Shown: one piece after another, positions 1 to 64,000 of the stretch
How positions within the stretch are numbered: position 1 is the first letter of the stretch
How the letters are laid out: each line of letters opens with the position of its first letter
DNA from: a phage
Sequence record: PZ445514.1
Strand: one strand, 5' to 3'
Length of the DNA stretch: 64,000 nt
Notes under the pieces: generated by a model
Told to the model about the DNA's origin: nothing
The model's input: the letters and a program-made list of their open reading frames with translations, nothing else
Databases searched by the model: none
Translations under genes and position numbers: made by a program

Positions 1-258
1 CCAAAAGTCTACGATTTTTGCGCCTCCAGCCTTTAGGCGGTATAGTGTTTCTTGCATCTTGTAAGCCGGGATCGGTCGCGGTGTTACCTGGTCGCCCTTC
101 TCATTCTTGTACTTGATAATATAGTCTTCATTGTCGTTGAATACCCAAAACGGGTATTCTGTAAGGGCGTTGCTATCTTTTTCGTTTTTAGATTGGATCT
201 TGTTTACAATTAAAGCCGTAGCAATAGCGCCAATAATAAAACTTGCCCCGCTGATCAT
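1..258 (-). CDS. hypothetical membrane protein, C-terminus cut by window edge
   Basis: ATG at 258-256 with AAGGAG 7 nt upstream; frame stays open to position 1; hydrophobic N-terminal helix ISGASFIIGAIATALIV. Confidence 0.5.
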   Translation of the reverse strand, partial: MISGASFIIGAIATALIVNKIQSKNEKDSNALTEYPFWVFNDNEDYIIKYKNEKGDQVTPRPIPAYKMQETLYRLKAGGAKIVDFW

Positions 259-333
259 GTACTTTCTCCTTTCATTGTATTGATAAACTATCTTTATAGA
301 TGGCCCTGCTACCAGGACCACCGAAAAAACAGC

Positions 334-579
334 TTATTTGACGATACCGACAAAACAGATCCCGCCTTCCCCTATATAGGCAATATCGGTAATTTTATAA
401 TTTGTCAAGATCCGCGTGTTCAGATCATTAATAAAATCGGTCATCGCGTTGGTGTAGTTGTCTTCCGTGTCTAAGGCATAATCCCAGGTGTACACCTTTT
501 TACGTCCGAAGCCTTTTACCATGATACGGGCGCTTTTGGTGTTGGTAGGGGCATAATATTTGGTGATTAGTGCTGCCAT
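334..579 (-). CDS. hypothetical protein
   Basis: 81-aa ORF with AGGAG 7 nt upstream of ATG. Confidence 0.55.
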   Translation of the reverse strand: MAALITKYYAPTNTKSARIMVKGFGRKKVYTWDYALDTEDNYTNAMTDFINDLNTRILTNYKITDIAYIGEGGICFVGIVK

Positions 580-622
580 GGTTTTAACTCCTATGCATTA
601 GTTCAGTGTTAACAGTATAAAG

Positions 623-666
623 TTTACTTTATTGATGGCCCTGGAGTCAAGGCCATCTAAAAATAA
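623..666. repeat. 44-bp repeat element with internal stem-loop, copy 1
   Basis: Exact copy of 1244-1287; contains GATGGCC-CTGGAGTCAA-GGCCATC; lies 2 nt past the stop of gene 669-1010. Confidence 0.7.
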
Positions 667-668
667 TC

Positions 669-1010
669 TTACTCGTTTTCTTCCAGTTCTGCAAGCTCTT
701 CTTTTGCTTCTTCTAACTCTGTCTGTAATTCCTGGTATTCTTCATCGTCCTCAATATCCAGGCTGTCGATGTAGTCGCTAAATCCGCAGCGGTAAGCGAT
801 AGGATCTAGCTCCTTGAGGATACGCGACGGAAGAAAAGAAATGTTTCCGATCATAATTTCGCCGTAGATCTCGTCTAACCATTCATCATAGTTTTCGTCG
901 TACTTGTCCTCGTCGATTTCAAAGTTATCGATCTTGTTCTCAAGGTCTGCGATCTGTTTTTTCAGTGCGGCGATCTGAATAGCTTTTTCTGCGGCGGTCA
1001 TAGTAGTCAT
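669..1010 (-). CDS. hypothetical acidic coiled-coil protein
   Basis: 113-aa ORF, AAGGAG upstream; very acidic, heptad-like sequence. Confidence 0.6.
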   Translation of the reverse strand: MTTMTAAEKAIQIAALKKQIADLENKIDNFEIDEDKYDENYDEWLDEIYGEIMIGNISFLPSRILKELDPIAYRCGFSDYIDSLDIEDDEEYQELQTELEEAKEELAELEENE

Positions 1011-1089
1011 GGTGTTTTCTCCTTTTGTGTGCTCTGGGAAGTTTTCCCGTTTACGTGTTTAAGTATATCAATCTAAGTTAGCTTGTCAA

Positions 1090-1209
1090 TTAAAAATTTA
1101 AGAAAAATTTTGCAAAACTGTTAGCGCTACTCATTAACATTTGCGCCAGGATGTAACCGACAACGCAGGCGATAATAGTTACCTTTGTGTATTGGCGTGT
1201 AGTGCTCAT
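1090..1209 (-). CDS. putative small membrane peptide (39 aa)
   Basis: Short ORF below ORF-track cutoff; AAAGGGGG upstream of ATG; one hydrophobic helix; sits between two copies of the 44-bp repeat. Confidence 0.3.
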   Translation of the reverse strand: MSTTRQYTKVTIIACVVGYILAQMLMSSANSFAKFFLNF

Positions 1210-1243
1210 CTTAAAGCCCCCTTTTTCGCTTAGCTGAGATTAA

Positions 1244-1287
1244 TTTACTTTATTGATGGCCCTGGAGTCAAGGCCATCTAAAAATAA
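1244..1287. repeat. 44-bp repeat element with internal stem-loop, copy 2
   Basis: Exact copy of 623-666; lies 2 nt past the stop of gene 1290-1694. Confidence 0.7.
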
Positions 1288-1289
1288 AT

Positions 1290-1694
1290 TTAGTAAGTTT
1301 TAAGTACTTTACCGTCTAACCTGTCAAGCTGGATCTCAATAGCTGCAGAGAATCTATTGTACACCACATCGCCCATAGAATCCAACCAGTCTATGACATT
1401 ATACACTTGCTCTTTGTTCTTGCAGGTCCGGATCCGTTTCATGATGTAAGCCGGATCAATATTGGTACTCTCGTTGGTGCTCCCCTGTACCTGGTTTGCC
1501 GTATTAGTTACATCTTTAATGGCCTTTACCACCACCTGGAATGGCTTTAAGGTGCCTTTTGCGTTCATCTCACGCGCTTTTGCGGCGCGGTTGTTATATG
1601 TTACACAACGGCGGCAAATGTTGATCAAATGCATGTCAATAATTTTTTCATCGTTTGCCAGTTCATTCATGATGCGGCGTACGTTCTTATTCAT
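1290..1694 (-). CDS. hypothetical protein
   Basis: 134-aa ORF with AAGGA upstream. Confidence 0.6.
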   Translation of the reverse strand: MNKNVRRIMNELANDEKIIDMHLINICRRCVTYNNRAAKAREMNAKGTLKPFQVVVKAIKDVTNTANQVQGSTNESTNIDPAYIMKRIRTCKNKEQVYNVIDWLDSMGDVVYNRFSAAIEIQLDRLDGKVLKTY

Positions 1695-1742
1695 GATCTT
1701 TTTCCTTTGTGTTGGCGGGAAACATTCCCGCCTTTTGTGACT

Positions 1743-1770
1743 AGTTTACTTGAATTTTGCAGCGTGTCAA
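1743..1770 (-). promoter_or_regulatory. candidate sigma70 promoter (TTGACA -35, 16 nt, TAAACT)
   Basis: Consensus -35 upstream of gene starting at 1694, followed by 5'UTR hairpin GGCGGGAA-TGTT-TCCCGCC. Confidence 0.3.
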
Positions 1771-1776
1771 CAATTT

Positions 1777-2175
1777 TTATTCGTGGGCGCATGTTACAAT
1801 GTGCTTTTTATAGCCAAGGTGGTTAGCAAGTGCCGACAAAAACTCTTCTTCATAGATCCAGCCGTTGGCAGTGATCCCCATAGCATTTAATGCGCTCTCA
1901 AGTGCTGCATTAGCTTTATCGTAACCGTGACCGCTCGCCTTCCCGCCAGTATAACCGTACTTATTGTTCTTGTTGTCGTGAATCCAAAAAACGCAGTATT
2001 GAGTGTTCCCGCTGGCGGCGGCATAATACCGGATCTCAGCTACTTCGTGCAAATTATTGTCATCGTCCAGGCCAACCAGATTATAAGCCTTGTAGAATCC
2101 ACGATCACGGCGGCAGTTCTTGACATCAGAAAAAGAAAAGTCCGCATTATCAAAGTTAAAGGTAGTGGTTTTCAT
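1777..2175 (-). CDS. hypothetical protein
   Basis: 132-aa ORF with GAGGATAAAAT upstream of ATG. Confidence 0.6.
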   Translation of the reverse strand: MKTTTFNFDNADFSFSDVKNCRRDRGFYKAYNLVGLDDDNNLHEVAEIRYYAAASGNTQYCVFWIHDNKNNKYGYTGGKASGHGYDKANAALESALNAMGITANGWIYEEEFLSALANHLGYKKHIVTCAHE

Positions 2176-2207
2176 GATTTTATCCTCTTAGTGTCTTTTG
2201 TGCTTTT

Positions 2208-2236
2208 AGTGTATTTGGTGTCGGACTATATGTCAA
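2208..2236 (-). promoter_or_regulatory. candidate sigma70 promoter (TTGACA -35, 17 nt, TACACT)
   Basis: Consensus -35 with weak -10 upstream of gene starting at 2175. Confidence 0.3.
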
Positions 2237-2239
2237 TAC

Positions 2240-2437
2240 CTATTTTTTATTAAACCAGTGGTTGATCTGGCCTTTTGTCAGGGCGCAACGATTAAGCTGT
2301 TGCCGGGTATAGCTCTGACCGCGACGGAATTTATAAAGGCCTTGCCCGTTGTTGATGGTTACGTCCGCCTGGCAAACCATTTGATCGGTGACGGCCTGGC
2401 GAGTGTTGCGACGTACTTTAATTCCGTAGGCGTTCAT
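2240..2437 (-). CDS. hypothetical small basic protein
   Basis: 65-aa ORF with the same GAGGATAAAAT-ATG context as the neighbouring gene. Confidence 0.5.
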   Translation of the reverse strand: MNAYGIKVRRNTRQAVTDQMVCQADVTINNGQGLYKFRRGQSYTRQQLNRCALTKGQINHWFNKK

Positions 2438-2524
2438 GATTTTTATCCTCTCTGTTAATTAGTGTGGTGTTGTTCACCTTGCGAGGATAAGAATAACAGA
2501 ACTATCCGAGCTGTCAACCATTGG

Positions 2525-2695
2525 TTAGAATTTTTTTGGTAAGAATTCTCCAGCCGCCGCCCCTGCCAGGTTAACCATCATTTTTTCGTACTCTTCTTTA
2601 TGTTCCAACGCTCCCGCCATAGCCTTTTCAACCAGGGCGATAGCCTCAGCGTCATTAATAGCTACATTTTCCAGGGGGATCATATTACCTTTCAT
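2525..2695 (-). CDS. hypothetical small protein (56 aa)
   Basis: Short ORF not in ORF track; strong GAGGAGG 7 nt upstream of ATG at 2695. Confidence 0.4.
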   Translation of the reverse strand: MKGNMIPLENVAINDAEAIALVEKAMAGALEHKEEYEKMMVNLAGAAAGEFLPKKF

Positions 2696-2699
2696 TTTT

Positions 2700-3650
2700 G
2701 TACCTCCTCTTCAATTGTTACCTATCCTATAGCATAGGCCCACCAGGTTTGCAAGCCTTCATTCTCTCCTACCTGGTCAGTTAGGTCCTGCCAGGCTGGC
2801 CCCGCCAGGTTGCAGCGGTCAGCGCATCAGGTTAGAAAAATTTTTTTGAAAAGTGTTGACAGCGGCCCCGCCAGGTGGCACAATATACCTATCGAAAGGA
2901 CGGCAGGCACCGGTGACGGGGAGACAACCACCGGGGATGGGCGCTGCATAAAATGAGAACGGTTATCATTATCGTCTAAAAATTTATGCAAAAACTTCTT
3001 GCTTTCTTTGTCCTGTGTGTTACTATAATAACAAGCCGGGGCAGTAGGGGCCGGGAGACAATCACCGGGGGTGCCCGTTATTCTGCAAACGAGAATGATT
3101 ATCATTCAAAATTCTAAATGAGAACTTTTCTCATTTCATAAATTTAGTTAGCATGCTAATTACCTACCGTGACAATTCTATATAAAATAATACCTCCTAA
3201 AATATTTCCATATACAAATTTTAAAAATCCATTTCCGAAAACGAAAAATCGCTTTCGTTCCCAAAAATTTTAGACCTGGTGCTGGACCAATTTCAAGAAA
3301 ATCCGATTCAGAAAACGAAAAACAGATCGAGTACTGAGAAGTTTATCGAGAAAAATTTTCAGAAAATTCAATCTTTGAAACGAAAAACAGATCGAGTACC
3401 TAGAAAGCTGCACCGCAATTTCAAGATGGTGGTTAGATTATTACCATAAAAGGTCAAGGGTGAGTGGGAAAGTTCTGGTAGAGGGGTGTGAGCATACGCG
3501 GAAAATCTAGAATGGTAGTCCGGAATATGGTGCAAACGATAGGATGAGTGGTTCAGCTCGTCGTGCCTACTCTGAAAAAATCCATTTTAGTTTTCGATCC
3601 ATTTTCTGATTTTCTAACAATTTTAAAATATCTGGCCGGGTGAAATATCA
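2700..3650. repeat. ~1 kb non-coding region with several families of short direct repeats and hairpins
   Basis: No RBS-supported ORF; repeats GAAAACGAAAAACAGATCGAGTAC (x2-3), AAATCCATTTT (x4), GGCCCCGCCAGGT (x2) and two related hairpin-containing ~60-bp units near 2900 and 3040. Confidence 0.55.
2856..2884 (+). promoter_or_regulatory. candidate plus-strand promoter (TTGACA, 17 nt, TG-n-CACAAT) reading into the non-coding repeat region
   Basis: Consensus -35 with extended-minus-10-like TG; no protein gene downstream on the plus strand. Confidence 0.3.
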
Positions 3651-3651
3651 A

Positions 3652-3682
3652 AAGGAGGAAATCCATTTTAGAAATCCTCCTT
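3652..3682 (-). terminator. candidate stem-loop terminator
   Basis: 8-bp inverted repeat AAGGAGGA/TCCTCCTT with T-rich tract after it on the minus strand; downstream of gene ending at 3712. Confidence 0.35.
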
Positions 3683-3711
3683 ATACTTGATATGTCAGAA
3701 ATTTTCAAGTA

Positions 3712-4041
3712 TCAGCTATCTTTGTTTTTAGGTTTATACATGCGGAGAGGTATAGTCTTTGTAACATTCCATTTACTCAACCCTTCCCAGCTCCAGTTGT
3801 GGGCATGGTATCCGGTTATGCATGCACTGCTGGAGTGATCGTAAGCATAAGAGAACGCTAAGCGCACCAGGTGAGGCCAGTCTTTCCACGGTTGTGGTCC
3901 GTAAGCTTTTCTCCAACACCGACACAAACTAAATGTCTCAAGAATAGGCAGGATAACAAATCCATACACCGCCACCAGAATAGCCAGCGCAATGATTGTC
4001 AGGAATACATACCCTGCAGTTGAAACGATGATCTCTGTCAT
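3712..4041 (-). CDS. hypothetical membrane protein
   Basis: 109-aa ORF with N-terminal transmembrane helices; stop/start overlap with next gene. Confidence 0.55.
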   Translation of the reverse strand: MTEIIVSTAGYVFLTIIALAILVAVYGFVILPILETFSLCRCWRKAYGPQPWKDWPHLVRLAFSYAYDHSSSACITGYHAHNWSWEGLSKWNVTKTIPLRMYKPKNKDS

Positions 4042-4235
4042 TTGTCGTCCCCTTTCTTACGGATATAGATGTGAGAGCCTGCCTGTATATAAATTTCTCG
4101 ACCATCTTCTGCAAAGATATGAAATACACGATCACCTTCATACTCGATACGTGATATCTTCATAATGGTCTTTCCACCTGGGATGCGGATCTCGTCCCCC
4201 ACAGCGATGTTCCATGCAGATTTAAGCTTAAACAT
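4038..4235 (-). CDS. hypothetical protein
   Basis: ORF-track start at 4241 is GTG; ATG at 4235 follows AGGAGG by 6 nt. Confidence 0.55.
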   Translation of the reverse strand: MFKLKSAWNIAVGDEIRIPGGKTIMKISRIEYEGDRVFHIFAEDGREIYIQAGSHIYIRKKGDDK

Positions 4236-4473
4236 CTGCACCCTCCTTTGGGAACTTAAACTCTGGCATAGCCATATACGCTACAACAGGGTTGTGATCA
4301 AAGTAGAACTGACCGTTAATTATCCCGGTTTTGTCCACATAGTTACCAGATCCTGCAAGAACAACCTCGCAAGCTCCGAAATCCACATTGCCATCCTCAT
4401 CAGCCATGGCTACGATATACTTTCCAAGAGGCATGTTTTTAACGCCGTCTACAAATGTCCACCCTTTGTTCAT
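4228..4473 (-). CDS. hypothetical protein
   Basis: 81-aa ORF with AGGAG 7 nt upstream. Confidence 0.55.
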   Translation of the reverse strand: MNKGWTFVDGVKNMPLGKYIVAMADEDGNVDFGACEVVLAGSGNYVDKTGIINGQFYFDHNPVVAYMAMPEFKFPKEGADV

Positions 4474-4493
4474 ACTTTATCTCCTGCATTCTC

Positions 4494-4826
4494 TTAAGGT
4501 AACCAGTAAACAATCTCGCCTTTCAGCTTCATGTCGTTTCCAACATAAATTTGCCAGCCATCCATCTTAGCAGCTGCAGGCCCAAAGTCATCCGCACCCC
4601 TTACCTCTTTCCAGGTCCCGTAGTCAGGTTGCCAGATGTAAAATCCACCTTCTTTGTCCCATGCTCCATACACTACGTTTAACAAGTTTCCCATTGCAAC
4701 AATAGTGGGCCGTGGGAACAATGCATCTACAGATGCGCCACAATATCTGGTATCTTTTAAATTGCACTCCCAAAAGATGTCTGCCAGTGTGGCGGCGATA
4801 GCTTTACGTCTTTCTAATGTTACCAT
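4494..4826 (-). CDS. hypothetical protein
   Basis: 110-aa ORF, weak RBS, tightly packed in operon. Confidence 0.5.
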   Translation of the reverse strand: MVTLERRKAIAATLADIFWECNLKDTRYCGASVDALFPRPTIVAMGNLLNVVYGAWDKEGGFYIWQPDYGTWKEVRGADDFGPAAAKMDGWQIYVGNDMKLKGEIVYWLP

Positions 4827-4833
4827 ATCATAC

Positions 4834-5025
4834 TCACTTGTTGTTAATAAGTTCTAAAACTTTCTGTCTTACCTTATCAATATCTGTTGATTCAAAAACT
4901 GTACGATATCCCCAACTTTGCCCATAAGAATGGCTGCAATCACCATAACACCATTGCTCAATTTGATAGTATTCAAGGAACGGGTGCTGTCTAACTATGA
5001 TACCGTCCCGGTTAAAAATTACCAT
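4834..5025 (-). CDS. hypothetical protein
   Basis: 63-aa ORF immediately downstream of a consensus TTGACA/TATAAT promoter. Confidence 0.5.
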   Translation of the reverse strand: MVIFNRDGIIVRQHPFLEYYQIEQWCYGDCSHSYGQSWGYRTVFESTDIDKVRQKVLELINNK

Positions 5026-5056
5026 AATACATCACTCTCTGTTAGTTTATGCGTAT

Positions 5057-5084
5057 ATTATACACTGCAGTTTTCAGATGTCAA
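5057..5084 (-). promoter_or_regulatory. sigma70-type promoter (consensus TTGACA -35 and TATAAT -10, 16-nt spacer)
   Basis: Minus strand reads TTGACA-16 nt-TATAAT about 30 nt upstream of the gene starting at 5025. Confidence 0.5.
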
Positions 5085-5088
5085 CCTC

Positions 5089-5283
5089 TTACAGATTGCT
5101 CCAGTACAATCGGCATTTACATTTTGGGCAATGAGGTTCTTTTATGTAATAACCGTCAGTCTTTGGAACACTTTTTGGTGCAGTTTTAATATTGTACCTG
5201 GTAAAACATCGGAAGCAGGTTACCTCTCCAATCTGTTGATCGTTGATCCACTCGCCAGAGTAAAGTTCTTTCTTGTTCCTCAT
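5089..5283 (-). CDS. putative zinc-ribbon protein
   Basis: 64 aa with CxxC...CxxC pairs (CFRC, CPKC); GAGGAGG upstream. Confidence 0.5.
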   Translation of the reverse strand: MRNKKELYSGEWINDQQIGEVTCFRCFTRYNIKTAPKSVPKTDGYYIKEPHCPKCKCRLYWSNL

Positions 5284-5492
5284 AAGCCCTCCTCAGTCCT
5301 CCAGAACAAATACCAACTCTCCGGTAAATGTTTTTGCAAAGTAATAGCCTGAACATTCATCACTTTTGTACAGCCACCACGTGTCCCAGTCAGGAAGTCG
5401 TACAAGGATATGCTAGGCCCATCTATTACTGGGTATTCTTCAAACGGCCCTTGATTATCCGATTGCGTGGACACACATATGCAGGTTTTCAT
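5280..5492 (-). CDS. hypothetical protein
   Basis: Start moved to internal ATG preceded by GGAGA 7 nt; ATGA overlap with upstream gene. Confidence 0.45.
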   Translation of the reverse strand: MKTCICVSTQSDNQGPFEEYPVIDGPSISLYDFLTGTRGGCTKVMNVQAITLQKHLPESWYLFWRTEEGL

Positions 5493-5659
5493 GCCAGAAT
5501 CTCCAGCCAGAAAGCGCACGGGAACACTTTGATGATTGAATCTTTACCCGGTTCGGCAGTTCTTTTTCCGTAGGGTAGGTAGAAATACCCTCCTGCAGAT
5601 TCGAACACAGCCCCTTCGGTTGTATCTATCACAGCTAGAATTAAGATTTTAGTCTCCAC
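5489..5659 (-). CDS. hypothetical small protein (56 aa, GTG start)
   Basis: GTG preceded by GAGAGGAGAG; stop overlaps start of next gene; not in ORF track. Confidence 0.35.
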   Translation of the reverse strand: METKILILAVIDTTEGAVFESAGGYFYLPYGKRTAEPGKDSIIKVFPCAFWLEILA

Positions 5660-5713
5660 AGTGCTCTCCTCTCTTAGTTGTTGTGGAAACTATATCACCT
5701 CAGAAGATGGTCG

Positions 5714-6172
5714 TCAACACTTTTTGTACTCTACTACAACCACATCAATATCTGTGGTTGCAAGATTAATTACATCTTCTACATGTTCCCACTTTAGACC
5801 GCCAATACCGCATCCGATTTTAGGAATGTAGAACGGCAATGACACACCTTTGAATACCTCGTTGACTCGCTCAAAACCTTTCATGATTGAGAAGTATTCA
5901 GCATTGGGCCCTGGGTAGAACTGGGTATACAGGTTGATTCCATATACGACCCTGTTCTTGGCAAAATGCTCCCAACAAGAAAACATACCCAGCTTGTCTA
6001 GATTCCCATAAGCAGTCTCTTTGTCGGCTGCCAGTGCTTGAGGGAACTCACGGGCAATATCTTTCGCTATGCCTGCACCCATTGTGTGAAAGCAGTTACA
6101 ACCGTGGATCATGTGGCCTGACCCTTTCTTGAAAATGGAGATTAGATCTCCCTTTACAGTATCAATAATCAC
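5714..6172 (-). CDS. macrodomain protein, OARD1/TARG1-like putative ADP-ribose hydrolase
   Basis: By-eye match to OARD1/TARG1 signature from memory: VKGDL, H-x-C-N, MGAGIA, PKIGCGIGGLKWEHV; start uncertain (GTG at 6172 with GAGGAG upstream, or ATG at 6211). Confidence 0.7.
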   Translation of the reverse strand: MIIDTVKGDLISIFKKGSGHMIHGCNCFHTMGAGIAKDIAREFPQALAADKETAYGNLDKLGMFSCWEHFAKNRVVYGINLYTQFYPGPNAEYFSIMKGFERVNEVFKGVSLPFYIPKIGCGIGGLKWEHVEDVINLATTDIDVVVVEYKKC

Positions 6173-6587
6173 GGTATTCCAGCTCCTCTTCTGCAATTTC
6201 CAAAAACTCATCCCAACCCTGTGGCATATTTGAGTTGCCGAAGTGGCTTTCGTAGTAGAGATTTTTACCACTTGGAAGGTAGAAATCTGTTACCTCATAG
6301 AATCCACAATCGTCGCACTCACCTTCTTCAAACTTGGCCTCAACCTTAATACCGAGGAAGGTGAAAAGTTTATGGATATCTTCAGTTTCGAACTCCCAGT
6401 GAATGTTGTTTTCCGCATCGGTGTAGAACTGGATCAGCAGACCATTGTCCAGTTTACCAAAATACTCTGTGAAGTAACTTCCTTCCCAGAAATCTTTATG
6501 ACAAATAATATCCATGCGTTTGCCCATAATAATGGTGTGAGCGTTTTGGGCATCGTCACGAATCAGTTTTGGCATTTCATAGATCAT
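6162..6587 (-). CDS. hypothetical protein, translationally coupled to macrodomain gene
   Basis: 141-aa ORF with GGAGAA upstream; 3' end overlaps the macrodomain gene start. Confidence 0.6.
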   Translation of the reverse strand: MIYEMPKLIRDDAQNAHTIIMGKRMDIICHKDFWEGSYFTEYFGKLDNGLLIQFYTDAENNIHWEFETEDIHKLFTFLGIKVEAKFEEGECDDCGFYEVTDFYLPSGKNLYYESHFGNSNMPQGWDEFLEIAEEELEYRDY

Positions 6588-6655
6588 CTTAGTTCTCCGG
6601 GTTCAACAGGTGGTGGTGCTACAGGAAGATCATAAAACATGGCTATCACAGTCTC

Positions 6656-6853
6656 TTACACAGGAATTGCTTCAAATAGACCGTTATCTATACCGTCCTT
6701 CAGATAGAGATTATATTCTATGTCGGTATCTGTATAAAGGGCAGCATCCAGCATTCTATCTGTGAGTCCATCCATCGGGTGGAGAAACCACCACCCACGC
6801 CAGTCAAAGTAACAGCCTGGTGCATCTTCTCTTACACGGATTCGATAAATCAT
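6656..6853 (-). CDS. hypothetical protein
   Basis: 65-aa ORF with AGGAGG upstream. Confidence 0.5.
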   Translation of the reverse strand: MIYRIRVREDAPGCYFDWRGWWFLHPMDGLTDRMLDAALYTDTDIEYNLYLKDGIDNGLFEAIPV

Positions 6854-6949
6854 GGGCAGTGGCCTCCTGTTAGTTATACATCCCAGTTTTCTTCGTTCAT
6901 CACGTCCTCCCGTTCTATGAAGTTATAATTGCACACCTTTCAACTTGTG

Positions 6950-7366
6950 TCAACAGAAAACTTCAACAAATTCTTCCACAGTTTTAATGTCGTGGGAAAA
7001 AGGTTTACGGCTATAACGGGCAATAGCACTATCAACCACCGCCCGGTACTCCAAATCTTCAGAATATTTCATGAAGCATTGCAGCGTCTCTGGGCAGATA
7101 GCTAAATAGCTCCACCACCCCTCTTCAGATTGGTAGTCGAATCCCATACTCTCCAACCATGAAGCATATACGCCTGCACCTTCAAGCCAGTGAGTATTTT
7201 CATCCAGAAACTTGTTAATAGACATGTGAGCTTCTAAGCATTTATCCAGCTCTTTTCCGTTAACCAGCCATGCACTGACTGTGGCGCATCCGAGGTCTAC
7301 AGATTGAGTTGACAGGTTGTATTGGTCATAGTTCTCAGGTTTAACAATGATATCTTCTAATGTCAT
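6950..7366 (-). CDS. hypothetical protein
   Basis: 138-aa ORF with AAGGAG upstream; first gene after terminator at 7384-7413. Confidence 0.6.
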   Translation of the reverse strand: MTLEDIIVKPENYDQYNLSTQSVDLGCATVSAWLVNGKELDKCLEAHMSINKFLDENTHWLEGAGVYASWLESMGFDYQSEEGWWSYLAICPETLQCFMKYSEDLEYRAVVDSAIARYSRKPFSHDIKTVEEFVEVFC

Positions 7367-7383
7367 TTTTCAGATCTCCTTAT

Positions 7384-7413
7384 ACAAAAATGCCCCACCC
7401 TTTCGGGCAGGGC
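7384..7413 (-). terminator. rho-independent terminator
   Basis: Minus strand GCCCTGCCC-GAAA-GGGTGGGGC followed by TTTTT; downstream of gene ending at 7429. Confidence 0.6.
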
Positions 7414-7428
7414 TATGTTAACTAGATG

Positions 7429-8655
7429 TTAGAATGGGATGTCATCATCAAAGGCGTACTGTGCTGGATTCTGATCCATCGGGTCATCTTCCTCGTCATT
7501 TACAGGAGGAGCGTCTACAGTGTTTTGCTGTGGAGCTGCTTCCTGTTTGGCAGCTTGAGGTTCTTGATGGTCAGTGGACTCAGCACCGTTCTTGATCCAA
7601 TCGTACAACGGCTCAGCCAGATTAGTCAAGACATCTTTTGCTTCTGCAGTAATTGCCGCTGCAAAATCATCAACTTTCGTTTTCTTGTCAATACGGCGAC
7701 AAGCGTTCAACACCGCATTACCGACACTGGCACCTACTTCATCTTCAGTTCGGTTGGTGGCTTGAGCATACTCTTTCTTAAGCTCAATGGTGACTACGTG
7801 CAGTGTTTTAGCCACGCTTAGTGGGTCATCCACTTTAAACCCGCGATCCAGGATGATCTGCAAAGCATTGATGCTATGCCCCGTCTCTACACCAATAGGG
7901 TCGTAAGAGGATTTACGCTTGCCACCAGAGCCTTGAGTGCCGTTCTCTGCCTTAGGTGGATAGGCTTTGAAACCACTGATAATGTTTCCGGTGTCTTTGT
8001 CAACAATGGCTGCAACACGACCACCTACTACCAGGTCTTTAAGCTGCTCATCAGTGACAACCATAGCACCTTCGCCAATCTTGTGGTCATTAACAGTAAC
8101 CACGTTGCCAACAATCTGAGTCACATCACCATAGATGCGTAAAACGTCCTGATTGGCATTCTGCTGAGGTTTCTGCTTCTGGCCTTGTGATTGTGCACCT
8201 TGTTGCTGTTTTTGCTGTTGAGTCGCTGCTGGGGCCTCTCCTGCACCCAGCTTAACCATTTTAGCCAGTGATCCTTTATAATAGGTCTTACCGTTATGCT
8301 CGTTTGCCTTCAAAGGGATATTTACGATCCATCCCGGCGTTACGGTTTCCCACTTGTCATCAATTTTAACAGAGACAGAGTCTTGATGACCAGGTTTAAG
8401 CAGCTTATCACCCATACTGATCCAAACTTCTTCACCACCTTGAAGCAGGTTATCAGAGGAATCCAGTTCAGAAATCAGTAAAGAGATGGTGTGGCTGGAT
8501 TCAATTTTCTTACCTTGCCACACAGTGGTTTTAATACCTGTTGTAGGATCAGCACCTTTGATAGGTTTGATGCTGACACGTTTAATCATGCCGTGAGCCA
8601 GTAAAACAGTTTCACGCGGATTCATCGGGTTAGCAAATTGTTGAATAACGCTCAT
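7429..8655 (-). CDS. putative ssDNA-binding / replication accessory protein with SSB-like acidic C-terminal tail
   Basis: 408 aa; Q-rich low-complexity linker; ends ...AFDDDIPF, the same tip as E. coli SSB; AAGGAG upstream. Confidence 0.55.
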   Translation of the reverse strand: MSVIQQFANPMNPRETVLLAHGMIKRVSIKPIKGADPTTGIKTTVWQGKKIESSHTISLLISELDSSDNLLQGGEEVWISMGDKLLKPGHQDSVSVKIDDKWETVTPGWIVNIPLKANEHNGKTYYKGSLAKMVKLGAGEAPAATQQQKQQQGAQSQGQKQKPQQNANQDVLRIYGDVTQIVGNVVTVNDHKIGEGAMVVTDEQLKDLVVGGRVAAIVDKDTGNIISGFKAYPPKAENGTQGSGGKRKSSYDPIGVETGHSINALQIILDRGFKVDDPLSVAKTLHVVTIELKKEYAQATNRTEDEVGASVGNAVLNACRRIDKKTKVDDFAAAITAEAKDVLTNLAEPLYDWIKNGAESTDHQEPQAAKQEAAPQQNTVDAPPVNDEEDDPMDQNPAQYAFDDDIPF

Positions 8656-9020
8656 TATTTGTCTCCTTGTTCTTCGTTAGTGTTTGCCGTGTGTGCAAAC
8701 CCTGCTTGAATTAATTTGTCCTGAACTTGAGCCAGCAGGCCCATTGCAAAACTTGTGGTCCCAGAGAGGGCCATCAGCATATCTCGTTGTTGAGCTACCC
8801 AACCTAAGGCATAGTCCAAACGACGATATTTTTCTTCTTCACGCAAAGCTTGGAATAATTGTTCAGCCTCTGGCTGTTGTGTGAGCTCCTGAAGTCTTCC
8901 CATGAAAGAAGAAAGCACTAGCAGAAGAGACACTTGATCTTTACTTAACCCTAAGAAAAATTCTTGAGGTTGTTCTTGCTCGTTCATCGCAACCGACGCT
9001 TGATCGTTCATTTGTTCCAT
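8655..9020 (-). CDS. hypothetical protein
   Basis: 121-aa ORF with GGAGA upstream; TAATG overlap with next gene. Confidence 0.55.
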   Translation of the reverse strand: MEQMNDQASVAMNEQEQPQEFFLGLSKDQVSLLLVLSSFMGRLQELTQQPEAEQLFQALREEEKYRRLDYALGWVAQQRDMLMALSGTTSFAMGLLAQVQDKLIQAGFAHTANTNEEQGDK

Positions 9021-9103
9021 TATGGAATCTCCGATTTTATTTGAACAACATAGAAGGAGACACTATTTTAGCATCCCCTTCTGTAAATTACAATAGGTAT
9101 TTG

Positions 9104-9349
9104 TTAGCCAATCACTTCGAAAGTTCCCCAATTCCCGTCCAGCAGGCAGGTGATCGGATCTCCATCGTCGTCAAAGATTTCAAAGTTTTCAGCATCCAGG
9201 ATGTGGCCCTCGAACACAATACTCTCGTCGCCACCACCAGAAATAACAGCGTATTCCTTACCTTGAGTCAAGTTTTGACACCCTTTGCCACCAAAACCTA
9301 CTTCCACACAACGTACTTTCTGTCCTGCGCGAGCAACTACTTCAGCCAT
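9104..9349 (-). CDS. hypothetical small acidic protein
   Basis: 81-aa ORF with AGGAGA upstream. Confidence 0.55.
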   Translation of the reverse strand: MAEVVARAGQKVRCVEVGFGGKGCQNLTQGKEYAVISGGGDESIVFEGHILDAENFEIFDDDGDPITCLLDGNWGTFEVIG

Positions 9350-9366
9350 CTTAAGGTCTCCTGATA

Positions 9367-9669
9367 TTAATCGTCAAGTTCAAAATAGATTTTAACAGCT
9401 TCATCAAAGATTGGAATCCCGATGTTGTTGATAAGCTGCCAAACTACCATATCTTTACCTGGATCTGGGAGAATGTCAACCTTTCTCCATGCGCTGTATA
9501 TCCAGTTCGGACCACCTTCTGCACTAACTGGCAGATTTTCACCAGCTTCCTGTAGATACTTATACAGCAAAAGATATTCTGGATACTCTAGAACACTGTC
9601 CTCTGTAGTATATAGCAGTTCACGGTATACTTTTAAAAACCCTGCGGGGGTGATGTTTTCAGTCTTCAT
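9367..9669 (-). CDS. hypothetical protein
   Basis: Start set to ATG at 9669 preceded by CAGGAGAAG; overlaps upstream stop. Confidence 0.5.
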   Translation of the reverse strand: MKTENITPAGFLKVYRELLYTTEDSVLEYPEYLLLYKYLQEAGENLPVSAEGGPNWIYSAWRKVDILPDPGKDMVVWQLINNIGIPIFDEAVKIYFELDD

Positions 9670-10048
9670 TTGCTGCTTCTCCTGCATTCATCAGATCTGC
9701 CATAGCGTCACCAACGAAGAGGACAACCACATCGTTGACAGCGTCAGCATCATCTTTGTTGACGTTGCTGAATTTAGGACACACAGCAATGATCATATAG
9801 ACACCGTTGCCCACCTGAACTGTCCGTGTGGTGCACATCATGGCGGTATTTGTGCCTTCTTTGAAGGCGAAGCCTTGAAGACGCTCCTCTAGAGTGTTAC
9901 CGGTAGATTTCAGAAGCGCCAGCTCGTCCAAGGCATAGATGATATCTCCGGAAGTTAGTGTTGCCTTTCCATCAGACACCATAATCACTCCATCAGCACC
10001 GTCAAGCTTAGAGGCTTCAAAGATATCAATATCCCAAATATTTTTCAT
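9659..10048 (-). CDS. hypothetical protein
   Basis: ATG at 10048 with GAGGA upstream; ATGA overlap with upstream gene. Confidence 0.55.
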   Translation of the reverse strand: MKNIWDIDIFEASKLDGADGVIMVSDGKATLTSGDIIYALDELALLKSTGNTLEERLQGFAFKEGTNTAMMCTTRTVQVGNGVYMIIAVCPKFSNVNKDDADAVNDVVVLFVGDAMADLMNAGEAANED

Positions 10049-10320
10049 CACGCTTCCTCGTCGTCTAAGTAATCATCAAGAGAGGTGAAGATTTCACCGA
10101 AGTATTCTAAGATTTCTAGCTCACGTGTGGTGCAGCAAACATAATCTCCTTGGTCGTCCTTAATAGTGGCCTCTTTACCCAGAATATCTACTTCAAGTTC
10201 ATCGTTCAACAGGACGGCCCCTGTGTAAACTTTGTCAGCTGTGCAGTCCCGAAAAGCAGAGTCCTTCTCCAGATAGTCTGGCTTAACCTTGGCTTTAATT
10301 CGTTGATATTGTTTGGTCAT
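10048..10320 (-). CDS. hypothetical small acidic protein, paralog of 10384-10638
   Basis: Shares AFRDCT..Y and KDDQGDYVCCT motifs with neighbour; start set to ATG after AAGGGG because ORF-track start is TTG inside a hairpin. Confidence 0.5.
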   Translation of the reverse strand: MTKQYQRIKAKVKPDYLEKDSAFRDCTADKVYTGAVLLNDELEVDILGKEATIKDDQGDYVCCTTRELEILEYFGEIFTSLDDYLDDEEA

Positions 10321-10383
10321 TGCTGTGGTCCCCTTTCGTTTTGATAGGGCCATTATAGTAGGCCCTATCACTGTTGTCAAGTA

Positions 10384-10638
10384 TTAATGTTCAGGTTTTA
10401 CAAAAACTACTTCATTAACAGTGCACCAGACAGAGTCTCCTTCATCATCTTTAAAGGTAAGGCACTGTGCTGAGTTTTCCAGCTCATCGATCTCTTCTTG
10501 TGATAAAGGGGCCCCTTCTTCCAGGAGGGCTTTTACCAGAGGGTTCTCACAAAACTCTGCTTCATAAATTGCACCGACTGTGCAATCTTTAAAAGCTCGG
10601 TCATTTGCAACGCATTCTGACTTCAAAGTAATTTTCAT
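10384..10638 (-). CDS. hypothetical small acidic protein, paralog of 10048-10320
   Basis: 84-aa ORF with AAGGAG upstream; AFKDCT and KDDEGDSVWCT motifs. Confidence 0.55.
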   Translation of the reverse strand: MKITLKSECVANDRAFKDCTVGAIYEAEFCENPLVKALLEEGAPLSQEEIDELENSAQCLTFKDDEGDSVWCTVNEVVFVKPEH

Positions 10639-10689
10639 CTTAGCAGTCTCCTTAGTTATTTAAAAATCAACGCTCTGTTTGTGTAAAGC

Positions 10690-10718
10690 ATCTTATATCT
10701 AATCTTACTTCTTGTCAA
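10690..10718 (-). promoter_or_regulatory. candidate sigma70 promoter (TTGACA -35, 17 nt, TAAGAT)
   Basis: Consensus -35 with weak -10 upstream of gene starting at 10638. Confidence 0.3.
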
Positions 10719-11086
10719 TGACTATTTTCAATCAGCCACACAGGGTCGAGGTAAATTTGTTGGCGTGTTGCCCAATGACAAACTTCATTGTACATCTGAA
10801 CCTCTTTGTCCGTCAGTTCACGAATAGGCTCATCTATACCCCCATTTTTGTGGTAATCCCAGTCGGCATCGATTTCCCACAGCCATGACTTGTTGTCACC
10901 ACGCTTACGCACACAGAAGTCACCAGGACGGCCTGCCAGTGCATTTAAGAACTCGTTCTCCGCTCGCTCCTGAAGAATACTAAGGAGCAAAACGTTGGAG
11001 CATGACCGTAAAATATGCTTCAGCTCACAATCATCAATCTCAACTTCAATACGTTGTTTGACTGTGTGGGTACCTTTTACTAACAT
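10715..11086 (-). CDS. hypothetical protein
   Basis: Start set to ATG at 11086 preceded by AGGAGG. Confidence 0.5.
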   Translation of the reverse strand: MLVKGTHTVKQRIEVEIDDCELKHILRSCSNVLLLSILQERAENEFLNALAGRPGDFCVRKRGDNKSWLWEIDADWDYHKNGGIDEPIRELTDKEVQMYNEVCHWATRQQIYLDPVWLIENSH

Positions 11087-11096
11087 ACTACCTCCT

Positions 11097-11291
11097 CTAA
11101 ACGAACTCTGCAAGAGTTGTGTTGTTCACTGCACCGCAGTAAATGGAGTATCCCAGCCCATTAGAGTGCAGAAACCACGGCGTGCCGAAATTATCTTTCA
11201 CGTAGACATCACCGTTGTTTGTAAAGGGCCAATATTCTTCCCCAAGGGTAAAATACCTATTCATACCTTCAGCAAGATACTTTACTTTCAT
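11097..11291 (-). CDS. hypothetical small protein, paralog of 11288-11515
   Basis: 64-aa ORF; similar to neighbour over the W-F-(I/L)-(S/H)-x-x-G and Y-x-I-Y(/C)-G motifs. Confidence 0.5.
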   Translation of the reverse strand: MKVKYLAEGMNRYFTLGEEYWPFTNNGDVYVKDNFGTPWFLHSNGLGYSIYCGAVNNTTLAEFV

Positions 11292-11515
11292 AGGTCCTCT
11301 TCAACAACTACAAACTTGGCAAGCAAAGTGGTTCCGTAGATATGATACTCGCCGTTTGCCAGATGGGAGATAAACCAGGCAACCCCTTCCTCGTCTTTAA
11401 TCATTTTATTTGCACGAGCTTTATCGTAATAAACCTCGTAGGTCTTTCCTTCTTTAAAGAATGACAGGTCTGTCATCTTTTCTTCTACAAAAGTAGCTTT
11501 AACCAAAGTTGTCAT
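11288..11515 (-). CDS. hypothetical small protein
   Basis: 75-aa ORF with AAGGAG upstream. Confidence 0.5.
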   Translation of the reverse strand: MTTLVKATFVEEKMTDLSFFKEGKTYEVYYDKARANKMIKDEEGVAWFISHLANGEYHIYGTTLLAKFVVVEEDL

Positions 11516-11829
11516 TGATCGGTCTCCTTCTTGTTAAGTCTGAATACTGCAATAATAGCATTCCCAAGGTGCAGTGTCAAATCATTTCCAAGATACCACA
11601 GCATCCCACGGTCATCTTTAATGAAAGGGTAGCAATTTGGTGCCTTCTCTTTAATGAAAGGGTGACAATCTGGTGCCTTCCAGACATTGTACACTTTCCC
11701 AACCTGAAAGAAATCAGGCCCTGTCGGGATTTTGGTGCCTGGCCACACTTGAGATACCTGAACACACTCCACCTGCATAATAACAGGGATAGTCATGGAT
11801 GTAAATGTTTTTGTTGGCTCTACTACCAT
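11512..11829 (-). CDS. hypothetical protein with internal 11-aa tandem repeat
   Basis: Start set to ATG at 11829 after AAAGAGGAGA; encodes HPFIKEKAPNC / YPFIKDDRGML from a 33-bp tandem duplication. Confidence 0.5.
   Translation of the reverse strand: MVVEPTKTFTSMTIPVIMQVECVQVSQVWPGTKIPTGPDFFQVGKVYNVWKAPDCHPFIKEKAPNCYPFIKDDRGMLWYLGNDLTLHLGNAIIAVFRLNKKETDQ
11615..11680. repeat. 33-bp tandem duplication (2 units) inside a CDS
   Basis: Units starting 11618 and 11651 differ at a few positions; in frame, giving an 11-aa protein repeat. Confidence 0.6.
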
Positions 11830-11878
11830 AAAAGTCTCCTCTTTGCTCAACAACACTTCCATGTGTTGATAGTTTACA

Positions 11879-14656
11879 TTAGTGACAATCACCCCAATTA
11901 CGACCACACAAGTATTCACCTGTGATCTGGAACGGGACTCCCATCATTTTAGAAGCTTGCCAGAAGCAATGCACCACCATTTCACCCACAGGGCTCCAGA
12001 TAAGTTCAAGCTTCCCGTCATCGTTCAGGATAGGATCGTACACCGTGTTTCCGTCTCTGTCAACCACTTCGTTTCCGTTCTCATCCTTGCGTGCCTTTTT
12101 GTACTTATGACCGTCAAACACATGAAGTTTGGCTTCCTGCTCTGCCTTAAATGCTTCCAATTCTTCAATTGTGTCGAAGGTGTACACAGTCTTATACTTA
12201 GGCGTGTCAGGGACTTGAAGTTGGTACTCATCATGGTAATAAATAATACGACGAACACCTTCATCGTACCACCCACGCTTCACCATTTGGTGGTGCATGA
12301 GTATCCCAACTAAGTCACACAACGATGCACCGCCATTTTGTTGGTATGCATTGAGTAAAGAGTGTTTAGATCGAGTCCAGATAGCATGACCATCAAAAGA
12401 GTAGATAAACTTCTTACCCGTTGCTTCCCAGAATTTCTCCAGATCTTCTTTACGCCCCTTAAGACCCGGGTTGGCATCCCAGAGTGCATCGATTACCCTT
12501 TGTCCCAACTCTGGAGAGATATCCAGCATATCTGCAACTTTATCTTTTTGTGCCCCGTACATAACCCCATACGTGATAGGTTTACCGTCGTTACGAGATA
12601 CCTCTCTGCCTGCTACTTTTGTATATGCCTCGGCGTTGTTTTGGTGTGCGTCTCCGTTACTTACAACATCATAATACAAGCCGTTGTCGAACTCAAAGGC
12701 ACCCCAAGCCCCGATAAGCTGCTCTAAGTTGGACCCGTCAATACCGATCTCAAAGTATCCCGGAGGAACACCCCACAGACTACGCATCTCTTTACCCATA
12801 ACCACTTTAGGAGATGGTTTAGGCATGTTCGCACAAATACTGTGTTTCTGTCGGGAAGTGTTTGTTAACCCAGAACTTTTAGCAGGAAGCTTATGGTCAA
12901 TCTTCAAACGTGGGTGATTAAGAAGACCAGTATCAACCTTATCCTCCTTGATTGGATCAAGTACCGATCTGCGGTTTCGCAATGATAACCACAAGACGAT
13001 ATCTTTAGCCATCTCTCCGTTCAATTTTTCAAGATTAGGGCATAGGTGTCCAAACGTATCTTTCAGTTGCGGAGAAGTAATAAGTGCCCTAGCTTTTCTA
13101 CGTATTTTCCCGAATACTTCCTTTTTAATCCTTTCGGAGTTAGGAAAGCTTCGGAACTTGTGCACGGTTGTCTGGAACTTAGCATCAGTTTTGTTCCAGA
13201 AGTTGATAATCAGGTCACAATACTCTGACTCTAAAAGCTCGTCCATATATGCATATACTCGTGCATCAACATCTGCATCAGGTAGAGCTTTCTTCTTGCT
13301 GTCTTTAGTTACATCCTTAGTTCTCCACATTGTCGGAAGCCAACCAGCACTGATCAGGTATCGCTTAATGTCGTCCTGGTTGCTGATTTTCATAGGTATC
13401 TTGCAGTCCGGCATTCGCTTCTGCTGTAGATCACTTATTGCCTGATCCATTAGCTCTTTAGGTAAAGGTTGTGGTGTGGAGGTGCCCTTAATATAGCCTC
13501 TCAAGAAATCAGCCATCTTATCGGGGTCTTTGCAGCCCATCTCTTCACACCATTTTATCCCCATCTTACTGACATCTCCTGTAGAGGTAAATGCTCGCTT
13601 AGGCGGGGCTTTGAACTCTAAAGCGCTCATATCTACAGGATAGCCAAGCTTATCTTTTAACCATTTCCAACCATTATTGGAGATTGTCCCATCTTGGTTA
13701 AACGGCTTTTCAGGGAACTTGGGCCGCTGAGACATTGACAGCTCTTTTAAAGGTAGTTGCGGTTCAACACGATCAGCGATTTCTTTCATCCACGCATCGC
13801 AACGGTCACGTAAAGCAATAGCCCCATCTATGTCAAAATACACACCCTGACGGGCCTGCAGCTCCATCAGGAAGTGCTGCAGCATGCCTCGGCGTAATGC
13901 GTTCTTCCAGGTGATCTTCTTGAACCCTTTCGGCTTCTCTTTGGCAGGATCGTACATAAAGTTCTGCATGTCAGATTTGCCGTAGAATACACCTTTTGAT
14001 TCCGCTACCAGCTCTTTCCAGAGCAGCTCCTGGATGATAACGTCCTCGAATACACGATCCACATACTTCCACAACGGAAGATCGCGCCAGTCATCAATTT
14101 GAACTTTCTGGTTACCAAGGGCGTAGCCCCATGCCATAAGGCCGTGAGGACCGACAGGCTGCATTTTCTTAGTAACCGGGTTGAATACAGAGTCCGGACA
14201 ACCTTTTGGTAAAGGGCGATCAGGCCATAAGATTCGGCTCATCGCCAACGTATCAAACAGGTTGACCTGGTGGTCGTTGATAGTCCCCATGCATTTAGGA
14301 TCACGGAACATATCAAAATGAATACCGGATAATCTTTCCATCAGCATAAAGTCATAACTGTAGCAGTTATGGCAGTTCAAAGCTGTTGGTGACCAGTCGG
14401 AATTGCCTGTAAGCCAACCTTCTAACTCCGAAAAATCTGCTATGCGAACTTCAAAATCTTTATAAAGAGTTTTCTTTGCCAGAATAAAGTTCTTAGCCTT
14501 CTCTATATCCTCCTCGGAGTAGTGTGTGCGGTCATTTAGAGGAAGGAACAGCATAAAACGGTTCTTATTCAGCTCTTTAAACAGGCCGCAGTGATAATAA
14601 AGATCTGGGTCTTCCAGCAAACCGGATGACTCAAAATCGAAAGACCACATGCTCAT
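11879..14656 (-). CDS. DNA polymerase, family A, with 3'-5' exonuclease domain
   Basis: 925 aa; Exo I FDFESSG near N-terminus; Pol motif B K..YGVMYG and motif C YYHDEY; AAGGAGA upstream. Confidence 0.9.
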   Translation of the reverse strand: MSMWSFDFESSGLLEDPDLYYHCGLFKELNKNRFMLFLPLNDRTHYSEEDIEKAKNFILAKKTLYKDFEVRIADFSELEGWLTGNSDWSPTALNCHNCYSYDFMLMERLSGIHFDMFRDPKCMGTINDHQVNLFDTLAMSRILWPDRPLPKGCPDSVFNPVTKKMQPVGPHGLMAWGYALGNQKVQIDDWRDLPLWKYVDRVFEDVIIQELLWKELVAESKGVFYGKSDMQNFMYDPAKEKPKGFKKITWKNALRRGMLQHFLMELQARQGVYFDIDGAIALRDRCDAWMKEIADRVEPQLPLKELSMSQRPKFPEKPFNQDGTISNNGWKWLKDKLGYPVDMSALEFKAPPKRAFTSTGDVSKMGIKWCEEMGCKDPDKMADFLRGYIKGTSTPQPLPKELMDQAISDLQQKRMPDCKIPMKISNQDDIKRYLISAGWLPTMWRTKDVTKDSKKKALPDADVDARVYAYMDELLESEYCDLIINFWNKTDAKFQTTVHKFRSFPNSERIKKEVFGKIRRKARALITSPQLKDTFGHLCPNLEKLNGEMAKDIVLWLSLRNRRSVLDPIKEDKVDTGLLNHPRLKIDHKLPAKSSGLTNTSRQKHSICANMPKPSPKVVMGKEMRSLWGVPPGYFEIGIDGSNLEQLIGAWGAFEFDNGLYYDVVSNGDAHQNNAEAYTKVAGREVSRNDGKPITYGVMYGAQKDKVADMLDISPELGQRVIDALWDANPGLKGRKEDLEKFWEATGKKFIYSFDGHAIWTRSKHSLLNAYQQNGGASLCDLVGILMHHQMVKRGWYDEGVRRIIYYHDEYQLQVPDTPKYKTVYTFDTIEELEAFKAEQEAKLHVFDGHKYKKARKDENGNEVVDRDGNTVYDPILNDDGKLELIWSPVGEMVVHCFWQASKMMGVPFQITGEYLCGRNWGDCH

Positions 14657-14714
14657 ATACAGTTCTCCTTAAAGGGGAGGCGGTTGTACTACCCCTCCCA
14701 CTCTTTGTTAAACA

Positions 14715-16793
14715 TTAAAAAGGTGTTTCATCATCCTCAAAACCAGGAACATGGTCAGAGGACGGATCATCGTACTGGAGTTCTTCCTGCGTGTCAACAG
14801 GCTTAACAGTAGGAGTTACAACCTTATCAGCCACAACCTTGCCCATAGGTGTTTCTACAACTGCATGCTCCTGATCCTCAAACATAGCCTGAGGTCTCCA
14901 AACAACCTCCCCACCTTCTCCATCTGTAAACATTTGCATTTCTTTGTCCCAGTACCAATTACTGGCATCATGGAACTTACCTGTGTGCGGGTCCATAACC
15001 AAAGTGTCAGCAATACCTAGAGTTTTTGCTGGACGGTTTTTAAGACCTACCAGACGGACACGTCCACGAGAACGATCCACCATTTCTTCGGCCTCGACAC
15101 CTATGACTACCCAACTCAACTGTTCAAGCCCCGCCGATCCTCGCAAATTCTCTTTTCGCACAGGATACCAGAAAGGTAACGGGTTACCATCCTTGTCCTT
15201 AGGAGGCACAATCTCTGTACGTTTGAGGTGAGCGATCACCAAGATAAACACGTTAAACTGCTTACAAAACGCAGCCAGCTGAGTCATAGCCATGTCCAGT
15301 TCTTTTCGCTCATCCTTAACATTAAGCCCTGAAATTACCATGGACAGGTGATCCAGCACAATATAACGGCAATGGTACAGGCAAACCATTTGCTTAAGCT
15401 TGGTAATCAACTCATCCACCGGAATAGACCCGAAATGTTTGAACACCTTGATTTTTCCAGCTTTTGCCCATGATTGGTGAATCTCTGCGTGTTCTTGATC
15501 AGTTAAAAACTGGCTAGGATCTTCAACAAACTCTTTAACATCAAACCCTAACTGGTTTGCATACAAGGAGTTAATTGCTTCCTCTGGGTCCTCCTCAAGA
15601 TGGATCATACATAGACGATCATCCTCTTCATAGTCATCAGCCTTCGGGCATGTCGGGTCCATTAGGTATCTTGCAATACAGTGTTCCAGTTTTTTAGCTA
15701 CGGTTGTTTTACCGCCACCTGATGGACCTGTAAGCATTACGAGTGTCCCTTTGTGCAAGCCTTTTAGCATTTTTTGCAGTTTTGGGAACTCTGCGCTGAT
15801 ATCTACCCCGTTGGAAGTCTTTTTCCGCAAAGACTCGATAGAGAAGTCTTCTAAATCCGACACCGCATCAGGCACATATTTAACAGGATGCCGGAACATG
15901 TTGACAATATCTTCCAGCTTTTTAGCCTTCAGCATGTCTCGGATATCTTTTACACCGTCAGGGTCGTTTACTTCACCAGGGTATTCTACGTGGTAAACGT
16001 TATCAGCCATCAAAAATGCTGCGATATTGTGCGTGGCCTCAACACCTTTAATGACGTGTTTTTGCTTCTCTACCTCGTTAGCTGCATCGTTATCCATTGC
16101 CAGCACAACTGTTCCATAGCTACGGATAAACTTCTCATTGTTTGCAAAAGTATCTACTGCGTTTGCACATCCACAGTTAATTCCAACAAAAGGCAGGCAG
16201 GGTTTTCCTGCCAGATCACCACCGTTGATAACTGCATCGATCCCGTCCTGGACCTCTTTAGCCCACTGCTTCACCTTTGCCGGGGCTTTAGCGTTGGTGA
16301 GAATCCCTTTTACTTGTATCTGATATGCAGCCTGCCATGCTGCAATAACATCACCTTCCCCCTCACAAACGTTAATTTGCTTACGGTTGTTGGAAGATGC
16401 ACACAGCTTTTGCCCAAACATCTGAGAGTTAGCCTTTACTATGCCAACAACTGAGAAATGGCCCCTTTGCTCTTTAGGAATCGTCCAGTCACGCTTTTTG
16501 AAACCGGACAGATTTCCGTAGCGGTCGTAATATGGGAAATATGTTGCAGTGACTGTCACACCGTCTTCTTGTGACAATGCTGATCGCACACCAAAATATT
16601 GTGCAGCCATCAGACCGATATTTTGTTGTGGGACAGGGACAATTTTAGTATTTTCTAAAACAGTCTCTACAGTTTCAACTTCTTTTTCATCACGATAGTC
16701 TCGTTTCACACTTCCCCCACTTTTATACTTAGTTGCTTTCGGGTTTGGCTCACCGAAACGGTTGTATGCAGATGCCATAAATTTACTTCCCAT
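14715..16793 (-). CDS. bifunctional DNA primase/helicase (Toprim primase plus DnaB-family helicase)
   Basis: 692 aa; Toprim acidic motifs EGEGD and MDNDAAN; Walker A GPSGGGKTT and Walker B IVLDHLS. Confidence 0.9.
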   Translation of the reverse strand: MGSKFMASAYNRFGEPNPKATKYKSGGSVKRDYRDEKEVETVETVLENTKIVPVPQQNIGLMAAQYFGVRSALSQEDGVTVTATYFPYYDRYGNLSGFKKRDWTIPKEQRGHFSVVGIVKANSQMFGQKLCASSNNRKQINVCEGEGDVIAAWQAAYQIQVKGILTNAKAPAKVKQWAKEVQDGIDAVINGGDLAGKPCLPFVGINCGCANAVDTFANNEKFIRSYGTVVLAMDNDAANEVEKQKHVIKGVEATHNIAAFLMADNVYHVEYPGEVNDPDGVKDIRDMLKAKKLEDIVNMFRHPVKYVPDAVSDLEDFSIESLRKKTSNGVDISAEFPKLQKMLKGLHKGTLVMLTGPSGGGKTTVAKKLEHCIARYLMDPTCPKADDYEEDDRLCMIHLEEDPEEAINSLYANQLGFDVKEFVEDPSQFLTDQEHAEIHQSWAKAGKIKVFKHFGSIPVDELITKLKQMVCLYHCRYIVLDHLSMVISGLNVKDERKELDMAMTQLAAFCKQFNVFILVIAHLKRTEIVPPKDKDGNPLPFWYPVRKENLRGSAGLEQLSWVVIGVEAEEMVDRSRGRVRLVGLKNRPAKTLGIADTLVMDPHTGKFHDASNWYWDKEMQMFTDGEGGEVVWRPQAMFEDQEHAVVETPMGKVVADKVVTPTVKPVDTQEELQYDDPSSDHVPGFEDDETPF

Positions 16794-17547
16794 TAATTCT
16801 GCTCCTTACTACAGGCTCGTTTGCCAGGAATACGGCTTTTGCCCAGCCACGTGGTGTGAGGCTTCGAATCATCTTCGTTCTTGCACTCTTTCCACCCAGC
16901 TTGGCGTGTTGCATGGAATACCCGCTAACCACGTCAACTATTTGCGGGACAGGTTTTGTGGCTGGGATTATAAATCCATTACCTATCCAGCCGCAAGTTA
17001 TTTTTGGATAGGCATCACGTGGAGCTATAAATTCAGGAAACCATGGGTTTACATCATCTTCCGGTAAATACCCGCCATAATCCGAAGGGTGAAAACGGTA
17101 ATCAGGTTTGCGCCACAGTGTGGACATAACACCCACAGGATTCTCTACATGCCACGGGCAATCGTAAATCTCTCCCAGCTCTTCCGCAACCCGAGCATCC
17201 TTTACAGCATTAATTTGGATCATGGGGTCCTTAGCCAGCTTTTTCTTAAAATGTGCAGCACCTGATACCGCTAAATGCGTGCACGGAGGAAATGCAAGAA
17301 TAAAATCTGGAGCCGGATACATGCAAAAAGTTTCCTGAGGGAACCACGGGTCAATCCAATAGTCCACATAGTGAATGTTGGGATGATCGGTGATCACCTC
17401 TGCATAACTGCCGTGATCAGCGCCTTCTGCATTAAAGCACAGGCACAGGTACCCAGCTTTTGCCCAGTCAATGACTGCACCACCAGACCCGTCAAATAGA
17501 CTCCACACAACACCTTTGTGGTAGTGTTCTTTGTAGATAAATTTCAA
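16783..17547 (-). CDS. putative DNA C5-cytosine methyltransferase-like protein
   Basis: Motif I FDGSGG, motif IV FPPC, motif VI-like VENP; short, no obvious target-recognition domain; start set to TTG after AGGAGA. Confidence 0.55.
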   Translation of the reverse strand: MKFIYKEHYHKGVVWSLFDGSGGAVIDWAKAGYLCLCFNAEGADHGSYAEVITDHPNIHYVDYWIDPWFPQETFCMYPAPDFILAFPPCTHLAVSGAAHFKKKLAKDPMIQINAVKDARVAEELGEIYDCPWHVENPVGVMSTLWRKPDYRFHPSDYGGYLPEDDVNPWFPEFIAPRDAYPKITCGWIGNGFIIPATKPVPQIVDVVSGYSMQHAKLGGKSARTKMIRSLTPRGWAKAVFLANEPVVRSRINGK

Positions 17548-17563
17548 TTTGCTGTCTCCTAAT

Positions 17564-17592
17564 GCAAAAAGCCCCACCCTTTCGGGCAGGGC
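17564..17592 (-). terminator. rho-independent terminator
   Basis: Near-identical copy of the 7384-7413 hairpin followed by TTTTT on the minus strand; downstream of gene ending at 17599. Confidence 0.6.
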
Positions 17593-17598
17593 CTAGTG

Positions 17599-18081
17599 TT
17601 AAACCCGGATACCTATTGTATACTCGGTGGATACCAATGTCAAATCTAAATTTAAAATTTCTTGCATCTCATAATATGCGTCCAGGGTTAGATACATTTC
17701 CCCATCCTTTTCTGCATACTTGTCCAAGTGCTTAAGGCATTTCGGATAACTATCGAGTGCAGCTTTCAGACACTCAAATTCTGTGCTGTTAATGAATCCT
17801 TCCATCTTAGCTACCCGTTCTGGAGTAACGATAGCACTGTAGTGAGATTTAGCTTCCTGAATGCAATGGGTCCAAGCATCAACTTTCTCTTCGAAAAGCC
17901 CGAAGAACTTCTTTTTGGTGAGCTTCAGATTCTTTAAGTGCTTAAGCACTCGGTTGCCGATCACAGCCACATCACGAAACTTAAGGATCACTTTGTCGAT
18001 ATCCTCGCGGCCTATTTTCACAAAGCAAGCCTCGCACATTTCAGGAGTGGCATAGCCTACTTTCCACATAAAATCTGACAT
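17599..18081 (-). CDS. hypothetical protein
   Basis: 160-aa ORF with AAGGAGAG upstream. Confidence 0.6.
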   Translation of the reverse strand: MSDFMWKVGYATPEMCEACFVKIGREDIDKVILKFRDVAVIGNRVLKHLKNLKLTKKKFFGLFEEKVDAWTHCIQEAKSHYSAIVTPERVAKMEGFINSTEFECLKAALDSYPKCLKHLDKYAEKDGEMYLTLDAYYEMQEILNLDLTLVSTEYTIGIRV

Positions 18082-18093
18082 AACACCCTCTCC

Positions 18094-18489
18094 TTATTCC
18101 TGAAAAGCAACGATATCATATGAACTTGCAGATGATCCTGGTGAAGAATGACTCCAGTCTAGGTCATCAGAGTAGTCAGCGTACTGTGCACCACTACGTA
18201 GTTTGTATTTTACCCACTTACCTGGTGCAGGGTTTTCACCACCTTCCCATACTTCCCAGCCTTCTGGCAGGCCGTCCTGGGGGTAGTCATCCACCTCACT
18301 AATAATCTTAGGGTTTGGCACCAAGATCCCTGCAGGCTCTTCCTTCCTGATAAGTGTCCACACAGTGTAGGTGTCTGAGCAGGCGCATGATAGCAAAGTA
18401 TATCCACTATTCAGAACTTCTGCAAGCTCTTTCTCAGCATCTTCCAACTTGGTTAAGTGGTATTGGACAATCTTCACATCTGTAATCAT
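18094..18489 (-). CDS. hypothetical protein
   Basis: 131-aa ORF with GGAGG upstream; ATGA overlap with upstream gene. Confidence 0.55.
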   Translation of the reverse strand: MITDVKIVQYHLTKLEDAEKELAEVLNSGYTLLSCACSDTYTVWTLIRKEEPAGILVPNPKIISEVDDYPQDGLPEGWEVWEGGENPAPGKWVKYKLRSGAQYADYSDDLDWSHSSPGSSASSYDIVAFQE

Positions 18490-18794
18490 CAGAAACCTCC
18501 CACTTCTTCGGCAAATGCAGCTGCTGTCGTCGCTGCATCAAGATAGGACTCTAGTTCACGGGCTGCACGTTTGTAAATTGAGTGGCGCATATCGTTTGGC
18601 AGTTTGTGGAAGTCCACCTCTTCACCGTTGTGGTAAACATGCACATCAGTGATCTGTCTAAATCCATAATAGTCAACATCAGAATCACGACACTCTGGGT
18701 CTGGCAACTGGACAACTGCCTGAGCTTCCACAGTGAACATATCGTCAAGTTCAAAATCGATTTCAAAAGTGTATGGTTTATAACGTTTCATCAT
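18489..18794 (-). CDS. hypothetical protein
   Basis: Start set to ATG at 18794 just past the methyltransferase stop. Confidence 0.5.
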   Translation of the reverse strand: MMKRYKPYTFEIDFELDDMFTVEAQAVVQLPDPECRDSDVDYYGFRQITDVHVYHNGEEVDFHKLPNDMRHSIYKRAARELESYLDAATTAAAFAEEVGGF

Positions 18795-18807
18795 TTGATT
18801 GTACTCT

Positions 18808-20133
18808 TTATTGATCAGACTTATCTTTCGCAACTAAGGCCGGGGCAAGTTTGTAATAACGGAAGCCACCACCACCTTGCCAGTTTACAGACTTAGAAAT
18901 ACCCCCTTGATCTTCGCCATCGATCACTTTTTCCAAGCGCGGAATAATATGGGTATGACAATGATCACCTAGCTCGATTGAGATCCAGCGTCTTTTCATC
19001 TTATGAGCTACAGCAGCAGTAGTTCCCGAACCACCGAATGAATCCAATACCAAATCGCCTTCTCGCGTGCACATTTCGAAAATCCGCTTCAAAAGCGCTT
19101 CTGGTTTTTTCCCATTTTTGAAACTAACGCCGCCTTCATTTGCTATTCCATTCCAACTAATGTCTGTCCAAACATCAGTTATTAGTTCCGCAGGTTGCAT
19201 CTCACCGTCAATTTCCAAAAGCCTATTGGAGTAAAAGACCATTTGCCTACCATTTGCGATATAAAATCCTTCAACATCCTCATTTGGATGTACATAAACC
19301 TTATCCCTATCTTTCTTTGACTTCTCGATAGTTTCTTTTCTCTTTATTTTAGCACCACCACCAATTGCAACAGATTGAAATACACGTTCTGCATTATCAA
19401 TTGCGAATTGTGCTAATTCATCATCGAATGTATCAGGCAGTTTTTTCTTGGCTTCTTTTGCATCTTTATAGCCATTGGCCTTTGCAAACGCATCGGCAAT
19501 ACCGCACCACGTCCAATTTTTATAATGGTCATCCGGGTTTAATAGGTATTTGTTATATCCTGTATCATACCCTTTAGGTATATAGATTTTGTTAAGCGGT
19601 TTCTGGGTGCGATCTTTTGCATATACAAGCAAAAAGTTTGCTGTGGAGAAAACTGTGGCTCCTGTTGCCTTAAATCCCGAAGGGGAATTTGTGGTCATCG
19701 ATATAGTATTTAACTGATTTGCACGACCAAAAATCTCGTCCATCAAAACTTTTAAATACGCCATTTCGCAATCATCTAAGTGAACGAATATTACCCCATC
19801 ATCACTTAGAAGATTACGAATTATTTCTAACCTATCCCTCATTAAGCCCAGCCAAATGGAATGCTCCAGGCTATCATCGTAATGCTCAAAAGCCCTCCCG
19901 GTATTGAATGGTGGGTCTATGTAAACACACTTCACTTTGCCTGCATACTCTTGCTCTAGCGCCTTCAATGCTAATAAGTTATCTCCAAAAATCAGTTTAT
20001 TATCAAAAATATCGTTTTCGGTCACTTTCTGGCTGTGGTAAGATTTGCTAGAATCTTCTAACAAAATGTGTGGCTCTAACTTTTTGCGCTCGTTTTTACC
20101 TATCCAGGTAAGTTCTAATTTGGTTTTGCTCAT
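18808..20133 (-). CDS. DNA methyltransferase, beta-class amino-methyltransferase (N6-adenine or N4-cytosine)
   Basis: 441 aa; DPPF motif near N-terminus and FGGSGTT AdoMet motif near C-terminus; AAGGAGAG upstream. Confidence 0.8.
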   Translation of the reverse strand: MSKTKLELTWIGKNERKKLEPHILLEDSSKSYHSQKVTENDIFDNKLIFGDNLLALKALEQEYAGKVKCVYIDPPFNTGRAFEHYDDSLEHSIWLGLMRDRLEIIRNLLSDDGVIFVHLDDCEMAYLKVLMDEIFGRANQLNTISMTTNSPSGFKATGATVFSTANFLLVYAKDRTQKPLNKIYIPKGYDTGYNKYLLNPDDHYKNWTWCGIADAFAKANGYKDAKEAKKKLPDTFDDELAQFAIDNAERVFQSVAIGGGAKIKRKETIEKSKKDRDKVYVHPNEDVEGFYIANGRQMVFYSNRLLEIDGEMQPAELITDVWTDISWNGIANEGGVSFKNGKKPEALLKRIFEMCTREGDLVLDSFGGSGTTAAVAHKMKRRWISIELGDHCHTHIIPRLEKVIDGEDQGGISKSVNWQGGGGFRYYKLAPALVAKDKSDQ

Positions 20134-20194
20134 CGTTTGGTGCTCTCCTTAGTTTTTTGTGGGGAGGAGGCCTCCCCTTTATACTCACATCTTA

Positions 20195-20536
20195 CTACTC
20201 AAGGTCTTCAGAGTCAAGCTCAAAAAGAATCAAACTGTGCATGCCTGCAGATAGATTAACACACCCTGCAACAATAAGGGTCTGATAGTAAGGTTCAGCA
20301 CCCTCAATGTCTTCGTTAAAATCCACAACAAGGTAGTCACCTTTGTTAAAGGTGTATTTGTCCGATGTAAACGCAAAACCTGCCCAGTCCCCTACTGCAG
20401 GGTCTTTATCAGTCACCTTTGTTAACAGTAGATCTTTTTCACGGGATCTTTTAGTAAAATCGTGAATCACAACATCCTTCTCTTCAGGAGTTGGATTGCC
20501 ACACACGTAGTTAACTATATTTCTCCACAAACTCAT
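20195..20536 (-). CDS. hypothetical protein
   Basis: 113-aa ORF; ATGA overlap with helicase gene. Confidence 0.55.
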   Translation of the reverse strand: MSLWRNIVNYVCGNPTPEEKDVVIHDFTKRSREKDLLLTKVTDKDPAVGDWAGFAFTSDKYTFNKGDYLVVDFNEDIEGAEPYYQTLIVAGCVNLSAGMHSLILFELDSEDLE

Positions 20537-21903
20537 ACGTCCCCCTCTTCGGCTCTGGTTTCAAAATCTTTCCTGACAATTTTGTCTAAGTCAGGGAATG
20601 TTGTATTGTAAAACTCTACGACTCGCGGGTCAACAATAATGTCAACTTCTCTTAGTGGACGCAACAAGTTTATTCCTTGTATTGTCTTAACCCGACTCAA
20701 AGCAACATACGTCATCCCAGGAGAGAAAGCTCCGTTCTTTCCAAGGTCCAGGTTGTAACAATCTAGCGTAAGTCCTTGACTTTTATGAGATGTTACGGCA
20801 TACCCAGATTTCAGAGGAAGTTGCCTGTATGACCCAATCACTACCCTCTCTATAAACTTCTCCATCTTCCTTTCTGCAATGTTGTATCTCTGAGATGGCT
20901 TATACTCGTTATTTTCCCACAACCTCTGCTCTATGTCAACCTGTGTTCCATCTTCAAGCTCTACCACCACCGCCTTGTTCTTAAATTTAACAATTGTGGC
21001 ACGTGTTCCGTTAACATAATAAGGTACTTTGTGCGTCGGGTCAACATCGTTGGCGGTTATCATAACTTTCATGCCAATTTTCAACTTCATCTCCTGCTCA
21101 ACTGGCAGGGTGGAGGGAAACTTACCCTTCATTTCACCAGTGTATACCTTCTCTGGGGCGTTGATGGCATCATAGAACCTTCTGTTCACTTCCTCTGCTT
21201 GTTTGTTGGTGGCGCAAATTGTGAGAGCGTCTGTTGGTACACCGCCTTTGTAACAGCGAGCATTAAGTTCTGCTACAACCTCTTTTATGCGACGACCCTC
21301 ACGAACACAGTTGAGCATTGTGGCAAATCGAATAGACTCCTGTCGGAACTGGTCTATTAGGGCTATGTTGTGAAGGTCCAGCTCTTTCCAAGATTCGGTA
21401 TAGCAACATAGGTCTGTGTGGTAGAAGTTGAAGTAGGCCTCCTTCTCCATAGAAGAGACAACAGGAGGTGCCTGGTAAAAATCGCCAAACAATATGACCT
21501 GTATGCCTCCGAAAGGTTTGTCATTTTTTCGAAGGAAGCGGAGTTTCCTATCCATCTCTATAAACTTATCAGCACGGATCATAGAGATTTCATCGATAAT
21601 TAGGATGGTAAATGCCTTGCTTTTCAAAGGCTTTGCTGTTTTTGCCCTTATTGCAGTCCAGTCAGACTCCATGCTCACACCTGCTGCAAGATCGAAGGTT
21701 CGGTGTGCTGTTGCTCCATTAACGTTTAAAGCGGCTACCCCTGTCGGGGCAACCGTTATGCAAGAGTCTCCATACATTGACTGGATCATGTTGATGAGGT
21801 ACGTCTTCCCACAACCTGCGGGTCCTGAAACGAAGACATTCTCCCCACTCATGATTGCAACAAGGGCAGCATCTGTGCCTACATCATACTGCCCTTTTTC
21901 CAT
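20533..21903 (-). CDS. SF1 DNA helicase, Dda/RecD-like
   Basis: 456 aa; Walker A GPAGCGKT; C-terminal TSHKSQG and ALSRVK motifs typical of RecD/Dda helicases. Confidence 0.85.
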   Translation of the reverse strand: MEKGQYDVGTDAALVAIMSGENVFVSGPAGCGKTYLINMIQSMYGDSCITVAPTGVAALNVNGATAHRTFDLAAGVSMESDWTAIRAKTAKPLKSKAFTILIIDEISMIRADKFIEMDRKLRFLRKNDKPFGGIQVILFGDFYQAPPVVSSMEKEAYFNFYHTDLCCYTESWKELDLHNIALIDQFRQESIRFATMLNCVREGRRIKEVVAELNARCYKGGVPTDALTICATNKQAEEVNRRFYDAINAPEKVYTGEMKGKFPSTLPVEQEMKLKIGMKVMITANDVDPTHKVPYYVNGTRATIVKFKNKAVVVELEDGTQVDIEQRLWENNEYKPSQRYNIAERKMEKFIERVVIGSYRQLPLKSGYAVTSHKSQGLTLDCYNLDLGKNGAFSPGMTYVALSRVKTIQGINLLRPLREVDIIVDPRVVEFYNTTFPDLDKIVRKDFETRAEEGDV

Positions 21904-23108
21904 TACGCCTCCTCGTAAAGAATGTCGATAGTGTTACCGTCTCGGTCAACCACGTATTCAATCGGGTCTCCGTCCTTGCGTGCTTCCGGAGCTACCACAA
22001 TCTCATAGCGGCATGCACGGCACTTAGCGCTATTGTGTTGGTATGGCACACTAACCACATCTGCAGGGTCAACCATGACAGTCATTACAGTGCCGTAGCT
22101 CTTTGCATACTCCTTGCTGGCGCAGTGTAAGCCATAGGAGCACGCAGCTTCAGGATCATCCTCTACAAAGTTACGAGGCATGGATACAAAAGCACCCTGG
22201 TATTGTGGAACTTTACCACTGTGCCAATCCACCCACTTGCTGCCGTTAAACTGAACCCCTTTGTAGCAAATGATTCGACCATCTTCTGCAATCTGGATAT
22301 CGTTGGCCTGCATAAAATCGTAGAGCATGTTTACAGATTTTGCAGAAGGATTGCGTAGCAGGCGAACGAGGAATTTCACATAGCGGTCATCCAGTGTTCC
22401 GTCTGCATAGTCTTTCTCAATTTTCTTTGCAATGGTGGATCGCATCTCTACACCGTAGTAGTAGAGCTTACCATCTTTCATGATCAGGTTGTCTGCAAGT
22501 GTGGTGAACTCATTCTTGCGTTCCAGCCAGACAAGGATTTCACCAATTGCCTCATCATATTCCTGAACAGAGATATGGTCGAAGACTTTCTGGTAAACTT
22601 CCTCACTTTCGCTGCGGCGAATTTCAAAAATGCCTTCGTTGCAGGTGATCTGGAGGAGTTCCCCACAAATAACTACTAAAGGCTCGATGCTTCGAGTCTG
22701 TTGCTGAGACACACTGCTCACCACCTCCAGCACCGGGTCTTTGACTTCTACTAAAGGTTCTTCTGACTTGATTGCCACCCCAGTGAACCCCACACCGTGA
22801 ACAACACACAGTGGGTATACCACGCCCCAACGTTTAACGGAACCTTCGCCTAAGTCTAAGATCATGGCGTACTTACCATTATCTTCCAGCCCATATCGAA
22901 ATAGACGGGCCTCTTCACGGGTTTCAAAATCCTCACGGGTGTAGCAGACGCTGTCACGGTCAGGATCGAACAACTCTGGGGCACCAACTGCCAGTGTCCA
23001 GGTTGTGTCGCCTTTCTCAATGGCACATGTGAAACCCTTCTTCTCAAGTTCTGCACGGCGGTCGCGTGCTTCTTTACGAGTTTTGAAGTGTTCGTAGATG
23101 AAAATCAT
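21903..23108 (-). CDS. hypothetical protein, possible rIIB-like partner of GHKL ATPase
   Basis: Start set to ATG at 23108 after AAGGAGA; rIIB assignment is positional inference only. Confidence 0.55.
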   Translation of the reverse strand: MIFIYEHFKTRKEARDRRAELEKKGFTCAIEKGDTTWTLAVGAPELFDPDRDSVCYTREDFETREEARLFRYGLEDNGKYAMILDLGEGSVKRWGVVYPLCVVHGVGFTGVAIKSEEPLVEVKDPVLEVVSSVSQQQTRSIEPLVVICGELLQITCNEGIFEIRRSESEEVYQKVFDHISVQEYDEAIGEILVWLERKNEFTTLADNLIMKDGKLYYYGVEMRSTIAKKIEKDYADGTLDDRYVKFLVRLLRNPSAKSVNMLYDFMQANDIQIAEDGRIICYKGVQFNGSKWVDWHSGKVPQYQGAFVSMPRNFVEDDPEAACSYGLHCASKEYAKSYGTVMTVMVDPADVVSVPYQHNSAKCRACRYEIVVAPEARKDGDPIEYVVDRDGNTIDILYEEA

Positions 23109-23118
23109 AACTGTCTCC

Positions 23119-25101
23119 TTATTTGGTGTTATTCTTTGTATCAATCAGCTCACGGTATTCAATCATAGCAGGGGTGTCCCAATATTTCAAGCCTACATGC
23201 TTCAAAAGTGGGTATTTCTTTTCCAATCTCGCAATATAGGCCTTCCCGCATTTAACTCGGTTGGCGATTAAGATTTTGGCACGATGATTTAGCTCACTGT
23301 GCTTCCACGTGGTGTTACCTTCCCACTTGTGGAAATGTGGCCGATAATTTCCAAAATCTTGCATGGGAATAATTTTCCCTAATTGTCTATACAGGCTGTC
23401 ATAAGAAGTCTCATTTGCTGCACGGGTCAGTAAGAATTTCCAAGCATCCTCTTTCAACAGGTGCTCCACATTCTTCTCTGTAACATACTGGCAATCAGGA
23501 TCAGTCCAAAGCAGACGAGATTCAGATACCAGATACAGATCTTCACCTTCAGGAATCTGAAGTGCCGCACGTACACGGTCATAATCTTGCTGGTAGATGT
23601 TACTCATCTGCCCCAGCCAACAACTTCCACGTTGGATATCACCCTCATAAGGGATGCAGTGTTTAATCTTCCGGAACTCTGCCTTAGTAATACGCTCACG
23701 GCGGAAGTAACCATCCTTCTCAAGTTTTTTAACCCAATAGCCTGGCTCATAACGAGTTTTTGTTTCACCTTTCTTGACAGGTCGGCGAGGGAGCTCTGAT
23801 AACAATTTGACCGTATCTGCAAAGAACGGGTGGTGTGCCGCCTCTTTAAACTCTTTCACCAGATCAGTGTTCCGGCAATAGAAAACGTTGCGTCCGGTGA
23901 TCTCGCTTAAGTAGTTACACTTATTTCGGTTATATTTGCCGTCTCCGTCGTTAAATACTAAATAAACTCCCCGTAAGAATTCTACCTTTCCGTAACAAGC
24001 GTAACCTATGCGGCCTTTATTTAAGCCGCCAGCGAAGATCTCACAGTCCCCCAAATTTCCTAGGCCTGTCTCTTCCCATCGTTCCCACATAAAATTCTTA
24101 CCGAAGATGTGCCCGAACACTCCACTGTTCTTCATCATCTCGCGTGCTTCTGAGGATGTTTTTGCTGTCTCCAATTCCGCAACAACTTCTGCCCCACGTA
24201 GACGGATACCCTCTTTGACAAAAGCCTCCAGACGCTCTTGGAATCCACCATCGTCGTGACCCTCTATAGTCCATTCACGCCCTGGGTTAATATTGCAATC
24301 CCCGATAGGGATCTCTACACAGATTGCAGGGTAGTCTGTTAATGTCTCCAAGAACTTAGAACGGTAAGGTTGGTGACCCATTACCACGCGACTCTCGTCA
24401 GAGCTGGTATAGCCCTTTAGGATGGTCATTTTCCAACCATCTTTCTCGTAGTGATACTGCGCCTCAACCTTGTCACCTTCCAGCATCTTACTGGTCATAG
24501 GGTCGGTAACGGTAAACGGAAACTTTGCATAGCGTAGGCATGATGCAATAGCAGTGCGATATTTCAGAACATGCTCTTTCTTAACATGGAACTGAACTTT
24601 TACCCCATTGTGCTCTTCGGTCTTCCGCTCGCGGATCTTGGTAACGTTTGGGATACCTTGATCCAAGAACAATAGATATGTGCTTTCAACACCATTGTGC
24701 ACACTGATCACATCGAAAGTGTCCACCATGCTGAACGGAGCCTTCGAACCAACACCTTTATTACCTACCAGAGCGTTGCTGTTGCGCTTGGTTGACTCCC
24801 CGAGGTTCATGAAAGTGTTGCGGACCATCTCTTCTGACATGCCTAACCCAACGTCCTGCACAAAGAAGTACGGTTCAAGATCTGTAGGAGAGTGAATGAT
24901 GATCGGCACATCACCCCGTCCAGACTCAACATGGGAGTCCACAGCATTAAAGATTGGTTCACGGCAGCTTGCCAACACCTTATCTTCGTAAATCCCTTTA
25001 ATGATTAGCCCAAAAGTCTCTTTGTTCAGAGAAATTGAGCCCCTGGTGACCTCCATATTTCCAGTTAGCACCGCTTTAGTTTCATTACTGTTTACAATCA
25101 T
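23119..25101 (-). CDS. GHKL/Bergerat-fold ATPase domain protein, rIIA-like
   Basis: 660 aa; N-terminal DVGLGM and GNKGVGSKA match G1/G2 boxes of HATPase_c; AAGGAG upstream. Confidence 0.55.
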   Translation of the reverse strand: MIVNSNETKAVLTGNMEVTRGSISLNKETFGLIIKGIYEDKVLASCREPIFNAVDSHVESGRGDVPIIIHSPTDLEPYFFVQDVGLGMSEEMVRNTFMNLGESTKRNSNALVGNKGVGSKAPFSMVDTFDVISVHNGVESTYLLFLDQGIPNVTKIRERKTEEHNGVKVQFHVKKEHVLKYRTAIASCLRYAKFPFTVTDPMTSKMLEGDKVEAQYHYEKDGWKMTILKGYTSSDESRVVMGHQPYRSKFLETLTDYPAICVEIPIGDCNINPGREWTIEGHDDGGFQERLEAFVKEGIRLRGAEVVAELETAKTSSEAREMMKNSGVFGHIFGKNFMWERWEETGLGNLGDCEIFAGGLNKGRIGYACYGKVEFLRGVYLVFNDGDGKYNRNKCNYLSEITGRNVFYCRNTDLVKEFKEAAHHPFFADTVKLLSELPRRPVKKGETKTRYEPGYWVKKLEKDGYFRRERITKAEFRKIKHCIPYEGDIQRGSCWLGQMSNIYQQDYDRVRAALQIPEGEDLYLVSESRLLWTDPDCQYVTEKNVEHLLKEDAWKFLLTRAANETSYDSLYRQLGKIIPMQDFGNYRPHFHKWEGNTTWKHSELNHRAKILIANRVKCGKAYIARLEKKYPLLKHVGLKYWDTPAMIEYRELIDTKNNTK

Positions 25102-25598
25102 TTATTGCGCTCCTTGTAGTAGATATGACTCCCGAATTGAGCTGTCCTCTGCATCTTTTTTGCCCATTTCGGTCGTACTTTGGTTGTATGGTAGTGTGTT
25201 GCTCCACCTGTTATATCCATAGCCATGTATGCAACATGGTTGTTATTATAGACCTTTAGAAGCATCTTTGCAAGACTTTTAGCGTGATCCCATGAATCTT
25301 TTTCTGTCACCTTAAAAGTTTTGCCGTGGTTTGTCCACGAAAACTGGTTAGGTTGGTAGACAATCTTTCTTATAGTGTCTGGGTATTTGGGGTGAGATTT
25401 CCTGTTTAGTGTGGCAAACCCAGATGCCAGCATACCCATCGTGCCATCTCCTCTGGCCTCCCTGTAGATATTGCATGCCAGAATGTTTTCCTTAGTATCC
25501 GAGGGCTTGCAAGTATGATATACTTTTTGTTTTGGTGCTGCAACAACAGGCAGCGATAAAAATGCGCTCAAAATAATAGCAAAGATCTTAATTTTCAC
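25098..25598 (-). CDS. secreted cell-wall hydrolase, SleB-like
   Basis: 166 aa; GTG start after GGAG; signal peptide ending VVAAP; NIYREARG motif of SleB/Hydrolase_2 family. Confidence 0.65.
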   Translation of the reverse strand: MKIKIFAIILSAFLSLPVVAAPKQKVYHTCKPSDTKENILACNIYREARGDGTMGMLASGFATLNRKSHPKYPDTIRKIVYQPNQFSWTNHGKTFKVTEKDSWDHAKSLAKMLLKVYNNNHVAYMAMDITGGATHYHTTKVRPKWAKKMQRTAQFGSHIYYKERNK

Positions 25599-25611
25599 AA
25601 TAACTCCAAAT

Positions 25612-25635
25612 AGAAAATCCCCGCCGAAGCGGGGG
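25612..25635 (-). terminator. rho-independent terminator
   Basis: Minus strand CCCCCGC-TTCG-GCGGGG followed by ATTTTCTATTT; downstream of gene ending at 25647. Confidence 0.55.
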
Positions 25636-25646
25636 TGTCTTAGAAA

Positions 25647-26027
25647 TTAATCGTAGTGTGCCAAAATCTCTCCATCGTTGCAAGTTCCCTCTACAAAGTT
25701 ATGAAGATTCATGCACTCATCTTGATAGAAGAATTTACCGCTTTTCAGCCGTAGGCCAAACAACTCCGCATCTCCACGATGGCAAGCCTCTACAAGTTCA
25801 TAGATTTCATACGGCAACTCTCCGTCGTCATGGAAGAACCCAGCCTTATCGTTGACATAGATGAAGAAATAATCACTGCTGTCGCAAGCGTCTAGTATTT
25901 CAAACCAGATTTCATCTACATCTTTTTCTCGGATATCGATCACGCAAGTGGAGCTGCATTCGTACTCCTTCTCCGGCTCTTCGGTCAATACTACCAGGTA
26001 GTTTCCCCGCTTACCTACTTTAGCCAT
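25647..26027 (-). CDS. hypothetical acidic protein
   Basis: 126-aa ORF with GAGGAGG upstream. Confidence 0.55.
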   Translation of the reverse strand: MAKVGKRGNYLVVLTEEPEKEYECSSTCVIDIREKDVDEIWFEILDACDSSDYFFIYVNDKAGFFHDDGELPYEIYELVEACHRGDAELFGLRLKSGKFFYQDECMNLHNFVEGTCNDGEILAHYD

Positions 26028-26036
26028 ACAACCTCC

Positions 26037-27221
26037 TCAAGCTTTAGCCAAAATGGCGCTAAACTCTTCACCAAACTCTTTTACAATCTTCATCAGGTTT
26101 GGGTATGCTTTAATCAGCTGAGCAACAATCTTGTCACGCCCTTTACCGATAAGCAAGGCATTTCCTAAGGCATTAGGTTTCATCATCGCCATAAAGACTG
26201 AGAATACAAAATCTCGGTTCTCGTCCTTGAAGTTTTCCCAAAGGAAATCGAGGAAGTTTGCCACGCAGCTGACAAGATCTTCGTCTGAGATACTTGCATT
26301 TTCCATCATATTACGAATAGCGATACAACCTTCAGATCCAAGAATCCACAAAATGTCTGGCTGCTTAGGACCTACGTATTCTTTGCAACCACCTGCCATA
26401 ATCCGACCGATTTCAGGTAAATTGCGTTTCTTGGTGTGGTATGTCCAGATCTCTACCGCTGCAGTGTGACCAATAGCACCTTGCAGAAGAACACGGGCCA
26501 TAGCGTCAGAAATAATACCGCTGTCAAAATCGTGCAAGATGTCAGATGCAGCAACCCAAGATCGCGGTGTGGCAAAAGATGGACAATTAATCTCAGCCAT
26601 AGCCTCATAATTATCGATAGCTGATGGAACTCTTTTCAGATACCCAATTACAGAGGAGTGCACCCCATTGAGGAATGCGTAGTCCTCAATAAACACCTCT
26701 GCATTGCTTGTAACCTCTACAATGATAAAGCGGTTAGCCAGAGGAGCTTCGAGCGCCGAAAGAACAGCACCATCTGTAGAACGGTTACCCGCAGCCACAA
26801 AAACAGAGCCTTTAGGGAATGCATAGGTGCCGCACTTGTGGTCGAGCATAATCTGCATTGCAACCTTTTGCAGATAGTTATCTGCATGAGTAAGCTCATC
26901 CAGAAAGATAATTCCACTCCAGTTCGGATCTGCAGGCCAAAATTCTGGAATTGCAAACACTGTACGTGTAGTTCCATCAGCTTCTACAGGGATAGGTAGC
27001 CCAGATAAGTCGGCAGGATCTTTATCTGACAGCCGCACGTCAACCAGGTTGTCATCTCGCTCACCGAACATATTATCGGCGATCTGCTTCATCACCTGGC
27101 TCTTTCCCACGCCCATTGGTCCTAAAATCAGGACAGATCGGTTATGACGCTGGGCAAACTGAATGATAGCTGGCAACTCACGGACAGTGATTTGACCACT
27201 TTCAAATACGTTTCTTGACAT
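26037..27221 (-). CDS. AAA+ ATPase, MoxR/CobS-like
   Basis: 394 aa; Walker A LGPMGVGKS, Walker B IIFLDELTHA, sensor-1-like FVAAGN. Confidence 0.8.
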   Translation of the reverse strand: MSRNVFESGQITVRELPAIIQFAQRHNRSVLILGPMGVGKSQVMKQIADNMFGERDDNLVDVRLSDKDPADLSGLPIPVEADGTTRTVFAIPEFWPADPNWSGIIFLDELTHADNYLQKVAMQIMLDHKCGTYAFPKGSVFVAAGNRSTDGAVLSALEAPLANRFIIVEVTSNAEVFIEDYAFLNGVHSSVIGYLKRVPSAIDNYEAMAEINCPSFATPRSWVAASDILHDFDSGIISDAMARVLLQGAIGHTAAVEIWTYHTKKRNLPEIGRIMAGGCKEYVGPKQPDILWILGSEGCIAIRNMMENASISDEDLVSCVANFLDFLWENFKDENRDFVFSVFMAMMKPNALGNALLIGKGRDKIVAQLIKAYPNLMKIVKEFGEEFSAILAKA

Positions 27222-27514
27222 TAGTAAAAGTCCTCTACTTGTGTGTAAGTGTTTTCGAAGTTTTCCAAAACAGATGTCACATCGGATCTGTCAATATCGT
27301 ACACAACTTCCCAGTTGTATGCAACCCTTTCTGCTGTTGCTTCTTCAGGGCTTAGTCGCCTGCTGGGGTGAAAGAATGCTGGAGTGCACCTTTTTAGGTA
27401 TCTTCCGGGTTTCCCGTAACAATATTTGTGGATAACTTTGTCAAAATTTAACTCTTTTTCTGCACAAAGTTCGTGTTTCTGGTATAACATGTTTATTACT
27501 CTTCTAAGCGGCAT
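27221..27514 (-). CDS. hypothetical protein
   Basis: Start ambiguous between 27526 (GTG), 27514 and 27490. Confidence 0.4.
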   Translation of the reverse strand: MPLRRVINMLYQKHELCAEKELNFDKVIHKYCYGKPGRYLKRCTPAFFHPSRRLSPEEATAERVAYNWEVVYDIDRSDVTSVLENFENTYTQVEDFY

Positions 27515-27529
27515 CCCTGCCACCACCTA

Positions 27530-27910
27530 CTAGAATGCAGTTCGAATCCAGACAAGGTTCTTATCTGCCCAATCATAGAGGCAAGTCATTGCGCTATTGA
27601 ATTGCTCACACGGAGGATAATCTTCTTCCATCTGGCGCATAGCGGAGCCTTGTGGGTAAAGCTCCCGTGCTGCAAGCCACGCATCGTAGTCATCCACGGT
27701 ATCGAAGTAGTATACAACATCCTCCAACTCAGGATCGAACTTTGAATTATCAGGATCCAGTTGTTCAGGGAACTTGGAGCGTAACTTGCCAGCCACAATG
27801 CTTGCCAACTCGCTAACATGCTTATTGTCCCACTCTACTAGTTTCCCGTCTTCAGCGATGCGTCCTAACCACTGATCATGAAGGTCAACTGTTGTCTTCC
27901 ATCGGGCCAT
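27530..27910 (-). CDS. hypothetical protein
   Basis: ATG at 27910 after GAGGTGGA; ORF-track start is TTG. Confidence 0.55.
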   Translation of the reverse strand: MARWKTTVDLHDQWLGRIAEDGKLVEWDNKHVSELASIVAGKLRSKFPEQLDPDNSKFDPELEDVVYYFDTVDDYDAWLAARELYPQGSAMRQMEEDYPPCEQFNSAMTCLYDWADKNLVWIRTAF

Positions 27911-27912
27911 TA

Positions 27913-28170
27913 TCAATCCACCTCTTCTTCTCGTTGTAGTTCAAGATACCCGTAGGTCTGGATATCTTCAAGAGTGTGGAACTCCCCATCTGCCGCTAAA
28001 GCACGAACAACTTGGCACAAAACCTTATGAGGAACTTCATCCAGACCCAGATTCAGTGCAGGGAACACCTTATCTAAGTCAACAAAATAAACGAACTGTA
28101 GCTCACCAGCTTCAAAAGGCGTATCTTCAATAAACATCTTCTCGGCATTAGTCAAAATCTGCACTTTCAT
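27913..28170 (-). CDS. hypothetical protein
   Basis: 85-aa ORF with GAGGAGG upstream. Confidence 0.55.
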   Translation of the reverse strand: MKVQILTNAEKMFIEDTPFEAGELQFVYFVDLDKVFPALNLGLDEVPHKVLCQVVRALAADGEFHTLEDIQTYGYLELQREEEVD

Positions 28171-28526
28171 TATTCTACCTCCTCTTCTTTTTCTTCGGCG
28201 TTAGTTTCAGTGCTACCCCACTCTGGAGTTTCCACCTCGATAGTAAACTCACGCACTACACGGTAATTGCCCATGAAGCGCTCCACTTCGTCGAGGTTTA
28301 TGGAGAGGCCATTGGCAACCAGGTCTGCAGCACCATCTTCTACCAGGTAGTCCAGGTTGGCTTCCAAAGCTTCAGGCTCAAACCCTGTCAATGCAATCAG
28401 ATAACCTTTCCCTTCATCAGGGAGGACAATACAGCCCAACTGATTTTCTTTAAAAAGCCAGTGACCATCATTATTGATTGGGTGTTCATTGCAGTAAATA
28501 GCTGCACGATAAGTAACTTTAGACAT
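28170..28526 (-). CDS. hypothetical acidic protein
   Basis: ATG at 28526 after AAGGAGG. Confidence 0.55.
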   Translation of the reverse strand: MSKVTYRAAIYCNEHPINNDGHWLFKENQLGCIVLPDEGKGYLIALTGFEPEALEANLDYLVEDGAADLVANGLSINLDEVERFMGNYRVVREFTIEVETPEWGSTETNAEEKEEEVE

Positions 28527-28539
28527 AGGTAAGGCCTCC

Positions 28540-28812
28540 TTAGGCAATTGTCATTTTACATTCTTGAAATTTTAACACAAGACGGTGATTGTGTCTAGTG
28601 TCTAAAAAGATTTTTTCAACCATCAGGCACACGGTATAACCGTCCATCTTGTTAACAACAAAATCTCCAGGGTGAGGGAGGATGTCTCCCGGGTTGGGGA
28701 AACATAGTCCGCTCAAGAAGGCATCGTCGGTGGTAGACTTAATAGATTTCCACACGCTATCTGCCTGAACATTCTCACCCACATAGTATACGCTACCACA
28801 TGTCTTCATCAT
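28540..28812 (-). CDS. hypothetical protein
   Basis: ATG at 28812 after GGAGA; ORF-track start is TTG. Confidence 0.5.
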   Translation of the reverse strand: MMKTCGSVYYVGENVQADSVWKSIKSTTDDAFLSGLCFPNPGDILPHPGDFVVNKMDGYTVCLMVEKIFLDTRHNHRLVLKFQECKMTIA

Positions 28813-28814
28813 AG

Positions 28815-29714
28815 TCAAATCTCCGCGTAAATTAAACTGGAATCAGTATACTTCTTTAATGGGTAAATATCCTGTCCATAGATGCAGTCATTAAACACCT
28901 CATCTACCCAAAGGCTACACTTATATCCCATCATTTCTAAAACACCCATCTCTTCTTCGGTAAACTTATCACCGCTCTTGCAAGATGTCAATACCTCATT
29001 CTGTACTCTTGCTACCTCGAAGCGGTTATTGGCAATATCGCTATTGGCGATCAAATACTCACCTAAAGGGTGTGCGGCATTAAAGATGCACAGTGGGCGG
29101 TTGACGTAATAGTCTCCAGGTGTATAAAAATTATTGAGGTCTTTCACTAGAACATTCTTATCAGTCACTTCATTTATAACATCATGCATATCGCACATCT
29201 TTATATGTTTGAGGATTCCATCTCCCATCACAAAATAAAAACTTGCTGAGGCACTTTCGGCATAGATCTTACTAGATCCGTTGTAGTTGTATTTTACTCG
29301 GATGCTAACGGGGGTTTTTCCTGTCGCGTTAGCCATCATCCAAAGAAATGGCAGCTCATACTTCTCCTCTGAGGAAACAAAAGGTGAAGTAGCCAGAGAT
29401 CGAAAACCTCCAGAGAAGTTGAAAGTTACAGAACCGCTCCGGCGGTATGATACCGCGTATTCTACTTTTATATCGACATACCCGTTGGAATAGGTGTGTC
29501 CTTCATTATCTAAATATGTCCACTTATCAGACCCAGATACCAATCTACGCTCAATCACCTTCATCACTATAGGAATTAGTGGGTTGGTACAAACCGCTTT
29601 TGAAGTAGCTTTATCATCCAGAGCTTCGTAAATTGCAGAAAGGATATCTCCAGCTGAGAGATTGGTTGTTATATCCTGTTGCCACCTGGTGCTAAAACTG
29701 TTAAGATTTGCCAT
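28815..29714 (-). CDS. hypothetical protein, first gene of leftward operon
   Basis: 299-aa ORF with AGGAG upstream; divergent from plus-strand block. Confidence 0.6.
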   Translation of the reverse strand: MANLNSFSTRWQQDITTNLSAGDILSAIYEALDDKATSKAVCTNPLIPIVMKVIERRLVSGSDKWTYLDNEGHTYSNGYVDIKVEYAVSYRRSGSVTFNFSGGFRSLATSPFVSSEEKYELPFLWMMANATGKTPVSIRVKYNYNGSSKIYAESASASFYFVMGDGILKHIKMCDMHDVINEVTDKNVLVKDLNNFYTPGDYYVNRPLCIFNAAHPLGEYLIANSDIANNRFEVARVQNEVLTSCKSGDKFTEEEMGVLEMMGYKCSLWVDEVFNDCIYGQDIYPLKKYTDSSLIYAEI

Positions 29715-29793
29715 GAGTAAGTGCTCCTATGTTAGTTTTCTTTCGAATGGGTGCACTATATCGGAGATTTAGCGTAAAGTCAACACGTTTTTG

Positions 29794-30834
29794 ATGTTGA
29801 CATCTGTTGGGACAGTTGATACGATTTCTTCACTTACAGAGCACGAGAAACAACTCATGAATCTTGAAAAATATTATACACCAGAAGAGTTAGAGCGCCT
29901 GCTCAAAAAATATAGACGCAAACAGAATAATGCACGGAAACGAGATATAGAGTTCGACCTGTCGTGGGAAGAATACCTCCTATTTGGTAAAAAACTTTTA
30001 GGAGAAGGGGTATGCGACTACACTCTTATACCTTTCGACATGCACACAGATGAAAACGGGCTGGGAAATCCTTTCTATCCATCTCTGGAGCGGATAGATG
30101 ATGAAGGTCCTTACGCAATTGATAATTGTTGTGTGGTAGGATTGAGGTGCAACTCTCTGAAGGACTGTCTGGTAGATAAAAAGACTGCAATCCTGATTAA
30201 AGACAAAACTGATCGAAAAATTGTCCAGCAGATGATGCTCCACCTGAGCGAAGAGCGTATGGAGAAGTTGAAAGGTGATTATACTTTTGAAGATTTCATC
30301 TTGCAATACGGGACAGAAGAAGATAAACTAGCACTTTTTGACGAAGAGGAAGAAGATATGTCACCAATGCAGGACTTTAAAAATTTCATGGCTGATCGTG
30401 CAGCCAACAAACACATTTCAGACATCGTAAACGAAACTGTGACAGAAGAAATTGAAGAACAGAACTCTGAAAAGGAAAAAGAGCCTCAGAAGGTCGAAGA
30501 GGAGATTGCAGAAGAGGTTCCTGCACTGCCTGATGATGTTGAGGTTGCTAAGGCTTACACTTTCTATTGTCAAACGTTCTACGATGCAGGTATGAAAGTT
30601 GATCTGTCGTTCAGCCAGTTTAAGAGTTCGTATATTCGCAAATGCTGTGCTTTAACTGGTGAACGTCTCGGAGCTGGACTTAAACCACTACTGGTGACCG
30701 ACTGGAATAAAGGTTTCACTAAAGGAAACTTTATGGTAGTATCTCCAATTATGGAGAAAGCTATGACAGATCTTATGAAGACCACCCGCATGACAATGAC
30801 CGAGTTGGCAGGTATTTTCAAACACGTTAAATAA
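29794..30834 (+). CDS. hypothetical protein with possible degenerate HNH-like segment and acidic linker
   Basis: 347 aa; segment ERIDDEGPYAIDNCCVVGLRCNSLK resembles HNH spacing but lacks the catalytic His; poor RBS, start uncertain. Confidence 0.5.
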   Translation: MLTSVGTVDTISSLTEHEKQLMNLEKYYTPEELERLLKKYRRKQNNARKRDIEFDLSWEEYLLFGKKLLGEGVCDYTLIPFDMHTDENGLGNPFYPSLERIDDEGPYAIDNCCVVGLRCNSLKDCLVDKKTAILIKDKTDRKIVQQMMLHLSEERMEKLKGDYTFEDFILQYGTEEDKLALFDEEEEDMSPMQDFKNFMADRAANKHISDIVNETVTEEIEEQNSEKEKEPQKVEEEIAEEVPALPDDVEVAKAYTFYCQTFYDAGMKVDLSFSQFKSSYIRKCCALTGERLGAGLKPLLVTDWNKGFTKGNFMVVSPIMEKAMTDLMKTTRMTMTELAGIFKHVK

Positions 30835-30867
30835 TGACAGGGGCCAATGGCCCCTTCTGGAGTTTTA

Positions 30868-32328
30868 ATGGATAGCAGAAGTTCAGAAATCATTGCCTCA
30901 CAAAAAGATGATGCCCTGAGAATGTTGCAGGCTGCACGTATGTATCTCCTTGAAAAGCTGCCGTTTTATGGCACACTGCTGTCAGGGTTGCAGTTCGTAG
31001 AAAACCACACATGGTGCTCCACCATGGCAACCGACCATAAACGCATCTATTACAGTCCTGAGTTCATTATGGGGTTGGCTGATGAACGCAAGGCTATTCT
31101 TAAGGCTTCTCTAACTGACGAGCAGTTTGAGATGGCTGAAGTTTTCTATTCCCCCAAATCTGTGAAAGAGGTAGCCTTTCTTCTGTCACATGAGGTGGGT
31201 CATATTATCTGTGATCACCTGGTCCGTGGTAAAAGCTTTGAGCCGGAACTGTTCAATATTGCTTGTGATCACGTTATCAACACAGGTCTTGTGGTTGACT
31301 TTAGCAAGCCACCTTGTGTTTTCTTCCCGAAAGGGAAAAGCACTACGTTCGTAAAAGGTAAGCCTTTTGGCTTCTTAGCCAGCTGCTACTGTGACATGAA
31401 GTTTCATGGATGGATTGCTGAGAACGTCTATGCAGTTCTTGATAAGCAAAGAGATCAGAATAACGGTAAAAGTAAGAGCGGTAAAGGTGAGAACTCTCAA
31501 GGAGATAAGCGACAAACCGATGATCACATGAGTGGGAACGGTGGCACCAGCGATGATCTTGGAAAGGCTATGGGGTATGATCAGCCACAACCTGTAATCA
31601 GCCAATCTGATAAAGATCAGGCCATGCAGGACTCTGGTGACATGCTGGAGGCAGCAATGCAAGCTTCCGGAGGCCGTTGCCCTGAGGCGGTGCGTGAGTT
31701 TGTCAAGAACAGGGGTAAGCCTGTAATCAACTATATAGACATTATTAAGCAACGCATGTTGTCTAAACGAAAGGCTGAACTGACCTACAGAAAACCTGGT
31801 CGCCGATCTGGTTCTTTGACCAGCACAATGCGAAAAGTTGGGGCTATAAACAAGAACCAGCACGTTATTGTTCCCGGTCGTAATCCTGAAAACACTATAG
31901 ATATTGTGGTGGCTTTAGACGTTTCTGGCTCGATCTCTCAAAGAACTTTAAAGAAAATGTTCAATGAAATCACCGGATTGTGCAATCTGTATAAAGAGTT
32001 TAAGGTTACAATGTTCTGTTGGTCAACCGAGGTTGGAGAGGTCAAAGTATACACTCGCGGCAACATAGACGAGATGATCAACTATGAGGTCCACTCAACA
32101 TGGGGCACAACAGCTGCTTGCGTGTTCGAGTATCTGGATGCCAATATACCGAATGCAAAAGATGTCATCGTCCTGACCGACCTATACTTTGAGCATAACT
32201 TTGAACAAAAGGCTGTTGACAACAAGTGGAAAAAGTACGATACTTTATGGGTTCTCACCGAGGGGTATAATAAAAATTATATCCCGAGCTTTGGGAAAAC
32301 TGTGGAATTAATCGAGTACGCTAAATAA
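30868..32328 (+). CDS. VWA-domain protein with N-terminal putative zinc metallopeptidase domain
   Basis: HEVGH (HExxH) in N-terminal half; MIDAS motif DVSGS in C-terminal half; start moved to 30868 (GGAG 5 nt upstream) because ATG at 30847 lies in a hairpin. Confidence 0.75.
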   Translation: MDSRSSEIIASQKDDALRMLQAARMYLLEKLPFYGTLLSGLQFVENHTWCSTMATDHKRIYYSPEFIMGLADERKAILKASLTDEQFEMAEVFYSPKSVKEVAFLLSHEVGHIICDHLVRGKSFEPELFNIACDHVINTGLVVDFSKPPCVFFPKGKSTTFVKGKPFGFLASCYCDMKFHGWIAENVYAVLDKQRDQNNGKSKSGKGENSQGDKRQTDDHMSGNGGTSDDLGKAMGYDQPQPVISQSDKDQAMQDSGDMLEAAMQASGGRCPEAVREFVKNRGKPVINYIDIIKQRMLSKRKAELTYRKPGRRSGSLTSTMRKVGAINKNQHVIVPGRNPENTIDIVVALDVSGSISQRTLKKMFNEITGLCNLYKEFKVTMFCWSTEVGEVKVYTRGNIDEMINYEVHSTWGTTAACVFEYLDANIPNAKDVIVLTDLYFEHNFEQKAVDNKWKKYDTLWVLTEGYNKNYIPSFGKTVELIEYAK

Positions 32329-32343
32329 AGGAGGAGATTATTT

Positions 32344-32607
32344 ATGGCAACAGAGTTAAAATTTGCATCAAACCGTAAAACTAAGAAGTATCTGTCTTCC
32401 GTAGCTCCAGGCACTGTGGTGATGTTTGTTGATGAGCTTGGGGATGTGAATACAGCACTTGTTGTAAAATCACATCCTGCAAACATATATGTTGGGGTAT
32501 TTGACTTGTTCAGAAAGGTGTTTGTAGAACTACCTCACAGTTTGGTTGTTACAGAAATGGATGCCTGCATAGAAATTCTTGGCGAAGTTATGGTGGAGGA
32601 ACAATAA
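32344..32607 (+). CDS. small protein, tandem paralog 1 of 4
   Basis: 87 aa; AAGGAGGAG upstream; shares K-F-x-C/S-G-x-V-V core with next three genes. Confidence 0.6.
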   Translation: MATELKFASNRKTKKYLSSVAPGTVVMFVDELGDVNTALVVKSHPANIYVGVFDLFRKVFVELPHSLVVTEMDACIEILGEVMVEEQ

Positions 32608-32870
32608 TGGCTACTAGCATTGTATTCAATTCTAAGGTGAAGAACAAAAAGCGTGCAGACAGCTTCCCGTGTGGGACCGTGGTAAGTTGTGACGGAGACG
32701 GCATTCAAAACATAGTTATGATTGTCAAAACAGGAGAACATTGTGTGTGGGGGTTTGATTTAGAAAATAATGAGTTGTACGATCTGCCACCAAACATGAA
32801 AGTTACAGAGCTTGACACCAAAATTACCATCCTTGGAGAGACAAGCTATTCAAAAGAAGGAGGAGAATAA
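32607..32870 (+). CDS. small protein, tandem paralog 2 of 4
   Basis: 87 aa; TAATG stop/start overlap; GGAGG upstream. Confidence 0.6.
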   Translation: MATSIVFNSKVKNKKRADSFPCGTVVSCDGDGIQNIVMIVKTGEHCVWGFDLENNELYDLPPNMKVTELDTKITILGETSYSKEGGE

Positions 32871-33133
32871 TGACCACAAAAATCACTATCGCAGAACCGA
32901 AAGCTAACACTCAACCTATCGAAAAGTTTAAATGCGGTGAGGTGGTAACATTCACACCAGATAATGAAGATGCTAAGATTTTCGCCATGGTCACAGCAGA
33001 GTGGATGTGTGACAACACCACACAGGTTCTGCGTTTTGACACCTATCTTACCGATGAAATCAGGAACGACAAGATCGTGACTGGTGTGGATACTGAGATT
33101 GTTTTCTACAAGAGCTTTTTAGAGGGTTTCTGA
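32870..33133 (+). CDS. small protein, tandem paralog 3 of 4
   Basis: 87 aa; TAATG overlap; GAAGGAGGAG upstream. Confidence 0.6.
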   Translation: MTTKITIAEPKANTQPIEKFKCGEVVTFTPDNEDAKIFAMVTAEWMCDNTTQVLRFDTYLTDEIRNDKIVTGVDTEIVFYKSFLEGF

Positions 33134-33134
33134 T

Positions 33135-33368
33135 ATGGCAAAAATTCGTAAATTATCCAACAATCAGGTTGTGAAAGACTTTGAATCTGGAGAGATTCTT
33201 TATGTTCGTGATGCAGATGACGAAGGTGAAGATCTTGTTATGTTGGTAGGGCACGCTGAGGACGGATGCATCCAAGCTGTTTTTCTTGAAACAGCTATGG
33301 TGCACTGGATAGAGCTGGACCTGAAAGCACGAAAACCTAAAGCAGAAATCTTGATTTACGAAGATTAA
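33135..33368 (+). CDS. small protein, tandem paralog 4 of 4
   Basis: 77 aa; related FESGEILYV...LVMLVG core. Confidence 0.55.
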   Translation: MAKIRKLSNNQVVKDFESGEILYVRDADDEGEDLVMLVGHAEDGCIQAVFLETAMVHWIELDLKARKPKAEILIYED

Positions 33369-33384
33369 CAAAAAGGAGAGAGCC

Positions 33385-33834
33385 GTGTTGAGCAAACGTG
33401 AATGCGACAGCATTAGCCTAAATTCTTATAAGAAACAATGGTTTGGGGTGGAAGTTTGCCGACTGCGGCTAGGCTCCTACCTGAACTTCGTTTATTATGA
33501 GAGCGACAGTCGTATCGTTTCTTATGAAGTGTTCTACACTAAGAACACATTCGAACTGCGCCGTAAAGCAGAGGGAGGGAGAACTACCACCCAGAATAAT
33601 TGGGAAACTATTCTGCCTCCAGATGTCATAGGAAGTCCCCTGAATGTATCTGAAGATGAAAATCTTATGGTTCATGCTATGATGGGACTTGACAGCTTAG
33701 AGCTGGCGATCTATGATATGTCCATCGAAGCAGTTAAGCTGGACTACATCGAAAACACTTTAGAGGAAGGTATCAAGAAGTTTCTCAGTGAGAAATTAAA
33801 AGATCACTTTCATAAGGAGCTATACCTGTTATGA
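33385..33834 (+). CDS. hypothetical protein
   Basis: 149-aa ORF, GTG start after AAAGGAGAGAG. Confidence 0.55.
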   Translation: MLSKRECDSISLNSYKKQWFGVEVCRLRLGSYLNFVYYESDSRIVSYEVFYTKNTFELRRKAEGGRTTTQNNWETILPPDVIGSPLNVSEDENLMVHAMMGLDSLELAIYDMSIEAVKLDYIENTLEEGIKKFLSEKLKDHFHKELYLL

Positions 33835-34076
33835 AGACCCGTAAAGAACGTAACAAAATTTTACCTGGGGCTCTCGAACACCTGATGAAGTGCAGATCTA
33901 TTTGGCACTCTGCCAAGGAAGGGCAGAAGGTGGTTGTGGTTAGTGACAATACCAACCCGTTTGGAGATTATACCACCATGATGGCCCCATATGTCCGTGA
34001 TGGCGTTGTGGAAGTGGTCCCTTACAACGGTCTGCATGAACGTCACTTTGAAAGCACTTTGCTAGTGGAGCTATAG
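33831..34076 (+). CDS. hypothetical protein
   Basis: 81-aa ORF; ATGA overlap; AAGGAG upstream. Confidence 0.55.
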   Translation: MKTRKERNKILPGALEHLMKCRSIWHSAKEGQKVVVVSDNTNPFGDYTTMMAPYVRDGVVEVVPYNGLHERHFESTLLVEL

Positions 34077-34078
34077 TC

Positions 34079-34645
34079 ATGGCGGTCAATGTGGCTTACA
34101 ACACAGGAAAGCTTGACAGAGACATTGGGTGTCTTGTCCTTTCAGATACAGAAGAGTATTGGGGCTATGGGTTGCTGTCAGACCCACACCCGAGCAACCT
34201 CGTATCAACAGTGCTATACCGCTACGACCCTGTGCCAACGGTACACGACAAAGACATTCACGACCTTCGGATTAAGTGTTTGGAAGATCTGCTGAACAAT
34301 GGTTGCAACGATCTGCGGGTAGCCAAAGAGAAGCTTACAAACATTCACAAAGAGGAAGTGATGAGCACCCTCAGTAAGAGATCAGTGCACAAAAAGATGA
34401 TGCTGAACTTTGCAATGGGTATCTACATGGACGGGTATAAGGGAGGTGATCCGATTCTCAAGCTTCGCTGCCCAACACTGTGGGAAAGAGTGGTTGACAG
34501 TAAGGACGGCACTGCCCTGCTCGAACTCCACACCGCAGGTTGGATTTGGCGGTATGTAGACGGATACCCTCTGTGGGCATGTGGACCTGGGGAATTTGTT
34601 GACAGACCTAGCGCGGTAGTGGACTTGCTGTTACAGTTTGAATAA
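34079..34645 (+). CDS. hypothetical protein
   Basis: 188-aa ORF with GGAG upstream. Confidence 0.55.
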   Translation: MAVNVAYNTGKLDRDIGCLVLSDTEEYWGYGLLSDPHPSNLVSTVLYRYDPVPTVHDKDIHDLRIKCLEDLLNNGCNDLRVAKEKLTNIHKEEVMSTLSKRSVHKKMMLNFAMGIYMDGYKGGDPILKLRCPTLWERVVDSKDGTALLELHTAGWIWRYVDGYPLWACGPGEFVDRPSAVVDLLLQFE

Positions 34646-34704
34646 AAGGTGAGTTATAAGGTATTCATGCACCTACCAACAACAATACAACAGGAGAGAC
34701 TGAG

Positions 34705-34980
34705 ATGACGAAAGAAGAGGCCGACGTATTAGATTTTGCACTAGAGGCTACGCAGGAGGCTTTGGTGTTAGCTTGGAAAATGAACCAGCGTGCTGCAGAA
34801 TGCAACCGCCGCATCAATGAGATTCTGGGCATGTCTATGTATGATTTTACCATGCATGCCGGAGAGATTCCTGAATTAACTGCAGAGATGAATGATCTTG
34901 ACAATAAAATTAATATCATTCTGAAGACAGCAGAAACAACTCACCAAACCGCCCGTAAATTTATCAACGAGAAGGTGTGA
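34705..34980 (+). CDS. hypothetical helical protein
   Basis: 91-aa ORF with AGGAGAG upstream. Confidence 0.55.
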   Translation: MTKEEADVLDFALEATQEALVLAWKMNQRAAECNRRINEILGMSMYDFTMHAGEIPELTAEMNDLDNKINIILKTAETTHQTARKFINEKV

Positions 34981-34982
34981 AT

Positions 34983-35456
34983 ATGGACTACAGCTACTGC
35001 GGGGAAGAAGTTCCTTTTAACTACAGCAATCTTACCACGAGCAATCCATATGAGACTCGCCACGGCACGCACATCATCGCCATTGACTTTGATGGAACGT
35101 TTAATGCGAGCCCTTTCATCTTCTCCCGCCTGATCAGGGATCTGAAGAAAGAGGGGTGGACAGTCTACCTTGTGACTTTCCGATTCATTACTCAAGACAA
35201 TGTAGACATCGAGTATTGGCGCAAGGAGCTCAATGTTGGTGTGTTTTATACTGGTGGTGTTCAGAAGGCAGCCTATCTGGCGCAGTTTGATATCTACCCA
35301 GATATCTGGATTGATGATTCTCCGGCATGTATTCCGGCTAAGAATCAGTTAGAGTTTGCAATGAAGGAGATCGAGTATAAGTCTGAGGCTAAGCGGAACG
35401 GATGGCCCTTTATTATTGAAGATTACCCAGATCCTGAACCGGAGCAAGAGCCATGA
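34983..35456 (+). CDS. HAD-superfamily phosphatase, possibly nucleotidase-like
   Basis: HAD motif I IAIDFDGTF; acidic C-terminus; ATG at 34983 just after upstream stop. Confidence 0.6.
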   Translation: MDYSYCGEEVPFNYSNLTTSNPYETRHGTHIIAIDFDGTFNASPFIFSRLIRDLKKEGWTVYLVTFRFITQDNVDIEYWRKELNVGVFYTGGVQKAAYLAQFDIYPDIWIDDSPACIPAKNQLEFAMKEIEYKSEAKRNGWPFIIEDYPDPEPEQEP

Positions 35457-35623
35457 GGCGAAGATATCATTACCTGATGTGGAAGTTATATCAAAATGCT
35501 GCCAAAGCCTATCATACCATGTTTGGCAATGACGATCACTACATCATGCTACATCTCACCGCTATTGAGCATCACAATGAGTGGATTCATGCAATCGTGG
35601 CAGGTGATAAAGACTTTAAGTAA
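35453..35623 (+). CDS. hypothetical small protein (56 aa)
   Basis: Not in ORF track; ATGA overlap with HAD gene; GGAG 8 nt upstream; His/Tyr-rich. Confidence 0.45.
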   Translation: MRRRYHYLMWKLYQNAAKAYHTMFGNDDHYIMLHLTAIEHHNEWIHAIVAGDKDFK

Positions 35624-35750
35624 GATATGACTTAAAACGCAACAGGAGCCCCTGCAGCGCACTTAACTCACCGCAGGTATAAGATTGCATTGCTAGGTAG
35701 TTTTGTGCGTCATTTTTAGTTACATAGCTTTCTAGACGGAGACTGATTAA

Positions 35751-36131
35751 ATGTGCAAGTGTAAATCCTATAATTGGAAAGTGAAAGGTGCCAAGCATCC
35801 AAATGTTATCGTTGATGTGCCTAAAAAGCTCCGTGACGGCAAAAAACGTGTGTGCCTTGATAAGTGCATGGTTAAGCCTATTATGAGTCTATGGGCAGCA
35901 GGATTGAAAACTCTAAACTGCTGCTGTGGTCACAACAAAGATGTTCCAAGCATCATTATCCCAGAAGATGCAGACCCTAAAGCTTATGCCAAAATACTGA
36001 CCCGCTACCCAAGCACCTTTCTGATCGGAAAATGGTGTCACGATGAACTTCAATGGTGGATAGCGTACGGTAGTGTAGGTGCTGCTTTTGGCTTCCCAGC
36101 TTTGTCAGAGCGCTACGTCAAAGCGTCATAA
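35751..36131 (+). CDS. hypothetical Cys-rich protein
   Basis: 126 aa; GGAGA upstream; clusters CKCK, CLDKC, NCCCGH suggest metal binding. Confidence 0.55.
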   Translation: MCKCKSYNWKVKGAKHPNVIVDVPKKLRDGKKRVCLDKCMVKPIMSLWAAGLKTLNCCCGHNKDVPSIIIPEDADPKAYAKILTRYPSTFLIGKWCHDELQWWIAYGSVGAAFGFPALSERYVKAS

Positions 36132-36236
36132 TCTGTTTTAAGGCCTCAAACGAGGCCTGTGCCTTCATAAATTGCCCTACCTTATGTGATTACCCTCCTG
36201 AACAAAATACCTCCCCAAAATCGTTTAAAATTAAGC

Positions 36237-36265
36237 TTGACCCCAACATCAGATCTATGTATGAT
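36237..36265 (+). promoter_or_regulatory. sigma70-type promoter (TTGACC -35, 17-nt spacer, TATGAT -10)
   Basis: Sits about 30 nt upstream of the RBS and ATG at 36296. Confidence 0.5.
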
Positions 36266-36295
36266 TATCTCACCAACCAAACAGGGGAGATCGTC

Positions 36296-36703
36296 ATGGA
36301 TAATCTTGCAAATGTGAACGTCGAAATTGTTAAACTAAAGTTTTTGGGATTTCGAGACCCTAATTCTTTAACAGCCATACTAATGGATACCCACTTCACG
36401 CCAGGGAAAGAGTACACCGCCTTCCGTTATATTTGTGGAGATCACGAATCAGCTTATAGTGTGAATACAAACCTCGGCGAGGGATATTTCATCAGAGATA
36501 TCACAGATCACTTATGGGGAATGTGGGAGTTGGTGGAAGAAGAGAATAAATCCCTTCCTAAAGAGATTTGGGTGCACACCTTCCACACAGGTAAGTTTGG
36601 AGGTACGGAACATAAGTCTATCCACTATGATGAAGAAAGTGCCATCAAACAACAAGCTGTGCTTGGTGGATCTGTAGAAAAATTTGTTAAATGCGAGGAC
36701 TGA
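36296..36703 (+). CDS. hypothetical protein
   Basis: Start set to ATG at 36296 after GGGGAGA; the ORF-track ATG at 36257 lies inside the predicted promoter. Confidence 0.55.
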   Translation: MDNLANVNVEIVKLKFLGFRDPNSLTAILMDTHFTPGKEYTAFRYICGDHESAYSVNTNLGEGYFIRDITDHLWGMWELVEEENKSLPKEIWVHTFHTGKFGGTEHKSIHYDEESAIKQQAVLGGSVEKFVKCED

Positions 36704-36706
36704 GAA

Positions 36707-36907
36707 ATGGCTGATTTTTGTAAAGATTGCTCTGAAGAGTTGTTTGGCTTTGACTGCAAAGATTTGGAAGGTCTGATCACTGAGGATCAGTGGAAGGAAG
36801 GCTATGCAGCACCTGTTATTTGTGAAGGTTGTGGCTATACCTATGTTGACCATAAAGGTAAGCGCGTCAAGCCGTCTGAAGATGGGGCATGTTGGGAGTA
36901 TTACTAA
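36707..36907 (+). CDS. putative zinc-ribbon protein
   Basis: 66 aa; CxxC pairs (CKDC, CEGC); GAGGA upstream; followed by strong terminator. Confidence 0.55.
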   Translation: MADFCKDCSEELFGFDCKDLEGLITEDQWKEGYAAPVICEGCGYTYVDHKGKRVKPSEDGACWEYY

Positions 36908-36912
36908 CTATA

Positions 36913-36946
36913 AAAAGAAAGGGGCCAAACGGCCCCTTTTTTATTT
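36913..36946. terminator. bidirectional rho-independent terminator between convergent operons
   Basis: GGGGCC-AAAC-GGCCCC flanked by AAAAAGAAA and TTTTTTATTT, between plus gene ending 36907 and minus gene ending 36956. Confidence 0.65.
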
Positions 36947-36955
36947 ACCCCCTTG

Positions 36956-39900
36956 TTAACGAGAAAAGGTTGCGTAGGCTTCTAGACGATACTGCTGGTC
37001 ACCAGGGAACATAACACCTATAGAGGCTGTCCCTAGAATCCTGCCTTCCTTTCCAGACTCCATTCTGAACCCTACCCATCCTGAACTCCTTGCAGCCTCG
37101 ATGTTGTCGCTATACCCGAAAGTGGCAAGATCGTCAACACCAGCCCCAAACAGCAACTGAAGCTGACTTCTAGGAAGCCCTATAATTTCAGGAATATACG
37201 CACCAAAGTACACCATCTGCCCTACCTTAGGACCGCTGCCGTACTCCATCGGTTTGCTTGTAGAGAAAGTCTTCATACCAGAAGTACCTGCCGGATTAGG
37301 GTATGCCCCGTTTGTTGCTGTACCTATCCACATTCTCCACTGTGGTGCCATCTGTTTGACAGTAAAAGATGTTGAAGACGTTTTGCGCCCTGCATCATCA
37401 GTAACTACAAACTTTATGGTGACATTCCCAGTAGCTTTAAATGTTACCAGCCCTGTGGCAGCATCCACTGTTGCAATGTTGGTATTACTACTTTCCCAAG
37501 TCTTTCTAATACCGGATACGTTGGAAGGGGTAATAGAAGGTTCCTGCATCTGCAGTTTACCACCCACAATCCCTATGCCGTTACCTGGGTTATACAACAC
37601 ACCAACTTCATCTATAATGTTACCTGCTTTGAGACTATACTTCCTTGAAAAGTTGTAGGTTCCGTTATAAGAGTGTGTCCCTGAGAAGGTGACATCTGCC
37701 TTCCCGTAAGATATGCAAACCAAAGCATACTTCCTGTCAGGCAACGTTTCCCCAGTCTCTGGGTGAGTTTTACCCACCTGGAACACACTCGGGTCAGTAG
37801 AGTCGTAACTATCGCTAATGGAGCTTGGACCGCCCATCAACTGTGACAAACAATTCCTTACCCATGTCCAGTTATTATCACTGGAGAAGTCCACAGTCAA
37901 ATCAAACACAACCCACTCATTCGGCTTCCACACAGGTGTTGCAATGGACTTGCCTACACCGCCTCCTTGGAGTGTTGCCGACTGTTCGGTGATCAGTGCC
38001 GCATAGGCCAGAGTTCCTAAACTCAGAGTCTGGCTTGCTGTCCTCACTACCTTAGAATCAGCATCTGTGAAGTTGTTGATGATTTGGAATGTACCATAAG
38101 TGTTTTTACAGGTAATTCTGGCGTTCAGTGTGTCAATCTTCCTCACATCTGCCATAGCAGTGTTAGACACAGAGAAGTCAGAAGCTTTAGCTGAGTTTGC
38201 CGCAACAGCAGGATCAACGTTAAGAGTTGCGTTGAACTGGCAAGCAGGGGTAACCAGCAGCTTGTTATCACCTATTTGCTTCCATGAAACACTTTGAACA
38301 GGAAGATTCCATTTAATACCTGAGAAAACTTTAGCAACCCTCGGCCCCAGAGCTCCAGTCCTGTTGTCTTTACAACACATAGACATGGTGATCGTTGACG
38401 GAGTGGCCTGACCAAATAATTGCTGTGCTTTTGCAGAGGACATGGTGTAGAAATTGTCCTTAACAAACTCATCAGCGGCTAAAGATCCATCAGCCCTCCA
38501 CCACTGGACCTGATACCCTGTTTTATCCCAACCACCGACCTGCTTCAAGTCCTCCCAGGAGATTTCTAGATCCCCGGTGGTAGGGTTGATTGCAGCAGTT
38601 CCTGGTGTTCCAGGTGACCACAATGGAATATCGAACCACGCTGGTTTAACAGACTGCACTGCGCTAGGGCCTATTGCGGCAGCAAGTTGCTGGCCCATCA
38701 ATACACGAGCATCTTTCACCAGACCCCACTCGATCATGGACCCAGAGTAACCTTCTTTCTTGTAGGCTGAGGATCCGTTCAAGTGGATAAGTCGGCTTGT
38801 GCCAAAGTTATATGCCCCGCCACCGTTATCATCTGCAAAATTGTATATGATTCTATCCCTAATATCCTTCCATGCCCTGCCGCCGATCTCGTAGTCATGG
38901 TCATAGCATCTTTGCAGCGTTGTCCAGCAAATGATCGCCATCCTTCTGCCGTCACTAAAGCCAAAGGCCTGATCGTTAAGCTCTCTCCACAAGTAGCAGT
39001 TAGTGGTCCACATAGCTCTGTGAATGTTGAACCAATTTATAGACCTGGCTGCATTGTTGTAGGCGGTGCCTTCTAGCGTAGGCCACACTGCATTAACCAG
39101 CATGTCCTCTGTCCCTGCGTCTATCAGGAATCCTCTCACTTTCTTACCCATTCCTACTCTATCCTTGGCAATCCATGAGCCGAACAATTTCAGTTTAGGA
39201 CCGATTACGGCATCCTCTGGATGCTCAAGAGAGACATACTTCAAGTATACTGTAGGATCACCGTAGGTGCCATCACAAACAGCTTTGTGCATGTTTTCAC
39301 CAAGGTCCAGACGGATACCTGTGAGAGTTTTGGTATCATCTGTGAACTTATCTGTCAAATCAAACTCGTACCACCACCACCCGGCTCCAAGTAAAACTTT
39401 CTTACAGCGTTTAGCGTCTGTGTCGGAGATTCTTTTATCCCCTGCATATGGCGAGTCTGCAAACTGGTAGTGCAGAGCAACTTCAAAAGGATGTGTGGAT
39501 GTCCCGTTTTCTGCAAGAACTTGCTTCCCGATCAGATCGCATTTAATAATCATCACGACACGTTTGTATCCATTGGCAACTGGAACGTCGAACGGATACC
39601 TCGCACCATCCATATTCGCATGCAAAGCTGCGAAATTTATGTATGGGTCAACAGCGTTACCTAAAGTTTCAGGCCCTGGGATCATCTTGTACTTCTTGAC
39701 CTGTCCCATGATATAGTCGCTGCCGTAGGTTGCAGCCTCGAAGCAAGAACCGCTGTCAGGCAGTTCAGCAGGACCCCAAAAGTATGCTCCGTAACAATTA
39801 TAGAACCATTTGTTAGGGTCATAGTTATTCTTGAAGGTCTGAACCTCGTTTGCCTGTTTCAACAAGAAAACCTGCGTATCTGTGAAGATTGCAGGGTTTA

Positions 39901-42592
39901 CTCTCGCCTGACGTGGAGGGTATCCTGTTGATTGGTTAAACCACTGATTACAAGAGTAATCCCTCATATAGTCATAATCAGAGTATTTGTTTGCATCCTC
40001 GTTCCAACACATGTTCAGGTTGGTACCGCCCATGCATACAATATATTCTGCGACATACTTATCACTTCTGGTAGGAATACCTATGAACCATCTGTTAACA
40101 GGCTCATCCCAAGCTGTGCGCTCATCTTTAACGCAGATAGCAATCCAGTCATGTGTTCCTGTTTTCTTGCACACATCTCGCTTCATGCCGTAGTAGAACT
40201 CTTTAGTATTCGGCTCAGGTGCATTTATCAGGTAACTCCATGCCTGGTCTGCATAGGTTCCATTGGTGCGAGGGTCATGATCAAAGGCATACATGATGAT
40301 CCTTTCCCCACCAAGATGTTCGCCAAGAGTAACTTTGACATTCACATCGCCGTAACCGTTGCGAACAACATCCATATTGTCAATAGAGATGCCTCTAGGG
40401 GTGTAGGCAATTTTCAGTGAGTTATCCTCACTAGTGCCTCCAAGGGTGATCCCTATGTTGTTTGTTGTCCCGTCGGCATATCTTACTGTAGCTTCCCAGC
40501 GTATTCCGAAATATCCTGCATCATGGCTAACAATTTTCAGTGTACGAGCACCAGAGTTAGGTTTTCCAGGATCAGGCCAAGGGTTTGGGTGTTCGTGAAC
40601 AGTCAACGATGTCCCGTTTTGTTCATTGACCTGCAACATTTTACCACCCCTTCCGTTTGGGTTGAACTCCCATAGGGCCTGTGTCTGCACCAAGTTATCA
40701 TAGGTATTTCGTCGCTGATTATAAATCTCTTGGGTAACATCATAAGTTACTGATCCAGCATCCATTCTATGGAGTCTGACCATATACGATGTATCCCCTT
40801 CTACTGCAGGCTGGGCCGCATTTAGTCCAAAGTATACAGTGTCATTAACATGGAACTGTTTGTTTCTACCGACAGTATGCCATTTACCATCAGACGGGTA
40901 AGCCGGGACAATAGTGTTCCAGTTCAAAGTCCTTGTTGTGTGGGTCCTGCCTGTGCCATGTTTGTCATGATAAGTTATTTTTACAGAGTACAGGCCACGT
41001 CTGTTAACATTCCTGTTATACTGGGTAACAATAACTTCGTTGGCTCCACCGTGGTTCCAGTTGGTAGAGAATTGGTAATTTGCATCTGTAACAACCGTGC
41101 CTGCAGCATTTACCAGTTCAATCTTGTCAATAATGAACGTGGCCCCTTCTGGCTGAGGCTTCAATTTCATCTTGACCGTATCACCAATGTAAATATTGCT
41201 AACGCTGCTAACACCGTTAACGTCGAAAATATCATCAACACCCCAACTGTCTACTGGGACATTTTTATACCAATTCTCAGGTACCTCCGTGAACCCTTGG
41301 CTATTAAGCCTGCCGCCAAACAGGTTATTAGAGCCTGCAAAACTTCCCCTTGGGATACCTGACCACCAAAGTTTACCATTAACAACAGTAAAGGTTCCTA
41401 AAAAACCTTCTCTGTGAATGCCTTGGAAATAAACACTCTCTGTCCAGCTAACTGGCAAACGTTGCTCAACATATTTAGCCGTAGCAAGGGCCTGGTAATG
41501 AATAAAATCGGCACGGGGGTTATTGTTTGCAGATTGTGCGCCAATATCGTTGCACAGGTTTCGAGAGAAGCCACGATACTGCTTGGTGCCGTTGTTGAAG
41601 AAAATACCACTGGTGCCATAGCCACGAGCCATTATTACTTCATGGGTGTAGGTAATATTTAATGGACGCCAGGTATCATCTCCCCAAACGTTTTGCCCGT
41701 AGAATACGTTAACAAGTTGTTGGTCATCAGGTCTGTGCATTCTTTGTGTTACAACCACTGCCCCGTTCGGACCGCACATGAACCCTTTCCACTCCTCATC
41801 TGCAGGAATACCTCTCAAATCGTCACGGGTAATCTGAGCAGGAGGCCAAACAAGGTCGTTTCTACTGTTGTTTCTCAGAAAATCGTACCCAGCAATCCAG
41901 AAACCTCTAGGACCACCGAAAATAACAGAGTTATCATGCACCTCACAGTTGATGCTTGGGTTTTTCCAAGGACCTGTTTCAGGATTTTCCGATGTTTCAC
42001 CAATCTTTACAGGAGTTGCATGCTGGTTTTTATCCACATGCAAAGATCCATAGGTGTTGTTACCAGATCCGTACAGGTGTAAAATGCCAGCGCCTTCTGC
42101 CTCTGCAATAACCCAGACCGTGTTGTTAATACCTCCCATCACCTCAATAAGGCGCTCTGGGTGGGTGTCAAGGTGCAACCCTTTAACGATCTGTTCAGGA
42201 AGAGGTGTCCACTCTCTTACACAAACATCATTACCGCCTGCAGCATCAGACCCAATAAGCCCTGCCGTGCAGCCGATGTAGAAAAACTGGTTATCAAAAG
42301 TTCGGATCACAAACGCACGGTCTGCTCTCCACACATGATCAACGTTCCAGGCAGCCTCGTTGGGATAGTTTATCGTGTCAAGATCCCCAGTGCGGCACTC
42401 TCCGAACCTGTTATAGCCCGTGATATTAAGTTGACCATCATCAAAAAGTATAGCTAAGCTATTTACATAGGATACTGTAGTGCTTGTGCCATCACTGTTG
42501 TCTATTGGGTATGACAGAACAGCAAGTTCCTTAATTCCACCCCTCTTATCGAGGAAATGACGACCAAGTTTTAGCAAAGGGATTGGAAGCAT
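36956..42592 (-). CDS. giant tail/host-recognition protein with Big_2-like Ig domain
   Basis: 1878 aa; Gly/Asn/Thr-rich beta-type sequence; Big_2-like segment NIATVDAATGLVTFKATGNVTIKFVVTDDAGRK; last gene of tail operon. Confidence 0.65.
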   Translation of the reverse strand: MLPIPLLKLGRHFLDKRGGIKELAVLSYPIDNSDGTSTTVSYVNSLAILFDDGQLNITGYNRFGECRTGDLDTINYPNEAAWNVDHVWRADRAFVIRTFDNQFFYIGCTAGLIGSDAAGGNDVCVREWTPLPEQIVKGLHLDTHPERLIEVMGGINNTVWVIAEAEGAGILHLYGSGNNTYGSLHVDKNQHATPVKIGETSENPETGPWKNPSINCEVHDNSVIFGGPRGFWIAGYDFLRNNSRNDLVWPPAQITRDDLRGIPADEEWKGFMCGPNGAVVVTQRMHRPDDQQLVNVFYGQNVWGDDTWRPLNITYTHEVIMARGYGTSGIFFNNGTKQYRGFSRNLCNDIGAQSANNNPRADFIHYQALATAKYVEQRLPVSWTESVYFQGIHREGFLGTFTVVNGKLWWSGIPRGSFAGSNNLFGGRLNSQGFTEVPENWYKNVPVDSWGVDDIFDVNGVSSVSNIYIGDTVKMKLKPQPEGATFIIDKIELVNAAGTVVTDANYQFSTNWNHGGANEVIVTQYNRNVNRRGLYSVKITYHDKHGTGRTHTTRTLNWNTIVPAYPSDGKWHTVGRNKQFHVNDTVYFGLNAAQPAVEGDTSYMVRLHRMDAGSVTYDVTQEIYNQRRNTYDNLVQTQALWEFNPNGRGGKMLQVNEQNGTSLTVHEHPNPWPDPGKPNSGARTLKIVSHDAGYFGIRWEATVRYADGTTNNIGITLGGTSEDNSLKIAYTPRGISIDNMDVVRNGYGDVNVKVTLGEHLGGERIIMYAFDHDPRTNGTYADQAWSYLINAPEPNTKEFYYGMKRDVCKKTGTHDWIAICVKDERTAWDEPVNRWFIGIPTRSDKYVAEYIVCMGGTNLNMCWNEDANKYSDYDYMRDYSCNQWFNQSTGYPPRQARVNPAIFTDTQVFLLKQANEVQTFKNNYDPNKWFYNCYGAYFWGPAELPDSGSCFEAATYGSDYIMGQVKKYKMIPGPETLGNAVDPYINFAALHANMDGARYPFDVPVANGYKRVVMIIKCDLIGKQVLAENGTSTHPFEVALHYQFADSPYAGDKRISDTDAKRCKKVLLGAGWWWYEFDLTDKFTDDTKTLTGIRLDLGENMHKAVCDGTYGDPTVYLKYVSLEHPEDAVIGPKLKLFGSWIAKDRVGMGKKVRGFLIDAGTEDMLVNAVWPTLEGTAYNNAARSINWFNIHRAMWTTNCYLWRELNDQAFGFSDGRRMAIICWTTLQRCYDHDYEIGGRAWKDIRDRIIYNFADDNGGGAYNFGTSRLIHLNGSSAYKKEGYSGSMIEWGLVKDARVLMGQQLAAAIGPSAVQSVKPAWFDIPLWSPGTPGTAAINPTTGDLEISWEDLKQVGGWDKTGYQVQWWRADGSLAADEFVKDNFYTMSSAKAQQLFGQATPSTITMSMCCKDNRTGALGPRVAKVFSGIKWNLPVQSVSWKQIGDNKLLVTPACQFNATLNVDPAVAANSAKASDFSVSNTAMADVRKIDTLNARITCKNTYGTFQIINNFTDADSKVVRTASQTLSLGTLAYAALITEQSATLQGGGVGKSIATPVWKPNEWVVFDLTVDFSSDNNWTWVRNCLSQLMGGPSSISDSYDSTDPSVFQVGKTHPETGETLPDRKYALVCISYGKADVTFSGTHSYNGTYNFSRKYSLKAGNIIDEVGVLYNPGNGIGIVGGKLQMQEPSITPSNVSGIRKTWESSNTNIATVDAATGLVTFKATGNVTIKFVVTDDAGRKTSSTSFTVKQMAPQWRMWIGTATNGAYPNPAGTSGMKTFSTSKPMEYGSGPKVGQMVYFGAYIPEIIGLPRSQLQLLFGAGVDDLATFGYSDNIEAARSSGWVGFRMESGKEGRILGTASIGVMFPGDQQYRLEAYATFSR

Positions 42593-42604
42593 TGTGTTCT
42601 CCAG

Positions 42605-42633
42605 ATAAGAAAACCGCCCCGTCAGGAGCGGTT
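42605..42633 (-). terminator. rho-independent terminator
   Basis: Minus strand AACCGCTCCTGACGGGGCGGTT followed by TTTCTT; downstream of gene ending at 42643. Confidence 0.5.
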
Positions 42634-42642
42634 AGATATATA

Positions 42643-44388
42643 TTAACGTTGTGCAATTACTACGTCTACGATATCACCAACACCACAATATGTTAATTGC
42701 AGCAAGGTAACACTATTAGCCTTGTTATTAATAACAGGTGTTGCCGACAGGATAGCATACTTATCGTGCAAAGTCACGTTGTGACCTACAGCATCCTGAA
42801 TGACATAGATAACTGCAGTGAATGGATAAGGTTTATCTTCCGCTGATGTCCCAGGCCACTGCCCTATTGTAAAATCCCCTTTCGCGTGGACAACATACAT
42901 GCTGGCCTGCCCGTTAGGTGTCCATGTCCCACTGGACGCGTCAACCTCCTCTAAGTCAAAATCTACCTTTCCTGCGTGGAAAGTAGGGGCAGTAATGGTT
43001 TTACCAGCCTCAATTTCTTGAGAGGTGGTTATCTTACCGCTGGAGTTAATGCCATTACAAACAAAGTTGACATTAGAGAAGTCTGGCAGCCACCCAGTCA
43101 CTGTGCCGGATATTTCAAGGTTGTGAAGGTAGGTGGTGCCCGTCCCTGCTGCGTTTAAACTAACATCTCCATTTACCTGCAAGTTTCGGGTAACGTTGCA
43201 GTTTTCAGAGTTTGCAGTTGTTGCAGTTAAAGTGGTGGTTGTCAGCTCGGTAATTGTACCTTTATTAGCTGTAAGCCCTTCTCCTTCAAAAGTTGCACGC
43301 TCATTAACTCTTAAGGTATTCAGAGCTATGTTTTGGATAGAGGCTGTACCTCGAATAACTACAGATCCACCAACCTCCAAATCGCCATTTATCAATGCGT
43401 CACCCGTGCTTTCAATATAGCTAGGGTAGATCATGGTGCCATCGACAGAGTAGGTTATCCCTGTAACAGTACCTGTCACCTCAAGGTTCTTAACCCTGGT
43501 GGTCCCATCGACCTGCAATGTCGGTTCGGTTGCTGCCTTCATGGCATTACCACGAATGTACACGTAGTCAAAAAAGTTATTACCCAGACCATCAAAATGT
43601 ACATCGTTATTATTAGCCACTGGTTTCCCAGAAGTTATAGTGTCAGCTATAATCCTGTGGGTAGACACTTCATGAGGTTGCAGCTCTGTGCTTCTCCAGT
43701 CTGCATGCTTAGGATCACTCCACGCAAAAGTAAGTGTAGAAGTATTTGCCGTGAGGATTAGGTTCCTGAAGCGTGCAGTAGAATCTGCTCCATTAACAGG
43801 CCCATGTAAGGTGAGTGTGCCCCCAACTATGGTGTTAGCAAGTTCTGTAAGACCTTTTACCACCAAAGACCCTACAGTAACTTTCATCCCCTCCATGGCT
43901 TCAAATATGCTATCCACATAGTCAACAACAAACTCTGTGTTTGCTATAGACTCAGACTTATCGTCCATTGGAGGCGTAGGTACTCGCGGGTCACCTTCGA
44001 ACCTCGGACTGTTAAGTTTTGCGTAGTATTTTGCCATTACTGCAGAGTCGGTATATAATCTCCAGTTTGGAGATTGTGAAGGATCTGCTGGCATTCTAAC
44101 CGGGTTAGATTTTGATGCTGCGGGAGCGTACCACCACTGAGGGCCTGTGTCCCCCTTAAACTCGTACAGCTGGTTAAAAACTGTTGTGGATGCACCATAC
44201 GCCCAAGGGATCGGTGGCGTTTTAAAATAAAGGGTGTCAAGCATGGCTTTTCGTACCGTAGGGATGGTGGTCCCATCCTCTACGACAACTTCATCCACAG
44301 CGTTACCGTTGACAATCAGGTGCAAACGTTCAGAATCAACAATTACTTGATCTACCGCCTGCTCAAAGCTTGTCATGTCTTGCGCCAT
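42643..44388 (-). CDS. putative tail fibre / receptor-binding protein
   Basis: 581 aa; repetitive G/T/N-rich beta segments; AAGGAGA upstream; terminator downstream. Confidence 0.6.
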   Translation of the reverse strand: MAQDMTSFEQAVDQVIVDSERLHLIVNGNAVDEVVVEDGTTIPTVRKAMLDTLYFKTPPIPWAYGASTTVFNQLYEFKGDTGPQWWYAPAASKSNPVRMPADPSQSPNWRLYTDSAVMAKYYAKLNSPRFEGDPRVPTPPMDDKSESIANTEFVVDYVDSIFEAMEGMKVTVGSLVVKGLTELANTIVGGTLTLHGPVNGADSTARFRNLILTANTSTLTFAWSDPKHADWRSTELQPHEVSTHRIIADTITSGKPVANNNDVHFDGLGNNFFDYVYIRGNAMKAATEPTLQVDGTTRVKNLEVTGTVTGITYSVDGTMIYPSYIESTGDALINGDLEVGGSVVIRGTASIQNIALNTLRVNERATFEGEGLTANKGTITELTTTTLTATTANSENCNVTRNLQVNGDVSLNAAGTGTTYLHNLEISGTVTGWLPDFSNVNFVCNGINSSGKITTSQEIEAGKTITAPTFHAGKVDFDLEEVDASSGTWTPNGQASMYVVHAKGDFTIGQWPGTSAEDKPYPFTAVIYVIQDAVGHNVTLHDKYAILSATPVINNKANSVTLLQLTYCGVGDIVDVVIAQR

Positions 44389-44397
44389 GATTTCTCC

Positions 44398-44664
44398 TTA
44401 AGCTTTTTGCTCTTCGTTTTTAACGTGGTCAGGGTGCTGGCAACCCCACCGGAGCGAGATGAATTTGCTAATAAGCTGGGGGCAAGCTACTGAAGGCGCG
44501 TATATCCACGCATACCATTCAGGAAGCGTATCATTATACCCCATATGAATAAACACCCCAGTCATCACCGCCATGCCTATGTTCGACCATAGCTTAGATT
44601 GGGACACTTTCGTAGGGTCATCGGATGCCGCAACCAGTCCCCATAAAAACTGAGTTAGTTTCAT
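44398..44664 (-). CDS. hypothetical small membrane protein downstream of tail fibre A
   Basis: 88 aa with hydrophobic segments; weak RBS. Confidence 0.45.
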   Translation of the reverse strand: MKLTQFLWGLVAASDDPTKVSQSKLWSNIGMAVMTGVFIHMGYNDTLPEWYAWIYAPSVACPQLISKFISLRWGCQHPDHVKNEEQKA

Positions 44665-44675
44665 TTACCCTCTTT

Positions 44676-45719
44676 TTAAGCATAAGATATAGTGATCCAT
44701 TGACCATTTACAAGTTTTTGGATAGCACCTGTCCAGTAGTCACCTTGATAAGGGTGTTTATAAGCGTAGTTACCAGAGCACATCACATGTCCAGGGTAGA
44801 CTCTTGACTCTCTGTAGGTGGTTTTGAAACGGTTTGCTATCCTTACATCATCAACCCCTCTGCTAGGCATAGGAATAGTAAGGTTACCACTGCTGTCTGC
44901 GCCGTTACCATTTACCCTGCGGACCACGTTTCTTCCACCAACTGTTGCATATTGGCCCCTGACGGTTTCATCGTTACAATCAACTCTTCCACCTATTTGA
45001 GCGCTTCCGCAGGATTGTTGTCCATTAACAGTGGCTCTTGGTATAGTAACTGCATTGGCATTTGCAGAGGAACTTTTTGCATCGTTGCATTCAAGATTTC
45101 CTTGGATAGCCAGTCTTGCACGGTTGGCAGTTATAGCATTGAGCTTCATAGCCGAAAACACAGGCTGCCCACCAGAAGGCTGAAATCTCCAACGGAACCC
45201 GTCTATTTGGTGAGAAGGATCATCAAGGTCTGTGCCGTCAGCACCACCGATGTTGTCCATAATCCAGAAATCCATAGTCGTCTTGTCTGGCGTTATGGTG
45301 GTATATATTGCCGCACTGTCTGTTGACGCAGATGCAAACTCGATTCTTTGGAGACCTAAAGTTTGAGTCTGAGTCATTATGTCTCCAGACTTGTCAACAT
45401 ATAGATCGTCCATTTCTTCAGGTGAGTATACATTGAGAACTTGACGTGCAGCAGCTTTGTCTGGAACGTCTGCTAGATTATTAGTGACCCTTAAGAATCT
45501 ATTATCCCATCCTGGGACAACATCTTCTGTTAAATGCTTTAACCACGCAGAAAGCATGTGAAGTTCAAAGTTAACAACTTCACATGCCATTCTTTGTGTC
45601 ATATCCCAACCTTTCAATCTCTCTTCTTTTTTTGGTTGAGACTTATTCAACTCTCCTGTATTTTCAAGCACAACATCCTGATTGGCCCAAATATCAAGAG
45701 GGATAACTGGTTTAGTCAT
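44676..45719 (-). CDS. tail fibre protein, paralog A
   Basis: Paralog of 46734-47774: shared N-terminus and C-terminal LVNGQWITISYA; ATG at 45719 after AGGAGAA. Confidence 0.65.
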   Translation of the reverse strand: MTKPVIPLDIWANQDVVLENTGELNKSQPKKEERLKGWDMTQRMACEVVNFELHMLSAWLKHLTEDVVPGWDNRFLRVTNNLADVPDKAAARQVLNVYSPEEMDDLYVDKSGDIMTQTQTLGLQRIEFASASTDSAAIYTTITPDKTTMDFWIMDNIGGADGTDLDDPSHQIDGFRWRFQPSGGQPVFSAMKLNAITANRARLAIQGNLECNDAKSSSANANAVTIPRATVNGQQSCGSAQIGGRVDCNDETVRGQYATVGGRNVVRRVNGNGADSSGNLTIPMPSRGVDDVRIANRFKTTYRESRVYPGHVMCSGNYAYKHPYQGDYWTGAIQKLVNGQWITISYA

Positions 45720-45808
45720 CACGTTCTCCTGAGAAAATTCCTTAGGACTATTTTAACACTTTAGAGAACAAAATGCAAGAACGGAGTCCTTTCCGTTCTG
45801 ACCTTTGT

Positions 45809-46123
45809 TTACCTTTTACTATGCTCTACGAGCATGTGCAAAATCTTTTGTACATCAGCTCGGATGCCGGAGACATCTGTCCTGACATCCTGCTTAAGGT
45901 CGTTAATATCGGCCTCTAGCTTGCTTAACCGGGTCTCGATAACGGAATCAAGTCTATCTTTTGTAACCATACTGTTTTTCACTAAGATGAGGTCTTTCTC
46001 CAGCTCATCTAACCTCTTGGAAATGCCTTTCCATTTGGTGTGCCACTGGTTGAAAGCCCATACACAGATCGGGACAACGGTACCCATGCAGATACCGTAC
46101 AATGCCGCCAAATCCAACTCCAC
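45809..46123 (-). CDS. hypothetical membrane protein with coiled-coil segment
   Basis: 104 aa; GTG start after AAGAGGAGG; N-terminal TM helix then heptad-like region. Confidence 0.5.
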   Translation of the reverse strand: MELDLAALYGICMGTVVPICVWAFNQWHTKWKGISKRLDELEKDLILVKNSMVTKDRLDSVIETRLSKLEADINDLKQDVRTDVSGIRADVQKILHMLVEHSKR

Positions 46124-46134
46124 AACACCTCCTC

Positions 46135-46719
46135 TTAGAGGGTAGGTCGCTCCGGGAAGAAAATGTCAGGGGCTTTAGATGTATCTATTTCAAGAAGTTT
46201 TACCCTGTACATTTTCAAATCTCTGATGTTACGTTTCTGGTCATCAGTAAGATCATATTCAAGGTCAATCATGTCTTGATAGGCACCAATTCTAGCAGTA
46301 GCCCAAGCAAGTTCTGTCTCTATGACACCCTCTGCCTGTTGAACAAAGAATTCATTGTCTGTGACAAATTCATCACCAACTAAACGCAAAGCGTCGTGGT
46401 GAAGCATAATGTTTTCTGGTACCTCTTCTTTTTTGGCGATAACCACACGAAGACCTGGAGCAGGCCATAAGGCATCAGGTTCTTCTGTAGATGTCTTAAG
46501 AATTCCCTTTTCGTCAACAAGTAGGAAGATACAACCCGGATTTTCTTGTCGTAATGTTCGTGACTGCACATACCAATCGCCATCATCATTACGTAAAAAA
46601 TACCCAGTGTATGCGGTGTAATCCTCAACCTCTTGAGGGGTCAGCTCTTTGGTTTCCTTGTTGGCGTGGTATTCGCCAGATCCCGGCTGGTAAAGTTTAA
46701 ACTCTTGAAGTATTTTCAT
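46135..46719 (-). CDS. tail fibre assembly protein, lambda Tfa-like
   Basis: 194 aa; C-terminal KMYRVKLLEIDTSKAPDIFFP resembles lambda Tfa [21 protein letters not shown] from memory; directly downstream of tail fibre B. Confidence 0.65.
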   Translation of the reverse strand: MKILQEFKLYQPGSGEYHANKETKELTPQEVEDYTAYTGYFLRNDDGDWYVQSRTLRQENPGCIFLLVDEKGILKTSTEEPDALWPAPGLRVVIAKKEEVPENIMLHHDALRLVGDEFVTDNEFFVQQAEGVIETELAWATARIGAYQDMIDLEYDLTDDQKRNIRDLKMYRVKLLEIDTSKAPDIFFPERPTL

Positions 46720-46733
46720 GCTAGTCCTCCGAT

Positions 46734-47774
46734 CTATGCATAATTAACAGTGATCCATTGACCGTTTACAAGTTTTTGTAAAGGTCCTGCCCAGTAAGTT
46801 GAACCACGCATCTCTTTTTTGTCACCGAAATGCCAGCCTGTGACAACGTAGCCGTTGCGGATTGGAGATTCAGAAACGCCGTCCACAAGTCTTGCACCGA
46901 TTCTGATGTCTTGCACACCTGTCTGCGGGATAGTGATCGTTACATCACCGTTACCGTTAGCCGTCACTCCGTTCACAGAGCGAACCACATTTCTGTTACC
47001 GACAACACAGTGCTGGCTTCTTACAACCATACTGTCACAACTTGCACCACCATTAACATATACTGACCCAGCAGTCAATTGACTAGCCACATTACAGTTG
47101 GTGAATGTTGCGGTATTGCTGATAGTAAGGTTATTACACCTCATGTTATCGACAACTTCAACATTGCCTACCACTTTCAACAGCGCACGGTTAGCTGTGA
47201 TCGCGTTAAGGTACATCAAAGTGAACTCTGGATTAATATCCGGCTGAGTTGGCTGGAATCTCCAACGAAACGCATCTATTGTAGATGTGCCACCATCATC
47301 AAACGACCCAAAATTATCACTTAACCCAAAGTCGAGAGTTGTCTTATCTGGGCCAATAGTTGTCTCTATCCAAGCCTTATCTGTCTCGGCAGCTTTAAAG
47401 TTGATACGTTGCAAACCCAATGGGCCTGTCATTGTATCACCTGTAACTTTTACATACCTGGCGTCTGCCTCTTCCTTGGTAATAATCCCAAGGTTTCTAC
47501 GGGCAACAGGAATGTTCAAAAGATCACTCAAGTTATTATCACGTACCAGATAACGGCCTTCTTGAGCGGGGATCTGCTCGTCAGCAATGTATTTTGCCCA
47601 AGTTCCGAGCATATTGAAAATATAGTTAAGTTCTTCACATGAGGGCTTTTGACCAAGATCCCAACCTTTTCTCCACAAATCATCAATCGGGCGTAGCCTG
47701 TTCTGTCTGTGGGTGTTAGGCAGAACCTGATCCTCCTCTGCCCAAATCTCTAATGGAAAACTAGGTTTTGACAT
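46734..47774 (-). CDS. tail fibre protein, paralog B
   Basis: 346 aa; AGGAGA upstream; paralog of 44676-45719. Confidence 0.65.
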   Translation of the reverse strand: MSKPSFPLEIWAEEDQVLPNTHRQNRLRPIDDLWRKGWDLGQKPSCEELNYIFNMLGTWAKYIADEQIPAQEGRYLVRDNNLSDLLNIPVARRNLGIITKEEADARYVKVTGDTMTGPLGLQRINFKAAETDKAWIETTIGPDKTTLDFGLSDNFGSFDDGGTSTIDAFRWRFQPTQPDINPEFTLMYLNAITANRALLKVVGNVEVVDNMRCNNLTISNTATFTNCNVASQLTAGSVYVNGGASCDSMVVRSQHCVVGNRNVVRSVNGVTANGNGDVTITIPQTGVQDIRIGARLVDGVSESPIRNGYVVTGWHFGDKKEMRGSTYWAGPLQKLVNGQWITVNYA

Positions 47775-47786
47775 TTTATCTCCTGA

Positions 47787-49859
47787 TTATGAGAAGTCTG
47801 GCGGGACAACATCTTCTACATACCCTTTCAGAGCAACCTGCCCCATATGAAGCACGGTAGAATCTCTAGCGGTAACAGTGATGCTGTCAGACATTACTTG
47901 CGGGTATGCCCACACATACTGTTTTACCTCAGGGTATCTATACTCTATAGTTGCCATGTTTCCGCAAATACATCTCCATAAAAATTCTTGGTAATTCCTA
48001 GTTGGGTCGTAGCCATATACCGGAGCAAGCTCTTTACTAGGAACGAACCCTGCAAGGTATTGTATTTCAGACGGTTGCCAACCTAACTTAACGATAGGTA
48101 TGTTTACAGACTCTTTTGCCTTTTCAATACCTCCCTGCATCACCCAATCGTAGCACTCGGTGCAGAAGAAATCAAGAGCACCTGCTTCCTTTTTATATTG
48201 GTCAGCAAGGTTCAGCTTTTGTGTAAGCTCAGTTTCCATAATGGTTGGGAAAAACAACAAAGCTGTCATCTGAGCTGATGCAGCGTGTGCCTTTATTGCC
48301 TTTGAAATAGCCGCAATACGAGCGCCAAGCTTACCACGACAAAATGCTACATACTTGTCGTAAACACCGCCAGTTTTAGGATCGTCAATAGTCCCAATAT
48401 CTAATGCATACTCACCTGTCTCATCATAAAACGCCTGTTTTGTAGGGTAATCATAAATACAAGGTCTACGAGTATCGGTATTGTACCACCACCACGGTTC
48501 ACCAACCTGCATAATCACTGGCAGGTTGTTTCTCATAGCGGCTGATGCAAAATTCTTAAATACTGCAGTAAGGAAATTCATACCCTCTTCAATGGTTGGA
48601 GACAGGAGGTAGCTACAAGGTGTATACCCTGTTTTAGCGTAGTTATCGTTCCAGTCTCTTTGGGTCCATTCCAACGGGCAGGCATCGCTGAAAAGCTCAA
48701 AACTTACAGATTGCATAACGTCGAAGTTATGTCGTTTGGCATTGTACATAAAATCATCATGCCATTTATAAGCTGCAGCGTTTAGCGCTCCTGTTCTGTT
48801 TATAGACCATTGGGTTCCTGACCATGTGTAGTCATAATAATGACTCATACCAACATAATGGTTTATGGTTCCGGTATAGCCCAGACGCTTGATATTGTTC
48901 AACACCCTTAAAGGAGATACGTTCCACATATCGTCATATGCGGTGCAGATCCCAACGTCGTGCTCTCTCACCTGAATATTGTTAAGTTGCATCATTTTCC
49001 AGCCTGTGTCTGGCTGAAGCAGATCTAGGCGCAACTCACACTCTACGTTTTCCGTTCTCGGGTCTGTGCTGTTACTTACCCAGTCTTTAGGCATAAGCGG
49101 TATTAAAATCCTTCTCACCTGCCGAGGATCAACACCCATCATGCTGTTGTTCTGGTCCATCCCGACGCAGTCCTCAAAATCAATATGAATTTCTGCAACA
49201 TTCTTATCCTCTGAGATGCTGACAGCATATTGAGCTAAAGGAACATAGATGATTGTGCCATCAACAAGGTCTACAGTCATAATCATCTTTTCAGGAGTGG
49301 AGAAGTTGCTGGCGTTGGTTATTGACATTCTGAACCAAAGCTTGGTATTTCTCATCTCATAATGATCATCAAACCCAATACCGAAATGATCATACTTGTC
49401 AACTGTTTCCCAAATGCACCCGGCCATACCTCCATATGTTCTTGACACTAAACGGTTAATACAACAGTTATTATCTGCAACAATACAGGTACTTTCAGTC
49501 TGCTGAGTAGTTGTAACCCAATATCTTGGGTGGAACATTCTCTCCTCAACAGTATCCCAAGATATCCTGTCAAGATTCTCATCTGAAACTATTGTACATT
49601 TCGCCCTTTGTGTTCCAATCATCACCCCTTGGGATTTTGATGAAAACTCCATAAAGAAGCTTCTTGGCAACCTATTGGGTAATTTGTCAACAATTTCCAC
49701 CGGGATCTCAATACTGGTTGCCCCAATTGGGATAGTTACATCGCCCTCAACATGATTATAATCCCTACCAGGAACGGCAGTATCCTGAACTGTTCGGTAA
49801 TGAAACTGTGCAGCCATTGTAGAGTAATCACGGTAAGGTTTAAAAACAGCTGTTGCCAT
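47787..49859 (-). CDS. putative tail/baseplate-associated protein
   Basis: 690 aa; N-terminal Calx-beta-like segment GDVTIPIGATSIEIPVEIVD; W/Y-rich; function unknown. Confidence 0.55.
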   Translation of the reverse strand: MATAVFKPYRDYSTMAAQFHYRTVQDTAVPGRDYNHVEGDVTIPIGATSIEIPVEIVDKLPNRLPRSFFMEFSSKSQGVMIGTQRAKCTIVSDENLDRISWDTVEERMFHPRYWVTTTQQTESTCIVADNNCCINRLVSRTYGGMAGCIWETVDKYDHFGIGFDDHYEMRNTKLWFRMSITNASNFSTPEKMIMTVDLVDGTIIYVPLAQYAVSISEDKNVAEIHIDFEDCVGMDQNNSMMGVDPRQVRRILIPLMPKDWVSNSTDPRTENVECELRLDLLQPDTGWKMMQLNNIQVREHDVGICTAYDDMWNVSPLRVLNNIKRLGYTGTINHYVGMSHYYDYTWSGTQWSINRTGALNAAAYKWHDDFMYNAKRHNFDVMQSVSFELFSDACPLEWTQRDWNDNYAKTGYTPCSYLLSPTIEEGMNFLTAVFKNFASAAMRNNLPVIMQVGEPWWWYNTDTRRPCIYDYPTKQAFYDETGEYALDIGTIDDPKTGGVYDKYVAFCRGKLGARIAAISKAIKAHAASAQMTALLFFPTIMETELTQKLNLADQYKKEAGALDFFCTECYDWVMQGGIEKAKESVNIPIVKLGWQPSEIQYLAGFVPSKELAPVYGYDPTRNYQEFLWRCICGNMATIEYRYPEVKQYVWAYPQVMSDSITVTARDSTVLHMGQVALKGYVEDVVPPDFS

Positions 49860-50545
49860 TAACCCTCCTGTCTAGTTGCGTTTACTGTAATACTTTCACA
49901 ATAAATGGTTGTGGTGTCCCAATCAGGTCTTACGTCAGGAACATACAGCAAAGTAGCCAGCCCACCAACTCCGAATTGGTTTTCTTCCCACACTGATCCG
50001 AAGCCAAGAGCTGTAGAGTCCCCTTCAAAACCAAAAGCTTGCCCTTGCGATTCTGTAAGACGCAAATGACAAGGCAATGGTAGCATATCTAAGATCTGAT
50101 CGATAGACTGCAATATGTCAAAGCAAGTTTTTCTAATATTTATGTCAAACCGGAAGTTGTCTCCTTTCCACGTATCGAAATTGTCTCTTCCGAACAATTG
50201 TCGCAAGGTGGAGATGACATCTTCGCGAGTCCCGCCCCTTGATGCTGCGGCCTGCTGAATAATTAGTGTGGCACGAAAATCAGCATCTGAAAGTCCATTC
50301 CTAAGAATACCAAGTTGATTACCAACTTCGTCAAGGTATCTTCCGCTGGCATTGTTAAGCAACCTTCCTTCAGCCAAACCTACCAGCATCTTATCAACAT
50401 CCTCCAACCTTTTAAGGTATACGGTTAAGAATGTGACTAAATTAACCTTCTCAGCCAGAAAATCTCCAGGCAGGTAGTCAAGACCTCCCTGAACAAAATC
50501 TGGCAGAGTGTGGATGTGGTTAACATCCGACTTAATCTCTGCCAT
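49859..50545 (-). CDS. putative tail/baseplate protein
   Basis: 228-aa ORF in tail operon; assignment by position only. Confidence 0.5.
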   Translation of the reverse strand: MAEIKSDVNHIHTLPDFVQGGLDYLPGDFLAEKVNLVTFLTVYLKRLEDVDKMLVGLAEGRLLNNASGRYLDEVGNQLGILRNGLSDADFRATLIIQQAAASRGGTREDVISTLRQLFGRDNFDTWKGDNFRFDINIRKTCFDILQSIDQILDMLPLPCHLRLTESQGQAFGFEGDSTALGFGSVWEENQFGVGGLATLLYVPDVRPDWDTTTIYCESITVNATRQEG

Positions 50546-50556
50546 ATCTCGCCGCC

Positions 50557-52047
50557 TTAAATAGTTTGTTGGAAAGTTATATTACTTTCGTCGAGGTCAA
50601 ACACCTCGGTCATGTTCGCAACAATATCGTTTGTAGTGTAAGCTTCATCAGAAGCCCCTACTGGTTTAACTTGAATTACCAGCCTATTAAATCTGCCTAT
50701 TGACACAGCAGCAGATGCAGCACCGACCAATTGTATATTATACAACGTATCTGCAACATCCAGTCCGTTAACAACCTGCAAAAGAGCCTCTATAATGGCA
50801 TCTTTTTCGGTTGTGGAAAGCGCAGCACCGGAGTAGGTAATTCTTACATCTAGGCGGTAGGTATTTGCCTTGGAGTAATAAATTCTTTCAGTTTGACCGT
50901 CAGATGTAGTGACATCGTAGAAAATATTACCATAAGTCCTGTTCGTACAGGCTATAGTTTGGTAAAGTGCTTGGCAAATGTCCTCCGTTGCACCACCAAA
51001 CACAACCACTTGGAACTTGTAAGGAGGTATACCTTTAGCATCAGTTTTATCAGTGTTGTTGGAAAACACTCTCACTTTCTCAACACCTTTCACCTCGCTT
51101 ACAGCGCTAAGGATTGCAGGACGGGTAGCCTTCGATGTTAACTGTTTTGTGCTGGAAGCTCTTAAGCGATACTCTGAGTCTTTCTCAACATCCCTGCCCT
51201 CATTGAATCTTTCTCGGTTGGTAAGCTTGATAAATCCGCTGGGAGTAGGTGACATTGTTGTCACGGTTTCTGCCTCTCTTGACAGCTCACCAGCCTCGTT
51301 AGCGATAACATCCAGTGTGATAGTTCTTTCCCCTACAATCGGGGATACTCTGAAATCTACCCTGCTGTTAAGTCCAACTTGATCAAGATTCGAATTGTAC
51401 CCTATCCACAACGTTCCTGTCAACATATCGATCTGAATCAAATCGTCGTTCAACAGGGTTGTATTATCGACAATGAATTGCTTAATCTCTCCGTAAAAGC
51501 TTGGCAAATCAGAAGAGTCCAGAGACTTATCTGTTAAAACCAGGCTTTTTGTTTTGATACTTCCATCTGTCTGGTTGGTAATTTGAAAGTTGTATTTACC
51601 AATCCTTAGGTCTGGAGCATTTATTCTGTGAGCAATAAGATTCCCTGCTACTTGCACATCGTTGCTAAGAACAAAGTTGCCACTGTCCAGCGTATAAGTT
51701 TTGGAATCATAAATCATATTGTACGGCACAGTTGTGTTGATTGTCAACTGGCAGGTACCTGATGATTTAGAACGGCCTCTTCGGTAAATACCCTGTCTTC
51801 CAAGAAGCTCATCCAGGTAAATACCTTCTGCCCCATACAGCGTCTGTGATGCGTATACAGATGCTGCCATAAGAATAAGTTGATACTCTCGCTCGTTGAA
51901 GATAGTGGTAAGCTTATCTGCAACGGAGTTACTCTGTACGTTGAAGTTTTCGCCAAAAGCACGGATCAGGCTTTGCTTAGTTTCAACGATTAGGTCATTT
52001 AGGGTTGGTATAACGAAACCAGCCTCTGTCAATCCATACTTAGCCAC
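50557..52047 (-). CDS. putative tail protein, possibly baseplate-J-like
   Basis: 496 aa; GTG start after GGAGGAG; N-terminal region loosely resembles Baseplate_J proteins. Confidence 0.5.
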   Translation of the reverse strand: MAKYGLTEAGFVIPTLNDLIVETKQSLIRAFGENFNVQSNSVADKLTTIFNEREYQLILMAASVYASQTLYGAEGIYLDELLGRQGIYRRGRSKSSGTCQLTINTTVPYNMIYDSKTYTLDSGNFVLSNDVQVAGNLIAHRINAPDLRIGKYNFQITNQTDGSIKTKSLVLTDKSLDSSDLPSFYGEIKQFIVDNTTLLNDDLIQIDMLTGTLWIGYNSNLDQVGLNSRVDFRVSPIVGERTITLDVIANEAGELSREAETVTTMSPTPSGFIKLTNRERFNEGRDVEKDSEYRLRASSTKQLTSKATRPAILSAVSEVKGVEKVRVFSNNTDKTDAKGIPPYKFQVVVFGGATEDICQALYQTIACTNRTYGNIFYDVTTSDGQTERIYYSKANTYRLDVRITYSGAALSTTEKDAIIEALLQVVNGLDVADTLYNIQLVGAASAAVSIGRFNRLVIQVKPVGASDEAYTTNDIVANMTEVFDLDESNITFQQTI

Positions 52048-52117
52048 GTCACTCCTCCGGTATGAAAATCTCTACAAGGTATTTTACCAAATTTTGTAAC
52101 AATAGTCAATCTGAGCA

Positions 52118-52144
52118 TAAAAATAAACCCCGCCGAAGCGGGGC
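52118..52144 (-). terminator. rho-independent terminator
   Basis: Minus strand GCCCCGC-TTCG-GCGGGG followed by TTTATTTTTAT; downstream of J-like gene. Confidence 0.6.
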
Positions 52145-52152
52145 TTTAAAGG

Positions 52153-55100
52153 TTAGTCGTGAGACTCGTTCCAAGGTCCTTGGAAACTAGAGTTAGAACG
52201 GCTTACCACAACAGTAGGACAGGATATTGCAACCCCTGTTACAGAAGACGTTGACCATGGTGTGTAGATTTCAACAACAATATCTATGGTTTGTTCACCA
52301 AGACCTGTTATCCCTACCGCACACATGCCGTTGTTGTCGTTTCCGTACTTCTTACCTGCAAGGATTTGATGTCCGGCTATCCAAACGTTAAGCTGGGAGC
52401 CAGACAAGGTTCCGTTTAGTTTAAAGAAGAATGTTACGTTCTTACCTTGTCCTGAAACGTTGTCCACATATCTCCACCTCCAACGGCAAACCCTCTGCTG
52501 CGAGTTATATACTGGAGGACAGTCACCGTAGGTTCTGTGTGCAACTATTGCACCTTCGAACTGGTTAGCACGGATAACAGAAGCTTCTACACGACCACGG
52601 AAGGTACCTCCGGTTGCATCTATGGTGCCTCTAAAGCTACCATTATTGGCATAAACATCCCCACGGAAGGTACCACTAGTGGCGTTAACTGCCCCTGTGA
52701 AGTTACCAGAACTGGCGTTGATGTTGCCTTTCACCCACACATCCATAAATTGGGCGTGCCCGTTCTTGTTAATATACCAACCGTATTTATGGTACCCGTT
52801 GCCATCGTAGTTGTTTGACGAAATTTCTTGTGCAATCTTGGCAGAGGAGATCGTGCCATTCTCTATAAAAGCGTCTTTCAAGAACGCTTGGTTGTTCTTG
52901 ATTGCGAAAGCAAGGGTTGCTGTTCCATTTCCAGGGTTGTATACCGCAAAATTATTTGCACTAACCATGAAGTAGGATTGAACTTGGCCCCCAGACCCTT
53001 CCATCCCCAGCTGGATACCTGCAACATATTTATTCCCTGCGGAGTCTACCTGTATTTTTGTGCCCCACTGAGCGTTTACTTTACCCTCTAAGTCGGTTAC
53101 AGCCTTAGATGTTGTAGCTACTGCAGCCCTGATCTCAGACACATCCCCAACATCGTCAATGATCTCCTGCTTAGCAACAGCAAGTTCTTGACGAATAGCT
53201 GACGCTGTGCCGTTGATAAGGTCCACAGTGGCTTTGTTGGTATCGGAAATTGTAGCATCCAGCGCTGTTTTTGTGGAGGTCAGTTTTCCATCCAAAGCAT
53301 CAATCGCTTGCTTGTTGGTAGAAATCTCCCCACGTGCAGAAGTTATCTGCTCTGACAGTGCAGATGTTTTCTGATTCAGCAAGTCAGTTGTGGCCTTGTT
53401 GGTATTGGCAATCAAGGTGTTGAGGTCAGTTTTTGCGGTAGTTATCTTGCCGTCAAGGGTGGTATAGTTTTTAGATACCGTCGCGTTTGTCTGACTAATC
53501 TTTTGATCCAGAGTTTCAGATGTCCTGTTCAAAAGATCTACAGTGGCTTGGTTAGTGCTCAAGATGCTTGCGTCAAGTTCTGTTCTCTGAGTATTGATCT
53601 TACCATCCAGAGTTTTATCTCCGGCTAAATACCCGCTCTCAACTCCCTCTATCTGCTCTACCAGCTCACCTTTGGCGGCAACCAATTTCTCATCTAAAGC
53701 CTCTGTCTTTTTGTTCAGAAGATCAGTAGTTGCTTTATTGGTTGTCTCAATCAGGGATGCCAATCTTCCACTTTCAGTGTTCAGATCGTTGGTGAACTTG
53801 TTCTGTGCAGCAACAAGTTTCCTATCCAGCGCTGTGATATTGCCATTGACATCCTCAAACTTCTGAGTTGTCTCTGTAACTACCGCACCTATTCTGTCTC
53901 CAAGTTGCTGGAATGCCTCATCTACCCTACCATCCATGTACCTGTTAAGTTCTGTGACCCTATTTTCAACCTCTTCAATAGATGAATCTAAAGTGCTCAT
54001 CAACTCTTTATAAGTTTCTGTCTTTTTAAATTCAGCATCTATCTGAGGCATCAAATCCTCAATAGAGGTGTAGCAGCGTGCAGCGCATTCTACAAACTGA
54101 GAACTACCAAAAGCGTTTGTGGTTCGAATATACCAATAATAAACCTTATCGTTCTGCAGACCTTCAGATGTCCAAGTTGAACCAACACCCATACGGGTGG
54201 CGTTTGAAGTAACGGTTGCATCACTGGTGTCGGGCAACCTTGTCATACCGGATGTCCAAAAGTCATACTGGGTGCTAACACTTGCTAAATCCCTACTATG
54301 CGGAATCAAGGTGATAGCAAAGTATCCTTGCTTAACCTCTACAGAAACCGGAGCTTCAGGTGCCTGAATGTTAAACTCACAATACGCTTCTGGAGATACA
54401 CCACCTTTATAAGATGTTGCAACCACGGTTGCTGTGTATGACCCTTTTGTCAAACCTTCTACTCTGACAAACTGCTCAACTGTCTGTGCTGTCCAAACAA
54501 TCTCTCCGTTCTTTCTTACCTGCACAATATTTTGAGCGTAAGTCCCAACGTTGTCCCAGGCCAAAACACCGTGAGTTACTTCCCCAGCTTGGAGAACGGA
54601 GTATCTGAAGTTTTGCGGCTGAGCCACACCGGACGGGGATATCGGAATATCTACATCGCCGGAATCCGGAAGTTGCCCTGTGGCATCATTCCACTCTTTA
54701 GCATCTTGACGAAGTTTTACCTTGACACCGCCCTTTTTGGTGAACTCCCATTCAAGAACCCTCATTTCTTGGCCCACTATACCAATACTTGGGAGGTCCA
54801 TTGTAACATAACGGCCAGGCTTAAATTTAAAACCTCGCATATTGCAGGTGACTTCAATAATCCTGCCAGCTCTAGCACGTCTTAAGAAGATTGCAGAAAC
54901 ACGTTGAGCTTGATAAGGGCTGGTAACAAAGCGATAGTCTATATCGATTATCTTTCTTTCTCCATCCTTCTCTATCCACTCTGGGACAAACACTGATGGA
55001 AAATCTGTTTCAGAATACCCTTTGGTCGGGCTAGTGAATCTGCCAGTTATTGTGTTGGATCTTTTGTCAAATGAGGCTTCCGGATAGATCTTAACCTCAC

Positions 55101-55992
55101 CGCAGACACAGTCCTCACTCAGTGTCATCGTTGCCGGACCATAGTATGCACCAACCAGCAAACCATACTTACCAGCAACATAACTAAGATCTGCACCGCA
55201 AGCTTTCAGCATTTCTGCCATAATACTTGCTGGGGCCTCATCCATGTCAAACTCACCGTTAATGGTGTAACGTCGCTCACTGGTCCCGTCAGCGTTTTTT
55301 ACCGCCTCGTCGCATATGTTGGCAGCCTCCTTGAAGGACTCCCAGTTGATGGTTTCGTCAGGACATTTAAGGTACGTTCTTAAATAGTCCAGGATCACCA
55401 AGGCTGCGTTATTGGTGTATACCTCTTTACTGATACGAGGATCATAGCATTTTTTACCAACCTTAACGAGTGTAACGTTTGGCAACCCAAAAGGAAACTT
55501 GTTAGGGTCAAACTTGAAACTGGCACGTAGCCAACTGATCCCTCTACCTATCATGTCGGGTGACCATGATGGGCAGTGTGTACCCATGAAAGGATCAGAT
55601 GTTTTTCTGTCGTTATGTAGCTCCCACGATACCAGATCTCCATACGAGGAAATAGGATTACCGTCGATGAGTATGTCTTCTATACCTTCCAGAGGATGAT
55701 TAGCAAGAACAATAGCACAATGGAGGGTTCTGTCGCTATCCTGCTCCAAAAACGCAAGCAATCCGGATGTGCGTGTCTTCCCATACACTACAGAGCAGGG
55801 TGCAGCAGAAGATCTGAGAAGCTTTTGTCTATCTTGCTGACTTCTGTAAGATTTGTTGCCCTCAAAAATCTTATCCAGAGTTCTGGTGGTAACAGTGTTC
55901 AGGCTGTCAGCCAGAGCTGCCTTGGATGCGTTCCAGTCATAACTTGAAGATCTTGCAGAAGCAACGATGTTATCAATCATTGCAATTGGCAT
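52153..55992 (-). CDS. tail tip / host-specificity protein, lambda gpJ-like
   Basis: 1279 aa; J-like N-terminal domain, FN3-like segment YYWYIRTTNAFGSS, four coiled-coil repeats containing ATTDLLN, C-terminal Gly-rich domain. Confidence 0.75.
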   Translation of the reverse strand: MPIAMIDNIVASARSSSYDWNASKAALADSLNTVTTRTLDKIFEGNKSYRSQQDRQKLLRSSAAPCSVVYGKTRTSGLLAFLEQDSDRTLHCAIVLANHPLEGIEDILIDGNPISSYGDLVSWELHNDRKTSDPFMGTHCPSWSPDMIGRGISWLRASFKFDPNKFPFGLPNVTLVKVGKKCYDPRISKEVYTNNAALVILDYLRTYLKCPDETINWESFKEAANICDEAVKNADGTSERRYTINGEFDMDEAPASIMAEMLKACGADLSYVAGKYGLLVGAYYGPATMTLSEDCVCGEVKIYPEASFDKRSNTITGRFTSPTKGYSETDFPSVFVPEWIEKDGERKIIDIDYRFVTSPYQAQRVSAIFLRRARAGRIIEVTCNMRGFKFKPGRYVTMDLPSIGIVGQEMRVLEWEFTKKGGVKVKLRQDAKEWNDATGQLPDSGDVDIPISPSGVAQPQNFRYSVLQAGEVTHGVLAWDNVGTYAQNIVQVRKNGEIVWTAQTVEQFVRVEGLTKGSYTATVVATSYKGGVSPEAYCEFNIQAPEAPVSVEVKQGYFAITLIPHSRDLASVSTQYDFWTSGMTRLPDTSDATVTSNATRMGVGSTWTSEGLQNDKVYYWYIRTTNAFGSSQFVECAARCYTSIEDLMPQIDAEFKKTETYKELMSTLDSSIEEVENRVTELNRYMDGRVDEAFQQLGDRIGAVVTETTQKFEDVNGNITALDRKLVAAQNKFTNDLNTESGRLASLIETTNKATTDLLNKKTEALDEKLVAAKGELVEQIEGVESGYLAGDKTLDGKINTQRTELDASILSTNQATVDLLNRTSETLDQKISQTNATVSKNYTTLDGKITTAKTDLNTLIANTNKATTDLLNQKTSALSEQITSARGEISTNKQAIDALDGKLTSTKTALDATISDTNKATVDLINGTASAIRQELAVAKQEIIDDVGDVSEIRAAVATTSKAVTDLEGKVNAQWGTKIQVDSAGNKYVAGIQLGMEGSGGQVQSYFMVSANNFAVYNPGNGTATLAFAIKNNQAFLKDAFIENGTISSAKIAQEISSNNYDGNGYHKYGWYINKNGHAQFMDVWVKGNINASSGNFTGAVNATSGTFRGDVYANNGSFRGTIDATGGTFRGRVEASVIRANQFEGAIVAHRTYGDCPPVYNSQQRVCRWRWRYVDNVSGQGKNVTFFFKLNGTLSGSQLNVWIAGHQILAGKKYGNDNNGMCAVGITGLGEQTIDIVVEIYTPWSTSSVTGVAISCPTVVVSRSNSSFQGPWNESHD

Positions 55993-56417
55993 TAATACCT
56001 CCAGACATCAACAACGATAGAATCTTTCATGTCGAACATAAAGACCCCTTTATCACCTTTCGCCCAAATCTGGTTGTTCCAGAACACACCAGCGGTGAGC
56101 CCGTTCAGACCCTCGAAGATAACAATATCGCCACGCTGAACCTGTTTAGGAGTATCTAGTCGAGTCATAAAGAGATCAAAAATAGTAGGCAGGTGTGTGG
56201 TTTTGAAACGGAGCATGCACCATCTTTTGCTTTCCAACTCTGTTTTATACGTTCCTTCGAAGTTAGAAAGAAAATCTGTTCCGTATTGGGCATCAACACA
56301 CTTAGCTGCAAAGGTGCAGCAATCGTGGAATCCCCATTCAAAAGGTATGGTGGCCTCTTCGTCAAACACTTTCCACAATCTTTCTTGCCAATCCACTAAA
56401 CGAGGGTGTGTGCTCAT
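55992..56417 (-). CDS. putative tail-associated NlpC/P60-like protein (gpK-like position)
   Basis: 141 aa; possible catalytic Cys context FHDCCTF; directly upstream of J-like gene. Confidence 0.5.
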   Translation of the reverse strand: MSTHPRLVDWQERLWKVFDEEATIPFEWGFHDCCTFAAKCVDAQYGTDFLSNFEGTYKTELESKRWCMLRFKTTHLPTIFDLFMTRLDTPKQVQRGDIVIFEGLNGLTAGVFWNNQIWAKGDKGVFMFDMKDSIVVDVWRY

Positions 56418-56968
56418 TAAACCTCCCAAATGATCGGGCGGCTCGCCACCTGATCCACATATTTAAAAAATCTGTCATTATCGTTTCTTGAGCTGTGGCT
56501 TTCCTCCGTGTACCGATAAGGAAAACCTCTTAACCAACTGTTGAAGATGGAAGAGATGGATATGGACAAAGCACTATTCTCCCCTGTCTGAATAGCCATA
56601 TCTGTTATAAGGCCGTCAAACAAGCCATTAGTTGTGACAGGCAGACCATTCTCCATAGCGGTAATGTACAACGTGGCACGACAACCAGAATACTCCGTCT
56701 TCAGCAGATCACCCACATACTTAGGATCAAACCCGTTCAATGTTGCTACCACAGATCCGAAGTTGGTGGCATCTTTCTCAGACACAGCAGTTAATGTTGC
56801 TGATCCCCCTATCCCTATAAAATGTTGCCCCTCAATTACCACAACACCAGTGCCTGAGCACACCCTGACAGTTCCTGTCGGTAGCTCCAGCTTTGCAGCA
56901 ATTAAGATCTCAACACCATCAAGCTCCAGCTTTTCAAGAAATAAATTATCTAATGGCGCTCTGATCAT
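56417..56968 (-). CDS. putative minor tail protein
   Basis: ATG at 56968 after GAGGA; ORF-track start is TTG; position in tail-tip cluster. Confidence 0.5.
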   Translation of the reverse strand: MIRAPLDNLFLEKLELDGVEILIAAKLELPTGTVRVCSGTGVVVIEGQHFIGIGGSATLTAVSEKDATNFGSVVATLNGFDPKYVGDLLKTEYSGCRATLYITAMENGLPVTTNGLFDGLITDMAIQTGENSALSISISSIFNSWLRGFPYRYTEESHSSRNDNDRFFKYVDQVASRPIIWEV

Positions 56969-56969
56969 C

Positions 56970-57560
56970 TTAGAAATCCTCAAAGAAGTTGATAACTATA
57001 TTATCACCTTTTTGCATAGCATCGACTTTTTGCTTAATTTTATAAATATCTCTGATATGAAACCTACCCTTCGGGGATTGAGTTATTATCTTCATAGTGT
57101 CCCCTGCGGCAATAGGTTTTCTAAGTCTTGGAGATATGCTTATAACAGCAGACCCAACACCATCGCTACGCACTGGAGCTGTTACCACTTTCAATTCATC
57201 ATTGACAGATATTTTATCCCCAGCTCTGGCTATGTCTCTGTTTGGCTCCCACCCAACCGTCTTCAAAAAATCGTCGTTACCAGTAGGCCCAAGGGCGATT
57301 GGCTCATTAGCTGTAACTGAGTGACCGTAAGTTTTAATAAGAAAGATGTTTCCATCTTTATACACCTGATCAACAAAGCTCTTAAGCTCTAGCAACTGTG
57401 ACTCGCTGATATTGGAAACCGTCAAAGTGCCTTTCCAGTTAGGTGTGGCATAGGTTACTTTTTGCGTTTTACCTGTAAACGGACTTTTAAACGTAACAAT
57501 ATCTGCCAGCAGCTCCAATCTAATATCTGGAAGGTATCTAGGCCTTTCCCATAAAAACAT
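56970..57560 (-). CDS. putative minor tail / distal tail protein
   Basis: 196-aa ORF with GGAGG upstream; first gene after terminator at 57626-57652. Confidence 0.5.
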   Translation of the reverse strand: MFLWERPRYLPDIRLELLADIVTFKSPFTGKTQKVTYATPNWKGTLTVSNISESQLLELKSFVDQVYKDGNIFLIKTYGHSVTANEPIALGPTGNDDFLKTVGWEPNRDIARAGDKISVNDELKVVTAPVRSDGVGSAVISISPRLRKPIAAGDTMKIITQSPKGRFHIRDIYKIKQKVDAMQKGDNIVINFFEDF

Positions 57561-57625
57561 TGTGCCTCCAGGTTAAACAATCATGATAGCTATTTTACCA
57601 GATTTTGAGTTAATACGCAATACAA

Positions 57626-57652
57626 ACAAAAAGCCCCCGCCGAAGCGAGGGC
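57626..57652 (-). terminator. rho-independent terminator
   Basis: Minus strand GCCCTCGC-TTCG-GCGGGGGC followed by TTTTTGTTTGT; downstream of S74 fibre gene. Confidence 0.6.
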
Positions 57653-57659
57653 AGAACAG

Positions 57660-60600
57660 TTACTTCAGTTTCTCTTGCAATCCAGTAACAACCTCTGTCA
57701 ATTTTTTAACCTGCTCCTCAAGGGCGGTTATTTTATCGTCCTGTTCCCTGCAAACCTGGACAAGCAAGCCTGTTACAGCTGCGTAGTCAACGTTATAGAA
57801 CCTTTCCTCGGTCATCAGAGGAATACCGTCTTGAGTAGGACCTTCTATTTCCTTCCTTTTCACGAAAGATCCTACTGCCTCTGGCAATGCTTCCATAACC
57901 TCTTGAGCAATCACGCCTGCATAAGGCATACCATTCTCTTTCAAGGTGTAGGTATAGCCTTTCATCTTTCTAATTGCTTCCAGAGCGTTAGGTATGACCT
58001 CTATATTATCCTTCAGGTCTCTATCGGAACTTTGGCTAACAGTGGTACATTCTACCGTGCCGTTGACAGCAAAATATCTTGATTTAGCCTCATCTGCCTT
58101 AGCTCCGCAGTGGAATACCCAGCTGGCGGCTGTTGAGTTATCACTTATCTGAAACTCAAGCACATTCTTCCTATCAGCGCCATTACCCCAATAGTACAAC
58201 CTGCCTGTATTAGAAGGCATGTTCGAAGTGTTGGTAACATCAGTACCACCACCTGTGTGTATTGTGAACTCAGGTTCAAGATTGGACCCTTGAGTTTTTA
58301 AAGTGATACCCTTACCGCCAAGCTGCTGCCAATGGCCCCATGTGAAAACACCACCTATCGTTGTTCCATAACGCAGGAATTTTTCTCCAAGATATGTTGT
58401 ATATTCCTGTACGCAACTCTCTGGAACGTTGGCATAGTTTCTATAGACAAGGAGAGTACCTGCCTGAGAGCATGGGTAGTTTCTATCAAGTGCGGCTTGA
58501 GCATTGGCCTCCTGATGATAAAAACCCTCTCTATCTCCTTTGTAGTCGTTAAGGTCATTAGTTCCCAACCCTTGTCCACGGTGCTGAATAACTTTGTTCC
58601 ACGCTCTGTGGTTTCCCTGCTCTATGGAACGAGTGTACAGCTGGTCTAAACGACCTGCCATCTGGAAAGCGTAGTTTCCAGAAAAACCAACCGACAACCC
58701 TGCTACAACCATGGAACCTTCAGGTCCGTTGACGTTACCAGCCATTATTTTAGAAGGGTTGTTATTCCCGAACTGGTTGTTCCAGTCTGCACCTGTGTGG
58801 CATACAAAACCACCAGGAGCTGAGAAAGTGCCATCTTTGTTGAAGTTGTAGAATCTGTGAGCAGAACCTACAACATCACGAACAATAACTTGACCAGCCT
58901 CTGGAGTAGATCTGAACTCTGCCTGACCTTTGAGACCAGCACCATTACCGCATTTAGAGGTAAACGTACCGTTAGTCAGATCCTCTGTCCCATCGGATGC
59001 ACACTGGAATCCTGCATTAGAGAATAACGCCCTTCTAGGACTGCCGTAGCACAAATAGTCAAGGCCGTCTGCCCATAGCTCGACTTTTGGCATATTCATT
59101 TTGCTCATCACAGCATAGCGTTCAGCAGTGCCTATATAGTGCCACTGTGTGCCGCCACCAGTGTAGAACCCTGAAGTACCTTTGAAGTCAACAATAGGTC
59201 TGGTATTGGTGTTGTTATCTCCAAGAATAGCAAGATTCAAATCTGCTGACTGAAGAGGTGCAACGAACTTAACCCCATCCTGATTGTCTGTTACAGCCCC
59301 GACCTGGTAATCTTGCTCTCTGGTAAACACTTCGACAACATTTCTACTTGCGTATATGCTGACAGGGAAAGCACGAGCCTCTACATAGAAAGCAACATAC
59401 TCTTGTTTACCCCTTGTTGGAGCAACCATCCCAAGAAGTGCTTTTTCATTCTGGTAGAAATTTACTACCCCGTAGAAAGAGTCTCCCCTGTCCGTCCAGC
59501 CACCAGTTCTATAGTGACACTGCAGGGTGGCACAGTTCATAGGGTCATTTCCAGATGAAGACCTGGTGACTATGGTAATATCTGTACCTGTCGAAGGGGC
59601 GTAATACGGATCTGTTCTAACGATAATTGGGTAGTATTTCCCATCTTCCATCCCTGCGGTTCTTGGCAGTGTCAAGAAGTCTTTTACACCTGCTGCTATA
59701 GGAACTTTGAACAGATTCTGAGCATCTGCTAAAGTTGTAGCCCCAGTGCCGCCTGCGGCTTGAGGTAAAGGTTCCCACTTGGCCTTCCGGTTGTTATAAA
59801 CACCCCATTCCAGAGTGCCGTTACCGGATTCGTCCATCCCACCATCCCAGACAACCATCTTGGCGGCTTTCTTAGACCCCCAGAAGCCTCTTTCTGCCCC
59901 TGAACTACGGATCCACTCTCCAAGTCCCCAGTTTGTCAGCTGACCAGTAAGATCCCCAACCTGCATGTATTTAGGGCAGTCTAATACACCGTCTTCGCGG
60001 AAACCCAAATATCTATGAGTTTCAGATCCTTTTGCACCTTTGTGCAGGTGGATTGTCAACCAAGCCTTATTGTCGTTTCTTACTTCAGAGTAGATCCTAT
60101 ACCCGTGCTCAAGGACACCGTCAGCGCTGTATTTGTCCCCGTTAACAATACCTGATGCCGACTTAACATCAGCAGAACTTTGAGACAGGTAAAGGTGCCC
60201 GAAGGTAGGGGTATTTCTAGGCCCAAGACCGATGTGCGATCTAAAGGTATCATCGTTACGAGGTCTGACCATCGGCTGCCATGCAGTCCACTGGTTTGTG
60301 TTGGCCTGATAGGTTCTCAAATACCAAACATCTACGTTAGAGAATGGATAGTATTCCTGACGACAACCTGTACCGCCGTTAGCATTGTTCTGCCAAACAA
60401 TCAAGTGACCAGCACCAGAACCTGCAGGGTAACCATTTGCCTCGGTTGCATAAGCAGTCATCGGTTGGTAGTATACACCATCCTGATTACCAGTCAAGTT
60501 ATTGATATTGAAATTTGGCTCAAGGGCTGCACGTTGCTTATAGAAAGCCCCCAAGTTAATGCGTGCACCTGCGGCATCCCTGGCACCTGTACCGCCTTGC

Positions 60601-61460
60601 TCTATAGCAAGAGGTTGCCACGAGGCTGTTTGTTGGTTCCACATGCCCCAACGGCCTGTTGCGTCAAGCTGCAAGTACCCTGCCGTGTTTAAGTCATCTC
60701 CAGCACGGATAACTGTTCTTGTTGGGTTATTTGCCTCTAGGCGTTTAAATTCATCACGAAGTGCTATTCTTTTTGTTGTTGCCACACCGTTGGTTACTGC
60801 AATGGTATACATGGCTCCTGAAGTAGCGCCACGGAAAATACCATCAACAGTTGTAGTATCACGACGAGATACCACACCATTCAGAAATTTTTCACCAGCT
60901 GCTACAGAAGGGTAGTTGGTAGTTCTTCCCTCTTCAATAACTGCAGGGCCAACAAAGTTATCAAGGTGAATAACATCGCCTACAGTGTGCACTGTACCAA
61001 AATCTACACGCTGTGCAAGGGCTTTAGCATCGTTAGCTGTCTGAACAGTAACATCCATTACATCCTGGACAGACTGCCCTTCGGCTGTCATAATCATAGA
61101 TGCGCCAATGGTAGATTCCAGCTCCTCCCTTAAGGACGGATCTGTATATACCATCCATGCAGCGTCAGTAATCCCACCATCGGAGTACGGTGAAGATAGT
61201 GCAGGGACAGTGTGTGGAAATTCGCCTTTCCAACGCAGGTAGAGGTCTTCCTCTTCGAAGTAGGCAAAATCCATTGGGCCGTTTAACTTACCACCTTCCT
61301 TAAAGGAGATTACATGAGAAACAGTCCCATCCACATGGACAACATCGCCAATTTTTACACGACGAGTCAGGTCTGGTTGTTGAACAACCAGGTAATCATC
61401 CTCTGTCACTGCGGTAGTGGCAGGAAGAGATTCAATTCTGACAACTTTAATATCAGCCAT
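57660..61460 (-). CDS. tail fibre/tailspike with C-terminal intramolecular chaperone (peptidase S74-like)
   Basis: 1266 aa; C-terminal SDRDLKDNIEV...GYTYTLKENG...GVIAQEV followed by coiled coil matches the auto-cleaving chaperone of L-shaped fibres and endosialidases. Confidence 0.75.
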   Translation of the reverse strand: MADIKVVRIESLPATTAVTEDDYLVVQQPDLTRRVKIGDVVHVDGTVSHVISFKEGGKLNGPMDFAYFEEEDLYLRWKGEFPHTVPALSSPYSDGGITDAAWMVYTDPSLREELESTIGASMIMTAEGQSVQDVMDVTVQTANDAKALAQRVDFGTVHTVGDVIHLDNFVGPAVIEEGRTTNYPSVAAGEKFLNGVVSRRDTTTVDGIFRGATSGAMYTIAVTNGVATTKRIALRDEFKRLEANNPTRTVIRAGDDLNTAGYLQLDATGRWGMWNQQTASWQPLAIEQGGTGARDAAGARINLGAFYKQRAALEPNFNINNLTGNQDGVYYQPMTAYATEANGYPAGSGAGHLIVWQNNANGGTGCRQEYYPFSNVDVWYLRTYQANTNQWTAWQPMVRPRNDDTFRSHIGLGPRNTPTFGHLYLSQSSADVKSASGIVNGDKYSADGVLEHGYRIYSEVRNDNKAWLTIHLHKGAKGSETHRYLGFREDGVLDCPKYMQVGDLTGQLTNWGLGEWIRSSGAERGFWGSKKAAKMVVWDGGMDESGNGTLEWGVYNNRKAKWEPLPQAAGGTGATTLADAQNLFKVPIAAGVKDFLTLPRTAGMEDGKYYPIIVRTDPYYAPSTGTDITIVTRSSSGNDPMNCATLQCHYRTGGWTDRGDSFYGVVNFYQNEKALLGMVAPTRGKQEYVAFYVEARAFPVSIYASRNVVEVFTREQDYQVGAVTDNQDGVKFVAPLQSADLNLAILGDNNTNTRPIVDFKGTSGFYTGGGTQWHYIGTAERYAVMSKMNMPKVELWADGLDYLCYGSPRRALFSNAGFQCASDGTEDLTNGTFTSKCGNGAGLKGQAEFRSTPEAGQVIVRDVVGSAHRFYNFNKDGTFSAPGGFVCHTGADWNNQFGNNNPSKIMAGNVNGPEGSMVVAGLSVGFSGNYAFQMAGRLDQLYTRSIEQGNHRAWNKVIQHRGQGLGTNDLNDYKGDREGFYHQEANAQAALDRNYPCSQAGTLLVYRNYANVPESCVQEYTTYLGEKFLRYGTTIGGVFTWGHWQQLGGKGITLKTQGSNLEPEFTIHTGGGTDVTNTSNMPSNTGRLYYWGNGADRKNVLEFQISDNSTAASWVFHCGAKADEAKSRYFAVNGTVECTTVSQSSDRDLKDNIEVIPNALEAIRKMKGYTYTLKENGMPYAGVIAQEVMEALPEAVGSFVKRKEIEGPTQDGIPLMTEERFYNVDYAAVTGLLVQVCREQDDKITALEEQVKKLTEVVTGLQEKLK

Positions 61461-61495
61461 TCTTTCTCCTGAAAGGGGGCAAACAGCCCCCTATG

Positions 61496-64000
61496 TTAAA
61501 GGTACAATCCACGGTATTGAGCATAAAGGCCCAGACCGCGAAGGATTTCGCCAGAGTGATAGCCAACCGGATCAGAAACTGCCCAGCAGCCGTTTAAAAT
61601 ATTATCCCCATTAATGAAGTGGTGCTTTTGCAGTAGCTTCACACAGGCTTCTACAACAATATCTATTTGAGGTATTGTCTCTGAATACCCGCACAGACCT
61701 AGCCAGCAGCAACCTGCAAGCCATTCACCTACCACCCACATCCTGTCCCCTCTGTCTTGATAAGAGTATCCCCCAGAGGTGTTAAAGTCTGTAGGCAGAT
61801 TTCCTGAATGAGATGACTGGAATCTGTTGAGGAACCATGCCCATTTCTGGCAGAACAGGAATAGTCTTTCATCAACAGGTTCTTTATGTTTCTTGAGCTC
61901 ATATATTGTGCGGCACGCAGCAACAAAAGATCTTGACTGTAGTTTAGAGTTATCTACCATCTCCCACCAACCAGTCAGCCCTTCATTGCCTCTCTGCCAT
62001 ACATAACGCGAGGCAACTGGACCTTCTGTCTTAAATGTATTGTTATACCAGACTTGAGCGTCATACAGAAAGCCTATTGTATTTGACAATCTATGGCGAT
62101 CTATGTTTTCTGCACCCATGCAGTAGACTGCTGGGTATTGCATGCCAGGGTAGGGCCAATTTGGCCTTTCCTCCAAGAGATAGTTTTCCTTATCTATCAC
62201 CTTTCCGGCAGGGAACACACCGGGTGTGTGCCTGTATGCACCTTGCTTGTAGTTTCTGACATAGCAATCGCCAACCTTAGCGGTTGATTCTGTCTTGCTT
62301 GCCATCCATACGCTAAACCAGATTAGATAAGCATCCCTATCTGCAATATAAAATTGCGGCAGTGTGTTGACGCAATACAGATCAAACAAGCCATTACCTA
62401 TCTGCCTGTCGCTTAGGCTGAAATCTACAGAGGTGAGCCCCTTAGGATTAGCAAAGAAAGGTTTAATCTCTTCTTCGGTGTGATGAGGCTGTGTCGGATC
62501 TAGTTTGAAATCTCCTAGAGTAAGAGTTTCTGTTATCCATTGTCCATTAGTGGCATATAGATCAGCATACCATAACCACCTGTCTTTGTCAAGAAATTTG
62601 ACCCTTACCATCTCATCATCTGATCGATAAGTTACTGAGTTTAAAGAAATCTCTCTTCCAAAATTGAAAGTTACTTTACCTCTTGCTATATTACAACGGG
62701 TGAAGTTGTCAGAGTGGTTGTAAATGTCGGTATCATACTGCAGACTAACACTAGCACCACCGCTTACGGCAATGTTTTCCTCTTTAGGTAAGAGATACGG
62801 ATTACCGTCTTTACCAACTACCTCTACGAAATCAGTGACCTTGGCAACTATTTCTGTTACCTCTGCCCCTCCAAAAGGAACCCCTATCCTGTACTGTTTT
62901 TTGTTATTGTTGCCATCATTAAGGATGAAATGTGGCTGGAACAGAACCCCTTCTCCTCCGAAATTCATAACAATTTCAGCATCTCTGCCTATTTTGTATG
63001 TAGTCCCTTTTTGAATTATTTCGCAAGGCTGGCGTGCGTTCATTCTAAAATTGATATACCCGTCACTGTCCCTGCTCATGACAGGAACTGTTCCTGCAAC
63101 AAGACAAGTACCATCTGTGAACGGTGCCTTAATCAACGTGGTCTTCCTAAACAGTTTGTCGTAGGCGTTTATATCACTGAAATTAAGCAACTTGTTGTAA
63201 GACTGTTTAAACGCGGTGTAATACTTTTCCTCACCTGTCAAGGTGTAGAGTTGATAACAAGCGTCACACCACATTTCTTCCCCGTCCAACTCCGGGGCCT
63301 GATTATCTGCAACCACGTTTATAGGATTTACAATTACAGGGGATCCTGCAGGTATCACCGATCCACCCTGCTCTTGAGGTAATCTTACACAATAGGTCAC
63401 CTTGTGGCTGCCTGTAACACCCTTATCTTGTAGTTGGATTGTGCCGAACTCTACAGACGTATGACCACTGTCGGCTATGCTACCGTTAGCCCAATAGCGG
63501 TTACCATCCCATGCTATATACCACTCAACCCACCAACTTAATCCGGATGTTGTCCAATCTGGGTTAGCATCTGTACCACCGTAAACATCAGAGTCTACAG
63601 TGTTTCTTCCTAACACACCGTTATATGCTTGGAATGCCTTGTCCAGGTATTCTCCCCATGTCGGAGATCCAGCTGGGATTTTTCCTCTACCATTAGTAAA
63701 AGACACCACCACATCTTTAAACCCACCATGTGATGGAACCCCATCTGTGGATAGAGGGTAGTGGGACAATCTTTGCATTTTACTTTCTACTGCATATGCA
63801 CCCAGAAGATGACTATTGTAAGCTTCCCAAGCATCTTTTGCCCTATCCAAGTAGAAATCGCTTTTCGATGCCCTGTATGCCTCAATGTATCCCAGAATCA
63901 ACACAGCTTGGGACTCATGCATTGCCCAATCATTATTTATCTTATTACCTGCCCACCCTGCAGCTATAAGACCATCAGGGTTTACTAGCTTATTTTGTGT
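61496..64000 (-). CDS. hypothetical W/Y-rich structural protein, N-terminus beyond window
   Basis: Frame stays open upstream of the ATG at 63922 to the window edge and that ATG has no RBS, so the true start is probably outside the window. Confidence 0.55.
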   Translation of the reverse strand, partial: TQNKLVNPDGLIAAGWAGNKINNDWAMHESQAVLILGYIEAYRASKSDFYLDRAKDAWEAYNSHLLGAYAVESKMQRLSHYPLSTDGVPSHGGFKDVVVSFTNGRGKIPAGSPTWGEYLDKAFQAYNGVLGRNTVDSDVYGGTDANPDWTTSGLSWWVEWYIAWDGNRYWANGSIADSGHTSVEFGTIQLQDKGVTGSHKVTYCVRLPQEQGGSVIPAGSPVIVNPINVVADNQAPELDGEEMWCDACYQLYTLTGEEKYYTAFKQSYNKLLNFSDINAYDKLFRKTTLIKAPFTDGTCLVAGTVPVMSRDSDGYINFRMNARQPCEIIQKGTTYKIGRDAEIVMNFGGEGVLFQPHFILNDGNNNKKQYRIGVPFGGAEVTEIVAKVTDFVEVVGKDGNPYLLPKEENIAVSGGASVSLQYDTDIYNHSDNFTRCNIARGKVTFNFGREISLNSVTYRSDDEMVRVKFLDKDRWLWYADLYATNGQWITETLTLGDFKLDPTQPHHTEEEIKPFFANPKGLTSVDFSLSDRQIGNGLFDLYCVNTLPQFYIADRDAYLIWFSVWMASKTESTAKVGDCYVRNYKQGAYRHTPGVFPAGKVIDKENYLLEERPNWPYPGMQYPAVYCMGAENIDRHRLSNTIGFLYDAQVWYNNTFKTEGPVASRYVWQRGNEGLTGWWEMVDNSKLQSRSFVAACRTIYELKKHKEPVDERLFLFCQKWAWFLNRFQSSHSGNLPTDFNTSGGYSYQDRGDRMWVVGEWLAGCCWLGLCGYSETIPQIDIVVEACVKLLQKHHFINGDNILNGCWAVSDPVGYHSGEILRGLGLYAQYRGLYL

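Follow-up and report, generated by a model that had tools for sequence, protein, structure and literature searches.

Several DNA-mimic proteins from phages and plasmids, all small, acidic and made early, have been described, namely T7 Ocr, ArdA, T4 Arn and PBS2 Ugi. An earlier note on the DNA analysed here had reported at least two adjacent pairs of small, acidic, early paralogous genes, and read their products as host-takeover or anti-restriction factors, possibly DNA mimics. No sequence or fold similarity was detected between the four described proteins and the paralogs of this locus, half of which are not markedly acidic; one of the paralogs, g5, resembles Ugi in length and pI. A second kind of described protein joins a beta domain to DUF3310 (PF11753), as in the phage families phrog_10602, phrog_236 and phrog_1689, where the beta domain is N-terminal; one such protein, P0092, has two copies of the beta domain found in our locus. 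The proteins of the locus differ in being stand-alone domains without DUF3310, and a kinase function is not inferable for them; the 'nucleotide kinase' annotation of the DUF3310 PHROGs presumably derives from T7 gp1.7. A third comparison is with SH3-like small beta-barrels, such as YorP of the B. subtilis prophage SP-beta (PDB 2HEQ) and the eukaryotic SH3, PWWP and Tudor domains, which are similar in size and strand order and gave the top matches to the g5 model, although these matches were not significant (E 0.39-2.8, TM 0.33-0.46).

The window, that is, the whole stretch of 64,000 nucleotides analysed (PZ445514.1), comes from an rV5-like E. coli phage (Vequintavirus); in the region searched, its identity to rV5_ev147 is 100%. 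The paralogs occupy a minus-strand block (11829 to 9104) that immediately follows the DNA polymerase gene, and its nine genes, all on that strand, are numbered here from g9, next to the polymerase, down to g1. The block opens 50 nt past the polymerase stop codon with three translationally coupled genes, g9 (11512-11829; 105 aa, phrog_12922; ATG at 11829 after AGGAGA), g8 in the centre (11288-11515; 75 aa, phrog_12623) and g7 (11097-11291; 64 aa, phrog_12802), in which the g9 stop overlaps the g8 start and the g8 stop overlaps the g7 start, each time as ATGA. These are followed by g6 (10715-11086; 123 aa, phrog_6273), which sits between paralogs, g5 (10384-10638; 84 aa, phrog_12544), g4 (10048-10320; 90 aa, phrog_11936), g3 (9659-10048; 129 aa, phrog_8284), g2 (9367-9669; 100 aa, phrog_1451) and g1 (9104-9349; 81 aa, phrog_4927). 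The four genes that had been paired, g4 with g5 and g7 with g8, were all present as ORFs with an ATG start and a Shine-Dalgarno sequence, and for each of them related phages have an annotated ortholog.

The window proteins are full-length members of their PHROG families (E 1e-28 to 1e-60). Among the block genes, only g2 exceeded the Pfam threshold (DUF7238, 30.8 bits, cut-off 27), no paralog was matched, and an NCBIfam search of the block genes gave no match. Weak local matches to Pfam DUF7244 (g1, E 0.039; the repeat protein P0094, E 2e-4) and DUF7127 (g4, E 0.0097) do not establish membership, because they scored 14.5-21.8 bits against gathering thresholds of 27-27.6. No relation of g6 to the flanking paralogs was detected by PHROG, hhalign, profile ranking or shuffles, and g2 is unrelated to the paralogs by Pfam, PHROG and hhalign. 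The rV5 genome paper makes no mention of paralogs.

The clearest similarity in the block was that between g4 and g5. BLASTP aligned the two with 31% identity over 77 columns (E 4e-9), and the pair was recovered at E 2.6e-6 in an all-against-all comparison of the 432 window ORFs. Their ortholog families matched by hhalign at 96.4% (E 1.4e-9), reciprocal HMM matches among 1362 ORFs ranged from 1e-7 to 1e-8 and were accompanied by PHROG cross-hits, and none of 3000 shuffles attained the observed Smith-Waterman score (Gumbel p 3.7e-8). The motifs AF(R/K)DCT and KDD(Q/E)GD..(C/W)CT were present in both proteins as had been noted, and significant reciprocal similarity extends over most of the domain and includes both shared motifs. 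At the level of sequence comparison, phrog_11936 and phrog_12544 are linked as one paralog family. The neighbouring g3 shares a CTTR motif with g4 and was the best non-self match of the g4/g5 profile by hmmsearch and the second by hhalign, in both cases below significance; a g4-g3 chimera (P0055) was found in public contigs.

The similarity of g7 to g8 was real but weaker than that of g4 to g5, with a single-comparison BLASTP E of 2e-4, a family hhalign P of 1.2e-3, and no recovery at E<0.01 in the all-against-all comparison of the 432 window ORFs. None of 3000 shuffles attained the g7-g8 Smith-Waterman score (p 9.5e-5), a result that survives correction for the 36 pairs formed by the nine genes. 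The statistical similarity on which the earlier note had staked its two pairs was accordingly found in both, by BLASTP, by hhalign and by shuffles (p ~4e-8 and ~1e-4). The second pair is incomplete as described: the closest paralog of g8 is the adjacent g9 (family hhalign 84%, E 7.5e-6), which had been overlooked, and sequence profiles identify a trio of g7, g8 and g9. Also overlooked was g1, which probably joins the trio in the same superfamily with a link at E ~1e-4. A tandem duplication of 33 bp within g9 (11615-11680; TRF, two copies, 90% alike) adds 11 residues (KAPDCHPFIKE|KAPNCYPFIKD) that align with the beta2-beta3 loop of the g8 model; it is missing in HdK5, ECP26, FV3 and S127 and present in cluster P0019. 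In g1, there is a long insertion between beta2 and beta3.

Each of g7, g8 and g9 consists of a single copy of an all-beta domain of ~60 residues that is specific to phages, and g1 is probably a further single copy. The domain follows the pattern G.h.C - FT.GKEY.V - h.I.DD.G - W - F, in which the core aromatics and the DD.G turn are the conserved positions; a reading of the DD.G motif as a DxDxDG-type calcium loop was rejected, as the spacing in the sequences does not fit. When 1.84 billion representatives were searched exhaustively with an HMM, only 14 matches came back, among them tandem-repeat proteins of 2 to 5 copies and also stand-alone copies. An HMM built from external units only ranked g8 (1e-9), g7 (7e-9), g9 (3e-6) and g1 (1.9e-4) as the top four of the 432 window ORFs, a unification that is partly circular for g7, g8 and g9, because the external proteins were retrieved with a profile built from these three, and of which the g1 result is the sole independent part. 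In the isim genome (944 ORFs), the same HMM found the same four, with g1 at 4.3e-4, and a fifth paralog that lies outside the window, isim_172. Both a match to the outside-member profile and a colinear pattern were found for g8, g7, g9 and g1. PHROG cross-links connect phrog_3249, phrog_12623, phrog_12802 and phrog_4927, with phrog_3249, the family of the gene between nrdD and nrdG, as the hub of the superfamily, and the protein P0092, which has two copies of the domain, matches phrog_12623, phrog_3249 and phrog_4927 (the last at 1.5e-4). One profile comparison, A6 against A7, was discarded as circular, since the superfamily alignment A7 contains g1. In PHROGs, the families 12623, 12802, 12922, 4927 and 3249 are separate and unannotated; here they are joined as one domain superfamily. 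No Pfam family and no PDB structure matched the superfamily domain.

The g4/g5 pair stands apart from these genes as a separate, strongly acidic pair, and may be a diverged branch of the beta domain. Against the external-only HMM, g4 and g5 reached E values of 0.7-0.85. Their family profile aligned with the superfamily profile at 42% by hhalign (P 2.7e-4), with the G..Y strand and the KDD.G turn in the same order, and as single sequences g5 and g4 ranked 7th and 8th of 411 ORFs. The secondary-structure elements of the g5 and g8 models map equivalently, and this colinearity of predicted strand order and motifs is why we consider common descent possible. In hhalign comparisons of the g1 family with g4/g5 and of the trio with g4/g5, the DD.G motif alone was aligned (P 0.015-0.14).

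Structure prediction with AlphaFold2 gave an all-beta model of six strands for g8 (pLDDT 87, pTM 0.74), on which all five models agreed, and a model of five strands with a helical insertion between beta2 and beta3 for g5 (pLDDT 78, confident in two of five models). Searches of the PDB with sequence profiles found no credible match for the paralogs, and Foldseek searches of the PDB with the two models found nothing significant: the top 50 lists contained SH3, PWWP, Tudor and EVH1-type beta domains, and the best PDB match of the six-stranded g8 model was at E 0.74. In BFVD, the g8 model matched the model A0A6B9X1Z6 (TM 0.66), a 78-aa isim protein that we equate with isim_172 on the grounds of length and of the annotation 'putative minor capsid protein'; for that annotation of the fifth paralog, the rV5 proteomics paper offers no support in its text. 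The g8 model also matched ~50 other phage proteins at TM 0.5-0.8, many of them at 0.6-0.8, mainly from enterobacterial phages and in a few cases from Enterococcus phages; no credible function is attached to any of them. The agreement of the g8 model with the BFVD models points to a shared predicted fold within the superfamily, g5 and g8 being the two proteins modelled.

To the extent that sequence searches can tell, the paralogs appear restricted to the genus Vequintavirus. Word-indexed protein searches with the trio and with g1, g4 and g5 returned Vequintavirus orthologs only, and when 50,697 phage records were searched by tblastn with g5 and g8, the 116 that matched were all Vequintavirus. 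In Mydovirus, Seunavirus, Certrevirus and a phi92-like phage, no homologs were present in the stretch that follows the polymerase gene. All paralogs are under purifying selection, with dN/dS of 0.07-0.21 for g1, 0.06-0.13 for g5, 0.10-0.17 for g7, 0.12-0.17 for g8, and 0-0.17 for g4, whose highest value came from a misaligned pair (S127) and was 0.11 by codon alignment. Codon alignments were used for g9 and for g4 against S127 (33-bp duplication, indel), and g9 proved almost invariant as a protein, with dN/dS of 0-0.01.

Published transposon data for Bas54 include orthologs of g9 (bas54_0077), g8 (0078), g7 (0079), g5 (0081), g4 (0082) and g1 (0085), and bas54_0077-0082, 0084 and 0085 were all non-essential, with 88-100% of TA sites hit. 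Taken one at a time, the orthologs are thus not needed for growth on E. coli K-12; insertions in bas54_0083, the ortholog of g3, reduced fitness. Such dispensability of single genes also fits an absence of function in laboratory conditions, against which the dN/dS values argue.

The beta domain was found in a replication or nucleotide-metabolism setting in all seven places examined. It follows the DNA polymerase gene in the window, lies between nrdD and nrdG as isim_172, and occurs joined to DUF3310 in PHROG families that bear a nucleotide kinase annotation. In other phages, it adjoins a nucleoside deoxyribosyltransferase with a dNMP kinase ~2.3 kb upstream, lies between DnaB and a Toprim primase, is found near a Prim-Pol, or is located upstream of a D5-type primase-helicase. 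We consider it probable that the block is a lineage-specific tandem gene duplication whose products are beta-domain binding scaffolds for a protein partner. Each protein would be a compact scaffold without evident catalytic residues that acts by stoichiometric binding to its partner in the replication phase of infection, with specificity set by the variable beta2-beta3 loop and the surface. Through duplication, the range of targets would have widened while some redundancy persisted. The most likely partner would be a protein that serves DNA replication or nucleotide metabolism in the host or the phage, since it is in those modules that the domain recurs. This argument from context is weak, because the early and replication arms of phage genomes house most small accessory genes.

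The same neighbourhoods admit a narrower reading, in which the paralogs are accessory subunits or regulators of the phage's own replication or nucleotide supply, docking on the polymerase, the helicase-primase, ribonucleotide reductase or nucleotide kinases. The position of the coupled g9-g8-g7 genes just past the polymerase, the fifth paralog between the nrd genes, the DUF3310 fusions, the neighbours in other phages, and the near-invariance of g9 while dS reaches 0.85 are all in its favour. An association with such neighbours is, however, expected for any early or middle gene, and other Vequintavirinae genera with the same replication genes lack the families at the equivalent position. In addition, none of the orthologs is essential, unlike the polymerase, the primase-helicase and the SSB-tailed protein of Bas54, which were essential in the transposon data. 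We therefore regard this reading as tenable but unlikely.

A broader reading, which we put forward only tentatively and do not expect to hold, is that the FT.GKEY.V ... DD.G domain is a previously undescribed, widespread phage module that serves as an interchangeable docking unit and has been expanded in Vequintavirus. Its docking may be aimed at replication or nucleotide-metabolism proteins; at least five, perhaps eight, copies would then be present per Vequintavirus genome, and the members of the acidic g4/g5/g1 branch might lure away host proteins that bind DNA.

The acidity of that branch also underlies the reading of g1, g4 and g5 as DNA-mimic anti-restriction or anti-defence proteins, which would display negative charge in a DNA-like pattern and so, early in infection, tie up restriction enzymes or other defence proteins that bind DNA. 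The three proteins, of 81-90 residues, carry net charges of -10 to -12 at pI 4.1-4.2 (g4 and g5, pI 4.2 and net -12; g1, pI 4.1 and net -10), and g4 ends in an acidic C-terminal tail, SLDDYLDDEEA. The description of both pairs as acidic holds for g4 and g5 and fails for g7 and g8 (pI 5.0, net -2 and -4), and g9 has a net charge of about 0. Small proteins of this phage are acidic generally (in the window, median pI 4.97, with 35% below 4.5); g1, g4 and g5 fall in about the most acidic decile of them. Acidity alone gives no ground to assume DNA mimicry in this phage group.

Consensus sigma-70 promoters before g4 and g5 are a further point for mimicry, as are the non-essential nature of the genes and their confinement to one genus. 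A perfect consensus promoter (TTGACA-17-TATAAT; 10352-10380, minus strand) lies 31 nt upstream of the g4 start codon, and a sigma-70-like promoter (TTGACA-17-TAAGAT; 10690-10718, minus strand), assigned by consensus match only, lies in the 76-nt gap upstream of g5. They score 12/12 and 10/12 against the consensus and are conserved across species, with both hexamers of the g4 promoter conserved in other Vequintavirus genomes. The -10 hexamer of the g4 promoter is enclosed by a 9-bp inverted repeat on the minus strand (GATAGGGCC / GGCCCTATC; 10343-10369), in which HdK5 has a compensatory double change (GGACC / GGTCC). A terminator-like hairpin (9052-9082, minus strand), annotated as a terminator in HdK5, closes the block after g1. 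Position and sigma-70-like promoters hint at early transcription of the block, putatively by host RNA polymerase; no Vequintavirus transcriptome or time-resolved expression data were found in the literature.

Confinement to one genus, tolerated insertions and sigma-70 promoters are together the profile expected of host-interaction factors, and to this extent the host-takeover part of the earlier proposal stands as an accessory profile. Its anti-restriction part does not fare as well. In the HIDEN-SEQ supplement, in one comparison, insertions in bas54_0081, 0082 and 0085 were not depleted on a clinical isolate (log2FC -0.05 to +0.85, q >= 0.9) on which the anti-defence genes bas54_0063 and 0140 were strongly depleted; we take this isolate to be CFE311 because these two genes are depleted there. 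Mimicry itself was not supported: only three of the six proteins are markedly acidic, sequence profiles matched no PDB entry, the g5 model retrieved SH3, PWWP and Tudor-like domains with E values of 0.39 or more, and no described DNA mimic appeared in the Foldseek top 50 of either the g5 or the g8 model. We judge DNA mimicry by g1, g4 and g5 to be quite improbable.

That the paralogs are spurious or decaying ORFs, similar through a recent duplication of functionless DNA, is scarcely credible: the genes are small and without annotated function, single insertions have no phenotype, and frameshifted or truncated variants occur in public contigs, but the selection analysis contradicts it (dN/dS 0-0.21, dS reaching 0.85), the 116 phage records carry intact genes, each gene has its own ribosome-binding site, the g8 fold is confidently predicted, an identity of only ~30% between paralogs makes the duplication old, and a more divergent lineage (P0086, P0088, P0049) has kept the trio.

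The block is an ordinary case of lineage-specific duplication among phage accessory genes. The modest new point is that five unannotated families unite in one domain superfamily found in replication and nucleotide-metabolism modules. Small uncharacterised genes make up much of every large phage genome, and since five separate families prove to be one domain, the domain provides a single handle on many small phage genes. It turns up repeatedly, arrayed in tandem, fused to DUF3310, and within replication or nucleotide-metabolism modules of unrelated phages. Single-gene knockouts are likely to be uninformative because of redundancy; a binding partner, if found, would probably apply to many coliphage and Enterococcus phage proteins.

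The region from 9000 to 12000 of this rV5-like Escherichia coli phage is 100% identical to Escherichia phages rV5_ev147 and rV5_ev156, with identities of 90-98% to about 115 further Vequintavirus genomes. All genes of the region are on the minus strand, downstream of the family-A DNA polymerase gene (11879-14656), and were numbered by coordinate: g1 (9104-9349), g2 (9367-9669), g3 (9659-10048), g4 (10048-10320), g5 (10384-10638), g6 (10715-11086), g7 (11097-11291), g8 (11288-11515) and g9 (11512-11829). A Shine-Dalgarno sequence is present for all nine; g9/g8 and g8/g7 overlap by ATGA, the stop of g4 overlaps the start of g3, and a terminator-like hairpin (9082-9052, minus strand) is located at the end of the block. 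Co-directional with the block and about 3 kb downstream is a gene annotated in phage HdK5 as a macro-domain protein (about 5714-6271, minus strand). A 408-aa protein (7429-8655, minus strand) contains a Q-rich linker and ends in ...AFDDDIPF, closely resembling DFDDDIPF, the tail conserved at the C-terminus of E. coli SSB. This 408-aa protein probably acts as the phage single-stranded-DNA-binding protein or as a recruiter of SSB partners.

A complete match to the sigma-70 promoter (12/12, TTGACA-17-TATAAT) was found at 10380-10352, 31 nt upstream of the start codon of g4, and is kept in other species; a 10/12 match lies upstream of g5. A 9-bp inverted repeat (10343-10369, minus strand) surrounds the -10 hexamer of the g4 promoter. 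In HdK5 it carries a compensatory double change (GGGCC/GGCCC to GGACC/GGTCC), and three other phages have a change that a G-U pair would accommodate. The repeat may serve as an operator, or may form an RNA hairpin when transcription reads through. Sigma-70-type promoters were predicted genome-wide in the rV5 genome paper, without timing data (PMC3606486), and our literature search found no transcriptome for the genus Vequintavirus. Judged from the sequence, early expression of the block genes is plausible.

The earlier note, made from the sequence alone, had proposed that g4/g5 and g7/g8 are pairs of paralogs, and pairwise tests found statistically supported similarity within both. For g4/g5, for which both of the motifs it quoted are present, the BLASTP E value was 4e-9 in a single comparison and 2.6e-6 in an all-against-all search of 432 window ORFs; the ortholog families aligned with 96.4% probability in hhalign (E 1.4e-9), reciprocal HMM matches among 1362 ORFs reached 1e-7 to 1e-8, the families cross-match in PHROG, and none of 3000 shuffles reached the observed score (p 3.7e-8). 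When 2.3 Gb of phage DNA was searched with g5 by tblastn, 165 places in 116 records were found, and the second place in many records was taken to be g4. The signal for g7/g8 is weaker: BLASTP E 2e-4 in a single comparison, HMM E 0.0075, hhalign P 1.2e-3 (probability 19%) and 0 of 3000 shuffles (p 9.5e-5), the last still holding when corrected for the 36 pairs that nine genes can form. On sequence grounds, paralogy is thus beyond doubt for g4/g5 and less strongly indicated for g7/g8. The window contains two more paralog pairs, tandem 87-aa proteins at 32344-32607 and 32607-32870 (plus strand; 39% identity, E 7e-10) and proteins of about 347 aa at 44676-45722 and 46734-47774 (minus strand; 43% identity, E 8e-93), which short similar ORFs adjoin. 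In addition, g3 and g4 have in common a stretch C-T-T-R on the identical DNA run TGCACCACACG, and a 131-aa g4-g3 chimera (P0055), present on two public contigs, is joined exactly at this run, which suggests deletion by microhomology.

The earlier note had also described the small proteins of the block as acidic and possibly DNA mimics. The first description fits g1, g4 and g5, with pI 4.1-4.2 and net charges of -10 to -12; it does not fit g7 and g8 (pI 5.0, net charge -2 and -4), the small proteins of the window having a median pI of 4.97, with 35% below 4.5. DNA mimicry by the acidic branch g1/g4/g5 is possible, and the negative charge of these proteins is its sole positive support.

The best paralog of g8 was found to be g9, the adjacent upstream gene, which the earlier note had overlooked (hhalign 84%, E 7.5e-6; shuffles p 1.1e-5). 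The families of g7, g8 and g9 align colinearly and share invariant F, G, Y, D, G, W, A and F positions, and an exhaustive HMM search with this alignment against 1.84 billion representative proteins returned only 14 matches at E <= 1e-3, Vequintavirus orthologs included. The domain unit has the approximate pattern G.h.C - [F/W]T.GKEY.V - variable loop - h.I.DD.G(D) - W.h - F..h. Among the proteins retrieved, it stands alone in P0095 (60 aa), is repeated in 2 to 5 tandem copies in P0087, P0089, P0093 and P0094, and occurs twice before DUF3310 in P0092; a divergent lineage again has adjoining g8-like and g7-like genes (P0088 and P0086). Two very long repeat proteins, P0090 and P0091, were taken as spurious matches.

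An external-only HMM, built from non-window units with no window sequence included, placed g8 (1.1e-9), g7 (6.7e-9), g9 (3.2e-6) and g1 (1.9e-4) in this order above all other window ORFs (432 in total); only the recovery of g1 is fully independent, because the external proteins had been retrieved with the g7/g8/g9 profile. In the complete genome of isim, a closely related phage, the same HMM found the counterparts of g1, g7, g8 and g9 and a fifth clear member, isim_172 (121873-122109; L009 21873-22109; 78 aa, phrog_3249), which lies outside the window, flanked by the genes for the anaerobic ribonucleotide reductase and its activase. Its annotation as a putative minor capsid protein has no visible support. 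In PHROG, g7 and g8 both match phrog_3249, isim_172 matches the families of g8 and g7, and P0092 matches those of g8, isim_172 and g1. A 148-aa ORF (36257-36703, plus strand; phrog_15992) matches the superfamily profile over residues 43-96 (HFTPGKEYTAF ... YFIRD; hhalign 67%, P 5e-5), and may be a further diverged copy with a C-terminal module common to phrog_3955 and phrog_11192.

For g4 and g5, which may be a diverged branch of the superfamily, the external-only HMM falls short (E 0.7-0.85), and family profile against superfamily profile gave 42% in hhalign (P 2.7e-4). The motifs align in the same order, AF.DCT.G..Y with fT.GkeY.V and ikDD.GD with I.DD.g, and the predicted secondary structures of g5 and g8 correspond: G..Y is strand 2, h.h.K strand 3, DD.G the turn and the next hydrophobic run strand 4. 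A helical insertion modelled in g5 between strands 2 and 3 coincides exactly with the site of a long insertion in g1 and of an 11-residue duplication in g9. The latter reflects a 33-bp tandem duplication (11615-11680; two copies, 90% alike) that adds 11 residues to the loop and is absent in HdK5, ECP26, FV3 and S127, the remaining g9 protein being almost invariant. Among all window ORFs, the best non-self matches of the g4/g5 profile were the neighbours g3 and g1, below significance (E 0.39 and 0.66; hhalign P 0.018 and 0.006), a preference to which shared acidic composition could contribute.

The g8 model, built from a 31-sequence alignment, has six beta strands without a helix (pLDDT 87, pTM 0.74, all five models agreeing), and the g5 model five strands and helices (pLDDT 78, two of five models confident). 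Structure comparison with the PDB gave no significant neighbour for either: g5 came closest to YorP, a protein of the SP-beta prophage, and next to SH3, PWWP and Tudor domains (E >= 0.39, TM <= 0.46), and the best match of g8 had E 0.74. In BFVD, a set of predicted viral structures, g8 matched about 50 small proteins at TM 0.5-0.8. Enterobacterial phages supply most of these and Enterococcus phages a few; among them are an Enterococcus phage DUF3310 protein and a 78-aa isim protein taken, from length and annotation, to be isim_172. Nearly all are uncharacterised; the names 'tailspike sialidase', 'DNA methylase' and 'minor capsid protein' on matches of 70-78 aa look like annotation errors. No paralog has a family in Pfam or NCBIfam, and none of Pfam, NCBIfam and the PDB covers the paralogous proteins, which PHROG places in families of unknown function.

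Gene-context analysis placed the domain, in every inspectable case, within the arm of the phage genome devoted to early functions, replication or nucleotide metabolism. P0094 adjoins a nucleoside deoxyribosyltransferase, with a dNMP kinase about 2.3 kb upstream; P0089 lies between DnaB and a Toprim primase, and P0087 near a Prim-Pol; in Enterococcus phages the domain is upstream of a D5-type primase-helicase; its DUF3310 fusions fall in PHROGs that carry a nucleotide kinase annotation; and the Vequintavirus copies lie directly after the polymerase gene or between nrdD and nrdG. This recurrent setting is suggestive, and a direct action with the replication or nucleotide-supply machinery would rest on this neighbourhood only; most small accessory genes of phages occupy this same arm.

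Comparisons with four other Vequintavirus genomes gave dN/dS of 0.07-0.21 for g1, 0-0.11 for g4 (with a corrected value for S127), 0.06-0.13 for g5, 0.10-0.17 for g7, 0.12-0.17 for g8 and 0-0.01 for g9 (dS up to 0.85). Since these values are 0-0.21, the six are protein-coding genes under purifying selection, very strong in g9, which contradicts the reading of these six as non-functional ORFs.

A transposon-insertion study (HIDEN-SEQ) of phage Bas54 includes the block orthologs (bioRxiv 10.1101/2025.11.20.689424), and its table coordinates are exactly our tblastn matches in Escherichia phage MaxBurger (MZ501093). The orthologs of g9 to g4 (bas54_0077-0082, in that order), g2 (bas54_0084) and g1 (bas54_0085) were classed 'Non-essential' (Extended Data Table 8), with insertions at 88-100% of TA sites; the g3 ortholog, alone in the block, had 'Reduced fitness', and the polymerase, the primase-helicase and bas54_0087, the ortholog of the 408-aa protein, were 'Essential' (bioRxiv 10.1101/2025.11.20.689424). 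When insertion mutants competed on a clinical isolate, strong depletion was seen for bas54_0063 and bas54_0140, which are anti-defence genes, and not for the g1-g9 orthologs (log2FC -0.44 to +0.85, q >= 0.9; same source). For these figures, the sheets taken as K-12 versus CFE303 and K-12 versus CFE311 carry the same numbers, so that one comparison is probably absent from the supplement text. The ortholog of a 121-aa acidic protein (8655-9020, minus strand), bas54_0086, was 'Intermediate' on K-12 and reached log2FC -3.81 on the clinical isolate (p 0.022, q 0.16); no other gene near the block shows a hint of host-dependent need. Also 'Intermediate' was bas54_0177, between the activator and reductase genes, which from its position would be the isim_172 ortholog.

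The conserved core aromatics and turn motif, with the occurrence of the domain in tandem arrays, which are typical of binding modules, point to stoichiometric binding. The paralogous proteins would most probably bind a protein partner in this way during the replication phase, with specificity coming from the variable loop and surface and redundancy from the paralogs. Large phages commonly carry duplicated small accessory genes, and what is new here is modest: five PHROG families are merged into one domain superfamily with repeat and fusion architectures. The paralogs of the block stem from tandem duplication of a phage-specific all-beta domain. The duplication is old, with only about 30% identity left between paralogs and the trio g7, g8 and g9 retained in a divergent lineage, and its outcome is a set of conserved, individually dispensable accessory genes.

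Follow-up and report, generated by a model that had tools for sequence, protein, structure and literature searches.

Why does a bacteriophage keep two DNA methyltransferase genes of different classes among its replication genes, with no restriction endonuclease to accompany them? The locus lies in a 64,000-nucleotide stretch of phage DNA (PZ445514.1; hereafter the window) from an rV5-like Vequintavirus of E. coli; rV5_ev147 matches it at 100% along the whole stretch. A first-pass annotation made from the sequence described a truncated, possibly inactive C5-cytosine-like enzyme and a 441-aa beta-class amino-methyltransferase, and proposed self-protective methylation against host restriction. 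GenBank already has annotations for both genes. In the literature searched, we found no description of the host origin of the 441-aa gene or of its domain loss, and no methylation data for this phage or any vequintavirus.

Two methyltransferase genes in the replication module

Both methyltransferase ORFs are on the minus strand, at 16783..17577 and 18808..20133. They are flanked by genes for a family-A DNA polymerase, a DnaB-like primase/helicase and a Pif1/Dda-like helicase, so that "replication module" is a fair description of their location. Two small conserved ORFs of unassigned function (160 aa, phrog_12900, and 131 aa, phrog_11995; 17599..18489, minus strand) separate the methyltransferase genes, and nothing ties either of them to methylation. 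A search of the neighbouring and mid-sized ORFs of the window for restriction-endonuclease-like domains was negative, and the curated annotation of phage WalterGehring (99.6% identical) includes no endonuclease, in agreement with the earlier view that the phage lacks a cognate enzyme. Reading of the translations reproduced the motifs that had been quoted for both genes, and the assignment to two classes held: one protein has a C5-cytosine fold and the other is a beta-class N6-adenine enzyme.

The short enzyme and its compact C5 family

Read from its GTG, which falls within a hairpin, the short ORF would encode 264 aa. A TTG at 17547, 8 nt after a strong Shine-Dalgarno sequence AGGAG (17560-17556, i.e. 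17556..17560 on the minus strand), gives a 254-aa product; the BASEL annotation and the cluster representative P0001 have this same length, and all three agree with the initial estimate of about 254 aa. The gene accordingly spans 16783..17547 (minus strand), its stop lying 11 nt into the start of the primase/helicase gene. A terminator scan revealed a GC-rich 11-bp hairpin followed by a U-run (17569..17594, minus strand; RNA fold -24.8 kcal/mol, z = -2.4), a terminator-like element separating the upstream ORF from the C5-like gene. Immediately 5' of this hairpin, a consensus scan placed the sigma-70-like sequence TTGACA-17-TACAAT (11/12; 17615..17643, minus strand); such sites are no commoner in the region than chance predicts, so it is treated as a candidate promoter.

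The 254-aa protein contains the C5 core (own numbering), comprising the SAM-binding F18-D-G-S-G-G23, the nucleophile Cys89 within F86-P-P-C89, Glu135 within V134-E-N-P137, and Lys182 at the motif VIII position. As in the DNMT3 catalytic domain, only a variable loop of ~12 residues occupies the place where a separate target-recognition domain would be. The protein matches phrog_757 ("Dcm-like") at 4.7e-87 and has 3,545 database relatives, nearly all of 220-260 aa. The family is found in 1,506 phage records, and the gene itself, at 90% identity or more, in 117 vequintavirus-like records; vequintaviruses carry it as a core gene. Among 29 diverse members, the PPC Cys, the ENP Glu, the SAM-loop Gly/Ser and about 45 further positions are invariant; the invariant motifs are P-P-C, E-N-P, WRKP, RDAYPK and GGKS.RTK.IRSLTPRG. 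PF00145 was reached by 19 of the 29 (best 1.3e-06); the window's own protein fell below the Pfam and NCBIfam thresholds, PF00145 included.

Over its full length the protein is 54% identical (E = 3e-86) to the product of the 711-bp Dcm-like gene of KarlJaspers. K42 Dcm makes 5mC in vivo, as detected by LC-MS, and triggers retron Ec86, and its C82/E128/K175/K176 mutant shows no activity (bioRxiv 10.1101/2023.08.16.553469); these four residues align with C89/E135/K182/I183 of the 254-aa protein. Literature support thus concerns the C5 family and comes via a homologue, for 5mC formation and retron Ec86 triggering. The published assignment of CCWGG as the target was presumed from host Dcm, and the assay strain was dcm+.

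By homology, the 254-aa protein is probably an active, full-length compact phage C5-cytosine methyltransferase. The description of it as truncated does not hold, 220-260 aa being the norm among thousands of relatives. An inactive or non-canonical protein, for example one that has lost catalysis and retains a DNA-binding or regulatory role, seems to us very improbable. This option is unsupported because the length is normal for the family, the catalytic Cys and Glu are invariant, as are the ~45 other positions, and the 54%-identical member makes 5mC, an effect that is abolished when the homologous residues are mutated; retention of the gene in the 117 vequintavirus-like records also argues against it. 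We give even less credence to a CmoX-like enzyme that would transfer a carboxymethyl group from Cx-SAM, supplied by E. coli CmoA, to form 5-carboxymethylcytosine. The true methyltransferase DNMT3B obtains an equal score, the motif starts with Phe instead of Ser, and the K42 product is 5mC by LC-MS. CmoX genes usually adjoin genes for CmoA or a CmoY-type ligase, whereas neither is encoded nearby or annotated in the near-identical phage.

A Type III Mod-like enzyme without its C-terminal domain

The 441-aa gene (18808..20133, minus strand) was assigned by PF01555, PADLOC and identity to an E. coli Mod as a Type III Mod-like N6-adenine methyltransferase lacking the C-terminal domain (CTD). D73-P-P-F76 precedes F366-G-G-S-G-T-T372, which is the beta-class order, and PF01555 is matched at E = 4e-42, confirming the class originally proposed. 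Database relatives number in the thousands, so that this ORF, like the short one, is no chance reading frame, and its sequence also matches solved Type III Mods, 6k0w (H. pylori) and EcoP15I. PADLOC identified the protein as MTase_III (PDLC03636, 1.5e-205) over profile positions 2-444 of 575. Its residues 1-439 are 96% identical to a 567-aa E. coli Mod (P0123 / WP_197710788), and the phage DNA shows 95% nucleotide identity to E. coli sequences present in 24 of 5,426 complete genomes, always on the chromosome. The host mod is followed, ~22 nt on, by a gene for a 910-912-aa ResIII protein (Res WP_024226320), and PADLOC recognizes the pair as MTase_III (2e-284) and REase_III (9e-191). The GC content of the phage mod is the minimum of its gene block and the same as that of the host gene. 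Judged from these sequence comparisons, the 441-aa gene is a copy from a cellular mod-res operon; a cognate endonuclease therefore exists, in hosts. Phage and host mod differ by 44 synonymous and 15 non-synonymous codon changes in 438 codons, the stretch from residue 180 to 330 accounting for just two changes, and the catalytic gene in the phage is under purifying selection.

The 441-aa protein consists of NTD, MTase and TRD and lacks the ~126-aa CTD of the host Mod, ending exactly at the linker ahead of that domain. Of the two enzymes at the locus, it is this Mod, rather than the 254-aa C5 protein, that is shortened. By position and predicted alpha/beta architecture, the 126 lost residues would be equivalent to the CTD of EcoP15I, in which NTD and MTase form the dimer interface of Mod2, a standalone methylase, and the ModA CTD docks Res. 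An unrelated phage contig that has no Res carries another CTD-less Mod copy, 85% identical.

Insertion and junctions of the mod cassette

When the DNA is aligned with E. coli CFSAN004176 and with phage navn, whose site is empty, the host-derived cassette extends over approximately 18792..20146 (minus strand), counting leader microhomology of ~13 nt and host-like DNA that continues ~20 nt beyond the stop codon. Most vequintaviruses carry the cassette; in about 30 sister phages it is cleanly absent, exactly ~1,344 bp (~1.34 kb). The insertion point is the start codon of a resident 100-aa phage ORF (phrog_4240, function unassigned; 18489..18791, minus strand). By the same alignments, the ribosome-binding site AAGGAG (20145..20150, minus strand) is resident phage sequence, serving mod here and the 100-aa ORF in cassette-free phages. 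A perfect 7-bp GC hairpin in the leader (20161..20177, no strand assigned) is also kept in navn. The ~1.34-kb mod piece apparently inserted at the ATG of the small resident ORF via short microhomologies, CAAA(C/T)GATG. Relative to the host mod, an 11-nt deletion at 18817..18818 (minus strand; CFSAN004176 alignment) has brought the TAA at 18810-18808 into frame, a later event that would have detached mod from the 100-aa ORF. The 114-aa TTG ORF at 18489..18833, a mechanical call, is a fossil of the in-frame Mod-ORF fusion.

Discussion

We favour, with a probability of roughly 0.7, the reading that the phage carries two independent orphan methyltransferases of different histories, a compact phage C5 enzyme and a host-derived CTD-less Mod, both pre-marking phage DNA. 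Made alongside the replication genes, the two enzymes would methylate progeny DNA whatever the host, and virions would therefore exit with 5mC and Type III strand-specific m6A. In a cell with the matching Type III system, DNA so marked would count as "self" and Res would get no licence to cut. Without its CTD, the phage Mod should be free to act as a standalone Mod2 methylase, unassembled with host Res. Our analysis itself establishes the identities and homologies, the junctions, the polymorphism and the purifying selection acting on the 441-aa gene; that these two proteins are active, which sequences they target and that the phage gains protection from them are inferences.

The best reading for the 441-aa Mod is that it protects phage DNA from that specific host system. 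The original proposal of self-protective methylation is strengthened for this enzyme, a 96% copy of the Mod of a host mod-res pair, but not as broad protection. In BASEL, Vequintavirinae are "exceptionally susceptible" to six RM systems (EcoKI, EcoCFT_I, EcoRI, EcoRV, EcoP1_I and EcoCFT_II), so neither enzyme protects generally; for Drexlerviridae, too, BASEL found that methyltransferase genes are not simply linked to restriction resistance. The matching host Type III system, present in 0.4% of complete E. coli genomes, is rare, yet the cassette is common, so the selective agent may differ, or may be relatives of that system in other hosts.

The precise cut at the MTase/CTD linker would also suit a phage Mod whose main role is that of decoy or poison subunit rather than methylase, heterodimerizing with host Mod or filling recognition sites. 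Complexes without the Res-docking CTD would neither recruit nor license Res, and the host system would be disarmed during the current infection. EcoP15I dimerizes by NTD and MTase whereas the ModA CTD touches Res, phage and host subunits, at 96% identity, would be apt to form mixed dimers, and another phage also has a CTD-less form. We nonetheless regard a decoy as unlikely: DPPF and FGGSGTT, needless in a pure decoy, are intact and under purifying selection, expression follows DNA entry and would come too late for restriction of unmodified incoming DNA, and the end point could merely mark where recombination happened. Somewhat less likely still, one or both methylations may serve the phage's own biology (transcription timing, control of replication origin or packaging, strand discrimination) instead of countering restriction, or the mod cassette may be a near-neutral passenger. 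The position of both enzymes within the replication module, the broad RM sensitivity of vequintaviruses, the rarity of the matching host system and the ~30 natural isolates that do without the cassette all fit this alternative. However, near-identity to the host Mod, recognition region included, most simply means matched specificity; a Type III Mod marks a single strand of an asymmetric site, an odd footing for a regulatory switch; and purifying selection together with retention in most isolates disfavours neutrality.

Comparison with known systems

The closest characterized counterpart of the 254-aa protein is the Dcm-like enzyme of K42/KarlJaspers (Bas06), a T1-like siphovirus rather than a vequintavirus. 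The two share family and architecture (236 versus 254 aa), their catalytic Cys, ENP Glu and first Lys align exactly, and for both the best structural superposition is on DNMT3-type catalytic domains; the vequintavirus protein differs in having Ile where the K42 enzyme has K176, four inserted residues (QIVD) in the sole variable loop and a longer C-terminal tail. With M.HhaI, M.HaeIII and E. coli Dcm (PF00145) it has in common the Rossmann-type catalytic fold, motif I FxGxG, motif IV PC, the motif VI ENV-like Glu and the C-terminal motif X helix. Compared with these enzymes it is about 70-220 residues shorter, has no separate variable target-recognition domain, and has a remodelled motif VIII (DYGG...17-residue insert...PRDAYPK versus QxRxR in canonical C5 enzymes). 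"Dcm-like" is a label that does not rest on likeness to the recognition domain of Dcm. Identity to the catalytic domains of DNMT3A/DNMT3B is merely 13-15% (TM ~0.5), and unlike them the phage protein has no regulatory domains or DNMT3L-type partner; the likeness probably reflects convergent minimization, with no sign of close kinship.

Set against Type III Mods (EcoP15I, EcoP1I, Mbo45V, H. pylori Mod 6k0w), and specifically against E. coli P0123 with its Res, the phage copy lacks the ~126-residue CTD. The phage has no res gene, and its Mod is driven from a phage leader, in a replication operon, on an accessory cassette. Phage orphan anti-restriction methyltransferases are known, for example the T-even and T1 Dam, P1 Dmt and the multispecific C5 enzymes of Bacillus phages SPR and phi3T, and they also have no adjoining endonuclease. 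Orphan methyltransferases of mobile elements likewise pre-modify DNA for export (PMC12707154). Unlike in those phage orphans, the donor of the 441-aa gene can be named (95% DNA identity), its insertion junctions can be seen, and its product has lost the domain coupling Mod to Res.

Two methyltransferase genes lie in the replication block of an rV5-like phage

Two methyltransferase ORFs, carrying the motifs quoted for them in the first-pass annotation, were confirmed on the minus strand of the window: a cytosine-C5 enzyme of 254 residues (16783-17547) and an amino-methyltransferase of 441 residues (18808-20133). Over a 5-kb stretch around both genes, Escherichia phage rV5_ev147 is 100% identical to the window, and dozens of Vequintavirus genomes, including inoa, nom, WalterGehring, slur16 and APECc02, are 97-99.7% identical. 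The short gene has existing GenBank labels ("Dcm-like C5 cytosine methyltransferase" or "site specific DNA methylase"), and one label of the long gene is "putative N6 adenine methyltransferase". The neighbours encode a family-A DNA polymerase, a DnaB-type primase/helicase, a Pif1/Dda-like helicase and rIIA/rIIB, and the locus was therefore assigned to the replication/early block. A restriction-endonuclease domain was found neither in the window's other ORFs nor in the annotation of a near-identical phage over the equivalent 64 kb, which bears out the earlier statement that no cognate endonuclease is visible.

The DNA polymerase gene (11879-14656) is uninterrupted and encodes 925 residues; phage WalterGehring, which is 99.6% identical, has a split version with putative homing endonuclease genes flanking it, and homing-endonuclease content therefore differs among near-identical isolates. 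Phage macro domains can degrade defence signals or reverse ADP-ribosylation; a 185-residue ORF of the window (5714-6271, minus strand) gave a partial Macro-domain match (PF01661, E = 7e-06). At least 16 GenBank records named 'Campylobacter phage' with C. jejuni as host (for example MG065646, MG065674, MG065677 and MG065654) are 96-99% identical to the window across the region; probably their host was mislabelled or the preparations were contaminated.

The long enzyme is a Type III Mod that stops before the C-terminal domain

Beta-class N6-adenine methyltransferases have motif IV (DPPF/Y) N-terminal, the target-recognition domain (TRD) central and motif I (FxGxG) C-terminal. The 441-residue protein follows this order, with D73PPF and then F366GGSGTT. 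Residues 67-393 matched PF01555 (4e-42), and the protein aligned to residues 52-522 of EcoP15I Mod and to 6k0w, both solved Type III Mods. The PADLOC model MTase_III PDLC03636 was matched with E = 1.5e-205, at profile positions 2-444 of 575 only. Residues 1-439 are 96% identical to a 567-residue Type III Mod of E. coli (334 member sequences), and many bacterial relatives of 570-600 residues are 60-77% identical. Among phages this Mod is essentially restricted to vequintaviruses (88 records at 90% identity or more); the next phage relatives, about 40% identical, are in genuine Campylobacter phages (CP20, Los1 and NCTC12673).

The C-terminal domain (CTD) is missing from the phage protein. Its stop is equivalent to positions 439-441 of the host Mod, which continues for 126 residues and, in a structure model, has a linker at 439-445 followed by an alpha/beta module at 446-534. 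EcoP15I Mod consists of an N-terminal domain (NTD, 14-60), a methyltransferase domain (62-262 and 390-516), a TRD (263-384) and a CTD (539-644). EcoP15I Mod2 dimerises through the NTD and methyltransferase domains and is a standalone methylase, and ModA contacts Res extensively through its CTD. Judged by position and architecture, the missing segment would be equivalent to this CTD, and the phage Mod would keep the parts for DNA recognition and methylation and lack the Res-docking module. No adjacent res gene was found in the window or in near-identical annotated phages.

Phage and host mod differ over 438 codons by 44 synonymous and 15 non-synonymous changes. Within residues 180-330 only N206S and A225T separate the two proteins, and the DPPF and FGGSGTT motifs are intact. 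The codon differences and the intact motifs indicate that the phage mod has been under purifying selection, and the specificity of the phage Mod is most likely unchanged from that of the host Mod. Because the proteins are 96% identical, with just these two substitutions in 180-330, the phage enzyme would be predicted to place m6A on one strand at the short asymmetric site of the parent system. A second Mod without CTD (444 residues, 85% identical, both termini different) was found at 8001-9335 of a Logan contig (SRR16894903). This contig comes from an unrelated phage type, with NrdD split by HNH endonucleases, PhoH, ClpP and a Dam-like methyltransferase, and is again without Res; the finding points to another, separate capture or to a swap of the cassette among phages.

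The mod cassette derives from a chromosomal mod-res pair and was inserted at a start codon

Of 5,426 complete E. coli genomes, 24 have a chromosomal gene that is 95% identical in DNA sequence to the phage mod. The E. coli Mod gene is followed after about 22 nt by a gene for a ResIII-domain protein of 910-912 residues, and PADLOC identified the pair as MTase_III (2e-284, full length) and REase_III (9e-191). In strain CFSAN004176 (NZ_CP014583, mod-res at 2978093-2982559; island at 2919-13464 of the locus examined) the mod-res island adjoins tRNA-Sec and an integrase. A MAD1-type HTH protein, a 964-residue DrmD-like SNF2 helicase, AbiD and an AIPR/AbiU protein are encoded ahead of mod-res on the same strand, and together with mod-res they may form one composite defence system. 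Assignment of the island to ARMADA II was rejected, as the YprA-DUF1998 helicase and the UvrD-like protein are missing, and assignment to MADS was rejected, as the HTH alone matches a MADS component. The host locus is a Type III pair inside a defence island.

Homology to E. coli mod starts about 13 nt upstream of the ATG and extends to host codon ~450. The phage mod has an 11-nt deletion after AAAGATAAGT that shifts the frame onto TAA, and about 20 nt of host-like sequence remain beyond the stop. About 30 vequintaviruses, including navn, phiWec189, MiataMamis, I29 and HMD-6, are without the cassette; their flanks match in two pieces, over 2,157 bp versus 3,501 bp here, and ~1,344 bp are cleanly absent. 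The leader of navn (hairpin, AAGGA and AGCACTAAACGATG) is the same as that of the window and continues straight into ATGAAACGTTATAAACCA, the start of a 100-residue ORF (phrog_4240). In the window this ORF (18489-18791, minus strand) comes after the cassette. Since the navn leader runs directly into it, the start codon of this resident ORF was the insertion point, and short CAAA(C/T)GATG-like repeats flank the cassette. The E. coli leader, AGAGCACAGAAATGATG, is similar to that of the phage, AGAGCACCAAACGATG, a likeness which suggests that microhomology-mediated recombination brought the cassette in.

Without the 11-nt deletion, residues 1-450 of Mod would join the 100-residue ORF in frame. A 114-residue "ORF" starting at TTG (18489-18833, minus strand) has as its first 14 codons the host mod in its original frame (…INKEYN…), fused to the 100-residue ORF, and is a fossil of this in-frame Mod fusion. 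The 100-residue ORF gave weak matches to the small PHROGs 1573 and 2060, annotated 'DNA methyltransferase'. These matches and the shared INKEYN peptide raised the idea that the ORF is the detached CTD of Mod. This was rejected, as the ORF resembles the host Mod at the junction only (E = 0.066) and is unchanged in cassette-free phages; the shared peptide is a leftover of the ancestral fusion. The direction of transfer was read from several features: the cellular gene is full-length, is accompanied by its partner res and has relatives in different phyla; the phage copy is shortened, with a GC content below that of every other gene in its block; and an empty site exists. Together these sequence features indicate that mod moved from cell to phage. 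The GC content of the phage mod is 39.9%, and the corresponding stretch of the host mod has 40.2%.

The short enzyme is untruncated and belongs to a family of compact C5-methyltransferases

The C5 protein itself gave no match in Pfam, NCBIfam or PADLOC and no significant match among PDB sequences; homology was therefore shown through family and fold. It matched phrog_757 (4.7e-87) and has 3,545 database relatives, nearly all of 220-260 residues. Members of the family are carried by 1,506 of 50,697 phage records, among them T1-like siphoviruses, Klebsiella siphoviruses, ~165-kb myoviruses, phAPEC8 and Salmonella SSE121-type phages. Conservation was scored on an alignment of 29 diverse members, in which P-P-C, E-N-P, W-R, R-D-x-Y-x-K and GG...T-K-x-I-R-S-L-x-P-R are invariant. 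The Pfam C5-methylase model PF00145 was weakly matched by 19 of 29 relatives (best 1.3e-06), the window protein staying below the curated threshold, and a search of the PDB with the family profile reached E ~0.5 at best, with HaeIII and DNMT3B only.

The SAM-binding loop of motif I (FxGxG) is present as L-F-D-G-S-G-G (residues 17-23); its Gly and Ser are conserved in at least 90% of the 29 members, and it aligns with motif I of HaeIII and DNMT3B. The motif IV nucleophile lies in F-P-P-C89, whose P, P and C are invariant (29/29) and which aligns with PPCQ of HaeIII and with C82 of the Dcm of phage K42. Motif VI is V-E135-N-P (E, N and P invariant), E135 corresponding to E128 of K42 Dcm. In C5-methyltransferases the basic residues of motif VIII (QxRxR) contact the target cytosine; here this region reads DYGG, a 17-residue insert and then the invariant R-D-A-Y-P-K182. 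K182 corresponds to K175 of K42 Dcm, there mutated only within a quadruple mutant, and the next lysine (K176) is Ile in the window protein. The AlphaFold model is confident (pLDDT 88.5, pTM 0.87), and the structures closest to it all have the C5-cytosine-methyltransferase fold, Dnmt1, Dnmt2 and M.MpeI scoring lower.

A separate variable TRD between motifs VIII and IX is absent from the enzyme; the whole family has 220-260 residues. Residues 151-200, where a TRD would be expected, are conserved like the catalytic motifs, and variation occurs only at ~201-212 (about 12 residues). The first-pass annotation was right to see no obvious target-recognition domain; its description of the enzyme as truncated did not hold, the absence being a trait of the family, of which the short enzyme is a complete member. 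Its length had been put at about 254 residues, in agreement with the BASEL annotation and with the gene start: the mechanical ORF begins at GTG 17577, within a hairpin, and the true start is TTG at 17547, 8 nt past AGGAG, giving 254 residues. A candidate sigma-70-like promoter (TTGACA-17-TACAAT, 17643-17615, minus strand, 11/12 match) lies directly upstream of this GC-rich hairpin (11 bp with a U-run, 17594-17569, minus strand, -24.8 kcal/mol, z = -2.4), and both elements precede the ribosome-binding site of the C5 gene. With a promoter ahead of it, the terminator-like hairpin could serve in attenuation or as a 5' stabiliser, or the two elements could yield a short leader RNA.

Relatedness to a retron-triggering Dcm argues for 5mC formation

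In a preprint on retron Ec86, the escape mutants isolated from phage K42, a strain of KarlJaspers/Bas06, had without exception lost dcm, a gene of 711 bp (10.1101/2023.08.16.553469). Expression of K42 Dcm raised 5mC in msDNA as measured by LC-MS and activated the retron, and the C82A/E128A/K175A/K176A mutant produced neither effect (10.1101/2023.08.16.553469). The 711-bp Dcm-like gene product of KarlJaspers (MZ501090) is 54% identical to the window enzyme over its full length (E = 3e-86), with C82, E128 and K175 aligned to Cys89, Glu135 and Lys182 and K176 replaced by Ile; all four K42 residues occur, in their own numbering, in 10 of 120 retrieved homologues. The earlier alternative that the C5-like enzyme is an inactive homologue is unlikely because of the K42 Dcm results and this residue alignment; by analogy with K42 Dcm, the window enzyme would form 5mC. 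The CCWGG specificity of K42 Dcm was assumed from host Dcm, in the dcm+ strain MG1655 (10.1101/2023.08.16.553469).

A related chemistry is that of CmoX, a DNA cytosine C5-carboxymethyltransferase defined by S95-P-P-C98. The SPPC motif is absent from the window enzyme, which has FPPC, and the Phe is kept across the family (AFPPC or YPPC). An Arg at the position of HhaI Asn304 binds the Cx-SAM carboxylate in CmoX, and DNMT3 too has an Arg in this region; in the C5 enzyme an invariant Arg in TPRG, a candidate equivalent of CmoX R350, directly precedes the last helix. Neither CmoA (the Cx-SAM synthase) nor a CmoY-type ligase was found among the neighbours or in the window-equivalent annotation of a near-identical phage.

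CCWGG occurs 111 times in the 64-kb window versus 85 expected by composition; it is not depleted and is uninformative on specificity. Oligonucleotide statistics of the window, with GATC not depleted and several 6-mers missing, indicated no specific methylation motif. The six-base palindromes CGATCG, TGCGCA, GGCGCC, CTCGAG and GCTAGC are absent from the 64 kb, GAATTC occurs 4 times versus ~19 expected by composition, and among 4-mers GTAC and CTAG show the strongest under-representation. Such missing or depleted palindromes are consistent with restriction-site avoidance alongside methylation. No methylome or restriction-digest data on vequintaviruses were found in the literature searched.

Discussion

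We propose that both methyltransferases are made alongside the replication genes, so that progeny DNA would be modified whatever the host genotype. Virions would then carry 5mC at the sites of the C5 enzyme and the one-strand m6A of the parent Type III system, and phage DNA entering a cell with the parent system, or with a relative of the same specificity, would be treated as self. In this proposal we infer the activity of both enzymes, their motifs and a fitness benefit. Protection, if real, would be narrow and system-specific, since in the BASEL study Vequintavirinae were exceptionally susceptible to all six restriction-modification systems tested (EcoKI, EcoCFT_I, EcoRI, EcoRV, EcoP1_I and EcoCFT_II). 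The cognate system is rare, at 0.4% of complete E. coli genomes; the cassette is nonetheless common in the Vequintavirus genus. Carriage of the C5 enzyme is costly in relatives, as it triggers retron Ec86 (10.1101/2023.08.16.553469).

A bolder reading, which we regard as improbable, takes the loss of the CTD as adaptive, a recurrent weaponising of captured Mods by phages rather than a recombination accident. Because the phage Mod is 96% identical to the host subunit, it might form mixed dimers with it or compete for its sites while also pre-methylating progeny DNA. The host Res would then not be recruited, and the protein would be a combined 'methylate and disarm' anti-restriction factor. As a separate and equally doubtful idea, the C5 family may have one specificity that is not CCWGG; if true, this would account both for the extreme degree to which the family is conserved in more than 1,500 phages and for retron Ec86 using it as an infection signal.

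Returning to self-protective methylation, orphan methyltransferases of phages are well known as anti-restriction devices. The finding as first stated is ordinary, since this strategy is known and the GenBank records already call both genes methyltransferases. The donor Type III system, the anatomy of insertion and truncation, the presence/absence polymorphism of the cassette and the tie of the C5 enzyme to the retron-triggering Dcm family were not found described in the literature searched. The donor of the phage Mod can be named, and at 95% DNA identity the transfer is so recent that both junctions can still be read, as can the ancestral empty site. The main interest of the case is that it is testable at once: public collections (BASEL and the Danish wastewater set) contain both cassette-positive and cassette-negative natural phages, and such near-isogenic pairs are a ready test of whether the captured Mod protects against the parent Type III system and whether loss of the CTD matters.

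Two points of the record are corrected. The rV5 genome paper left the methyltransferases unmentioned and reported little evidence of horizontal acquisition; the genome has a clear host-derived gene. The C5 enzyme is complete and belongs to a family sensed by retron Ec86, so that carrying it brings a cost along with a benefit. The authors of the retron preprint superposed K42 Dcm on DNMT3A (10.1101/2023.08.16.553469), and the C5 family resembles the DNMT3 catalytic domain in being likewise without a TRD.

Follow-up and report, generated by a model that had tools for sequence, protein, structure and literature searches.

The window, a stretch of 64,000 nucleotides from sequence record PZ445514.1, derives from a Vequintavirus, an rV5-like phage of E. 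coli, and carries an rIIA/rIIB gene pair on its minus strand. The first-pass annotation had placed a gene for an rIIA-like ATPase here, together with a coupled partner gene in the rIIB position. We found both open reading frames, encoding proteins of 660 aa and 401 aa, at the coordinates that it gave, and we add the strand, which it had left unstated. The features of the locus, listed in the direction of transcription, are as follows.

25098..25598, minus strand: gene for a SleB-like cell-wall hydrolase, 5' of rIIA (Pfam Hydrolase_2, E=2e-19)
23119..25101, minus strand: rIIA gene, 660 aa (open reading frame, phrog_612; stop codon included in the coordinates)
24502..25026, minus strand: N-terminal GHKL (Bergerat-fold) ATPase domain of RIIA, about residues 26-200 (Pfam HATPase_c_3)
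24937..24960, minus strand: Bergerat motif I, or N-box, E48-P-I-F-N52-A-V-D55 (R47, E48, N52, A53 and D55 invariant in 29 homologs)
24838..24855, minus strand: G1 box (DxGxG), D83-V-G-L-G-M88 (D83, G85 and G87 invariant in 29 homologs)
24739..24765, minus strand: G2 box (GxxGxG), G113-N-K-G-V-G-S-K-A121 (G113, G116, G118, S119 and K120 invariant in 29 homologs)
24274..24282, minus strand: [GS]-R-E motif, G274-R275-E276 (R275 and E276 invariant in 29 homologs)
23115..23120, minus strand: Shine-Dalgarno sequence AAGGAG of rIIB, read directly from the sequence and overlapping the rIIA stop (TAAGGAG)
21903..23108, minus strand: rIIB gene, 401 aa (open reading frame from ATG, phrog_609; stop codon included)
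22803..23102, minus strand: N-terminal beta-alpha-beta-beta pair of RIIB, residues 3-42 and 54-102 (AF2 secondary structure)
22686..22802, minus strand: linker of RIIB, residues 103-141, of low confidence and poorly conserved (pLDDT and alignment)
21990..22658, minus strand: core common with T4 RIIB, residues 151-373 (145-368 in the comparison of the two rII pairs), some 230 aa (hhalign)
20533..21903, minus strand: gene for a Dda/Pif1-like helicase, 3' of rIIB (Pfam PIF1, E=1e-32; phrog_325, Dda-like helicase, E=8.5e-112)

The coupling between rIIA and rIIB is real. The TAA stop codon of rIIA overlaps the AAGGAG, which is followed by 6 nt and then by the ATG of rIIB, leaving an intergenic gap of 10 nt; T4 has the same gene order and strand, with a gap of 11 nt between the two genes of Benzer's rII locus. 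If translation began at the upstream TTG (23144), the rIIB product would have 413 aa; ATG is the start chosen in public records. By sequence reading, the SleB-like gene and the rIIA start overlap in ATGA, and the rIIB stop and the helicase start overlap in TAATG. Both flanking genes belong to the same gene string, the SleB-like gene being translationally coupled to rIIA. In every Vequintavirus record that we examined, rIIB lies directly 3' of rIIA, and the position of the SleB-like gene directly 5' of rIIA is likewise kept in Vequintaviruses, whereas the T4 pair is flanked by rIIA.1/gp60 and denB.1. The SleB-like protein begins with a hydrophobic, signal-like segment. Our scan for promoters and terminators returned counts not above those of shuffled sequence, and a hairpin 5' of the SleB-like gene is the only one resembling a real terminator. 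Scans of the whole window for tRNAs and Rfam families gave zero matches.

We identify the 660-aa protein, from its profile matches, as full-length RIIA. Its residues 1-657 align with positions 1-723 of the 725 in the phrog_612 (RIIA) profile at E=5e-124, and T4 RIIA falls in the same PHROG (E=9e-250). In hhalign the similarity to T4 RIIA covers residues 1-306 (99.9%, E=6e-37) and thus extends about 100 residues past the ATPase domain, while BLASTP detects 28% identity in the first ~200 residues (E=3e-21). The C-terminal half is spanned by the PHROG alignment, but the BLASTP and hhalign alignments to T4 end near residue 300 and leave this half without a pairwise counterpart. According to Iyer et al. 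2021 (PMC7824862), the C-terminus of RIIA varies greatly.

The two Bergerat boxes on which the first-pass annotation relied, DVGLGM (residues 83-88) and GNKGVGSKA (residues 113-121), are both present, and they lie in a domain that matches HATPase_c_3 with 35 bits against a Pfam cut-off of 25. Across the 29 RIIA homologs sampled, with identity down to about 20%, the N-box, G1 and G2 are all invariant or nearly so; the ATP-binding motifs are intact, and RIIA is predicted to hydrolyse ATP. The [GS]RE motif, which reads APSREAL in T4, is common to the RIIA proteins of T4 and of this phage, as are the Bergerat motifs. We detected no hydrophobic segment in RIIA (maximum Kyte-Doolittle value over 19 residues, 0.93) and no conserved transmembrane segment in either RIIA or RIIB; membrane association has been reported for the T4 rII proteins. 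Searches of NCBIfam and PADLOC gave only sub-threshold GHKL-type matches for RIIA (sacsin, HSP90 family protein, BbrUII and TmtA) and zero matches for RIIB, and the pair is unlike any known defence-system protein in these collections.

The nearest solved relatives of RIIA, by both fold and sequence profile, are proteins of the Hsp90 family (HtpG, TRAP1, Hsp82 and GRP94). In Foldseek the best 50 matches all belong to this family, with E-values down to 7e-16 over 500-750 aligned columns and low TM-scores of 0.31-0.44. A profile search of the PDB with the RIIA family gave 68 matches at E<=0.01, and the 60 listed are all of the Hsp90 family, with no MutL, GyrB, MORC or histidine kinase among those listed. 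The ATPase domain aligns in hhalign with residues 15-210 of E. coli HtpG (95.8%, E=7e-9), and T4 RIIA, searched alone, likewise matches Hsp90 only. Among GHKL clades, Hsp90 is the one to which the N-domain of RIIA comes closest. Significance at the sequence level is limited to this N-terminal domain, and equivalence of the middle domains is marginal (P about 0.02-0.03): when RIIA 200-660 is aligned by hhalign with HtpG 215-624, R275 falls on R336 of the 'NVSREILQ' catalytic loop, with a score of 23.7 (P=0.029) that 2 of 120 shuffles reach. This marginal alignment makes R275 a candidate, and a suggestive one only, for the equivalent of the catalytic-loop arginine in the Hsp90 middle domain. We do not assign RIIA to the Hsp90 family. 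To our knowledge, chaperone activity has been described for no RIIA, and the literature that we searched gave nothing relevant on a link between RIIA and Hsp90 or on the molecular mechanism of rII.

The 401-aa partner, the identity of which the first-pass annotation had called unproven, is recognisable by homology as RIIB. It matches phrog_609 (RIIB) at E=1e-61, a PHROG that also contains T4 RIIB, and it aligns with T4 RIIB at 37% identity over 204 columns in BLASTP (E=4e-39) and with T4 residues 87-306 in hhalign (99.9%, E=1e-33). All 31 significant matches in BFVD, a library of viral structures, are RIIB proteins, and all RIIB homologs carry PF26926 among their precomputed Pfam matches. Invariant columns are densest from residue 213 to 367, in the motifs NPSxKxV, MPRNxVEDxP, GLH, VDPADxVSVPY and KCRxCR. 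Neither sequence nor fold comparison found a solved structural relative of RIIB, the best Foldseek matches (E=0.3) being homing endonucleases and other noise. For both proteins, then, the comparison with the rIIA and rIIB profiles gives similarity far beyond chance, and because the ATPase resembles rIIA past the generic HATPase_c fold and the partner resembles rIIB, the original interpretation of the locus as an rII pair stands.

The two RIIB proteins differ at their N-termini. T4 RIIB begins with a helix-turn-helix (HTH) domain (Pfam HTH_7/HTH_28; phrog_867, DNA-binding domain), whereas no Pfam HTH matches the RIIB described here; in this clade the HTH of T4 is replaced by two beta-alpha-beta-beta modules, which the alignment shows to be kept across the clade. 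RIIB contains an internal repeat, EHFKTRKEARDRRAELEKKG / EDFETREEARLFRYGLEDNG, which scores 44 against 20.4±4.2 in shuffled sequence, a score reached by 1 of 2000 shuffles. An exhaustive search of 1.84 billion representatives with the N-terminal 105 aa returned only four matches, of which two are marginal repeat proteins. The linker is predicted by AF2 with pLDDT below 50 over residues 101-141, and its length and sequence vary in the alignment. Among the matches in the viral fold library, RIIB proteins have widely varying N-termini and lengths from 147 to 644 aa, so that the absence of an HTH has no bearing on family membership; the N-terminal HTH is a lineage-specific accessory that is not conserved across RIIB proteins. 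A SPOR domain (PF05036) was also considered for the RIIB N-terminus and rejected: its score of 19.3 bits falls short of the Pfam cut-off, 21 bits, and one of 27 homologs matches it. It is retained only as a fold-level resemblance, with a Foldseek match to the SPOR domain of CwlC at E=0.78, and one PGAP-annotated record names the RIIB ortholog 'SPOR domain-containing protein'. No signal peptide was found in RIIB.

As a gene pair, the locus is ordinary: it is a classic rIIA/rIIB pair, which has carried this annotation from the deposition of the rV5 genome onwards. The RIIB sequence agrees in full (100%) with rV5 ORF238 ('rIIB protector'); that of RIIA is 100% identical to its counterpart in rV5_ev147 ('rIIA lysis inhibitor') and 97% identical to rV5 ORF1 ('rIIA'). 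The genes of rV5 (DQ832317 / NC_011041) and rV5_ev147 (LR597647) are essentially the same as those described here, with no substantive difference, and have identical neighbours (SleB, MoxR ATPase, helicase and methyltransferase). The rV5 record adopts the T4 convention of opening the genome between the two rII genes, and the pair is therefore split across the ends of that record. In EdH4 (Vequintavirus murica) the gene order is identical, and 645 of 660 RIIA residues and 391 of 401 RIIB residues are the same (98% each, with 15 and 10 amino-acid differences); both proteins are labelled 'hypothetical protein' in GenBank. The rV5-type annotation, together with RexAB data on the 98%-identical EdH4 pair, means that the pair was already known. 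More broadly, homologs of each protein occur in about 2,650-2,880 phage records, mostly annotated as rIIA or rIIB. RB43-type RIIA-RIIB fusions (Q56C47, 1049 aa) contain both modules in an N-to-C order matching the gene order here, where by contrast the stop codon of one gene and the ribosome-binding site of the next separate two polypeptides. Such natural fusions account for the additional match of RIIA to the 1055-position phrog_609 profile, and they argue for RIIA and RIIB working as one unit.

We consider it very probable that the rIIA/rIIB pair acts jointly as an accessory counter-defence module against abortive infection of the RexAB type. The first-pass annotation had tied rII-type pairs to escape from abortive infection, and published knockdown of the 98%-identical EdH4 orthologs supports this link. 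In the text of Adler et al. 2025 (PMC11879866), CRISPRi-ART knockdown of EdH4 RIIA or RIIB lowers plating on hosts with lambda RexAB, a result that is given jointly for five phages, EdH4 among them, and in the same five phages knockdown of either gene is described as leaving infection of Rex-minus hosts unaffected. In T4, rIIA and rIIB are conditionally essential when RexAB is present, both in transposon screens (HIDEN-SEQ) and by deletion and complementation (PMC9391042). To the homology, intact ATP-binding motifs and operon coupling established here, the literature on 98%-identical proteins thus adds RexAB sensitisation on knockdown, which may be expected of the present pair as well. We propose that rIIA and then rIIB would be translated in succession from one mRNA, with RIIA serving as a GHKL ATPase and RIIB contributing its conserved core, for which no fold relative is known. 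Joint action of the two proteins is most likely, in a module that would be dispensable on naive hosts. RexAB-type systems kill the infected cell by membrane depolarisation, and the rII pair would stop them from aborting the infection; we infer a physical RIIA-RIIB complex and a target on which the pair acts. RexAB comes from lambda and restricts only 2-3 of the about 70 phages of the BASEL collection, which suggests that in nature the Vequintavirus module may be directed at other systems. By analogy with T6, whose RIIB sets off a CARD-gasdermin defence and is toxic if expressed alone (PMC10312443), RIIB can also be a liability to the phage.

It is improbable that the pair serves mainly in lysis timing, acting with the adjacent secreted SleB-like hydrolase to set the moment of envelope failure, and not in anti-defence. 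Such a role would fit the name 'lysis inhibitor', which both proteins bear in PHROG and RefSeq, the coupling of the SleB-like gene directly 5' of rIIA in Vequintaviruses, and the weak match of the RIIB N-terminus to SPOR, a peptidoglycan-binding domain after which one ortholog is named. This match, however, lies below the Pfam cut-off and occurs in a single homolog, and an RIIB lacking a signal peptide would have peptidoglycan out of its reach. Paddison and colleagues reportedly found in 1998 that the rapid lysis of T4 rII mutants depends on host and prophage, which also counts against a dedicated lysis timer, as does the harmlessness of RIIA or RIIB knockdown on Rex-minus hosts in the five phages of the knockdown study. 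Less probable again is that RIIB is a transcription factor and that the pair tunes phage transcription to host physiology. RIIB orthologs do appear among the specific transcription factors of Iyer et al. 2021 (PMC7824862), and T4 RIIB has its N-terminal HTH, but the RIIB studied here has beta-alpha-beta-beta modules in that position and its conservation with T4 lies in the C-terminal core, so HTH DNA binding is not the conserved function of the family. A generic GHKL ATPase (e.g. topoisomerase- or MutL-like) beside an unrelated protein, with a superficial resemblance to rII, deserves practically no credence: although Pfam alone yields HATPase_c_3 for the ATPase and nothing above cut-off for its partner, this explanation is refuted by the full-length RIIA and strong RIIB matches in PHROG, by the BLASTP and hhalign alignments of both proteins to T4, and by the thousands of records with homologs mostly annotated rIIA or rIIB.

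Returning to the joint counter-defence module, we raise tentatively, as a possibility that we would not favour at present, that RIIA is a diverged GHKL ATPase of the Hsp90 lineage, specific to phages, and that with RIIB it forms an ATP-driven clamp or chaperone-like machine, which would hold a host or prophage protein inactive. The ATPase N-domain of RIIA would then work with a middle domain supplying the putative catalytic-loop arginine R275, and the protein held might be, for example, the Rex sensor or channel or another membrane-depolarising effector. The RIIB core would act as partner or adaptor, and the RIIB N-terminal domain may be a swappable targeting module, realised as an HTH in T4 and as tandem beta-alpha-beta-beta modules in Vequintaviruses.

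An immediate value of the assignment lies in annotation, as many sister records, those of EdH4, phiWec189, Gotham and the O157 typing phages among them, lack rII names; the labels there read 'hypothetical protein' or 'ATP-binding protein / SPOR domain-containing protein'. Beyond naming, the Hsp90-like RIIA, the candidate catalytic arginine and the swapped N-terminal domain of RIIB could guide experiments on the mechanism of rII. If true, the clamp would provide a concrete biochemical model for the 70-year-old rII problem.

In this Vequintavirus, an rV5-like E. coli myovirus, we confirmed a pair of long minus-strand open reading frames at 21903-25101, where the first-pass annotation had placed an rIIA-like ATPase gene coupled to a 401-aa gene in the rIIB position. 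Profile, pairwise and structural comparisons support interpreting this region as an rIIA/rIIB module, including the partner, whose identity had been left open. The features of the region are as follows:

23119..25101, minus strand: rIIA, 660-aa ORF, one of the two long ORFs of region 21903-25101
21903..23108, minus strand: rIIB, 401-aa ORF counted from its ATG, the other long ORF of the region
24274-24282, minus strand: RIIA [GS]RE motif with invariant R275, from the homolog alignment
22803-23102, minus strand: RIIB tandem beta-alpha-beta-beta modules, from the AlphaFold2 model

The two genes are translationally coupled, being separated by a gap of 10 nt in which TAAGGAG (the rIIA stop overlapping a Shine-Dalgarno sequence) and 6 further nucleotides precede the rIIB ATG. 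An in-frame upstream TTG would lengthen RIIB to 413 aa, the ATG being the choice of public records. The neighbors are joined in a similarly compact manner, with an ATGA overlap linking the upstream SleB-like hydrolase gene to the rIIA start and a TAATG overlap linking the rIIB stop to the downstream helicase start. Within 25098-25634 (minus strand), the SleB-like cell-wall hydrolase, translationally coupled to rIIA, has a signal-peptide-like N-terminus and is preceded by a strong terminator-like hairpin at 25619-25634, formed by CCCCGCTTCGGCGGGG with a T-run; between hairpin and gene we found no convincing sigma-70 promoter. More broadly, minus-strand genes extend up to 29714, a plus-strand block of small early genes spans 29791 to about 36703, and the tail-fibre genes, again on the minus strand, begin at 36956, such that transcription switches direction at 29714-29791 and about 36700-36956, where GC skew also flips sign. 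Neither tRNA genes nor Rfam families at gathering threshold were found in the 64-kb window (1-64000).

Both proteins were assigned to rII families by several approaches. RIIA matched the RIIA family phrog_612 over its full length (E=5e-124, residues 1-657 on profile positions 1-723 of 725), and residues 132-375 of the 401-aa protein matched phrog_609, the RIIB family (E=1e-61); T4 RIIA and RIIB, searched against the same profile library, fell into the same two PHROGs (E=9e-250 and E=7e-111). Direct comparison with the T4 proteins gave 28% identity for RIIA (residues 1-190, E=3e-21) and 37% for RIIB (204 columns, E=4e-39), and profile-to-sequence hhalign gave 99.9% probability for each (RIIA residues 1-306, E=6e-37; RIIB residues 145-368, E=1e-33). 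Moreover, all 31 significant matches of the RIIB AlphaFold2 model in a viral structure library are RIIB proteins, and the precomputed Pfam family PF26926 is carried by all RIIB homologs. The similarity of the ATPase to RIIA thus goes beyond the generic HATPase_c fold, and the earlier interpretation is supported, partner included.

RIIA has intact ATP-binding motifs. The motifs previously quoted for the 660-aa protein, DVGLGM (residues 83-88) and GNKGVGSKA (residues 113-121), are both present, as is an N-box (E48-x3-N52-x2-D55), and the key residues of all three are invariant in an alignment of 29 homologs down to ~20% identity. Residues ~310-660 have no pairwise alignment to T4 RIIA, in keeping with the 'highly variable C-terminal domain' that Iyer et al. 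(PMC7824862) describe for RIIA.

Structural comparison of the RIIA model (pLDDT 82.6) points to a likeness with Hsp90. The best 50 PDB matches all belong to the Hsp90 family (TRAP1, Hsp90, Hsc82, GRP94, and HtpG), with E-values down to 7e-16 over 500-750 aligned columns and modest TM-scores of 0.31-0.44. A search of the PDB with the RIIA family sequence profile returned 68 sequences at E<=0.01, with Hsp90 family members making up 60 of the 60 listed, and hhalign of RIIA against E. coli HtpG gave 95.8% over the N-domain; T4 RIIA by itself matches only Hsp90, weakly. We also identified an invariant [GS]-R-E motif in RIIA (GREW here, APSREAL in T4). The single best local alignment of post-ATPase RIIA with HtpG 215-624 pairs R275 of this motif with R336, the Hsp90 catalytic-loop arginine, in the 'NVSREILQ' loop of HtpG, though the alignment is marginal (P=0.029; 2/120 shuffles reach the score). 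We found no paper linking rIIA to Hsp90 in the literature library searched, and we regard the Hsp90 likeness as a lead rather than a family assignment.

The RIIB N-terminus differs from that of T4. Whereas T4 RIIB begins with a helix-turn-helix (Pfam HTH_7/HTH_28), the AlphaFold2 model of the RIIB studied here has two beta-alpha-beta-beta modules in its place (residues 3-42 and 54-102), followed by a disordered linker (101-141) and the conserved core. The repeat F-x-[ST]-R-x-E-A-R occurs in both modules, and their local alignment scores 44 compared with 20.4±4.2 in shuffles, 1/2000 of which reaches 44. They are conserved throughout the Vequintavirus-related clade, and when 1.84 billion representatives were searched exhaustively with the N-terminus only 4 matched, by which measure the modules appear almost confined to Vequintavirus-type RIIB. 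A SPOR assignment was rejected, the match being weak, below the cut-off, and found in this sequence alone among 27 homologs. Given that modules stand where T4 has its helix-turn-helix, the conserved function of RIIB cannot rest on that domain. Its lack of conservation across RIIB argues against the reading of RIIB as a transcription factor by Iyer et al. (PMC7824862).

Previous studies have found that T4 can grow on lambda lysogens because rIIA and rIIB counter the membrane-depolarising abortive-infection system RexAB (PMC8594841; HIDEN-SEQ; PMC9391042). Adler et al. 2025 (PMC11879866), who call the rII module 'widespread yet poorly understood', knocked down RIIA or RIIB in T4, MM02, EdH4, SUSP1, and N4, with the outcome reported for the five phages jointly: Rex-minus hosts were unaffected and plating was reduced on lambda RexAB hosts. 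Both genes are thus shown in the literature to be required against RexAB and dispensable otherwise. EdH4 is Vequintavirus murica; its rII region is 92.8% identical in DNA to that described here, with 645/660 RIIA and 391/401 RIIB residues identical, so the orthologs in which this conditional counter-defence role was tested are nearly the same proteins as those described here. The suggested role in escape from abortive infection is supported by these published knockdown data. RIIB can be a liability as well: T6 RIIB is enough to activate a CARD-gasdermin defence of Lysobacter and, when expressed alone, is toxic (PMC10312443).

None of the papers found gives a molecular mechanism for rII. In the most likely mechanism, RIIA would hydrolyse ATP and act with RIIB as a single physical unit, which would keep membrane-depolarising abortive-infection effectors from being activated or from taking effect. 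Natural single-chain RIIA-RIIB fusions (e.g. RB43 Q56C47, 1049 aa) support such a unit, and account for the match of the RIIA N-terminus to a 1055-position 'RIIB' PHROG. Membrane association has been reported for the T4 RIIA and RIIB proteins. We found no conserved transmembrane segment in RIIA or RIIB, so any such association would have to be peripheral. Two further proteins also combine RIIB segments with other sequence. In one, a metagenome protein (P0072; 330 aa, 7 member sequences, 38.7-kb contig), an RIIA-like N-terminus is fused directly to the RIIB core; this may be a naturally occurring deletion fusion of rIIA and rIIB that resembles T4 r1589, or else an error of assembly or gene calling. 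The other (P0005; 498 aa, 3.3-kb contig) carries TPR repeats together with a segment that matches 55% of the RIIB query at 99% identity, and was probably created by misassembly.

Homologs of RIIA and RIIB each occur in ~2,650-2,880 phage records, and a search of phage records with the rII region gave 86 matches of nearly full length at 90-98% nucleotide identity. RIIB is 100% identical to phage rV5 ORF238 'rIIB protector' (DQ832317), while RIIA is 100% identical to the rV5_ev147 'rIIA lysis inhibitor' and 97% to rV5 ORF1 'rIIA'; the rV5 record is opened at the boundary of the two genes, as is the convention for T4. At the DNA level, rIIA shows 100% identity to the variants rV5_ev147/ev156 but only ~92% to reference rV5 (97% for the protein), to which RIIB is fully identical in amino acids, and this mosaic suggests that a recombination breakpoint lies close to where rIIA meets rIIB. 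Near-identical phages label the pair inconsistently, as 'rIIA/rIIB lysis inhibitor', 'membrane integrity protector', 'putative DNA-binding rIIA protein', 'ATP-binding protein / SPOR domain-containing protein', or 'hypothetical protein' (EdH4, phiWec189, Gotham, and O157 typing phages). Additionally, 16-17 unannotated 'Campylobacter phage' records (MG0656xx series, host C. jejuni) are 94-97% identical over 1-25101, suggesting mislabelled hosts or contaminated preparations.

The full identity to annotated rV5-type proteins means that rIIA and rIIB were already known and named here. The region carries an already annotated rIIA/rIIB module for which a 98%-identical ortholog has been studied functionally, and the only potentially new points are the likeness of RIIA to Hsp90 and the exchanged N-terminal domain of RIIB.
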